Program-made: the position numbers and the translations under genes
The notes under the pieces: model-generated
Seen by the model: only the letters and a program-made list of their open reading frames with translations
Databases searched by the model: none
What the model was told of the DNA's origin: nothing
From: Macrostomum hystrix
Lineage: Eukaryota > Animalia > Platyhelminthes
Direction: 5' to 3'
NCBI GenBank assembly: GCA_950097015.1
Contig: CATNEN010000039.1
Coordinates: 11,470,001-11,534,000, forward strand
Length of the DNA: 64,000 nt
Shown here: one piece after another, positions 1 to 64,000 of the stretch
Layout of the letters: each line of letters begins with the position of its first letter
Position numbering within the stretch: position 1 is the first letter of the stretch

Positions 1-20
1 GAGTGAGCAGCCCATCTCAC

Positions 21-2346
21 CTGACAGATCGTGACAAGCTGGAAGAAGCACCTCTAGACGAAAACAAAAAATTGTGAAATTCATCGCAAATGGGGCAGCA
101 AACAGTGGGACGAAGCACTTGGATTGGAGGCCCTTGCAACATCCCAATTTATGCTCCGAGAAAAGCGTTTAAGAATGGAATAACTTCAAAGCCTTGTTCA
201 GGCAGTAACTGCCCAAAATTTGCAGGTCCAGAGCCTTCTATGCTTTGTAGGGCCTTGCCTGAGTTAATTTTATGACAACCCTCCACTCCAAATAAGAAGG
301 GATTGATTCACTCGCTCTCTGAACAGGCCTTGCTCAAACAGGGAAAGAACTTCAAGAATTTTGCTGCAGCTAGCCAAACTTTAAAATGCTTAAGTTAACA
401 ACTTGAGCTGGTGTTCTTCAGTAATTACCCATTTGAGTTCGTCAAGACTGCTTAAAGGTTTGCTAGCAATAGTGCACTGATGAAGCATCTAGACAGGGCC
501 AATTAAAATCATGTCAGCAAGAGTGTCTGACAGGTGAATTAGTGCACAGCAGGTGGGTTAGTGCCTAACAGCTGTGTTGTTGTCTAACAGGTGCGTTGTT
601 TTCTAACAGGTGTGTTGTTGTCTAACAGGTGTGTTGTTGTTTAACAGGTGTGTAGTTGTCTAACAGGTGTGTTGTTGTCTAACAGGTGTGTTGTTGTCTA
701 ACAGGTGTGTTGTTGTCTAAAAGGTGGGTTGTTTTCTAACAGCTGTGTTGTTGTCTAACAGGTGCGTTGTTTTCTAACAGGTGTGTAGTTGTCTAACAGG
801 TGTGTAGTTGTCTAACAGGTGTGTTGTTGTCTAACAGGTGTGTTGTTGTCTAACAGGTGTGTTGTTGTCTAAAAGGTGTGTTGTTGTCTAACAGGTGGGT
901 AGCTGTCTAACAGGTGTGTTGTTGTCTAACAGGTAGATTAGTGTCTAACAGTTAGAATAGTGTCCAACAGGTGTGCTGTTGTCCAACAAGTGTGTTGTTG
1001 TCTAACAGGTGGGTAGCTGTCTAACAGGTGTGTTGTTGTCTAACAGGTAGATTAGTGTCTAACAGTTAGAATTGTGTCCAACAGGTGTGTTGTTGTCTAA
1101 CAGGTAGATTAGTGTCTAAGAGGTAGAATAGTGTCTAACAGGTAGATTAGTGTCTAACAGGTAGAATAGTGTCTAACAGTTAGAATAGTGTCTAACAGGT
1201 GTGTTGTTGTCTAACAGGTAGATTAGTGTCTAACAGGTAGATTAGTGTCTAACAGGTGTGTGTTGTCTAACAGGTGAGCTTTTATGTTAGAAATCGGCAA
1301 GTGTCTAACACGAAAAACGTATATCTGTTTTCTAACTTTTGAGCTATTATGTGACTGGTAGAAAGTGTCTAACAGATGGGCTAGTTTAAGCAAACAAACA
1401 AGAGTCTAGTATAGTTTGCAGATTGACAAGTGTCTTGCCTAATGGCTCAAGTCTAAAATGTGTTTGAGTGATAAGCAAGTGTGACTAATGGCACCAAAAG
1501 TTGATCCTGAATACTAGATCTCACGATTATACGCTTACTATGGGCTATTTTTATAACTGGATTTCAAACCAGGCCTCTTTTAATACTGATTCTATGCAAA
1601 ACTTTTATGCCTTGTCGTTGTTATTGGTTTTGTAGTCCCCACGAGCCTGAAAGCTTTTTACACTCACTTTCAGCACAATAGCGCGTGCATAGAAATGTCT
1701 TAATGTTCTCCTTAATGTCATGACACGCTCGAGACAGGGTAAAAATACAATTTTTCTCCCATTCCTTTGATTTTAACGCTAAGTTAATTTTTCTCCGATT
1801 TAACCAATCGATTTTCCCATATAATCTATCAATCCTCACAGCCAACCAGTCTATTCTCTCTGCCAATAAGTTATTTCAGTCAAGCAATCGTTTTTAACAT
1901 TTAATTTATCGATTTCTGTCTATTAATAAAAAAGATTTATTGATTAATCAATATATAATATCATTCTATTCTACGTGAGTTATGATGTGATTGTTATTTC
2001 TTTGCAACTTCGATTGCCTAAAATAGTCTTACATTTTTTTATATCCTGACGAGGTGACTGACTGTATTCATTCATAGTGTGCTCATAGTTTTTCTCGACT
2101 ACTCAGATAGATCCTCGGAATAATGCTGTGAAATGCAATTCAAATGAGCATTGTGGAGTCATCTGGTGGCAAACAAAGAGTTTGGTGCATTGTAAAAACG
2201 GCTCATTCTATTTTTAAACCCTCACCTGCAGATTCTTCTTGCCCTAGACTCCGCGACATCAAGCCGGGCTTGCTACTAAGTGCTGATACACAGGAAAGCT
2301 TCGGCATAGCAGCTGTGGCCATAGCAGCAGCAGACATAGCCGGCAT
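21..2346 (-). other. Possible exons of an unidentified gene running off the left edge
   Basis: A 33-nt segment 53-21 bounded by TTCGTCTAG and GTGAGA, and a putative exon ending at 2226 (CAG|GTGAGG) that could encode MPAMSAAAMATAAMPKLS. No recognisable domain. Confidence 0.25.
545..1277 (+). repeat. 19-bp minisatellite (TGTCTAACAGGTGTGTTGT)n
   Basis: Direct inspection. Confidence 0.95.
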
Positions 2347-3669
2347 TGAATCTCTGCCAATGCAGAACTGGTGTCACTGTTCTCACTGAGTGCACTTTTT
2401 GTACACTCATTTTATTCTGCAGCCACAGCTTGTCATTTTCCTCATTAGCTTGAATATGGGGTAAATTGGACAGAACAGAACTGAACAGATAGATGTACAC
2501 AGATTTTGGCCCGACTGTGTCAATTGTATTTCTATCGAATCTGTACGGATTTAGATCTTTAGTAGGTGTTTACTGTACTGGTATTTTTTGTTGGTTTTAC
2601 AAAAAAAATAAACAGCAAGTTTTGCCTTCAAGCAGTAGATGCACTGAGAGCTTTCGACAGAAACATTTCGTTTACATATCATACTGGAAGCACCGCTTTA
2701 AAGTTCATTAAAATTCTCCCTTATGTACTTTTACTGCTATATCCTGCCTCAAGAATGTTTAATCTGCAACTTTATTGAGCTTCAGGGATTTAGTAAGTAA
2801 AGCTCGCACCTCTGTGTCACTCGCGGTGGTGAATTAGATTGTGAATGACGCAAATGCAGGACTCCCTCAACTGATAGGACGCAGCCTTTTGATGTTTCAA
2901 ATTGCAAGCTAAGTAGATAAGCTGATAAGAGCAACGGTACCGGCTCCACCTTATCTATATTCCTAGAAAGTGACAAGGTGAGCGCAAAGGTGCGAAATAT
3001 TAATCGATGGCTAACCTAATAATAATCTATGATGGACCAGTTATCTAAATTGACTTTAGTAAAAGCGAAGACAAGGAGAATGAATATTTGCATGCCGCGT
3101 GCGTCATCAATCGTCTTTGCATGAATATTGAATTGGCTAACTATTGATAGCAAAGCGATAGTATTTTTTATATTTCTACCTGCACGAATTATAACATATC
3201 TGTTTAAAATCAGAGTGATGAAGCTGCTTTGTAAGGCTCAGATTTCTATCAGGAAATTTTAGCGACAAAGCCGGCACGACCAACTCCTTCTTTGCCAAAC
3301 CCTACAGCAGTGACTGGGATCGATTGACTGCTCGACCATATGTAGGCCTTCTTCCCAAATGTATATTTTTAATTCTCCATTAGAGTCTCCTAAGTCTCCA
3401 TTAGAGCTTCCAGCAGAACAGTCTAGCTTAAATCCTTAAATCACTGGCTGCTTCGAGTCGAGTCCTGTCGTTCTTGAGACATTGCCTTCAGCAAACACCA
3501 AGGACTGGCAATCCATGCCCCGTTTAAGTCTGAAACAAAAAGTCCGGTTTCATAGTTCGTTTGCAGAGGAAGGAATTCATCCTTATTGCTTATTGATTGG
3601 CCAGATCTTCAGATCTGTGCAGCTCGCAGCTTACAGCTTTCACACTACCAGAAATTGTACTTTCCTTTA

Positions 3670-3980
3670 AGTTCACTTTCGAGGAACTTTACTTTCCAGG
3701 AAATTTACTTACCAGGACTTTTTAATTGCCACGGGCTTAATTCCTGAAATTTTTCCTTCAGGGAATTTACACTTTCTGAGAACTTACTTTCCAGGAAGTT
3801 AGCTTTCTAGGAATTTCATTTTCCCGGAAGTTTACTTACTAGCAAATTTACTAACAAGGAAATTCACATTCCAAGAATTTCACTTTCCAGGAATAAAGTT
3901 TTCCTGAATTTCTGAGGCTTCTTCACTTTCCAAGAATTAAACTTTCCCGAAAATTTACTTTCAAAGCATTTCATTTTCAG
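3670..3980 (+). repeat. Degenerate ~20-bp repeat (TTCCAGGAATTTCACT-like)
   Basis: Direct inspection. Confidence 0.7.
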
Positions 3981-4282
3981 GGCGTAACAAAGGCCTTCCT
4001 GCACTGAAATAAATTGTCTGTTAAAGTTAGACATTTAGTCTACATTAGCACTCAAATTTAGAGCTAAATGGCCCCTTACCACGTCCTGTGCATTCAAAGA
4101 CATACAATGAAACTGTTGTTGAGTATAAATTGATGCGATATGCACGGGCTACATTAAGCTTTAACTTAAGGTGGATATAGTTGACTCATTTTTTATTACA
4201 TGCGCAATAAACTACTACTTTGAGTTAGTAGTCAACATCGATATTCGGATACTCAATATTTCGAATATCCGGAGTGCGAATA

Positions 4283-4652
4283 TACTCACACCACGCTACT
4301 CACATTAAGCTACTCACTCCAAGCTACTCACTCGAAGCTACTCACTCCAAGCTACTTACATTAAGCTACTCACTCCAAGCTACTCACTCTAAGCTACTCA
4401 CTCTAAGCTACTCACACCAAGCTACTCACTCTAAGCTACTCACTCCAAGCTACTCACTCTAAGCTACTCACACCAAGCTACTCACTCCAAGCTTCTCACT
4501 CCAAGCTACTCTCTCCAAGCTACTCACTCCAAGCTACTCACTCTAAGCTACTCACACCAAGCTACTCACTCCAAGCTTCTCACTCCAAGCTACTCACTCC
4601 AAGCTACTCACTCCAAGCTACTCACTCCAAGCTACTCACTCTAAGTACTCAT
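4283..4652 (+). repeat. 14-bp minisatellite (CCAAGCTACTCACT)n
   Basis: Direct inspection. Confidence 0.95.
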
Positions 4653-5072
4653 TCTAATCTCTGTCGCAAGCTCAAGAGACAATGGATTTCGCTTCCTGCT
4701 TTCGCGCCTCCGTTTGTTCTCTAAGAGTTAAATTTCAAACAATGAGTCAACCCTAAAGCCGGAAGAAATAAAAATCAGATTTCAAAAAGTGTTCCTAAAA
4801 ACACAAACAGTTGTTTCAAAGCAACAAAAAAGATGAAGAAATCCGGATGTGCAACTTAGGCACTGCAGCATTCAAAAAAGTTCTGGTAACTAGCAGGTGA
4901 CTCTAACTGCGACTAGCAATTGTTGTTTGCAGCTCACGGGAACACTTTTTTGTCGAATTGAAAGTTGCCGGAGCTGCTGCATTGAAAATACCCATTGCAG
5001 AAAGGGGTATTTGAGTATAAAGCAGACTGTTAAGGAACAATAGAACAGCAGTGGATGAGCTAGAAATCTGCG

Positions 5073-6068
5073 ATGCAAGCTAGGCTCATCTTTGCTGGCC
5101 TCTGCCTTGGCCTGGCTCAAGCCGCTGCTTCGGACTTCGCAGTCTCCGAGTGGCGAGCTCAGAGGGACGACCCCAATGAGTACCTACTTGAGAGGAAGGA
5201 CTTCGCATCGAGCAGCATCGAGTGCGCATCGAAAGCCAGTGAGAAGCACCAGGCCGTCTCCTTCTCTGGCGATGACGGCGCCTGTCGGATGCTGAGCTGC
5301 CGACTCGGCTGGAGCGGCTGCAGGAAGTGTCGGAACGCCGCGAACTCCAGCCTGCCTCAGCTGTTGGTGAGCGACTCGGGAATGAGCGGCACTGGATGAG
5401 TAGTTTGGGAGCTCACTACTGCACAACTGTGCACACCGATCTCATTCCAGGTGAGGCGACTCGACCGTCTCGGACCGAGCTGCTGCTGGCGCACATTCCA
5501 GCACCGAGTGGACGATTCTGTCGACTTCTACCGCAACTGGACAGACTACCTGTCTCAGTTCGGACAGGGCGAGGACGGGAACTTCTGGATGGGTCTGGAG
5601 GCGATTCACCAGCTGACTCGGGCAGGCGACAGGAGAGTGAGGTGGGAGATGAGCTCGTGGAACGGCAGCTGGTGGTGGTGGGAGAACTCCGTGTTCTCAG
5701 TCGAGGGCTCGGATCAAGGATATCGAGTGACAGTCGGCGACCAGGATGTCGACCGGTCCAACGTCATCCAGTGCCTGAAGACGTCCTCTCTATTCATGAA
5801 CAACCAGAAGTTCAGCACTTTTGATAACGATCAGGATAAAGCTGGTCACAACTGCGCCGCTGTGTTTAAGGGCGCCTGGTGGCACAATGATTGCCATTGC
5901 TTCAATCCGAACGGTGGGTATTTCAAGCCGCCGACCGCCCTCAACCTGCCCGCGAATCTGTGGGCCGTTGGAATCACCTTCTCGTCTCTTGTCCAAGTGT
6001 ACCCTTTGGACTACTTCTACTCAATGAAGACCTTCGAGTGTCTGATTCTGGACTTCTTTGACAAGTGA
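5073..6068 (+). CDS. Secreted fibrinogen-related domain (FReD) protein with a short Cys-rich (PAN/apple-like) N-terminal module; 2 exons
   Basis: Exons 5073-5366 and 5451-6068, joined by a phase-0 intron (GTGAGC...TTCCAG). Signal peptide MQARLIFAGLCLGLAQAAA. FReD motifs FQHRVDDSVDFYRNWTDY, FG..GNFWMGLEAIHQLT, KFSTFDNDQD, NCA..KGAWWHNDC..NPNG. Confidence 0.85.
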
Positions 6069-6344
6069 CTGCGGGTTTGCAGTCTCCAGAAAACTGGCAA
6101 GGGTGCAAAGTGGGTGGGTTAACAGCCAAGGGAACATTTTGGAAAAGACATTTCGCTTATTGCCAGATTTATAACAACTGCTAACAGCAGACAAAAACTA
6201 GTTCATTCTGTGAGCTCTCACTTGTACATCTTGTCCTGATAAGGATTAAGATGCAGGATTATCAATAAATTATCGAAGACACTGAAATAAAAATGAACTC
6301 TACCGATACAGAGATAAATCTCTTCTAGTTCGATCGTTTGACTC

Positions 6345-6890
6345 ATGACTTCACTGTCTCATCTCTCCACTGACTCATCTCTCCACCGTCTCATCTCTCC
6401 CGTCTCATCTCTCCACTGTCACATCTCTCCTCTGACTCATGTCTCCTCTGACTCATGTCTCCACTGACTCATCTCTCCACTGTCTCATCTCTCCCCTGTC
6501 TCATCTCTCCCGTCTCATCTCTCCACTGTCTCATCTCTCCACTGTCTCATCTCTCCACTGTCTCATCTCTCCCGTCTTATCTCTCCCCTGTCTCATCTCT
6601 CCCCTGTCTCATCTCTCCCCTGTCTCATCTCTCCCCTGTCTCATCTCTCCCCTGTCTCATCTCTCCACTGCCTCATCTCTCCCCTGTCTTTTCTCTCCCC
6701 TGTCTCATCTCTCCACTGCCTCATCTCTCCCCTGTCTCATCTCTCCCCTGTCTTTTCTCTCCCCTGTCTCATCTCTCCCCTGTCTTTTCTCTCCCCTGTC
6801 TCATCTCTCCCCTGTCTCATCTCTCCACTGCCTCATCTCTCCACTGCCTCATCTCTCCACTGTCTCATCTCTCCACTGTTTCATCTCTCG
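6345..6890 (+). repeat. 16-bp minisatellite (CTCATCTCTCCCCTGT)n
   Basis: Same unit as 40853-41236, in the opposite orientation. Confidence 0.95.
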
Positions 6891-7283
6891 TGCTTTGAAA
6901 CATCGGCACCTCAGTGCATTCTACTGACAAAGTTACTACGTCAAAATGAGCGGTTAGCTGTTAAAAAACAGGCAGACAAACAAGCTTTAGCTTAAATGAA
7001 GAGATTTTCAGCTTTCAAATGAGACAAAGCTTTTGAAAATCAGTTTCTACAGTTTCCACATTCAGAGCTGGATTTTAAACTTGGTAACAAAGCTAGCTAT
7101 CTAATTGTTCGAGGTCGCCCGCCAAGCCCTACTGGGTGCGCAGCCAATCAGCAACTGCTACCTGGGGTCTGGGCAGGGGAGCTAGGTCAGCGGGTTTATT
7201 AACAGTAGAATCTGCAAATTCTGGACATTAGAAAACTAACAGACGACCTCAACAGCTACTTCCCAATCAGCAAGCGAACTCTC

Positions 7284-10200
7284 ATGGATCAGCGACTTTG
7301 CCCCACTGCCAATTTAGCCAACGGACACATGCTGCCATGGCTGCAGCAACAGCAGCAGCACCACGGATTCCTGACCTACGCAGAATCTTGCCTGTCGGCT
7401 AGAATGAATCCAGCAATGGGCTTTCAGCAGCAGCAGCAGCAGCAGCAGACTTACTTTACACTGAACGGTAAGTATGCGTCATTTTGACCATAGGTCCCTG
7501 AGCTCGATTCTGCGGCGAGGCTACATTACTTTGGGACGCAATCCCAGTGTCGCAGAGAAGGCTTGGGGGCTTGTCGAAGGCACAGTGAGAGTGTACACTG
7601 CCTGACGGTGAGAAATTCAGGGCAGATGTACACACCTGTGTGAGTGTGTGCCTGCGTACAGTATCTGTGTGCGTGTGTGCTCAGGCGTGTGTGCTCAGGC
7701 GTGTGTGCTCAGGCGTGTGTGCTCAGGCGTGTGTGCTCAGGCGTGTGTGCTCAGGCGTGTGTGCTCAGGCGTGTGTGCTCAGGCGTGTGTGCTCAGGCGT
7801 GTGTGCTCAGGCGTGTGTGCTCAGGCGTGTGTGCTCAGGCGTGTGTGCTCAGGCGTGTGTGCTCAGGCGTGTGTGCTCAGGCGTGTGTGCTCAGGCGTGT
7901 GTGCTCAGGCGTGTGTGCTCAGGCGTGTGTGCTCAGGCGTGTGTGCTCAGGCGTGTGTGCTCAGGCGTGTGTGCTCAGGCGTGTGTGCTCAGGCGTGTGT
8001 GCTCAGGCGTGTGTGCTCAGGCGTGTGTGCTCAGGCGTGTGTGCTCAGGCGTGTGTGCTCAGGCGTGTGTGCTCAGGCGTGTGTGCTCAGGCGTGTGTGC
8101 TCAGGCGTGTGTGCTCAGGCGTGTGTGCTCAGGCGTGTGTGCTCAGGCGTGTGTGCTCAGGCGTGTGTGCCCCAGCGAAATGGGCAGAATTGTCTCCACG
8201 CTGGCTGCGGGTCTAGTGTCACCGAATGATGTGCCATTGCCCACAGCCCTCCTTAAATTATTATGTGCATATTATTATTATTATTAGTAGAAGTTAGTTG
8301 CTCATTCAATAGGCACTGACATTTTCTAAACAAGTCAAATTTCATTGCGTTAAATCTTACAATTGCTTGTAAGGGGCAGTTTTACTGCTTCACAGTGTCA
8401 ATTTTTTAATTTCTACAACTTTCTTCAAGAACAGCTTATTAGTTAAAACAGGCAGAAGAAAGAATTAAAGAATCGATCCAACTTTCTCGGAGCCAACAGA
8501 GATTAGTTTTCGGTTCATATTTACCCCTAACTTATTTTTTATGTATTAGAAAATTTGGTTTAACGAAAATCACTTGTAAAAAACACGGATTGCAGACTCG
8601 GACGAAAATTCCGCAGCTGCCGACAACTTCAGTCTGACCAGACAGTCGCTGAAGGACTTCGCCCTGACCCAGCAGCCACGGCTTCCGCCGTCGCCAACTC
8701 TGTCGCCGAAGCCCGACCTGCCCGCAGCTCAACGCGCGGGGGCAAAGCGACGCAAAGACCGGACAGCGTTCAGTCGAAACCAACTGGACCAGCTCGAGAG
8801 GCACTTTCTGGACAACAACTACCTGACCCGCCTGAGACGCTACGAGATCGCCGTGACGCTGAACCTCACGGAGAGACAGGTGAATCTGCGAGAACATTGG
8901 CTTTCCTTTTTTGCTGAGCATGCAGTTACGAATATGATTAATCAATAACGGGATTTCGAAAAACCCGTTAAATAGGTTTGGGATTTCGATAACTTGTCAA
9001 ACAGGTTTGGGATATCGATATAAGCTGTCTAGCAGGTTTGGGATATCGATAATCTGTCTAGCAGGTTTGGGATATCGATATAAGCTGTCTAACAGGTTTG
9101 GGATTTTGATGACTTGTCCAACAGGTTTGGGATTTTGATGACTTGTCCAACAGGTTTGGGATTTTGATGACTTGTCCAACAGGTTTGGGATTTTGATGAC
9201 TTGTCCAACAGGTTTGGGATTTTGATGACTTGTCCAACAGGTTTGGGATTTCGATGACTAGTCTAACAGGTTTGGGATGTCGAAATCTTGTCTAACAGGC
9301 TTGGGATTTCAAAGAACTGACTAACAGGTTTGGGATTTCGATAATCTGTCTAACAGGTTTGGGATTTCGAAAAGCTGTCTAACAGGTTTGGGATTTTGAT
9401 GACTTGTCCAACAGGTTTGGGATTTCGATAATCTGTCTAACAGGTTTGGGATTTTGATGACTTGTCCAACAGGTTTGGGATTTCGATAATCTGTCTAACA
9501 GGTTTGGGATTTTGATGACTTGTCCAACAGGTTTGGGATTTCGATAATCTGTCTAACAGGTTTGGGATTTCGAAAAGCTGTCTAACAGGTTTGGGATTTT
9601 GATGACTTGTCCAACAGGTTTGGGATTTCGATGACTTGTTCAACAGGTTCGGGATTTCGAAAAGCTGTCTAAGAGGTTTGGGATTTCGATATAAGCTGTC
9701 TAACAGGTTTGGGATTTTGATGACTTGTCCAACAGGTTTGGGATGTCGAAATCTTGTCTAACAGGCTTGGGATTTCAAAAAACTGACTAACAGGTTTGGG
9801 ATTTCGATGACTTGTCTAACAGGTTTGGGATTTCGATAACCTGTCTAACGGGTTTGTAAATTTATAAGCTGCTGTCTAACATGTCTTTGGTTTCCAGCAA
9901 TGAGTGTCTAACACCCTTGCGCAACTATGCCAGAAATAATTGTAAACTAACTGACCCCGCAACACGGAATGACGGCATTCGTGGACCAGACTTTTTACGA
10001 TGTGCCAAACGTCTGAACTTGGCGTTACTCGCGTAGATCGAAAGAATTTTTTCATTTTGATTCTAGCATAAGATTAACTGAAGGACTGCAGAAGCGATTT
10101 TTGTTAAAGAAATTCTAGTCAATTATTAGAGATGACACCAGAGAGACAATAAAAATACCTTTCACTGCGATTCAAATTCCTGCGAAATTGAAATATCTGA

Positions 10201-12554
10201 ATGTCGACGTAAGGGAGGATTCGCAATTCCAGAGGTGTGAAATTGTGGTCTCGGCTGTTACCATAGCGATGGGTCATTCTGAATTGCAAAGGGCCATCAA
10301 TCTTCGGACGGAGCGAAATCTGCATATGTATACCAGTCTGTGTTTTCCTGCCTGGCTTTGTGTTCCTTGCTGTGTCAAATAAGGTGTTGAACAATTGTGT
10401 TTCTCCAAGGAAAATAATTTCTCATTGTTGCAGTTTGAACAGCTGTATAATGGGTGCCAGCATTCTAGCTTGGCTGAAATTAAGGCTAAAAGAGAGAAAT
10501 TTTTCAAGCGGAGTCAGGATTAATCGAACCCCCGACCTTCAGGTCGTGAATCCGACGCTTAAACCACTAGCTACGCTTCAGCCCCCTCATATGAGACTTT
10601 AGCTGCTGTTAATGGCTAGGTTTAAAACCTCAGTTCTATAGCTTCATAAAAGTTGTGCAGTTTTAACTGCATGCAAAGTTTAACTTTTCATAGCTGAACC
10701 GCTATTGCTTTAGTAGGCGGAAGAAAGGAAAAAGAATGTGTTTGACAGGCAATTAGAAGACAATTTGTGGCACTTGTCTGCCAAACACTTGAAACTGCCA
10801 GATCCCAACACGGAGGTGTGGTTTGCGAGGTTAACAATATGCCATAGGTTCTATGCTAGCGAAATGAAATCTTACTGGGCATGTCTTGAAGCCAGGCAGG
10901 CTAGGAGGCGCACAAATCGATTCTCCCATCCCATTCTAACTGCGCTTAATAGCTGAATATTGCTTGCTTGCTTGCAAACAAATATTCCTTTAGTTGGAGA
11001 ATGCGTTAATTAGCACAGCAACCCGGGGCCAAGGTGTCTGGTGTGGGGCGGACACGTTGGTATCCAGGGCCAGGAAAGATTGAGCGAAGTTTTTAAGCGG
11101 AACTTTGACAGCCAAGCAAAATCCTCCGGTGCTAATTAATTAGCGCGAGATGCACAAGGCTTGCAAATTTCCTGAAGCAGCCATGGATTCAAAATAAGAG
11201 TTTGTTATCAATTGCACTTGGACAATAGGCCAACTTGGCTAACTTGTATGCCGCTGTAACCCAATTGTTCAAGTTGGGATATCTGTAAAAATATGCAAAC
11301 CTACTCATGCAATCGCTAATTTCAGGTCAAGGTGTGGTTTCAAAACAGACGAATGAAATGGAAACGAGTAAAAAGTAAGTTGCTTTATCGGCCATTGTTT
11401 AACAGTAGAAGGACCACACAATATCCCCCCTGGGGAAAAAAGCAGGGGGAATTTCAAATACCCACTGCCTACTTCACGATGCTCCCAAACCGAGTGGCTG
11501 ATTTTCGTCAAAGTCCGCCATATGGATCAACATTTTCCACACTTTACGATGAACAAACTTTTAAAGTGTTCCGAAGTCATCATCGTCGAGGTATTCAGGG
11601 ATTCTTGTCAAAAACCTTGTCGACGAGGACAGCTCTGTATAAACCTCTTTGGCAAATCTATATTGGTTCAAAAAATGTTGTTATGCAACCAATACAATAT
11701 AGCCAACAGCCGACCTCATGGTTACATGATAAAATATTGTGAGCAAAAAATTGTGAGCCGATGTTAATTGTGATTCAGGAAATTGTTTCATCAGAAAGAG
11801 CATTTTTTGCTTTTGCTCTGCGTTTTCATGGCAATCGGTTTCTGTTAGATCGATCAATTTAAATAAATGTGTATTTAAAATACCCCCCTGTAGTCCTTCA
11901 GTCAACTGTTCCCAGTCCACAATGACCTTCAGCCAACAGTTCCCAGTCCACAATGACCTTCAGCCAACAGTTCCCAGTCCACAATGACCTTCAGCCAAGA
12001 GTTCCCAGTCCACAATGACCTTCAGCCAACAGTTCCCAATTCACAATGTCCTTCAGCCAACAGTTCCCAGTACACAATTACCTTCAGTCAACTGTTCCCA
12101 GTCCACAATGACCTTCAGTCAACTGTTCCCAGTCCACAATGTCCTTCAGCCAACAGTTCCCAATCCACAATGACCTTCAGTCAACTGTTCCCAGTCCTCA
12201 ATGTCCTTCAGTCAACTGTTCCCAGTCCACAATGACCTTCAGCCAACAGTTCCCAATCCACAATGACCTTCAGCCAACAGTTCCCAGTCCACAATGACCT
12301 TCAGTCAACTGTTCCCAGTCCACAATGACCTTCAGTCAACTGTTCCCAATCCACAATGTCCTTCACTCAACTGTTCCCAGTCCACAATGTCCTTCACTCA
12401 ACTGTTCCCAGTCCACAATGTCCTTCAGCTGCGTCCTTGCATCCCAAAAGCCACACTCAAACCTGCAGGCACACCGCACTGTCAGAGACAGTCTCTGGCG
12501 GACAGCAACAGCGCTCAGGTTGGCCGACTGTCCGATGCAAGGCAAAGCTGTTGA
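7284..12554 (+). CDS. Mox: Mox/Meox (mesenchyme homeobox) transcription factor; 4 predicted exons
   Basis: Exons 7284-7467, 8596-8879, 11326-11374 and a probable last exon 12469-12554; all phases compatible. Spliced homeodomain [44 protein letters not shown]|[16 protein letters not shown] carries the Meox signatures [13 protein letters not shown] and KWKRVK. Last exon is less certain; read-through to 11742 is possible. Confidence 0.9.
7488..8286 (+). mobile_element. SINE family A copy with an internal 14-bp tandem expansion (Mox intron 1)
   Basis: Shares the body AAGGCACAGTGAGAGTGTACACTGCCTGACG..GTACACACCTGTGTGAG with the 31039 and 32516 copies, and the 3' part GCTGGCTGCG.GTCTAGTGTCACC.AATGATGT with the 32516 and 49060 copies; ends in an (ATT)n tail. 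Confidence 0.8.
7672..8170 (+). repeat. Homogeneous 14-bp array (CGTGTGTGCTCAGG)n, about 35 copies
   Basis: Direct inspection; lies inside a SINE A copy. Confidence 0.97.
8972..9860 (+). repeat. ~29-bp minisatellite (AACAGGTTTGGGATTTTGATGACTTGTCC)n
   Basis: Mox intron 2. Confidence 0.95.
10395..10582. mobile_element. SINE family B fragments: CORE-like segment on + (10395-10475) and tRNA-like head on - (10582-10495)
   Basis: Minus-strand head GTAGCTAGTGGTTTAAGCGTCGGATTCACGACCTGAAGGTCGGGGGTTCGA. Plus-strand CAGCTGTATAATGGGTGCCAGCATT resembles 49861. Confidence 0.6.
11895..12428 (+). repeat. 31-bp minisatellite (AGTCCACAATGACCTTCAGCCAACAGTTCCC)n
   Basis: Mox intron 3. Confidence 0.95.
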
Positions 12555-13212
12555 ATGCGCAGCGCCAAAAAGGCGTATATACGCATATCGTACTACTTCA
12601 CTATAGTAGTAGACTGATAAGTAAACGAGCGGTTCGGCAAGTGCTTTGTAAAAAATATTTAGTACTGAACATAAAATTTTTTTGTTTTGTTTAATACTAA
12701 AACTGCATGCAAATGGCATCACTAATTAGACATTACACCTGTAGCCAACATTTATCCAACCCAACATGCATAAAAATATATTTCCCGCGAATCAACCGAT
12801 TATTAAGAAAATAACTACTTGTTATTCTTGTCCAAATTATTTTGTTCAATTGTTTTATTTAATTTATTAAATCATTAATTTTGGAGGAAAAAGTCAAATC
12901 TTAATGTGCTTTGAGAAGCTTCAAGTCTATTAATTAAGGAGATTTAGAAAACGACTTCAACAAGGATAAGGGAATCAAAAATCTGTATGGATTGAAAGCC
13001 CTTTGGTTGGCTAAACCATAACAATTGACGGATGAGTTTCTTAATCAAGATAATCAACTTAGAAATTTCTATACAGTGCAGCCAGTCCACCTCAGTAATG
13101 CTATTTAGGCAATTACAAAAGTAAAAAATCTGTGCAAAAGTATTCTTTAAATTGACTGGAATAGTTTGTTTAAATCGATGAAGCCTTATAAACAAACAAT
13201 CGATCGATTTAG

Positions 13213-14444
13213 TCAGGAAGGCACAAGACGACGATAGATTTCACTTCGGTCGGATTCTTCGACAAAGTCGATCATTAGTTTCGAAGCAGTCGATGCCGGG
13301 AAATAATACTGAACTGTCATACTTGCTGAGAAGCTGGTAGTAACGGATAAGATGGATGTCAGGGGAATGCAAAACTCCTGGTGGCACGCTGGCAGCCAGT
13401 CAGCTGGCAGCTGGGTAGATGAGGCACTGACAGCTGGCTGGTCAGTGTCCGATGGGATATTTCCGGCTGCTGGCTGGTCAGTGTCCGATGGGATATTTCC
13501 GGCTGCTGGCTGGTCAGTGTCCGATGGGATATTTCCGGCTGCTGGCTGGTCAGTGTCCGATGGGATATTTCCGGCTGCTGGCTGATCAGTGTCGGATGGG
13601 ATATTTCCGGCTGCTGGCTGATCAGTGTCCGATGGGATATTTCCGGCTGCTGGCTGATCAGTGTCGGATGGGATATTTCCGGCTGCTGGCTGATCAGTGT
13701 CCGATGGGATATTTCCCGTTTCTGGCTGATCAGTGTCCGATGGGATATTTCCGGCTGCTGGCTGATCACTGTCCGATGGGATATTTCCGGCTGCTGGCTG
13801 ATCACTGTCCGATGGGATATTTCCGGCTGCTGGCTGATCACTGTCCGATGGGATATTTCCGGCTGCTGGCTGATCAGTGTCCGATGGGATATTTCCGGCT
13901 GCTGGCTGGTCAGTGTCCGATGGGATATTTCCGGCTGCTGGCTGATCAGTGTCCGATGGGATATTTCCGGTTGCTGGCTGATCAGTGGCTTGTGCAATAT
14001 TTTCTTCTCTAGCTTGAGAGACTTCCGATAGAATATCCCCAGTTGGCGAATTGATTTTACGCCGATGCTGGCTAACCTCCTCAAACACAGGTTGATCATC
14101 AATGGATAACCGATGCCCGCTTGTGCCCAGCCAATTGGGTTCCATTCGGTCAGACTCTGATAGGCCGTGCAATCGATCGAAGTCTCGATCGGCATCGATC
14201 CGACGCAGCGGCGAGACAACAAGAACCAACACAGAGTAGGAGCGCGACTCGATGCTGACTGTCACTTCAACATTGCAGCCGCGAGCTGATCTGTTTGCCC
14301 GCCGAGCTGCCAGCTCCGAGAGAGTCAACGACGACCGAGCAGTCGATGTCTCAGCAGCAGCAGCAGCAGTGGCAGCTGAACTGGGAGCATCAGGCATTGG
14401 ATGCTCAGGACAAAACACGAGACGGGCGCAACATTTAAACGGTA

Positions 14445-14475
<31 letters not shown>

Positions 14476-17400
14476 AAAAACCGGAGGGAAATTGAGCGCC
14501 GGCGGCGAAGCCGATGTCGGAGCGGTGAAAGCCGACACGGAGGCCTCCCGACTGCGCCGAATGGCTTGCAGCACAGCCACCGTGTCCAGCTCTTTCGGCG
14601 TGGCCGGCTGATCATCGAGCAGCAGTTCAGAGGCGCGCGAGTTGAAAAACTGCAGCGCCCGGACTCGATAATCCGCCAGCTGGGTTAGAGGATTATCAGC
14701 CAGGGTCAGGCGGCTTAGCAGGGGCAGCCCGGCAAGGTGGGCCACCTCTGACAGCTCGGAGATCAGGTTGGCCCGCAGACCCAGCACCACCTGAGGCAGA
14801 GGACAGATGAGAATGAGATGAAAGAATGTCACTCTCCATGTCACTCTACAGGCATTCGAAAGTTCCATATTTTAGTAACTGTTTTCTTACTCTCCTTGTC
14901 CCTCTCTTAGTTACTCTCCTAGTCACTCTACTTGTCCCTCTTCTAGTCACTCTCCTAGTCACTCTACTAGTCACTCTACTTGTCCCTCTACTAGTCACTC
15001 TCCTTGTCCCTCTACTAGTCACTCTCCTTGTCCCTCTACTAGGCACTCTCCATGTCCTCCTTGTCACTCTACTAGTCACTCTCCTTGTCCCTCTACTAGT
15101 CACTCTCCTTGTCCCTCTACTAGGAAATCTCCTAGTCACTCTACTAGGAAATCTCCTAGTCACTCTCCTTGTCCCTCTACTAGTCACTCTCCATGTCCTC
15201 CTTGTCACTCTACTAGTCACTCTCCTTGTCCCTCTACTAGTCACTCTCCTTGTCCCTCTACTAGGAAATCTCCTAGTCACTCTCCTTGTCCCTCTACTAG
15301 TCACTCTCGTTGTCCCTCTACTAGGCACTCTCCTTGTCCCTCTACTAGTCACTCTCCATGTCCTCCTTGCCCCTCTACTAGTCACTCTCCATGTCCTCCT
15401 TGTCACTCTACTAGCCCCTCTACTAGTCACTCTACTAGCCCCTCTACTAGTCACTCTACTAGCCCCTCTACTAGTCACCCTACTAGCCCCTCTACTAGTC
15501 ACTCTACTAGTCACTCTACTAGCCCCTCTACTAGTCACTCTACTAGCCCCTCTACTAGTCACTCTACTAGTCACTCTACTAGTCACTCTACTAGTAACCA
15601 ACCGTTACTCCTGCAGTTGCCGAGTGCTCACCAGTCCGTACAGTCGGCCGAGTCCCTCCAGGCTGGTGAGTCTATTCTCAGCCAGCTCCAGCTCTCTCAG
15701 GTTGCCAACCAGCAGGTGCGCGGAGTCCAGGCGGGTGATGCCGTTCTTGGCCAGATCCAGTTCAGCCAGCTGGTGCAGCTGGTCCAGGTTGTCCAGCCTG
15801 GCTATGGAATTGCCGCGCAATCGAAGTCGCCTCAGCTGCGGCATCAGACGGACGCCGCTGTCGATCTCGGCTAGGCCGTTTTCGCTGAAGTCGGCACTGC
15901 TGCAGACAGTGAACACGGGCGCCTCCGGACTCAGCTGACGGTGCGGCGGCCACTCAGGCAGGAGTGCCTGCCGGATGCTTTGAGCCCAGCCGCGAACCGA
16001 CAGAGTCAGCAGGCGAGAGCGCAGGTGCTGCGCGCCGACAAGACGGTCCGGGTTCACCTGAAGGGCAATTGTCGGGAAATTCGTTATCAGTGAGATAACT
16101 GTCTCACACGATCTGCCAACTGTGACACACGATCTGCCAACTGTGACACACGATCTGCCAACTGTGACACACGATCTGCCAACTGTCTCACACGATCTGC
16201 CAACTGTCTCACACGATCTGCCAACTGTCTCACACGATCTGCCAACTGTGACACGATCTGCCAGCTGTGACACACGATCTACCTACAGTCTATCCGCATC
16301 TACCTACAGTTAATTCGCATCTACCTACAGTCTATCTGCATCTAACTATATTTTATCCGCATCTTCCTACAGTTAATTCGCATCTACCTACAGTCATTCC
16401 GCATCTACCTACAGTCTATCTGCATCTACCTACAGTCTATCTGCATCTACCTACAGTCTATCCGCATCTACCTACAGTCTATCTGCATCTACCTACAGTC
16501 TATCTGCATCTTACTCCGCCGTATAAAAATTGCACTCAAGCTAAATTATCAGGTGTATCGATAAACTGCTTTTAACCAAGTAGGCACAGCCCAACGGGGT
16601 CACGACCTGCATTGCAGGATAGCTCGTGTAGCCAATGCTTGCCCAAGCAACCATTGCCTTAGCTAGTACTCAAAGTAATCAGTGTTAGCTAAAGCTCAGT
16701 CTATCTGTCCATCTAATCACTTAGCCCACCAAGACCAGCTCTTACATGTATATCTTGTGTGAACCAATGCCAAAGCTCAGTTCCCACTACACTCATTTGA
16801 GTGCAGAAAAGAAGAGAGATTTGCAAATTTCCAACCTGCTAATCATTAGAGCAGTCTTGCAAGTTCCTCTTTTTCTTATCCCATCTCTTAGCTATCCACG
16901 GGAAAAATTTTTAAGCGATGTTTTCGCAAAAGTACATGATTGTGAATTGAAAAATGAGGATATTGGATAATACAAGAATGAGGATATTGGAGAGTACAGG
17001 AATGGGATATTGGATAATACACAGGAATGGGATATTGGATAATACAGGAATGGGATATTGGATAATACAGGAATGGGATATTGGATAATACAGGAATGAG
17101 GATATTGGAGAATAGAGGAATAAGGATATTGGGGAAAACAGGAACGATGATATTGGAGAGTACAGGAATGGGATATTGGATAATACAGGAATGAGGATAT
17201 TTGGGAATACAGGAATGAGGATATTGGGGAATACAGGAATGAGGATATTGGGGAATACAGGAATGAGGATATTGGGGAATACAGGAATAAGGATATTTTG
17301 GAAAACTTCAGCTTCAGCACTCACGTGAACCAGCTGAAGACGGAGAAGCCTTCTAAAAGGTGTCACATCGTAAGCTAAATTATTGGGCACCAGATTGCTG

Positions 17401-19431
17401 CTGCCGTGCCTGCGCTCCGAGCCAATCAGTTTGACACTTTCCAGGCGAGACATGAAATCCAGCAGGTGACCAAAGTCCGATTTGAAACTGCTGCCTAGCT
17501 CTGCAGGCCACGAGATTGCGGGATGCATTTTGGTACTGTTGCTAGCTAACTAGACACTAATCATTGGGGATTGTGAATACCTGGGGATTGTGAGTACCTG
17601 ATTATTGTGAATACCTGAGGATTGTGAATACCTGAGGATTGTGAATACCTGAGGATTGTGAATACCTGAGGATTGTGAATACCTGAGGATTGTGAATACC
17701 TGAGGATTGTGAATACCTGAGGATTGTGAATACCTGAGGATTGTGAATACCTGAGGATTGTGAATACCTGAGGATTGTGAATACCTGAGGATTGTGAATA
17801 CTAAAGGCTACCCTATTTTTACAATTAAATAAAGTTTTATCTAAAAAAGCAACCATGGGCAAAAGTAATTAAAACTGGTGATCAAGAGATATGTGTTATC
17901 GACCCAGGGGATCTAGGGAAAGAGGAATCGAACCTGGGAATCTAGGGAAGAGAGGAATCGAACCTGGGGATCTAGGGAATAGAGGAATCGAACCTGGGAA
18001 TCTAGGGAAGAGAGGAATCGAAACTGGGGATCTAGGGAAGAGAGGAAACGAGCCAGGGGATATAGGGAAGAGAGAAATCGAACCAGGGGATATAGGGAAG
18101 AGAGGAATCGAACCTGGGAATCTAGGGAAGAGAGGAATCGAACCTGGGGATCTAGGGAAGAGAGGAAACGAACCAGGGGATATAGGGAAGAGAAGAATCG
18201 AACCTGGGGATCTAGGGAAGAGAGGAATCGAACCTGGGAATCTAGGGTATAGCGGAATCAAACCAGTGGATATAGTGAAGTTAGGGAATCGAACCTAAAG
18301 ATTCTAAGGATTCAGAAGAGACTAAAGATCTTTAAAAAATGGAAGCCATATTAGCAGCAGAGTGGAAACGTACCGCAAGTGGGTGTAGCAATGCGCATCC
18401 TCTGATTAACAGCGTAAAGCTGTAGCACTGAGAACTCAAAGGGGTAGCCCTTCTCAAGCCAGGCGTCGCCCTTCTCAAATAAATACTCGGTTAGGCTTCC
18501 AGTGATGCCGTGGATTTCCTGACGGTTCAATATAGATACTAGATACAGAAGTACAGAAATAAATTTTGCAGTATTTTGAGTTGATAACACCTTACATATT
18601 TCTCCCAAAGTAGGAATTTTGTGAGCGGCTGAGGCAAGCGATCGAATACTGTGGCCAGAGACTGCAGATAGGCTGAGAGACACTTCTGACGCTCTTGCAC
18701 AAATTTCACCGTCAAATTGCCCACCGCCTTTTTGGGGGGAAATTTCGCGACGGACTTCATCTCTAGGGCGCGGTCTTTCATTAGCTGGAATTTGGTAGTG
18801 AGTTTTAAATCTTTCATTAGCAGACGCTATGATGTGAGCATGATGCTGATTGGCTGTCGGGGTTTTAGGCAGAATGGGGTGGGGCACTTTAACCAGTTGT
18901 TGATTGGCTGTCGGGGTTTTAGGCAGAATGGGCTGGGTCACTTTAACCAGTTGTTGATTGGCTGTCGGGGTTTTAGGCAGAATGGGCTGGGTCACTTTAA
19001 CCAGTTGTTGATTGGCTGTGGGGGTTTTAAGCAGAATGGGGTGGGTTGTAAGACAAAATTGTGTCTGATTGATTCATTAAAACATGCTGCTGATTGGCTG
19101 TCGGGGTTTTCAGTTCAGACAGTTGCTGATTGGCTGCTAGGAGTCCACAGATTAGTTTTAAAAAATGTGTCAAATTTGAAGATCGCTCACTGTCTCGTGC
19201 AGATAATGAAACTCTTTGAATCTTCGCTTGACCTGCCATTTGACAGTGTCGATTTGCACCTCGATTAGGTAGGTCTGAAAGATTAATTTGGTAAATAAAG
19301 ATAGAAAAGTTTCAGTTTAAATATTCTCAGAAATCGGTCATACTCACCGTGTGATCTTCGGATATCTCAAATCCAATTACTCTGATAAGGATAACACGCC
19401 TGCGCCCAGTTTCATCAATTAGCGACGCCAT
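13213..19431 (-). CDS. NISCH: Nischarin-like protein (PX domain + LRRs); 7 exons
   Basis: Exons (-) 19431-19348, 19274-19191, 18784-18596, 18518-18374, 17500-17325, 16057-15632, 14790-13213; GT-AG and phase-consistent. PX domain (WQVKRRFKEFHYLH, FPPKKAVGN, ER..CLSAYLQ). Nischarin-specific segments EIHGITGSLTEYLFEKG..LQLYAV..PTC, DFGHLLDF..GSSN and NPL..DYR..KELDTVAVLQAI. Confidence 0.9.
13435..13987 (-). repeat. 36-bp coding repeat (DTDQPAAGNIPS, about 15 copies) in the NISCH last exon
   Basis: In frame with the nischarin LRR-cap ORF 14790-13213. Confidence 0.9.
14885..15598 (+). repeat. 12-bp-based minisatellite (CTAGTCACTCTA / CTTGTCCCTCTA)
   Basis: NISCH intron 6. Confidence 0.95.
16098..16512 (+). 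repeat. Two abutting 21-bp arrays: (ACACGATCTGCCAACTGTGAC)n then (GCATCTACCTACAGTCTATCT)n
   Basis: NISCH intron 5. Confidence 0.9.
16955..17297 (+). repeat. ~20-22-bp minisatellite (GGATATTGGGGAATACAGGAATGA-like)
   Basis: NISCH intron 5. Confidence 0.9.
17565..17802 (+). repeat. 17-bp array (GAGGATTGTGAATACCT)n
   Basis: NISCH intron 4. Confidence 0.95.
17898..18297 (+). repeat. 30-bp array (AGAGGAATCGAACCTGGGGATCTAGGGAAG)n containing B-boxes on the - strand
   Basis: NISCH intron 4. Confidence 0.95.
18845..19140 (+). repeat. 51-bp repeat (about 4 copies plus partials) containing TGATTGGCTG
   Basis: NISCH intron 2. Confidence 0.9.
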
Positions 19432-20673
19432 GACTAATCAGCGATTAGCGATCTGATGTGCAGGTATAATTGTGCTGATAAGTTTATTCAGGGATCAGAG
19501 TTTGTTTTCGCGCAGAGGAGCGCATGTTATCGCTGAAAAAATTTTTATTCGAAATTGGAAAATAGGCTAAAAAACATTGACATTGACAGGTTTAAGTTGG
19601 TCATGTGGATTGGGGTCATTGCTTAGATTACGGTAAAGTGTGGTCATGTTGATCGAATCGGGGTAGATTAGAGTCGTTTGGATTAGGGTCATTGGCTATT
19701 CAAGAAGTGATGACACTTATCGCAGGCAGGTTTGCAGCATATCTTAGCCCATCAACTTCAGAGACAACGCTGAAAACAGGCCAGTCTTTGTGTGAAAGCT
19801 CCGACAAGAAAAAAAACTATTTTTCTGTGTCTGCTAGGGATAGAAGGGTCTGAAAGAAAGCTACAGTCTTTGGTCGGAGAAAAAAATAATCACTACACTT
19901 TGATTGGGACTGGCGTGAGCAGCCTACTCAAAGCTAGCCCGCTGTGCCGTGGATTTAGGGTGGGGAAACTGGGGAAAATAATCCCCACGTCCCAAAAGCC
20001 TTAAGAAAGTTGAAAAAAAGAACAAACGAACAAATGAAATAAGTAAAAATCTAACTCCTCATTATTAGTTGAGACATGAATAAAATTTGTTTCATTGATT
20101 TATTCTCCAAAGCAAGCAACTTTCGCATTTGTGTACTGCAGTTGAACCAGTGCAATCTTAATGTACTGACAGAATTGGTTCATAACCAAGCTGATTAATT
20201 CGAGGGACATTGTTCTTAACTATAAATGTATTGCTTGACACAAAAACACGAGAACAGAAAATTCACAATATAAAATAAAACAAAACAAAATGTTTCCATT
20301 AACAGCTGTCTTCATATGTACTTATATTTGTATATTTAATTAACTAGAGAAAAAACAGCAAGAAAAAATTGACAGATAGATTTTCATAGAGATTGCAGAC
20401 AATAGACACATGAACACCTAGACACAAACTATTGCACAATGCACAAATACTGCGGCTTAGTAATTAAATTTCTAATATTGCTGAGAGTTTTGTATTGCTC
20501 AAATTCCAATTTATTAAATCATAAATAATAGAGTGCATAAACGACTAGAATTCTAGCTCAAAAAGATTAACTAAAGCGCATAAGATTCCACGATCACAAT
20601 TCATAAATTACAATGGCAAGACAGACAGATAAAGCTCCTAAACATCCTAAACATCCTAAAACAATAACTTCAG

Positions 20674-21510
20674 GATTCCAGCTACGATTCTTAACGCGAT
20701 TCCTGCTACGATTCTCAAAGCGATTCCAGCTACGATTCCTAAGGCGATTCCAGCTACGATTCTCAAAGCGATTCCAGCTACGATTCCTAAGGGGATTCCA
20801 GCTGCGATACCAGCTACGATTCCTGCTACGATTCTCAAAGCGATTCCAGCTACGATTCCTAAGGCGATTCCAGCTACGATTCTCAAAGCGATTCCAGCTA
20901 CGATTCCTAAGGGGATTCCAGCTGCGATACCAGCTACGATTACTGCTACGATTCTCAAAGCGATTCCAGCTACAATTTCTAAGGGGATTCCAGCTACGAT
21001 TCTTAACGCGATTCCTGCTACGATTCCAGCTACGATTCTAAACGCGATTCCAGCTACGATTCCTAACGCGATTCCTGCTACGATTCCTAAAGCAATTTTA
21101 GCTACGATTCCTAAAGCGATTCCAGCTACGATTCTTAACGCGATTCCAGCTACGATTCCTACTACGATTCCTGCTACGATTCTTAACGCGAGTCCAGCTA
21201 CGATTCCTAAGGCGATTCCACCTACGATTCTTAACGCGAGTCCAGCTACGATGCCTAAGGCGATTCCAGCTACGATCCTCAAAGCGATTCCTTACAAGAT
21301 TCTTTATACGATTCCTAAAGCGATTCCTGCTACGATTCCTAAAGCAATTTTAGCTACGATTCCTAAGGCGATTCCAGCTACGATTCTTAACGCGATTCCA
21401 GCTACGATTCCTACTACGATTCCTGCTACGATTCTTAACGCGAGTCCAGCTACGATTCCTAAGGCGATTCCTGCTACGATTCCTAAAGTGATTCCAGCTA
21501 CGATTCTAAA
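20674..21510 (+). repeat. 12/24-bp minisatellite (GCGATTCCAGCTACGATTCCTAAG)n
   Basis: Between ZDHHC8 and NISCH. Confidence 0.95.
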
Positions 21511-22082
21511 TTTGATTTAAGTTCTATCAGTTTAAACTTTCAAAGCGGGTTCTGCAAGGCTTAAAGCAGATAAATGAAACAAATCAATTCACTCGTTGAG
21601 TAAAAGAGTATAGCAGATTAGACTAGACAGAAAAAAGGGAAGTTAAAAGAACATAAATTTTAATGAGAAGTATAATAAAAACATTAACTTGAATTTACAC
21701 AGACCAGAGGAAACTAGAATAGATTAACAAAACACATTAGAAAAAAATTGATTTTATCTAGTTGGTGACTAAAACTCACAAACGAGACAAAATTAAACAG
21801 AGAAAAATGTAAATCAAACAATTACAGTTCACATTTGATAAATATTGAATATGAGTACTGAAATTATTTACTAACAAAAACAGCTTTGTAATATCAAATT
21901 AGAGATAAAAACGAATATCGGTTCTTTAGAAACAAAACCAACCAGAGCTGGTTTTCTAGTTAAACTTGATTCCTGAGTTACAAGTAGAATTTATAGGGAC
22001 TCTTTACTTGACCAAACTCAATATACACGGTCGTTTATTGGGTCAGAATAAATTTTCATGGCCATTTTGTGGGCAGAGCTAA

Positions 22083-22272
22083 ATCCAATGACATTCTATG
22101 GGCCAACTGTCACGCTAATATTCAATGACATTCTATGGGCCAAGTGTCACGCTAATATCCAATGACATTCTATAGGCGAACTGTCACGCTAATATCCAAT
22201 GACATTCTATGGGCCAACTGTCACGCTAATATTCAATGACATTCTATGGGCCAACTGTCACGCTAATATCCA
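22083..22272 (+). repeat. 37-bp repeat, 5 copies (CAATGACATTCTATGGGCCAACTGTCACGCTAATATC)
   Basis: ZDHHC8 3' region. Confidence 0.92.
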
Positions 22273-22439
22273 AGGTCACTCAGTGTACCAATGCAACAAT
22301 CCCAAATACCTAGGAAAGGTTCAAAGGGCAGAATGCTCACAGCTGCTAATTATAAACAACAGCGCGCACGAAAAACGCAAATACGCACAACATTAGAGCA
22401 AACAACACAATACAGTAAATCTAGTAAGAAAAAAATAAT

Positions 22440-22500
22440 TTAAAAGGGCACCGCGCGCTGATTAGGATCTATATAGACGCCACCAGCTGCAGTGCGATAG

Positions 22501-22539
<39 letters not shown>

Positions 22540-25500
22540 CTATACTGAGATGACGGGACAAAACTAACCCTACCGCTACCTGGCTGATACTGAATAGCTT
22601 GGACACTGGGCACCTGCTGCTGCTGCTGCTGGTACATGTGCACTGCAGGATCGTAGAAATTATTATAAGAATCAGATCGATTGCCAGTCGATAATAGCAG
22701 CGGTTCGGCCAACATTGAAGCCGACGATGGTCCGGATGTCTGCGAGATCTGCGACAGACGAGAGATGGGGCGAAGAATAGCCTAGGAGACAGATGGAAAC
22801 TCAAGGATACATTAGCTATGAAAATGCACAGATGGGATGAGAGAAGAGAGGATTAAGGAACAAGAGAGGATAATTATCCCGTAATGTCGCTAAGCATCGG
22901 AGACGATAGCAAAATTATTCCAGAAATCCATGAAAAATCTTAGAGGACAATTATTCAAAAGCGAACAAAGAATTAGACAGGACAATTATCCAAAATCGAT
23001 TCAGAATCGGAGAGGATAATTATCCCTAATCGATTCAGAATCCGAGAGGATAATTATCCCAAATCGATTCCGAATCGGAGAGGATAATTATCCCAAATCG
23101 ATTCAGAATCGGAGAGGATAATTATCCCAAATCGATTCAGAATCGGAGAGGATAATTATCCCAAATCGATTCAGAATCGGAGAGGAAAATTATCCAAAAT
23201 CGATTCAGAATCGGAGAGGATAATTATCCCAAATCGATTCAGAATCGGAGAGGAAAATTATCCCAAATCGATTCAGAATCGGCGAGGATAATTATTCCAA
23301 ATCGATTCAGAATCGGAGAGGATAATTATCCCAAATCGATTCAGAATCGGAGAGGATAATTATCCCAAATCGATTCAGAATCGGAGAGGATAATTATCCC
23401 AAATCGATTCAGAATCGGAGAGGATAATTATCCCAATCGATTCAGAATCGGAGAGGATAATTATCCCAAATCGATTCAGAATCGGAGAGGATAATTATCC
23501 AAAATCGATTCAAAATCGGAGAGGATAATTATCCTAAATTGATTCCGAATCGGAGAGGATAATTATGCTATACAAATAAAGAATCGGAGAAGATTGATGT
23601 AAAAAAATCAATTAGAGTCTAAAAGTCTAATTAGAATGGGGTAGGATAATTATCCCAAAATTGAGGCTGAGGCTGTAGAAATTTTCGCAATCGAAGAAAA
23701 AAATGGAATCCGTCGCAACATATAAAGTGCTCACAGTTCGTTCGCCCCTGGGAGCCTGCCTGCCATTGTTGCCAGCTGAAGGCGAGGACACAACAAGCTG
23801 CTGACGATGCGGATCGTAGCCGTCGCCGGAGCTGGCAGCAACGGCGAATCTGTCGCCCTCCAAGTAGGCGTTTCTCTGCCTAGCAGATCGGGAGACCGGC
23901 CTGGCAGGTCTGGACGGCCGGGGAAACTGGGCGCTGCAGAGGGCCCACAGGCAGTTGGCCCGACAGCCGCGATCGAATGGGTTGCCGCCGACTGGATACT
24001 TGTGCGTCACCTGCGGGAAAGGATAGTTATCCCATGCTGGTTCATTGTAATCCATCGGATAGGGAATAAATTATCTTAACATTGGGGATCAGAGACTTAA
24101 GAATCCAAGAGAAATTTCACCTTTATGGTTTGATAAAAAAATGTCTAATTATCCTAAAAAAATAGAATCTAGAAGGTTAATCTCTTATACTTTATGGCTT
24201 TTGGGATAATTATATTTTTGGGAATAATACTACAACCCACTATAGCTGCGGCTGTGTTGTCGGCTGCACATATGAGTCTGACTTAATAGGGGCAGGTGTA
24301 ATCAAAAATTATTACTTAATAAATGATTAAGGAATAATTTTTCTCTTAGATTTTATGGCTTTTTGGGATAATAATATTTTCATTTTCACACATTTTTAAA
24401 GTGAATAAAATTCGAATCTTAGTTTTCTTATTATCGATCCTTGTCAGCCATTAAGAATCGATGAGGATAATTAATTATCCATGAAAGCCGTAAGGAGTCA
24501 GGTAGGATATTTATCCCAAAAGGCCGACAAGAATCGGCAAGAATGTCTAATTATCCTAAAAAATTAAATCGGCGAGGATAATTAACCGGATAATCTATTC
24601 AGAATCGGAGGGGATACTTATCCCCTTGTCCCCAAGGCCATTAGAATCTAATGGGAAAATTTTCCCATTCAGACAACAAGAGAGTTGACAATAAAAATAT
24701 CAGCAAGCCAAGTAGTAATTGAACTACTAACCTGCTCATTAGTGGTCAGGCCTCGACTAACCAGAAAGAAATGAAAGCCAGTCAGGCCAGTCACTGGGAT
24801 AAACAACAAGCCAGCCACAACAATGATCACAATGGAGACAATGGGCTCGGCCTGTTGTAAGCGGTCGCGATTCATCACTACATAATAGACGCATGCGACC
24901 AGGACAGCGGCAATGTGTACCGTGAGGGACACCAGAAAGAAGAAGAACGCCCTGTAGTTGCGTCTGCCGATGCAGTTGTTCACCCATGGACAATGATGAT
25001 CGAAGGTGTCAATGCACTGATCGCAGGCCGAACAATGAGAACACCTTGGCGGCCTATAGAACTGGCAGGTTGAGCACCATTTTATCTTTGATTGACAGCC
25101 TCGAACAGTGATGGGCTTAAACAGCAGGCCTCTGATTTCATCTTCCCTGGCCTCGTCAGCCGTAGCTTTTGGATAGAGGCCCGGGTCTAGAAAAGTTGCT
25201 CGACTAAAATTGGCCACTACGAAAAACACAACAAGGGCATGGATGCCGGGCACAGCGACTGACAATGTCTCAGCTAGGTAGGGCGATCTGTGTTGAAGGT
25301 AACAAATAGTTTTTGGCTTTGTGATTCGTGACTAACAGTTAGTTGATTGACATAATTATTAATAGGTGAATGTTTCATCAAATTAATTGCTAGTTAAAAG
25401 AATAATAATATAGAAATTAAGTTTTAGGGGCTGCAGACATCGATGGCCAGCAATTTGAGCTTAGGAACATAGGCGCAAAGGTGGACAAATCAGCACTTTT

Positions 25501-27960
25501 GTCAAGAACTCAAAAACTCTCAAACTTGCTATAATCAATCAGGTTTGCTAATTAAATATTTAATTAAATACTCATGGCTTGAATCTTATGCATTTAGTTT
25601 TCAAAAATTGTTCATCTGACTATATAATAATCTGTTAGCTTATGACTTTACTATTAATTTAAAAAGCTAATAAATATTATCAGCATGCACAAAGTAAGAC
25701 AGAGCTTCAAATATCACAGATAGAAAGCTAATAAAAATATGCTCTTTTATAATACACTAAAATAAGTATTATAAATAAGTCTTTAAGGGCAAGGCACGAT
25801 TTAAACTAAAAAACATTACTTGAAGTAGAATTCAAATTTAAATGTGGCAAAATATAAAAAATACTGACAGCTAGCTAAAATATCAACAAAAATTCTTAAT
25901 GCCTATTAAGCCTAATTATTTAAGTAGCCAATAATTATTTTTTTCATATAAAAAATTGCCCTATTTCCTAATTAGTTTTCAAATGTATCAATGATACTAC
26001 TTATTTATAGGTAAATAATATCTATAGGAGAACAATTAATAATAAAGTGCATGCTGGGGCAGGTAAAAAAGACAGATAGCATACATGCAGGGTTAAACAT
26101 GCAGGACAACAATTGCAACATTCCCCCCAAAAAACTTTTTTCTTTTTCAACAGACCGAAATTAACAATGTAATGTGAAATCAGGGTAGGCAAAAGAAAAC
26201 AAAAATTAATGAAGGAATTAACACATTGATTTCAATAGCATGACAAGTGAGAAAACTTATGCATGTAACACCCAAAAAACTAAGAAATGTAATAAGAAAA
26301 GGAAGACAGCAATATTAAGCATGCACAACCAAAAACAAAGTTTTTTGAACAGGCCTTCTATTGCACTCTGCCCTACAAGAATCAGCTGAGCAGGCCAGAC
26401 AAATACTATCACATCCATGAGACAGCAACTTGACTATTCCCATCTTCCAGCACAGGCAAGGTTGATGATGCTTACTTTTTATCAACACCACCTAACCAGC
26501 CTTTGGCTCATGAGAACCTTTACTACTAGCCACAAATTGTTCTCTGAGTGTGGTGACAGAGAAAATGGTTCTAAATTGATAATAAAGTGCATGCTGTGGC
26601 AGGTGAGAGACAGAGGCAACCAACATAGGGTTAAACATGCAATATGACAATTACAACAACTGCTTTACCACAAATGTTACTAGTAAAGTAATAGACAAGC
26701 ACAACACAGGCTTGACACCTGCCCATATATAGGCCAGAACCTGCAATAACCACTGACAATGAATAGTCAGTTTTGACTAGATTACTAGGGTTTATTTAAA
26801 TATTCTTAGCCAACACTATAAACTAAAGTACTTGCAGTTTAGGTAGCTGGGTAAAGTTTCATTCAAAATTCAAAAAGTTCAAAAAATTTGTTGTCTTATA
26901 GGAAGGAATGGGAGAAAAAATTGCAGTGAGCAATCAGCATTCACAGCATAAAATTTGGAATGCAGATAAAAAACTCCTTGTTTCTTTTCTTGCATTCAAC
27001 ATTGATAAAGGGCATGACAACTTATAACTATTACCATAGTCCGGATCATGTCGTTTACGCCGGAGATCTCCGGCGTAAATCTGGTTTGGGATCGGAGGCT
27101 GGCGTAAGTGCTTGGCGTAAGTATAGGCCAAAATGTGCCTTGGCGTAAGTGCTTGGCGTAAGTACATGGCATAAATCAAGTGGCATAAATGTTAGCACAA
27201 ATGAGATCATTCACGATCAAATGTATCACTATAGAACATAACACATTTGCGTTAATTATGATTTTAAGGAGCAGCATTAAAACAAAGTTCATTAAAATAT
27301 TGCAGTTAGTATAAATGAGATAGCAGAATATCTATTGTAGGATAGCAAAAGTTTTTTTAGCTTTAAGATGCTTACTTTGATACTTGATTCAGAATTTGCA
27401 ACTTGTGAGATTTTTAAACAGTTGCAACTTCTGAATTTAATTAATCACCGATTAACAAGAATTGTGAAGGACCTTTTTTGGGTGGCGTAAATCAGAGGGA
27501 CCTTTTTTGGTTGGCGTAAGTCTGGCGTAAGTGCCAAAAATGTTGGATTTTTCCTCCGGCGTAAGTCCAGCATGATCCGGACTATGGAACTATTAATTTG
27601 AATTAGAGGTTCTTTAGAATGAAATAGTTGGGACTAGGGAACCAATTAAAATGCAAAATATGTATGATGTTTTGTAGCTAACAGTTGGCAACTATGAAAA
27701 GCATTAGACAACCATACAAACAGAGAGTAAAAAAATAAGTCATAATAAAAATAAGACATAATAAAAATAAGACATAATAAGACATAAGCAAATAATAAAG
27801 GACAAAAGTGTCTACACTTGATAAATTGTTATGTATAAATTTTAGCACGTCAAACAGTAACTTACACAAAATAAAAGTATAGTCCTGTGAAGACAATCAA
27901 GACAGACCATGCTATCACAGCAGGTACTACTTTTGTTGAACACTTGCACTCACAGCCCAT
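22440..27960 (-). CDS. ZDHHC8: DHHC palmitoyltransferase, zDHHC5/8 subfamily; 4 coding exons
   Basis: Exons (-) 27960-27866 ([32 protein letters not shown]), 25287-24732, 24010-23735, 22748 (or 22739)-22440. Motifs [51 protein letters not shown]|[16 protein letters not shown]. Confidence 0.92.
22975..23570 (+). repeat. 34-bp minisatellite (AATCGATTCAGAATCGGAGAGGATAATTATCCCA)n
   Basis: ZDHHC8 intron 3; degenerate relatives at 24040-24660. Confidence 0.95.
24240..24320 (+). mobile_element. SINE family B 3' fragment
   Basis: TAGCTGCGGCTGTGTTGTCGGCTGCACATATG..GGGCAGGTGTAATCAA matches 46893-46950. Confidence 0.55.
27034..27587. mobile_element. 554-bp non-autonomous DNA transposon (MITE) with an 8-bp TSD (hAT-like)
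   Basis: Perfect 17-bp TIRs CCATAGTCCGGATCATG / CATGATCCGGACTATGG; identical flanks AACTATTA at 27026-27033 and 27588-27595; many subterminal GGCGTAA motifs. Confidence 0.9.
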
Positions 27961-28737
27961 TCTTACTCATTAAGTATCAACAGATTTACAGCATCTCTTT
28001 GAATTTAGCACTGCACCGCAGATTTTTTTAGTTCACTGCAGTACAGAGAACTACACAGCAGAACTACAATGCAGGTTACTAACAGATCAAGGAATTTTCA
28101 CGAGGTCAGAAATTCATAAAGCAGTATTATATCGTTACCTTGCGTAAATTGGTGATAGGTATATTTGAAATAAACATATGGATGGATTGAAAAATCATAA
28201 GCTCGCGTTTTTTTGTAAAAATGGTTCATAAACAAAAAATGGACTAAGCTCTGCAATGCGTTATGATAAACAGTATCACTCACTACTTGAACCAGTTCGA
28301 CATCGACGAAATCAGTTTTTGCTGATTTTTGTATTCGAACTTGTGCTCGTTTTATTTATGTTTGCAAAATATAACAAATTGAAGCTAAAAATAACATAAT
28401 AATAAGTACCAAAATTATAAAATTTTACTGTGCTTTAATGCAGAAATATGATAAATATTGTAAAAGTGGCAATTTTCAACGCCTTAAATACCATTTTACT
28501 TTTTACATTAGCTCCCTTGAAGTTGGCACCCTTCTCTCGTCAACTTCTTCTTCTCTTCTTCTTCTCAATCTCACCCACTAATTCAATACACCCGTTACAT
28601 GGATTGTGACGCACATTTGGCTTTATTGAATGTGACACGGGTGCATCGTACCATACATTCGACAAAACAGCATATTTCGCAGCCGCAGGAAGTCCGTATA
28701 GTTACGTACAAATTTTAAGGGTTTAAATTTTAAGGGC

Positions 28738-29155
28738 TGTTTCGTTCTAACATCGCGATATAACATGCAAAAGGACGCATTTGAATCGGTCTATAACATG
28801 TTAGATGTTGCGTGCAAAATATTCTTATTCCAATAAATAATAAAATAAATGACAAGAAATAGGCCTAATATTTAAATATACCTAGCGAGCTATATAAATT
28901 GTTAATATTACCTATAGCTAAGCCTAGCTAAACTAGCCTAGCTAGCTAGTAGACATTTTTCTTATTGCTACACTGCTAGTAAGGGGCTTTCCATTAGGAT
29001 TACTTCAAGGTTAAAGTAGGCATTAACGCAACATCTAACATGTTATAAACCGATGTACATGCCAAATTTTAGCATTTAACGCAACTTCTAACATGTTATA
29101 CACCAATGTACATGCCCACTTTATGCATGTTATAATCCGAAGTTAGAACGAAACA
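28738..29155. mobile_element. MITE with long imperfect TIRs
   Basis: TGTTTCGTTCTAAC..TATAACATGCA at the left end and TGCATGTTATA..GTTAGAACGAAACA at the right end; internal inverted TATAACATGTTAGATGTTGCGT / ACGCAACATCTAACATGTTATA. TSD not clear. Confidence 0.65.
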
Positions 29156-30554
29156 TTAGTGGGTTGATGGTAGACTAGTAGAATAACGGCTTAAGTGCCA
29201 TAGTTAAATAGTGCCATCGTGTTATAATTATTATACGAGTAACTCTTCGGAATTTTGATAGTCCTCGTGTAATTTTAATCAACGCTTTAAAATAAAAGCA
29301 ACGATTTCCTACTTCAGTGTCATTGACAATCCAGAGGTGCATGTACAGTCGCGAGGACCATGCCAAGTATAACTCCTCTCTGTAGAGTGGGCATATTTTG
29401 TTATTGGTCAGTATAGAATGTGGTTCCGTCATCGTCCATTAAATTACTTTTCTTGATGATCTTTATTCTTTACATCCTATCATGACAATTAAGACATTCA
29501 TGAGACTTTGTACTTTAATAAAATACGCCATTGTGGATCAATGGGGTTGAAATTGAAAAAAATCCGCCAGCGTCAATGTTACAGATTTAAATTAGACAGT
29601 TTATTTTTTTAATTAACGTAATTTGAGTATTCAATAACTGACAATAATTTGGTACAATATCTAAACTGTATGACTTACCGATGAGGCAATTAATTATCGC
29701 ATTAAGCAGACATGAAATATCGTAAACTGACTTTTTGACCGATGTTGATAATTACAAAATTAGATAATTAGAAATAAAATGTGTCGAACACTGGAAAATT
29801 TGTATACATGTACATCAAAAATTGCATCAAAATTTAATAACGAGAGAAAGATTTGTAATAATTAAAAAATTTAAATTTGTTTCGGCGAAGACGACAAACA
29901 TGCAATGTATCCACAAGCATGCATATACGAGTACATATATAGTACATAGTACAAAGACTCGTATATAGATGCCAATAATGCAGCTCTGTATACTGCATAC
30001 TTTTTAAACGATTTTGTCACAATGAATTAAGAAGCTCGACTAAGTGGTGTACATGTACAACACTGATACATATTTTAGGGGAAAATGTAGTAACAAATAA
30101 AACAATTCAATAATTGCTTTTTAGCTCAAATCGTGCTGTAACTCGTATGTTACAAAACAAAAAATGGTTCAATACGAGTATAAGACAAGACTGTTTATGC
30201 CAAACACAGAATCAGTTGTCTGCCGATCAAACAAAACAGCAGTTAACTTGTTGCTCAGCCCACAAGAGGTTCCGCCGACTGAAATGTAAAAATGCGTCAT
30301 TTTCGCTACTGAAATTGTTTTTTAACTGTATGTTTGTAGAGCTTTGCCAAGCTATAGTGTTCACATTTCGACAAGAATGGTCCACAAAAAGCGTCGGTAT
30401 CTGTGAAAAGAATGACTGTAATATCTTTAAATTTCATTTGAAAATGAACCAGAACATAAAATAATCCATAGTGTGTACACCTTGGCCAAACGTATTGAAG
30501 GGAATACCTCATTTACAAACCTATAATTTAGCAAGAAGTAATTTAGCTGGTATT

Positions 30555-41533
<10,979 letters not shown>

Positions 41534-41547
41534 GGCACCTGAGTTAG

Positions 41548-42307
41548 CACGCGATCCACAGAGAGAGAGCTGAGATCAGACTGGGAGAGGGCCGGCCACG
41601 CAACAGAACACTGGCAAGCGCGGGAGACAACGCGCAGCAGAAAATAGAGAAGTGCCCTCAGTCACGGAAGCCGCAGTGCGGAGGGGGCAGATAGTCTCCG
41701 ATGCGACCTTTTCTGCACACAACAAGGTGCCCCCACGCGAACAAAACAAGACAGATGGGGACAAGCGCACACAGGCAGGCCCCGACAGCCGGACTACAGG
41801 GTCTCGGCGTCGAGCTAGGCGCACGCGAGCAGGCAAGGCTGAGCGGCCGACTCGGGCTTCGTTTCGTCTCGTTTCGTGACACACTGGCCGGAGTTACCAA
41901 GGCTCCTATAGGCAATTTATCCCTCCACTCTAGTTTCGTGCCGAGAGACCGCCTCAGATATAGGGGCAGAGGGATAGGAGGGAGGAGAAAGCCAGGCTGA
42001 AATATCCCCTTTTTCCCCTCACTCTTTAGGGGCAGCTTTCCCATTATTAGGCCTCGGCAGAATTCGCGTGACAACAGCGACCGACTGCGACGGCGAGCTA
42101 TTTCAAAAGCCACACCCACCCTCCGCTGACTCTCCTCTCCGATCCCTCGCCAGATTCTAAATCCCCACCCTCAGTGTTTGCCCCGCCGAGGCCGCCGCCG
42201 AGGGAGGAGAGCCACCCCCACCCTCCGCTCAATCCGCCTCGACCAATCGGGGCGGGGCCGCGCGCCGTTTCGAAGCAAAAATTGTCAATTGCGGAGGACT
42301 CACGCCA
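41548..42307 (-). promoter_or_regulatory. AhR upstream region with five XRE consensus sites, a CCAAT box and a GC box
   Basis: TNGCGTG at 41548, 41734, 41822, 42064 and 42301; CCAATCGGGGCGGGG at 42243-42257. Confidence 0.5.
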
Positions 42308-42489
42308 TGACTTTTCAGACAGGGATTTTTAGCCCACACATTTAGGCCATTCTATTGCTACCTTATTCAAAGTACTTTTATTCCTTCATTTATTGTTCTC
42401 AATCCAGATTTTTTACTAATTTTAAGAAAATTGCCTAATCGTTTCTCGATTCCCTTTCCATAAGATTCAAATCTCACCGCTCCCAAATC

Positions 42490-43640
42490 TCTCATCTCCC
42501 TCCTCCACTTTCTCCCCTCTCTACATTCTCCCCACTCCCATCTTCCTACTCTCCTATCCACTCTCTACTTTTCCCTCCAAACTCTCTACTTCCCCCTCTC
42601 TACTCTCCCCTCTCTTCTCTCCCTCTCTCCTCTCCCCTCTCTCCTCTCTACTTTCCCCCTCTCGTTTTTACTTTCCCCTCTCTCCTCTCTACTTTCCCCC
42701 TCTCTCCTCTCTACTTTCCCCTTTCTCCTCTCTACTTCCCCTCTCTCTTCTCTCCTCTACCCTCTCTCCTTTTTACTTTCCCCTCTCTCCTCTCCCTCTC
42801 TCCTGTCCTCTCTCTTCTCTCCCCTCTCTCCTCTCTACTTTCCCCTCTCTCCTCTCTCCTTGTTACTTTCCCCTCTCTCCTCTCTCCTTGTTACTTTCCC
42901 CTCTCTCCTCTCTCCACTCCCTCTCTCCTGTCCCCTCTCTTCTCTCCCCTCTCTAATCTCTCCTCTCTAATCTCCCCTCTCTCCTCTCTCCTCTCTACTT
43001 TCCCCTCTCTCCTCTCTACTTTCCCCTCTCTCCTCTCTACTTTCCCCTCTCTCCTCTCTACTTTCCCCTCTCTCCTCTCTACTTCCCCTCTCTCCTCTCT
43101 CCTGTCCCCTCTCTTCTCTCCTCTCCCCTCTCTACTCTCTCCTCTCTAATCTCCCCTCTCTCCTCTCTACTTTCCCCTCTCTCCTCTCTACTTTCCCCTC
43201 TCTACTTTCCCCTCTCTCCTCTCTACTTTCCCCTCTCTCCTCTCTACTTCCCCTCTCTCCTCTCTACTTTCCCCTCTCTCAGAGCTCCTCTCTACTTTCC
43301 CCTCTCTCAGAGCTCCTCTCTACTTCTCCTCTCTCCTCTCTCCTCTACCCTCTCTCCTTTTTACTTTCCCCTCTCTCCTCTCCCTCTCTCCTGTCCTCTC
43401 TCTTCTCTCCTCTCTACTTTCCCCTTTCTACTCTCTACTTCCCCTCTCTACTCTCTCCTCTCTACTTTTCCCTCTCTCAGAGCTCCTCTCTACTTTCCCC
43501 TCTCTCAGAGCTCCTCTCTACTTTCCGCTCTCTCCTCTCTACTTTCCCCTCTCTCCTCTTCCCCTTTTGCCTCTCTACTCTTAACTTTACCATCTCTCCT
43601 CTTCCCCTCTCCTCTCCTCTCCCCACTCCCCACTCTCCCA
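42490..43640 (+). repeat. 1.1-kb polypyrimidine low-complexity tract (CTCTCTCCTCTCTACTTTCCC-like)
   Basis: Upstream of AhR. Confidence 0.92.
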
Positions 43641-44580
43641 GGCTTACCTTGTATCTACCCGATTCCGACTCACTGTAAATCTCCACCGTTACCTCGCCCA
43701 CAAAGCTATTTTCCAAATGCGCCAAGAAACACAATATTGATGCGAAAACAGCATTTTATAGGCACTTTAATTTTTTTGGAAACATATAAAATTGTGGCAT
43801 CAAGAAATCTATTTAGTAGCGCAATCTAATCACCGACTCGACGTCCTATATTTTTCAGTTTCTGTGTTCTTCTAAACTAATAAAAAAATATAAAAAATCT
43901 AACTTAGCAAAATTTGAAGTCCAATATGCAGTTTAATAAATGTAGACAAAAACTAAAATCACTTGCGCCTTGCGAACTAAACTACTTAAATAGCAATCGC
44001 CTCAGTAGTAAAATTGCATTTTGTTACACTTGTACAAAAAAGCACTGTAAGCATAGCTAGTTTAATTGTAAAAGGCAACTCGAAAAAAAGAAATCGTTTA
44101 TCAAAATTTAACTGAAAAATAGATAGCACAATACACAAAAATACTTGAAGAATGCCAATCTGAAAGCTAGCGAATTAAAAACTGAAAAATAACAAAAAGC
44201 TAATAATACGCACTTTTTCAAATACTAGAGAGCTACGACTATTTTTTTCCACAGTAAATCAGAGAAACATATTCTCAAGTTCAGAGGTGACTACAAATTT
44301 GACAAATTTATAAAAAAATTATTTGCAGGCACAAAAATACGACGTAAGATCAAAACGGCACAACTGCACAACTAACAACAGCACCAGATTCATATACGCG
44401 AGTGTGTGAAACACGAACAAGGCGCCTGCCAACAGCGAATGTACTATTAAAATTTAAAGACCACAGAATTTTAATCTAGCTATCAGATTTTTAACAGCTT
44501 TCTTTGCTTCGGAATAATTTTACAATCAGGATCTACAACACAAGAATCATAAAAACCGATTTCTATACCTGACTAACTTG

Positions 44581-46457
44581 CTAATCCAGCTCGGATTCTT
44601 CAGTCTCTTCAACAACGGCCTGCCAGCCGCCCCTTAGCAGCACCCATTGAGCGTAGCGTCGATCAAAATGACGCAAACAATGCGCTTTCACTTGCTCCCG
44701 TTTCTCCACTTGTCCGTCGCAGCGTTGACAAAGCAGACGCGTCACTAGATACAGCATAGCAACGCAGCGCCATGCTTGAAGATCGTCTAGCAATAGCTTA
44801 GTAAGCTGGCGACTGAACTCATCGTAGTCAGACAGGCAGGATAGTAGAGAATCCAATGTGGCGTCGTCAACTGGCGCCTTGCCTGCAAGTTAACCAAGTC
44901 GGGGTGGGTGCGAAGGAAGAGTCCACGGCTGAACAGTTGTACACAGGCATTACACTGAACAGTTACCTCTATTACCTCGACCTTCTTTAAAAGAAGTACC
45001 ATTCCACGACTCTAATTTCTATTTAATCTATTCGATTCGATAAAAAAGCAAATCGTACCTTCGCTGCCTTTGCCGCGAAGAACCCGACTCTCCTTCGCCT
45101 CGAGAGCGGACTCCAGGCAGAAGGACACGGACTCTTGTCGGCTGCTGCCGCCGACGCCGCCACCAAAAAAGTCCTTAGCAACAAAGTCTAGCATGGCGGC
45201 TACATGGTCTAATCGGTCTTCAATATCGCTATCCGCGGTGGCCAGTGGCATCACCGTCGCCGTATTGTCGCCATGCTGCAGACACGCTCGACCGAATTCG
45301 CTAACTATGCGAGCTTTCCTCAACGGAATCTGGCGCCTCTGCTGCTGCTGCTGTTGCAGCTTCTGGGTCGTAACTAAACGTCTACGTTCCGACGGCGAGG
45401 GCGAATGAGACGGCGACGGTGTCACGTTAAAAGCGCGTTGCATTAGTAGCCGAGACTCGCGATCGCCTTTGACAGCGCCTCGATGCTGGCGAGATCCGTT
45501 GTCGATAGCGGAGACGGCGTCCGAGTTGAATAGGATGTCCGTGTGGGCGCGCTGACGTCGAAAGTCGAACGTGACGTCGCCTTCTGCAGCAGCTTCGCCG
45601 TCTGCGCGATCCTTCGCAGACTGCTGCGCCGAGTCGCTAGTCGACGCAGTTCTCTCGCCTCGCCTTTGTCGCCGACGATTTCGTTGCCCTCGAAGCCGAT
45701 CGTCATTTTCGGCGTTGGCCTCGACAAAACAATCGTCGTCAACATCGCCATCCACTGCGTCGGTGAATTCCAAATTAGCTGGCGCAGAATACGGCAGCCT
45801 GCCGCAGGGATCCGAGTACGCCACCGGTCGGCCAACTTTGGGCGGAGTAGTGCCGCCGAGGCGCCTAACAGATGCTACTTCGCCGTCGAAATCGCTATCA
45901 TCGTCGTCGCCTTGAACTTGAAGTAATCTGTTTGTGGTGGCAAATAGTGCATTGTTTGTGCATGCATTAGCACGTGATCATAGGGACTGCATGCCTGTTT
46001 ACTTGTACTTATGACTAATTTTCTATGTTTAACTAAAGTTAAACTCACAATCTGTTAAGTAATATTATTTACTCTCTACGTTTAATACTACTTGCAGTAG
46101 AAATTATTTATAATATGCCCAACGGTAATAACAATGCCAATGTCTTGACGTCCTCCGAAGGAGGAGTTCCGCCGGGATTGAGAAACATGCAGTGTGGGAA
46201 AACCTGAAGGACGCGCACCTGGCAAGTCTCGGCCTCTCGCTAATAGCTGACAAATTTTCAGCCAGATTGACACTCCAACTGCGGGTGAGGAAAATTTCCA
46301 GTAGTGCCCGAGCCTCGTTGGTGACAGAGTCCGCAGTGGCCAGAGATGGCTGGAGCGACTGGGAGCGACGCAGTGAAGGTCCAGACGATGAACCCTGCGA
46401 CAGGCTGTCATCACCTGTGTCGCCACCAATGGCGGCGAGTGGTTCGCCACGTTCAGC
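44581..46457 (-). CDS. Bcl-2-family protein lacking a C-terminal TM anchor; 5' end not found
   Basis: Exons (-) 46457-46219, 45927-45059, 44882-44581, phase-consistent. BH4-like VTNEARALLEIFLTRSW, BH3-like VAAMLDFVAKDF, BH1-like QAWRCVAMLY, BH2 AQWVLLRGGW. The start-codon exon lies further upstream and was not identified. Confidence 0.7.
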
Positions 46458-46706
46458 CTAAAAACAGTGAGACAATAAAATTATTTATTTTGGCATGTCA
46501 AAAATAAATACCATAATACACATATTAGAGTCTAGCTTTTCAGATTTCGATTTCAGATTTAGATTTCAGATTTAGATGCAAATCTAATTGTGATAAATGT
46601 AAAACAATAAGAAACATAAAGAAAGCTAACATATTGTTTAAAAAGAAGCTTTTTACAAGCAGCTTTGCTTTTAAATATAGTGTATCTACAGTATATTTAA
46701 TATATC

Positions 46707-46975
46707 AGGGTTCAATTCCCAACTCTGCAGAAACAATTTGTGTCCTCAAGCAGTATACTTAACTCTGCATTGCTTCAGTTCACCGAGTTGTTAAATAGGT
46801 ACCCGAATTAGCAGGGGTATTTGAGAGTGGGTGAGTCATCTTTTAGCCTATGGACTAAACAGCAGCACTCAACCTTCAGATGCAACAGACAATAGCTACA
46901 GCTATGCTGCCAGCAGCACATATGGCCCAATTAGGGCAGGTGTAATCAATTATTATTATTATTATTATTATTACA
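46707..46975 (+). mobile_element. SINE family B copy (B-box remnant, CORE-like domain, GGGCAGGTGTAATCAA + (ATT)n tail)
   Basis: TGTGTCCTC..ACTTAACTC..TGCTTCAGTTCACC..GTTAAATAGGTACC resembles the CORE-SINE domain. The tail is shared with the fragment at 24240-24320. Confidence 0.65.
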
Positions 46976-48076
46976 TTAAGATATATCATTGAATTTGTTA
47001 GCTTGACACAAATTTTATCTATCCTTGTTATTAAAAGGATGGGCTAATTTTATATAAATAGCATTGGAATATATTTGGGTCAAGCTGAACAATACAGTAG
47101 TTATTAATATTTTTCTCATAGTTATGACATTTTTGGTTTGTTTTTATGTCAAACCAACTCAAACCAGCACAACACACTTGTTTTGTTATCAAAACAAAAT
47201 ATAATGACTATACATAGTATAAAAACAGACAAGTCACTAGCATAACATCATTCCTACTAGGCTTAAGATAATCAATAGTTTGTGCACTAGATACAACAGG
47301 ACCTTGTTGGCTTGGAACAATGGTGACACCACTGTATAGTATGGGTTAGGTGTTTATAATATATCTCACAAAAATGACATCAAGCCAAGAGCAAGATTTG
47401 TAATTGAATATAGTAAATCAAGTTGTCAACCAACAACCAAAATAAAAACCTAGAGCAAGTATATAAAGAGAAATATTAAATATTTAGTCCATATTATGAT
47501 AAAAAAGCAAAGACAAAAAAACATACAAAATTACTAAGTATCAATGCTCAACTCATAATTTAATGAACAGATACTCAAGTGTCAATATTTAGCTAGGCAG
47601 AAAAGGGTGTGATACATGAAATATAAATGTATTGGGTCAGAGGTTATGATATAAAGGGGCTTGATTTAAAGGGAGCATTACACTCAATAGGCAGAGGCAA
47701 GGGTACTCAATTTTCAATTTATATAATTACATAATTATGCTATTGCATTAGTTCCATAAGTAGCTAGTACTTCAGTAGTAGAGCCAATGTGAATTAGGAC
47801 TAGGACTATCTTAAAGTTCAAAATATTTTTTTCAGAAGATTTTATGTTCAGAAGATTATATGTACTTATGTACTTAAAACTATATATAGTATAGCAGATA
47901 ACAAAGTGGTAGATTACAAAGTTCTTTGATGACAAAGTCTCAATTAAGGAATCTCACATGGTTCTCTAGGCTTTCAAGTTTGACTGATGAAATTCAAGTG
48001 TTGGGAGTCATTAATCTATGGTTAATCTAAGTTACATGAGTAATAGGCATTAGCAAGTCAAACACAGGCTAGGCAT

Positions 48077-48825
48077 CGTTGAGATATAAACAATGTTACA
48101 ATGTTTCAGAAATGGGTTAGAAAACATATATAAAAAACTAATGAAATAAAAACAAAATATTTCTAGCAATTATATAATGGAGTCAACATACAATCGACGA
48201 TAAAAATCTACTATGCTATTCACAATATAACATGAAAAAATATGTAAGTCCTACAGCATACTGAAAAACAAAAGAAAATTGTTACTTAAAAACACTGAAA
48301 TGCACGAACGTCTTAGTTTTGTCTTTTAAGTTTCATGGAAAACAAAAGTTTTGGTTTTCGTGCTTTCTTTGAAGAATAGCAAATGTATTCATTATATTAT
48401 ATTTAATTGCTTAATAAATTAATTATTTTTTAATTGTATATTTTTTCCTAATAAAGAAGAAATAACTATTTTATTGCTAAAATATTTGTTTCACCTACAT
48501 TGATCTGACTCATTATTTTTAACTATTGCTTTTCTGAGAAAGCATTCTTTGTTGACCGCTCTTTAGCGGTTCGTTGTGCTAATAGTAATTTGGTTGCTGC
48601 TGTTTTCATGCAGTCAAGTTAAGATGTTCTGAAATCATAAAAAATAGCGACTCAGACATAACTAGGTTAATAAGATGCTTTGCCCTTAAGTTTAGTACAT
48701 TAGCTTTTAGCATTACTTATTCGTTATTTGTTATTAGTACATTGTCACTAGTTGTTTAATTTTCACATATTCACAAGAGTACTAGGCCTAAAGTATTTCA
48801 TCGCATAAGTGAAACTAGTTAATCG
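48077..48825. promoter_or_regulatory. Putative bidirectional promoter between the Bcl-2-like gene (-) and SEC31 (+)
   Basis: Divergent gene pair; about 13 CpGs retained here, flanked by CpG-free zones; inverted repeat ACCGCT-CTTT-AGCGGT near 48555-48570. Confidence 0.5.
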
Positions 48826-49059
48826 TGTAAGCAAAAAAAACTATGCTGCATATTTTCTTCTTAAAAGAGGTACAAGTTAGAAACTGAAACTAATTTGAAA
48901 TTCTTTTTTATGCTTTATGTAGATGATACATGCCATTAAATAACTTTATAGTTATATTTTTTTCTATGCAGATTACTAAACCATAATTTATTATTATTCT
49001 GTTTTTAATTTAGTATAGTTCTATTTAAGACAATTGCTAATATTTATAATAGTTGCAGT

Positions 49060-49378
49060 TGTGCTGTAGGTAATGGTACATCATTTGGTGAAACTAGACT
49101 TGTAGCCAGCAAGGAGGCAATTATTTTCACTGACTCCTAAGCATGAGCACACATATGACATGTGTACATGCTTTAGTATCATACATAGGCACACACACAT
49201 GGTGTGTACATCTGCCTTGAGTTTCTCATTTTCAGGCAGTGCACTATGCTTAGGTTAGCTCTCAATAGTATAAATTGTATGACAAGCCCCAAGCCTTCTA
49301 TCCATAGCTATAGCCCAAATAATGTGGCCTCACTGTAGGATCTGTTGAGAGGCAAACCTGTTAGACTGCTCTGCCATC
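49060..49378 (-). mobile_element. Decayed SINE family A copy with all CpGs lost
   Basis: GGTACATCATTTGGTGAAACTAGACTTGTAGCCAGCAAGGAGGC matches GGTACATCATTTGGTGACACTAGACTCGCAGCCAGCGAGGAGGC at 32522. Confidence 0.75.
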
Positions 49379-49566
49379 TTTAAGACAATATCTAACTTCT
49401 TTTATTGGTAAAATTATTATTATTATATATTATTACTAGGCATTCTGATAAAGTGATAGGTTAGGGTTGGATCATTGCCCTAAAAGCTTAAGTTCATTTT
49501 TGTCTAATAGTTCATTATTACATTTATCAATAATTTCAAATAAATTTCTTATTCCAGACTAGTGGA

Positions 49567-52500
49567 ATGCAGTTGAGGCACACAAAATATTCCTGTTTGG
49601 CTGCTTGGTCTCCAGCTTCATTTGTTTCCAGTCATTTTGTTAAAAATATCAAGCATAGATTACTGTTGGCCACTGCTAGTATTGTTGACAATGCAATTGC
49701 TTCAAATGATGGGTGAGTAAATTTAAAACTAGCTTCTATCTGCACTTGTGGCCTAGTAGTTAGTGTCAGACTGATGATTTGATGGTTGGGGTTCGATTCC
49801 CGACTCTACTGGAACAAATTTCATCCTTTAGGAAGACACTCGGTGTTGCTTCAGTTCACCCAGCTGTTAAAATGGGTACAAGCATTAGCTGGGTTAATTG
49901 GGGTGGGTGTGGCTTCCCTCCAGTGCATGGACGTTTATATTGTATTTTTATGTAAGAGCCAGCTAACCACCCTAGTTGCACCTGCCATTGCGCAGGCCGA
50001 AGTCCTTCATACAGCTTGTGTCCTGCAATTTGTCTGCTGATCGACCGAACACCGACCAGCTGTTGCCGATTGGTCGAAAATTATCAGCTCCAAGTGGTCA
50101 GGAAGTTAGCCAGCTGGCTTGGACTAGCAGCGGTGGCAGTAGCCGTGACGGCGGCCTAATAGTTTGTGGCTCAGCTGATGGCACAGTGGCATTGTGCCAG
50201 ATAAATGATTGGATCCAATTTGATAATGGCGATCTAGAGTATAATTCTAAGCCTCTCGAGTTGTTATGGCAACGCGGTGACAATTCCCGTATCGAATCCG
50301 GTGGTCCTATTGTCAGCTTGGATGCCAACAAGCTGCAGTCCGAGTTGCTAGGCAGTTCAGACGCGAGCGGATCAATATCAGTCTGGGATTCTAATAGAAT
50401 GGAGGTGAGTTTCCGGGACTAATAAGATGACGAGGCATCTCAATGTTTTCCCATTCTCCCACTCTTCTATCGCATATTAAACAGAGTGGACCAACTGTCT
50501 CCGCTGTGGCGGCTCCGCTCGACTGTCGGATTTCCTGGAATCCACAGACAGCCCACGTGTTCGCCGCGGTCGGCTCCGCGCCCGTCGGCGTCAACGGCGG
50601 CCTGACCATCTTCGACATTCGCCGATGCTCGGCTAGCAATAAAAATCACCTGGCGCCGCTGATGTGCCTGACGCCGGCGCATTGCGGGGCCGAACGGCTG
50701 ACCCTCATGGAGTGGCATCCGAGGTGAGTTTCCTCTCCAATCTTTACCGTGATTCTCCCAAGCGGATTCGAACTCAGGACCTTCCCTTACGTCACCTTGC
50801 AGCTTGGCAACCCAGCTTTGCCTGGCCTCCGGCGATGATGTCCGCTCCGTAGTGCAGCTGTGGGATCTGCGCTTTGCCGCTTCGCCTGTGTCGCAGTTTA
50901 ATCAGCATTCTGGCTCATCGCTACTGTCTATGGCATGGAATAGTTTCGACACCGGCTGCCTGCTGACCTCGGACAGCTCGGCCCGGCTGCTGTGCTGGGA
51001 TCCCAGGCCAACCAGCTGCAGCTTTGCCGCGGCACACTCTCCAGATTCCGAAAGTGTCGCCCAGCTAGCTAGGGCTAGACTCATCGGCCGTTGCTTCACC
51101 AATTTAGCCTGGTGCCCAGCTGAGCCCGCGTTATTTAGCGCGATAACAACCGACGGACAGGTCAGTCCAAGTGACGAACTGCTTGCTGCTCTTGCTTGGG
51201 GAATTATCGCTTTGTCTGTAGACTGTAGTTCTGTTCTGTAGACTGTAGTTCTGTTCTGTAGACTGTAGTTCTGTTCTGTAGACTGTAGTTCTGTTCTGTA
51301 GACTGTAGTTCTGTTCTGTAGACTGTAGTTCTGTTCTGTAGACTGTAGTTCTGTTCTGTAGACTGTAGTTCTGTTCTGTAGACTGTAGTTCTGTTCTGTA
51401 GACTGTAGTTCTGTTCTGTAGACTGTAGTTCTGTTCTGTAGACTGTAGTTCTGTTCTGTAGACTGTAGTTCTGTTCTGTAGACTGTAGTTCTGTTCTGTA
51501 GACTGTAGTTCTGTTCTGTAGACTGTAGTTCTGTTCTGTAGACTGTAGTTCTGTTCTGTAGACTGTAGTTCTGTTCTGTAGACTGTAGTTCTGTTCTGTA
51601 GACTGTAGTTCTGTTCTGTAGACTGTAGTTCTGTTCTGTAGACTGTAGTTCTGTTCTGTAGACTGTAGTTCTGTTCTGTAGACTGTAGTTCTGTCTGTAA
51701 ATTTTACTTAGATATGCACTCATACAAAGTCGACCGCCAGCATTGACATTTAGCATTTTAATTCTCATCATTGCATTGTAAATACCTATGTGCCATAAGA
51801 CTTGAGTAAATTATGAGCCTGTTCAGTTGATTATGAATTATTAATTAATTATTACTAGGCACAAAGGCTTTAGTGGCAACGTTGCTATTATCCTATTACA
51901 GTTTTTTTCTCATTGAAGATAAGCATTAATTAATTAGCATCACCTGAATTATGATTGATTGGCCTTTTATAAAGGCCATATATTGTGCAAGTGAAATATT
52001 TATTATTGAATCAATGTGCATTCGCTCAAACCCAAATGGAGTGCAAAGAATTAAGTGTATTTTTTTCTCCCTAAAATTTCAGCTACTTCAATCATTAGAA
52101 AAAGGATATGATTATATTTGTATAGGGAGAAATGCATAGATTTGTGACACTGAAATACTGTGCTAGTGTGGGGGGTGAGTTTGCAATCCCCAGCTTAAAA
52201 ACTTTAAGCCATAGACTAAACGCCCATAAGTAAACTTTTGCCCGCTAGACAACAAAATAAATGAGAAATATCACATTTACTAAAATGCATGCACTCGGGA
52301 CCTCTCTGCTCATTGTCTATGGTAAAAAACGGTGTCAAAGAGGCAAGCATTTGAATCCTTTGAGGGATTTCAAGCGCGCATTTAAACACTAGGAACTATA
52401 CCATACTACACCATACTACACTATATACAATTGATTTTCACCCTAAAGAAGAAACACAGAATTAAAAAAGTTTCTTGTCATTTGGTCATTTTTCTCAGTG

Positions 52501-55500
52501 ATTCCCATCATGGATTTGGTCTTTTTGGTCATTTCAATCACTAATCCTTCAGTTATTAAGCAGATTCCTGTCACTAATCCTTCAGTTATTAAGCAGATTC
52601 GTGTCACTAATCCTTCAGTTATTAAGCAGATTCCTATCACTAATCCTTCAGTTATTAAGCAGATTCCTGTTACTAATCCTTCAGTTATTAAGCAGATTCC
52701 TGTTACTAATCCTTCAGTTATTAAGCAGATTCCTGTTACTAATCCTTCAGTTATTAAGCAGATTCGTGTCACTAATCCTTCAGTTATTAAGCAGATTCCT
52801 ATCACTAATCCTTCAGTTATTAAGCAGATTCCTGTCACTAATCCTTCAGTTATTAAGCAGATTCCTGTTACTAATCCTTCAGTTATTAAGCAGATTCCTG
52901 TCACTAATCCTTCAGTTATTAAGCAGATTCCTGTTACTAATCCTTCAGTTATTAAGCAGATTCCTGCCACTAATCCTTCAGTTATTAAGCAGATTCCTGT
53001 CACTAATCCTTCAGTTATTAAGCAGATTCCTGTCACTAATCCTTCAATAGTTTCATAGGATTACGTCTCGTCCCGCCCACGATGCTTCAGTGTTGTACAT
53101 GTTCACCCCTTTGTGGTAACTTCAGCGGTTTGACAGTGTCCCCAATACTCAATTGTTGGAGAAGTGTCAGCTTGGCACAGCTGTGCCACATCTGTTAGCA
53201 ATTCTGCCCTCTGCCTTATCCCACAGGACCCACACTAGGGTGTGAAATTATAGTCAATGATAATCCTAAATGAAGTTTAGTAAACTGAAATCTCTTTGTG
53301 AACATTACCTTCTAAAATTGATATAGCTTTCTTTTACGTCTTGAAAAGTGAACTTTTATTTTCTGAAGTCAGAACATAAGGTCTTAAAATGGCTGCCTCT
53401 ATATGCCATTCACTGTACTTACTTTTGTTTAATAGGCTGAGAAGCAAGATTGTACTTTTTGTATCGCGCACTTAACTCTTTACTTTGGGTTAGAATTTTT
53501 TTCTTGTCTTTCTCTGTGTCTCCCAATCCCCAAAAGACCCTTGTCTCCTAGCTATATAGCTTTAGCTTAAAATACAATTGATTGAAATCTTTCATACCAT
53601 ACCGCATATAGTTTGCGAACTTTACATAAGTTAAGTCAGTGGGACATAAGCGGGGGTTGTTGGGTAAGCGTTATCAGGGTCTTCTAAGAATCATTGATAA
53701 AAATGAATCCATTTCTAAGAATTCTGGGTGGCGTGAATTGGGTTGATTATAAGGGGTTAGTTAAAAAAGAATCATTGTCTATGACAACTAGTTTCTAGGA
53801 ATCGCGAGAAAGGAGAGTCAGTTTCTAGGTAAAATGGATAATAGAAATGGATTTATAAGAATCATTTAAAATGTTAAACGTTAAATGTTAAATCATTAAT
53901 ACTGGTTGTCGATTTCTAGGAATCATAGATTATGAGAGTCGGTTTCTAAGAATCATTGACAATCACAGCTAGTTTCTAGGAATCATAGCTACTGAGAGTC
54001 AGTTTTTAAGAATAATTGACAATTGCAGCTAGTTTCTAGGAATCATAGGTAATGAGAGTCAGTTTCTAAGAATCATTGACAATCACAGCTAGTTTCTAGG
54101 AATCATAGGTAATGAGAGTCAGTTTCTAAGAATCATTGACAATCACAGCTAGTTTCTAGGAATCATAGCTAATGAGAGTCAGTTTCTAAGAATCATTGAC
54201 AATTACACCTAGTTTCTAGGAATCATAGGTAATGAGAGTCTGTTTCTAAGAATCATTGACAATTGCAGCTAGTTTTTAGGAATCATAGGTTATGAGAGTC
54301 GGTTTCTAAGAATCATTGACAATTGCAGCTAGTTTCTAGGAATCATATATTAAGAATCCGTTTCTAAGAATCATTGACAATTACAGCTAGTTTCTAGGAA
54401 TCATAGGTAATGAGAGTCAGTTTCTAAGAATCATTGACAATTACACCTAGTTTCTAGGAATCATAGGTAATGAGAGTCAGTTTCTAAGAATCATTGACAA
54501 TTACACCTAGTTTCTAGGAATCATAGGTAATGAGAGTCTGTTTCTAAGAATCATTGACAATTGCAGCTAGTTTCTAGGAATCATAGCTAATGAGAGTCAG
54601 TTTCTAAGAATCATTGACAATTGCAGCTAGTTTCTAGGAATCATATATTAAGAATCCGTTTCTAAGAATCATTGACAATTACAGCTAGTTTCTAGGAATC
54701 ATAGGTAATGAGAGTCAGTTTCTAAGAATCATTGACAATCACAGCTAGTTTCTAGGAATCATAGCTAATGAGAGTCAGTTTCTAAGAATCATTGACAATT
54801 ACACCTAGTTTCTAGGAATCATAGGTAATGAGAGTCTGTTTCTAAGAATCATTGACAATTGCAGCTAGTTTTTAGGAATCATAGGTTATGAGAGTCGGTT
54901 TCTAAGAATCATTGACAATTGCAGCTAGTTTCTAGGAATCATATATTAAGAATCCGTTTCTAAGAATCATTGACAATTACAGCTAGTTTCTAGGAATCAT
55001 AGGTAATGAGAGTCGGTTTCTAAGAATCATTGACAATTGCAGCTAGTTTCTAGGAATCATATATTTTGAGAATCCGTTTCTAAGAATCATTGATATTTGT
55101 AGCGAGCTAAGGAATGAGTTTATGAATTGAAGAAATTAAGTAATAGTTTATAAGAATCACTGGTTACTCAGTTTATAATTTTTCTCATTCTAATCGCAGG
55201 TGCATTCTAGCACTCTGTGGAAGACCAAGTTGCTATAAACTTAAAGGCTATTAAAATACGAACTGATTATAATTTTTGCGCAACATGCTTTAAATTTAAT
55301 TATTGCCAACAACGTGCGTCAAATAACTCCGTAAAGTAATTTTTTGCAAAATCTGCAGCTCGGCATTTTTAACATCCTTGGCGGCGGTTGCGGCTTCGAT
55401 AATGACGACAATGACGGCTTTAGTAATCACAATGAACCAACCGGTCTAGAATTTGAAAGCCAGGACACAGCCAGCTTAGAAACTTGGCATCAAAAGCGCC

Positions 55501-58500
55501 GACTGCGCACCCTGTCGAAAGTGTCGATGCAGCAACCGGCCGATGATCCATTCGCCGAGGTTCACCAGCCTTCTGGCCCAATTCGGGTTTGGTACAATGC
55601 CAATCGGGCATTCAACTGGCTAGCTGGAGCTGGCTGCGGTGTTAGATTCGGATTTGGCGGTCGTCTGGTCAATTTCAGCAGCGACAGGCGGGTGTTCATC
55701 GGCCAGATGGACAGTCAGACTGTGGCAGCGGTGGATGAACTGCCAGCTATGGTTGCCAGGCGGGCTAGAGAGTTTGAAAATGCCCTAGCAGAAGGTGGTG
55801 ACGACCTTGGAGGCTATTGCGGGTGAGCCACGTCTTTGATTATGTTATTGTTATTTATTTTGCTCTGCAACTCGCCTCATGCGTCATCTCTACCTCTGTG
55901 TAGTCCGTCTCCCTGACCTTCAGGTCCGCCTTCCTGTCCTTCAGCACCGCCTCCCTGTCCTTCAGGTTCGCCTCCCTCAGTCCTTCAGGTTCGCCTTCCT
56001 TAAACTTCGCATTCGCATTCGCATTCGCAGGTCCCGTGCTTCAGAATCGGGCATTCCAGACAGTGAAATTCAAATTTGGCGCTTTCTCGAAGCGAATTTC
56101 AACTCCAATCCGAGTTTAGACTTTATTAAACTGCTCGGCTATGGCCAAGACAACGGCGATGATGCGCCTGATAGCGACCGGCTGATTGCCGCTCTTGTGT
56201 CGGGCCGTTTAGATGCTGCCATCGAGCAGTTCCTCGCCGAGGGCCGTCTGCTGGAAGCCCTCCTATTAGCGGGCAGCTGTATTGATGATTCCAGCTCAAA
56301 TCGGATATACAGTGGGACTCGAACTCGCGTCCTAGACCAACTCAGACTGGACACTGGCAGCTCGACCTCGGAGATTAGTCGGCTCGTTGAAGCGATCGTC
56401 ATTCGAGACATCTCCGGCTACGTCAACAGCAACAGCAACAACAACGAGAACAGCGTCGCAGTGGACGATGGTCTTCGCTGGCGACGCCAACTAGCGTTTG
56501 TCCTGGCCTACTCGGACGTGGAGAGTTTGCCCGCCTTCGCCGAGTTCATCGGGCGTCGTCTGGAACGCGTAGGCAGCTCAGCAGCCTCGGCCGCGGCTGC
56601 GATCTGTTACGCCTGCTCCGGCTCCTGGCGTCGGCTTGCTGTCTGTCTAGCAGCAGAAGCTAGCGGCAGTTCGATAACCGCCCTGCAGCTAGCCGTGCAG
56701 GCTGGCGAAGTGCTTCAACGAGCTGTCGGCGGTCTACTAGACGATGATTGCGCAAATGTTGACGATGCAATTACCGACGCTGCTGTTGAGCTGTACGCCG
56801 GCGCTTTGGCCAATTGGGGCCAGCTTCTACCAGCCCTGAACTGCTGCATTCGCCGACTCAGACCGTCTAGACGTCCAGACGGCTTCGACTACTTTGGCGA
56901 TAGTCGCCTAGCCGTGCTGGCCTACAGGCTGTGGCGAGCCCTCGGACATGACGGCCCAGCTAGCATCGGGGTCTGGATGGCCGATCCATTCGCCGAGCGG
57001 ACCGCGGCCACTGCTGATTTAATGGTGAATCTTTATTCTATAGTCTTTGTTGCTTGTGTCCACTGTATATTGTGCATTTAGGATGCAAACCTTTCTTGAA
57101 TAAATTTCAGAACTCGGCAGCCAGGAAGAGAAGAGAAGAACAGAACATTGCTTCAGCCTACCCTGTGCCTCCACAATCTGCCGCAGCCTATCCTGTGCCG
57201 CCTCCACAATCTGCCGCAGCCTATCCAGTGCCGCCTCCACAATCTGCCGCAGCCTATCCTGTGCCGCCTCCACAATCTGCCGCAGCCTATCCAGTGCCGC
57301 CTCCACAATCTGCCGCAGCCTATCCTGTGCCGCCTCCACAATCTGCCGCAGCCTACCCTGTTAAACCACAATCTGCCGCAGCCTATCCTGTGCCGCCTCC
57401 ACAATCTGCCGCAGCCTATCCAGTGCCGCCTCCACAATCTGCCGCAGCCTATCCAGTGCCGCCTCCACAATCTGCCGCAGCCTATCCTGTGCCGCCTCCA
57501 CAATCTGCCGCAGCCTATTCTGTGCCCCCACCACAATCTGCCGCAGCCTACCCTGTGCCGCCACCACAATCTGCCGCAGCCTACCCTGTGCCGCCACCAC
57601 AATCTGCCGCAGCCTATCCTGTGCCGCCTCCACAATCTGCCGCAGCCTATCCTGTGCCGCCTCCACAATCTGCCGCAGCCTATTCTGTGCCCCCACCACA
57701 ATCTGCCGCAGCCTATCCTGTGCCGCCACCACAATCTGCCGCAGCCTACCCTGTGCCGCCACCACAATCTGCCGCAGCCTATCCTGTGCCGCCACCACAA
57801 TCTGCCGCAGCCTACCCTGTGCCGCCACCACAATCTGCCGCAGCCTATCCTGTGCCGCCTCCACAATCTGCCGCAGCCTATCCTGTGCCGCCTCCACAAT
57901 CTGCCGCACCTTATCCTGTGCCGCCTCCACAATCTGCCGCAGCTTATCCTGTGCCGCCTCCACAATCTGCCGCAGCCTATTCTGTGCCCCCACCACAATC
58001 TGCCGCAGCCTACCCTGTGCCGCCACCACAATCTGCCGCAGCCTACCCTGTGCCGCCACCACAATCTGCCGCAGCCTATCCTGTGCCGCCTCCACAATCT
58101 GCCGCAGCCTATCCTGTGCCGCCTCCACAATCTGCCGCACCTTATCCTGTGCCGCCTCCACAATCTGCCGCAGCTTATCCTGTGCCGCCTCCACAATCTG
58201 CCGCAGCCTATCCTGTTCCACCACAATCTGCCTCAGCCTACCCAGTGCTGCCACCACAATCTGCCACTGCACTCTATGAACGCCCATGCTTGCAAAAAAC
58301 TGCGGTATTTAGTCCGTCATTGCCTGGTCAGTTGGCGGTTGCTGCAAGTGCAACAACAGGATCATTCTACAATCCACTCGCTCCCCTGCCAGTGGCAGCC
58401 TCGGCCCACTCCTTCCCCAGTGTGCCTTCAAAGCCGCCGCCGATACTGCGGACGCCTGTGCCCGCCGAGGAACTGTCGCTTTTTCGAGGCGGCAACAAGA

Positions 58501-59360
58501 TCAAATCTGTAATTTATTTGTTTTACTACACTTATGAAAGGTTTCAGACCATTTTTAAACTAGAGGTCTGAAGTTCGAATCCTCATCCTCAGAATAGGCT
58601 AAAATTGAATCTTCAGCAGGCGGAAGACGTGCCTCAACAATTCTACAATCCGAGCGCCTGGTCCGCTTCAATAGCTTCTTCGTCTTCAAATCCTCCTCCG
58701 CCATCGCAATCATCACCGTCAGCGTCAACGATTGGTCGAAGCCAGTCGAATCTAATATCGAACGCTAGCCCAGCCAATCGGGTGGCCGCTGATTTGGCCG
58801 ATCGATTTTCCAAAGCGCTGACCAGCTTGGCCAGAGATTGCCGCGGTCGAGCACAGCAGCTGCTGACTGACTCGTCCAACAGTGCCAACGCTGTTAAATT
58901 GCGTCACATTGTCGTCAAGATGAACGACGCAGAAAAAAAATCTGCTGCTCTCGCCCAACTACTCGGGTCGAGTTCGGTGAGCAAAAAATATTTCGCCTGT
59001 CTCGGACAGACTACTGGCCAGTAGGATGGTTGGAGAGAATATAGAATATAAAAATGCACTCCACGCTTAAGGTCACGAAATCTAATTGGCTGCCGGCTTC
59101 TCTGAGAGGGGGTTTTCCAGTGTGCTAAAAATAAAATTTTATTTCGTTTTTAGTCGCTTTTGTTTTTCTATGATCAGATCTCTTCGCCGGTGCTGGAGGG
59201 CCTGGGTTCGATTCTTGTCAGTCTGGAGCGCGGCAGTCTGACGGAAGCGTTGGCTAACCTGAATTCGGCTGTCCAATCCGGCGGCTTGGAAGAGTTGCGC
59301 AGCCATCTGCCCGGCCTGAAGCTGCTCATCCAGGCGGCTGTTGAGCTGCGCCAGTTTTAG
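49567..59360 (+). CDS. SEC31: COPII outer-coat protein Sec31 (WD40 + ACE1 + Pro-rich region + C-terminal helical domain); 9 exons
   Basis: Exons 49567-49712, 49996-50404, 50485-50723, 50803-51160, 55359-55822, 56031-57024, 57111-58508, 58617 (or 58620)-58976, 59178-59360. Motifs AAWSP, WHP..ATQLCLASGDD..VQLWDLRFAASP, RFGFGGRLVNF, IWRFLEANF, AICYACSG and C-terminal LPGLKLLIQ. Confidence 0.88.
49748..49895 (+). mobile_element. SINE family B copy in Sec31 intron 1
   Basis: A-box TGGCCTAGTAG, B-box GGTTCGATTCC, then TGCTTCAGTTCACCCAGCTGTTAAAATGGGTAC. Confidence 0.7.
51216..51696 (+). repeat. Homogeneous 20-bp array (GACTGTAGTTCTGTTCTGTA)n
   Basis: Sec31 intron 4. Confidence 0.97.
52537..53046 (+). 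repeat. 33-bp array (ACTAATCCTTCAGTTATTAAGCAGATTCCTGTC)n
   Basis: Sec31 intron 4. Confidence 0.97.
53900..55095 (+). repeat. ~60-bp (2 x 30) array with TTTCTAAGAATCAT / TTTCTAGGAATCAT subunits
   Basis: Sec31 intron 4; a variant unit recurs every 298 bp. Confidence 0.95.
57150..58265 (+). repeat. 33-bp coding repeat (YPVPPPQSAAA, about 33 copies) forming the Sec31 proline-rich region
   Basis: In frame within exon 57111-58508. Confidence 0.92.
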
Positions 59361-59519
59361 CTCAATTTCTGGCTAACCTAACTGGATTCTAACTTTATGC
59401 TCAGCGTTTGTGCTTGTGATTTTCAACTTCTGTTATTGATCAAGTTTTTCATTTTCAGTTTTACAATCTGACTTTACAACACAAATCTGACTTTACTAAC
59501 GTAGTTCTTAAAATGGTAA

Positions 59520-60261
59520 ATGTACATCCACCCCAATTTAATCATTCTAGGAATGTACATCCACCCCAATCTAATAATTCTAGGATTGTACATCAACCCT
59601 AATCAATGTACATCCACCCCAATACAATCATTCTAGGAATCTACATCCACCCCAATTTAATCATTCTAGGAATGTACATCAACCCCAATTTAATCATTCT
59701 AGGAATGTACATCCACCACAATCTAATCATTCTAGGAATGTACATCCACCCCAATCAGATTATTCTAGGAATGTACATCCACCTTAATCTAATCATTCTA
59801 GGAATGTACATCCACCCCAATCTAATCATTCTAGGAATGTACATCCATCCCAATCTAATCATTCTAGGAATATACATCCATCCCAATCTAATCATTCTAG
59901 GAATGTACATCCACCCCAATTTAATCATTCTAGGAATGTACATCCACCCCAATCTAATAATTCTAGGAATGTACATCAACCCTAATCTAATCATTCTAGG
60001 AATGTACATCCACCCCAATACAATCATTCTAGGAATGTACATCCACCCCAATCTAATCATTCTAGGAATGTACATCCACCCCAATCTAATAATTCTAGGA
60101 ATGTACATCCACCCCAATCTAATAATTCTAGGAATGTACATCAACCCTAATCTAATCATTCTAGGAATGTACATCCACCCCAATCTAATCATTCTAGGAA
60201 TGTACATCCATCCCAATCTAATCATTCTAGGAATGTACATCCACCCCAATTTAATCATTCT
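59520..60261 (+). repeat. 33-bp array (CTAGGAATGTACATCCACCCCAATCTAATCATT)n
   Basis: Between SEC31 and PI4KB. Confidence 0.97.
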
Positions 60262-60719
60262 AAATATATTTCAAGACTACTTTTTCATCTGTATTATTAA
60301 TTTAGCTGATTAAAACTTTCTTCTTTTTATATTTTAAAGTCTTTTTTGCTCAATTACTTTGCAGAATATTTTTGTCTGCTTTACAAAGCAGTTTTTATTT
60401 TTTGCTTCAGTACTTTTCAGATTTTTTTAAAGGTCTACCATTGCTCAGTGATAATTATCTGTCTGATTTAATTCGATCAATTTTTTACAAAATGCTTTCG
60501 TTAATTTTTTATATTGATTTTAACTATTTAAACGATTTTTTGCAATATTTGTTATCTTTTTTACAATAATTTGGTGCAAGCGTTTAAACTAACGACAAGT
60601 TTTTTACATAGTTTTGACATACCGTTAAACTCTTCGACTCTTCAATCAGTCCTTTTATTTAGAACAAATTTTAATCTAGCTGCAGCAGCTGATTTCTATG
60701 TCCACTGACTAACAACAAC

Positions 60720-61420
60720 AATCCACAATGTCCACTCTCCCACAATATACAAACCACAATGTCCACTCTCTCCCACAAAGAAAAATCCACAATGTCCACT
60801 CTCTCCCACAATAAAAAATCCACAATGTCCACTCTCTCCCACAATGAAAAATCCACAATGTCCACTCTCTCCCACAATGAAAAATCCACAATGTCCACTC
60901 TCTCCCACAATGAAAAATCCACAATGTCCACTCTTTCCCACAATAAAAAATCCACAATGTCCACTCTCTCCCACAATAAAAAGTCCACAATGTCCACTCT
61001 CCCACAAAAAAAATCCACAATGTCCACTCTCTCCCACAATAAAAAATCCACAATGTCCACTCTCTCCCACAATAAAAAATCCACAATGTCCGCTCTCTCC
61101 CAAAATAAAAAATCCACAATGTCCACTCTCTCCCACAATAAAAAATCCACAATGTCCACTCTCTCCCACCAGAAAGAATCCACAATGTCCGCTCTCTCAC
61201 ACCAGAAACAATCCACAATGTCCGCTCCCTCACACCAGAAACAATCCACAATGTCCGCTCTCTCACACCAGAAACAATCCACAATGTCCACTCTCTCACA
61301 CCAGAAACAATCCACAATGTCCACTCTCTCACACCAGAAACAATCCACAATGTCCACTCTCTCACACCAGAAGCAAGTTACAATGTCCAGTCTCCCACCA
61401 TAAACAATCCACAATGTCCA
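60720..61420 (+). repeat. 33-bp array (TCCACAATGTCCACTCTCTCCCACAATAAAAAA)n
   Basis: Immediately upstream of the PI4KB acceptor site. Confidence 0.95.
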
Positions 61421-61518
61421 CACGCAGCAAATTTATTTTTAAATCTAAATTTTTTCCAGGCTTCGTAGGAGGTCGGTTGGAGGGCAGCGGAGTGAAAAGA
61501 AAAGAACAGAACAAACCC

Positions 61519-63593
61519 ATGGCGGAAGCGCAATGCGTGTCGGCTGTTCAACAGTCGCAGCCGCCGCCTGACGCCAGCCTGCTTCGACTACTGGCTTCTG
61601 ACGTGCTGGACATTCACCTGGCTATGCACTGGCTTTATTATGCAAAAAGCGACGATGTGCGACGATTAATTGTTGCCAGGCTGGCCGAATTCGATCCGGA
61701 ACAGGCAGATTTTTACCTGCCCCAGTTGGTTAATATGTACGCTAATTGCGGCGCGGAATTGTCTTCAGTTTTGAGACCGTATCTTGAGCAGAGGTGCTCA
61801 AAATCTGCCGAATTCAGCTGTCGGCTGGCTTGGCTGTTGGACGCGCACGGCGCTAGGCAGCGTCAGAAGCGGCGTTGTCACGCGCTGCACCTGCGCGATT
61901 GCATCGTTAGCGAACAGCTGACACCGGAGCCTGCGCGAGTTACCGAAGCTGACGGCGATAGGTGCCTTAGTTTGATTTTTTGTACCAAAGCTGGGTTTAG
62001 TTTGAGTGAGGTTGGTTTAGCCGGAATGAGGTGGGTGTAGCTGGAGTGAGGTTGGTGGAATAATAAAATTTATTATTATTTATAATTAATTAGAGGTTGA
62101 TGTAGGTGGTAGGTGTAGGTGGTAGGAGCCGAGTGAGGTGGTGTAGCTGGAGTAAGGTGGGTTTCGCCGGAGTGAGGTGGGTGTAGACAGTGAGGTGGGT
62201 GTAGATAGAGTGAGATTGGTGTAGCCGGAGTGAGGTTGGTGTAGCTGGAGTGAGATTGGTGTGACCGGAGTGAGGTGGGTGTAGCTGGAGTGAGGTGCGT
62301 ATGGCCAGAGTAAGGTGGGTGTAGCCGGAGTGAGGTGGGTGTAGCTGGAGTGAGGTGGGTGTAGCTAGAGTGAGGTGGGTGTAGATAGATTGAGATTGGT
62401 GTAGCCGGAGTGAGGTGGGTGTATATAGAGCGAGATTGGTGTAGCCGGAGTGAGGTGGGTGTAGCTGGAGTGAGGTGGGTGTAGCCGGAGTGAGCTGGGT
62501 GTAGCTGGAGTGAGCTGGGTGTAGCTGGAGTGAGGTGGGTGTAGCCGGAGTGTGGTGGGTGTAGATAGAGTGAGATTGGTGTAGCCGGAGTGAGGTGGGT
62601 GTAGCCGGAGTGAGCTGGGTGTAGCTGGGTGAGCTGGGTGTAGCCGGAGTAAGGTGGGTGAAGCTGGAGTGAGATGGGTGTAGCCGGAGTGAGATTGGTG
62701 TAGATAGAGTGAGATTGGTGTAGCCCGAGTGAGGTGGGTGTAGCCGGAGTGAGGTGGGTGTAGCTGGAGTGAGGTGGGTGTAGATAGAGTGAGATTGGTG
62801 TAGCCGGAATGAGGTGGGTGTAGCCGAAATGCAGGCATTCGTCATGCAGACTTAACTGATTTTATTCAGGCCGCACAGCCACAGCCACCATCAGCAGCAT
62901 CACCAGAGCCATAAGCGCTGCGCCTCGGACGCTCTGCAATTCGACGGCTGGTCTGATCGAATCCGGCGCTGTCGGACGACGGCCGGCAATTTAAATAGCG
63001 GCCGCGCCTTCGCCAGCGGCTGCCAGTGCCAGGCGGCGGCCAATCTCAGCGCCAGCTGCAGCTGCGGCTCCGCCAGGCTGCTGCCCCAGCTGGAGTTCGT
63101 GAAGTCTCTGATGCGCCTAACTAGGCGTCTTCGCCAATATCCGTCAAGGGAGGCGCGCACCAACCATTTGCACGGCGAGTTGGCCCTCCTAAACTTTAAT
63201 TTGCCAGCCAGAGTTTGGCTGCCAGTGGGCCGGGCGGATCATTGCATAGTGAGAATTCCTCACACCGCAGCTGCTGTGCTCAACAGCAAGGACAAGGCGC
63301 CCTATCTGGTGTACGTTGAAACCGTGTCACGCTACGACCCGATGGCGGCGGACATTCCCGTCGGCCGGACATTGCTGCTGCCGAGCAGTTCTGCTACCTG
63401 GCGCAGTCAGGAGGAGCTAATTCAGCAACAGCAACAGCAGCAGCAGCGTCAGCAACAGCAGTCGAATGCTAACAGCGCGGATGTGTGCAGCAGCAGCGGC
63501 TGCTGCTCTGAGGAGCCGATCGCTGTTGACTCAGTTGACGACGGCAGTAGCTGCCTGAGCGGTGAGGACGAACCAGTGCCGGCTGCAGAGAGG
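61519..63593 (+). CDS. PI4KB: Phosphatidylinositol 4-kinase III beta, 5' part (continues beyond the window)
   Basis: Exons 61519-61961 and 62870-63593. Motifs LLRLL..DIHLAMHWLY, DFYLPQLVNMY, HKRCASDA, GNLNSGRAF..GC.C, LNFNLPARVWLP, VRIPHTAAAVLNSKDKAPYLVYVE. Confidence 0.92.
62000..62826 (+). repeat. 20-bp G-rich array (GGAGTGAGGTGGGTGTAGCC)n
   Basis: PI4KB intron 1. Confidence 0.95.
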
Positions 63594-63659
63594 GTGAGGC
63601 ATTGCTATTGTCATCTGTCAATCACAGAGATGCATTTTATTGCATCAAAATGCAATCCC

Positions 63660-64000
63660 TTTTTGGGAAATCCCTATCCAGAAAGTTCCTGGGAAATCCC
63701 TGTTTGAGAAATTCCTTGGAAATCCCTTTTCAGAAAGTTCCTGAGAAATCTTTATTTGTGATATTCCTGGGAAATCCCTATTTAGAAAATTCCTGGGAAA
63801 TCCCTATCTAGAAAATTCCTGGGAAATCTCTATTTGTGAAATTCCTGGGAAATCCCTATTTAGAAAATTCCTGGGAAATCCCTATCTAGAAAATTCCTGG
63901 GAAATCTCTATTTGTGAAATTCCTGGGAAATCCCTATTTAGAAAATTCCTGGGAAATCTCTATTTGGGAAATTCCTGGGAAATCATTATAAAGAAAGTTC
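63660..64000 (+). repeat. ~25-bp array (AAATTCCTGGGAAATCCCTATTTAGA-like)
   Basis: PI4KB intron 2; truncated by the window end. Confidence 0.9.

Follow-up and report, generated by a model that had tools for sequence, protein, structure and literature searches.

What emptied two stretches of DNA of their CpG dinucleotides on either side of a likely divergent promoter in the flatworm Macrostomum hystrix? Germline 5-methylcytosine (5mC) deaminates to T, and DNMT1 and DNMT3 have been lost in most studied flatworms. For free-living flatworms, the methylation pattern is described as unknown (PMC9246332). A sequence-only reading of the locus had proposed that methylation confined to the DNA behind each start of a gene pair left this footprint. 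We examined the proposal within the window, the whole 64-kb stretch of DNA analysed, whose first letter is position 1. The sample comprises three genes of this window, with zones that were chosen after being seen.

CpG loss on both sides of a CpG-retaining island

Both gaps reported by the sequence-only reading were recovered. No CpG occurs in 46806-48076 or 48826-49793, where composition predicts 31.4 and 26.7, and GpC occurs 43 and 45 times, respectively. The intervening 48077-48825 does keep its CpGs (Table 1). Our matched background was 25 tandem-masked 300-nt tiles (GC 0.327, CpG observed/expected (o/e) 0.81, GpC o/e 1.44). From such AT-matched DNA about 26 and 22 CpGs are expected, and the Poisson P values for finding none are 7e-12 and 3e-10, or ~3e-9 and ~1e-6 when corrected for any start among 44,633 unmasked bases. 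In length, the two gaps rank first and third among all CpG-free gaps in the window; a tandem repeat takes second place. Tandem repeats as the cause of the zones are ruled out by masking. Repeats also make up most of the sequence in the other long gaps without CpG, among them 59500-60474 and 42663-43526.

The left zone had to be redrawn. Its CpG loss is real, but the first limits were too narrow, and it really runs from about 46460 to 48076 with three CpGs (46548, 46784 and 46804). Two of these look newly arisen, because the SINE around them has a different letter at these sites in most of its genome copies. Together with a third zone at a ZDHHC5/8 gene, the zones measure about 1.0, 1.6 and 2.0 kb and hold 5 CpG and 181 GpC in 4352 unmasked nt (GC 0.328). 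Comparison with the matched background (161 CpG, 285 GpC) gives P 1.7e-22, and CpG o/e is 0.04 in the pooled zones vs 0.81. Residual CpGs within the zones, including those of a MITE, lie at 25797, 26156, 27042-27578, 27848, 46784 and 46804. The sliding scan bears out the localized loss: among 442 masked 500-nt windows, every CpG o/e below 0.25 falls inside the three zones, and the whole window stands at 0.75. Positions 1-1520, outside any called gene, have an o/e of 0.32, and the long downstream intron of Sec31 is mildly depleted (0.59, with dips to 0.30). Confinement of the loss to the zones is thus not absolute.

Table 1. Coordinates of the zones, genes, RNA ends and mobile elements discussed in the text
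Feature	Position	Strand	Details
Zone 3, CpG-erased, ZDHHC5/8	25475..28016	-	Part of 5' UTR, coding exon 1 (ATG 27960), most of intron 1
Young MITE inside zone 3	27034..27587	.	Terminal inverted repeats, 8-bp target duplication
ZDHHC RNA-contig 5' end, likely TSS (weak hint)	28299..28301	-	X2, X3 at 28301; X5 at 28299
Control: AHR-like bHLH-PAS gene, 5' part and intron 1	38500..42590	-	No CpG loss
Left gene	43700..46457	-	Exons 46457-46219, 45927-45058, 44881 onward; joints in X2, X3, X5
Zone 1, CpG-erased, transcribed, likely outron	46460..48076	-	Masked CpG o/e 0.05; covered by unspliced X2/X3 contig pieces
Second SINE family, copy in outer zone 1	46708..46840	+	CpA at two family CpG sites
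CpG-retaining island, likely divergent promoter	48077..48825	.	13 CpG, o/e 0.93; left-gene contig end within
Left-gene RNA-contig 5' end, likely TSS	48334	-	X2 and X3 contigs both stop
Zone 2, CpG-erased: likely Sec31 outron, coding exon 1, start of intron 1	48826..49793	+	
tRNA-like SINE copy inside zone 2	49046..49376	-	Every family CpG lost
Sec31 first exon	49558..49712	+	ATG 49567, AG acceptor before; no CpG
Sec31 gene	49558..59360 (3' limit approximate)	+	Spliced in X5; CpG-rich from exon 2 on
Second SINE family, copy spanning zone 2 outer edge	49756..49916	+	Compared by eye
Control: PI4KB first coding exon	61420..62000	+	No CpG loss, o/e 1.2; Pfam PI4KB PIK E 9e-22

Mutational signature of the loss

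In the pooled zones a CpG deficit of 90 is accompanied by a TpG+CpA excess of 96, the signature of loss that the methylation proposal presupposed. The loss is a change to TpG and CpA, i.e., on both strands. GpC is not depleted in parallel (o/e 1.55 in the zones vs 1.44 outside). AT content is ruled out as the cause, since GpC o/e is normal in the zones and AT-matched DNA keeps its CpG. Dinucleotides other than CpG, TpG and CpA shift far less (CC o/e 1.02, CT o/e 1.12). Synonymous sites follow the same rule. In two exons inside the zones, third-position C is found before G at 0/14 sites vs 12/29 before other bases (P 0.004). Before G, it is found at 30/79 sites in the next exons, which are still partly depleted (vs 90/157, P 0.006), and at 82/114 in deeper exons. 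Coding exon 1 of Sec31 is indeed wholly CpG-free, with NCG at 0/15 and C before G at 0/9.

SINE copies provide an internal test. The tRNA-like copy in zone 2 keeps 0/14 aligned family CpGs, 11 of them lost by transition (6 to TG, 4 to CA, 1 to TA), while three copies outside keep 6/8, 6/8 and 6/10, i.e., 18/26 (P 2e-5). Transitions struck 11/14 CpG sites of the zone copy vs 20/97 non-CpG C/G sites (P 4e-5), and 8/9 GpC survive. In the copy at the outer edge of zone 2, the four family CpGs before 49794 have become TpG or CpA and those at 49794 and 49801 are kept. Neither metagenome nor prokaryote genome collections contained a contig matching a 25-nt SINE motif, so that no further loci were gained.

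These data bear on three rival explanations. If methylation had been directed at transposons, the zones would be accumulations of dead, silenced elements, which collect in first introns and outrons. Zone 2 and both outer edges do hold SINE pieces, and the ZDHHC zone contains a MITE. However, we regard this as very unlikely, since element-free coding exons also lack CpG, the tRNA-like copies decay by place (one family, four copies), and one SINE copy switches its CpG state at the zone 2 edge.

The second is a transcription-coupled AID/APOBEC-like deaminase that mutates germline C without methylation. Such action in immunoglobulin genes covers a similar promoter-proximal span, and the zones resemble that hypermutation window. 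In addition, non-CpG C/G transitions at shared sites are raised in the zone-2 SINE against two of the three other copies (10 vs 5 for copy B, 13 vs 3 for copy D, 11 vs 12 for copy A). From the excess over B and D, the zone-2 SINE may be somewhat older. A deaminase is nevertheless highly improbable: the loss is CpG-specific by the GpC, CC and CT values above, both strands are affected, and the non-CpG transitions are evenly spread (CA 7/34, CC 5/25, CT 4/28).

Third, selection could act against CpG behind promoters, for example against cryptic binding sites, with no rise in mutation rate. The near-complete and positionally exact depletion would fit. We find this scarcely credible, because the deficit is offset by TpG+CpA, the 11/14 SINE sites were lost by transition as mutation predicts, and it would be a heavy demand on selection to act on each CpG across 1-2 kb of non-coding sequence.

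Genes and RNA starts

Contig sets X2, X3 and X5 were counted as RNA because they join across GT-AG introns; their ends (48334, 28299-28301) cannot by themselves prove transcription start. At 48334 the X2 and X3 contigs, two runs of one study, carry 19 and 22 unplaced letters beyond the end. The earlier proposal that transcription starts inside the central island therefore gains an RNA-contig end on the left-gene side, and combined X2/X3/X5 cover leaves a gap at 48469-48970.

The left gene encodes a CpG-rich ORF of 469 codons that lacks an ATG of its own at the acceptor. Its C-terminal Bcl-2 domain is weak (Pfam Bcl-2 E 0.0014, below cut-off; PDB Bcl-X E 0.55). The X5 contig has 24 unplaced letters at acceptor 46457. 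Zone 1 reaches this first acceptor, and CpGs return 8 nt inside the exon. On the right, the naming of Sec31 is upheld by a PDB Sec31A match (E 6.8e-20), and a later exon has Sec16/Sec23-binding-like features; a search with exon 1 by itself hit no Sec31 chain in PDB. Homologue searches with a left-gene exon and Sec31 exon 2 gave no match among longer proteins. The site before the Sec31 exon at 49558 is likely a spliced-leader trans-splice acceptor, X5 length and depth leaving 24 unplaced letters. Most of zones 1 and 2 is likely either outron, taken off by spliced-leader trans-splicing, or intron, rather than gene body kept in the mature mRNA. Deeper exons of both genes are CpG-rich, as had been claimed (left-gene exons; Sec31 from exon 2), and the left-gene introns have CpG o/e values of 0.81 and 1.07.

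The ZDHHC gene is independent and repeats the loss at the same offset from its RNA 5' end, so the pattern is found at another gene. This 5' end is common to two studies; X4 has no piece among the matches listed. CpG o/e is 0.93 from +1 to +285, i.e., the promoter side is spared. The last CpG before the loss is at +284, compared with +257 in the left gene counted from 48334, and the loss extends from ~+285 to +2300 and from ~+260 to +1900, respectively. Its outer edge is graded, not sharp. Without the MITE, the ZDHHC zone has 3 CpG vs 41 expected (P 1e-14). The MITE itself still bears 16 CpG (o/e 1.02). Over 345 nt it differs from family contigs at 3 positions, including one CpG>CpA change.

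Two controls have no zone. The bHLH-PAS gene, which we take to be AHR-like (Pfam HLH E 1.3e-7), has CpG o/e 1.03 in intron 1 and 0.89. PI4KB follows Sec31 on the same strand at a distance of ~2 kb and is a possible operon member. In this one window, zones are thus present at Sec31, ZDHHC5/8 and the Bcl-2-like gene and absent from the AHR-like gene and the PI4KB first exon.

The same 5mC deamination could also have been aimed at a feature of constitutive genes, their outron or first intron, and not at a distance from the promoter. Zone 1 does stop at the left gene's first acceptor, the ZDHHC zone stops ~190 nt short of exon 2, and zone lengths track intron or outron lengths to some degree. But the zones span the entire first coding exons of Sec31 and ZDHHC, begin inside the ZDHHC 5' UTR exon and stop inside Sec31 intron 1, the next exons are partly depleted as well, and CpG persists over the initial 257 nt of the left gene's outron. 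We consider a feature target unlikely.

Proposed mechanism and significance

We suggest that the germ line probably long methylated DNA from ~+0.26 to +1.3-2.3 kb behind the starts of some constitutively active units. The original idea of promoter-proximal methylation of a divergent pair is favored by the loss signature, the left-gene RNA end in the island and the third gene; it needs amending in that the zones are mostly outron and intron and the outer edge is graded. The scar may be of historic methylation. In the proposed mechanism, 5mC made by DNMT1 and DNMT3 would deaminate to T, and repeated rounds would clear CpG across the band, striking outron, intron, SINE and synonymous codon sites alike. 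H3K4me3 on the first nucleosomes blocks the DNMT3 ADD domain. The inner edge would be where promoter chromatin ends, and the outer edge would reflect a fading 5' chromatin mark, not a whole-gene H3K36me3 domain. Two divergent promoters within the island would each project a band outward, which would account for the symmetry of zones 1 and 2 and places the predicted Sec31 start near 48540-48570.

More broadly, Macrostomum may have a methylome type of its own. In it, dense germline CpG methylation would be set by promoter distance (~+0.26 to +2 kb), whether the DNA there is exon, intron or outron; it would pass over regulated genes as well as genes downstream in operons, and be intense enough to have removed its own targets. 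On the sequence evidence, we give this generalization an even chance. If it is true, the real transcription starts and operon starts of trans-spliced genes, hidden in RNA-seq, would be readable from genome sequence alone, in a genus used as a regeneration model, and DNMTs there would be guided by some other chromatin cue at the 5' end, not by H3K36me3 across the whole gene. A band so sharply placed would give methylation exact coordinates. It would also suggest a reason for low bulk 5mC: a band that erases its own substrate would leave few methylated sites, in keeping with the low global 5mC that reviews give for M. lignano. Finally, the band would be an intermediate stage on the way from whole-gene-body methylation to none.

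Comparison with known methylation systems

For free-living flatworms, the zones would provide a first clue to where methylation lies. Our literature search, with subscription papers mostly outside it, found no description of this pattern in flatworms. The earlier view that 5' confinement is unusual needs amending, in that 5'-biased gene-body methylation is already known in insects. According to the available portions of the sources, methylation in Nasonia is exon-centred (introns 0.7%, 5' UTR 3%) and rises after the start codon (PMC3794928), and in Planococcus citri and Nicrophorus vespilloides it lies in the first three exons (PMC7343188). As in holometabolous insects, so far as these portions describe them, the first 1-2 kb of a gene subset is affected, promoters and most transposons are spared, and a CpG o/e footprint is left (PMC3794928, PMC7343188). 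Unlike in Nasonia, the Macrostomum scar covers outrons, introns and 5' UTR, with introns and outrons most depleted, and erasure is nearly complete. What it tracks, moreover, is the 5' end of the RNA, not the ATG: in the left gene the ATG lies ~1.9 kb in, and the coding exons, including coding exon 1, keep CpG.

Vertebrate CpG-island promoters share with this locus the survival of promoter CpG between depleted flanks. Unlike them, the island here has GC 0.27 and ordinary CpG density, and it owes its contrast only to CpG-poor flanks, not to a CpG-poor genome.

In annelids and molluscs, methylation covers gene bodies including introns, as the parts of the sources at hand report (PMC11292947, PMC10658182). 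The likeness to this mosaic type, within those parts, lies in the hypomethylated promoter, the inclusion of introns of transcribed units, the presumed DNMT1/DNMT3 toolkit and spiralian affinity. In our data, CpG loss with TpG/CpA gain falls within RNA-covered or bridged units (left gene, ZDHHC), and the promoter, placed by contig ends, is spared at both the island and ZDHHC. The difference from the whole-gene type is that, farther into these genes, exons as well as introns have CpG at or above the normal level; a full-gene footprint is not seen in the deep exons, in ZDHHC intron 2 (0.70) or in the long Sec31 intron. The closest protein match, at 91%, comes from M. lignano, of the same genus, which retains DNMT1 and DNMT3 with low global 5mC according to the accessible text of reviews citing Wasik et al. 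2015. The pattern is best read, from the DNA, as a promoter-proximal variant of gene-body methylation, unlike the exon-centred 5' type of insects.

Results

The sequence-only reading held that two tracts around a likely divergent promoter lack CpG altogether and that the interval between them keeps it, and the counts bear this out. Zone 1, on the side of the left gene, holds 0 CpG against 31.4 expected (43 GpC), and zone 2, on the Sec31 side, 0 against 26.7 (45 GpC); the island between them has 13 CpG in 749 nt. Relative to 25 tiles of equal GC content with tandem repeats masked (CpG observed/expected ratio, o/e, 0.81), the probability of zero CpG is 7e-12 for zone 1 and 3e-10 for zone 2, or about 3e-9 and 1e-6 when any start in the window is allowed. 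AT content, the artefact against which a GpC check had been proposed, is ruled out as the cause by these tiles. Among 442 masked windows, each 500 nt long and taken in a sliding scan, all those with CpG o/e <0.25 fall in zones 1 or 2 or in a third zone in ZDHHC5/8, which has 3 CpG against 41 expected once its MITE is removed. Pooled, the three zones have a CpG o/e of 0.04 and a GpC o/e of 1.55, with a TpG+CpA surplus of 96 against a CpG shortfall of 90. The CpG-poor zones are a real feature.

Features of the window, in window-relative positions
Feature	Position	Strand	Description
CpG-poor window edge	1-1520		
Tandem array	7671-8170		14-nt unit amplified 36 times, 100% identity, arisen inside a SINE copy and splitting it
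Third zone, in ZDHHC5/8	25475-28016	-	
Local duplication	26034-26120, 26574-26658		87 nt, 78% alike, within the third zone
Small X4 contig	26101-26256		within the third zone
Young MITE	27034-27587		8-bp target duplication; 16 CpG kept; in the third zone
Inverted-repeat element	28738-29155		old, imperfect, about 60% self-complementary; directly upstream of the ZDHHC promoter
Left gene	43700-46457	-	469-codon frame, weak Bcl-2 domain at end
Zone 1	46806-48076	-	
Island	48077-48825		likely divergent promoter
Zone 2	48826-49793	+	
tRNA-like SINE copy	49046-49376		within zone 2
Second-family SINE copy	49756-49916		outer edge of zone 2
Sec31 proline-rich region	57167-58265		in-frame 33-nt tandem repeat, about 33 copies
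Sec31 to PI4KB spacing	59360-61420		about 2 kb, same strand

A SINE family with four copies in the window provides a natural experiment. A site was counted as a family CpG if two or more of the copies outside the zone (A, B and D) carry it, which gave 16 positions. The zone 2 copy, aligned at 14 of these, keeps 0/14; 11 of the 14 are now TpG, CpA or TpA, with both strands affected, and GpC is kept at 8/9. The outside copies, each left out in turn, keep 6/8, 6/8 and 6/10 (two gapped sites dropped; P 2e-5 against the zone copy). Non-CpG divergence of the zone copy is similar to that of A and higher than that of B and D, and its age may add to the loss. Age alone cannot explain it, because transitions have struck 11/14 CpG sites versus 20/97 non-CpG sites (P 4e-5). 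Methylation aimed at transposons, rather than at a position behind the promoter, is a weaker explanation.

A second SINE family is present at the outer edges of both zones 1 and 2. Compared with contigs of its other genome copies, the CpGs at 46784, 46804 and 49841 are not family letters and look newly made. By eye, against loose-end letters of contigs, the four family CpGs that precede 49794 are gone from the zone 2 edge copy, which still has the next two, the same two that the copy at 46708 has lost. In the third zone, the MITE has a hAT-like target duplication and many near-identical copies among the RNA-like runs. It departs from contigs of its family at three positions, and one of these changes, CpG>CpA, gives no more than a hint of CpG decay there; the element would be a ready reporter for ongoing methylation within this zone.

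In coding sequence, third-position C before G is found at 0/14 in the two exons within zones, against 12/29 before other bases, and at 30/79 in the exons that follow, one from each of the three genes, and 82/114 in deeper exons (two exon sets). The outer edge is graded, since the fraction climbs with depth. Selection against CpG is a weaker account of the loss than 5mC. Two genes served as controls: the AHR-like gene has no band (5' region CpG o/e 0.89, first intron 1.03), and the first coding exon of PI4KB, 2 kb behind Sec31, stands at 1.2.

None of the eight listed runs is recorded as RNA; contigs of five were placed, and X2, X3 and X5 were taken as RNA from their joins over GT-AG introns. 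Zone 1 is crossed by unspliced contigs of X2 and X3, which both end in the island, at 48334, and leave 19 and 22 letters unplaced. In X5, contigs end at the AG acceptor ahead of 46457 and, as calculated from length and depth, at the one ahead of 49558, in each case with 24 letters unplaced. At ZDHHC the ends are 28301 (X2 and X3) and 28299 (X5); X4 has no listed piece there. With contig ends taken as starts, which contigs cannot prove, the last CpG ahead of the zone lies at +257 (left gene) and +284 (ZDHHC), and dense CpG returns at +1884 in the first and between about +2280 and +2420 in the second. An equal offset would put the Sec31 start near 48540-48570.

By sequence, the right-hand gene is Sec31. 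The product of the left gene, which may resemble Bcl-G, begins with a long stretch of low complexity and lacks a hydrophobic tail; a homolog search among longer proteins found none. Further genes are ZDHHC5/8, whose DHHC exon has its closest non-fused match in Macrostomum lignano (91% over 187 residues), which identifies the host as a Macrostomum flatworm, probably a species other than M. lignano, a bHLH-PAS gene that is presumably AHR-like, and PI4KB. PI4KB has a strong acceptor and lacks a CpG-poor band; Sec31 and PI4KB, two secretory-pathway genes, possibly form an operon.

Discussion

CpG has been lost by CpG-specific transitions on both strands, in a band similarly placed behind two RNA ends. 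The proposal of a promoter-proximal methylation footprint is supported to that extent. Two regions speak against strict confinement: the long Sec31 intron has a CpG o/e of 0.59, and the window edge is partially depleted (0.32 masked, GpC 1.38), perhaps as the fading end of another band. Germline 5mC written by DNMT1/DNMT3 would have removed CpG in the band, would be kept off the first nucleosomes behind the start and would fade after 1-2 kb. We consider 5mC in some form very probably the cause, an AID-like deaminase being a weaker candidate, and its anchoring to promoters probable.

The left-gene frame opens at its acceptor without an ATG of its own, and two sources describe a Macrostomum spliced leader with an ATG at its end (PMC8629364, PMC10468722). 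Therefore, the left gene and Sec31 are likely trans-spliced, zones 1 and 2 being largely putative outrons (5' transcript parts removed by trans-splicing), and the leader likely supplies the left-gene start codon, because that frame lacks one at the acceptor. A rule that targets outrons or first introns would share the methylation cause; it is the closest rival to promoter anchoring, and weaker.

Our literature search found no description of such a pattern in flatworms, and the primary M. lignano paper, outside its reach, may bear on novelty. Reviews report low 5mC in M. lignano with DNMT1 and DNMT3 present, and call its pattern unknown (PMC9246332, PMC11292947, PMC10658182). Some insects methylate only the first three exons and within-gene position shifts often (PMC7343188), and in ants and bees 5' methylation follows TSS-proximal histone marks (PMC3622302). 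The zones would work like invertebrate gene-body methylation. Annelids and molluscs methylate whole genes, which the zones do not reproduce. Nasonia methylation shares the 5' confinement of the zones but is exon-centred and linked to the start codon, unlike them (PMC3794928). The zones appear to resemble known gene-body methylation, yet match neither the annelid/mollusc nor the Nasonia type.
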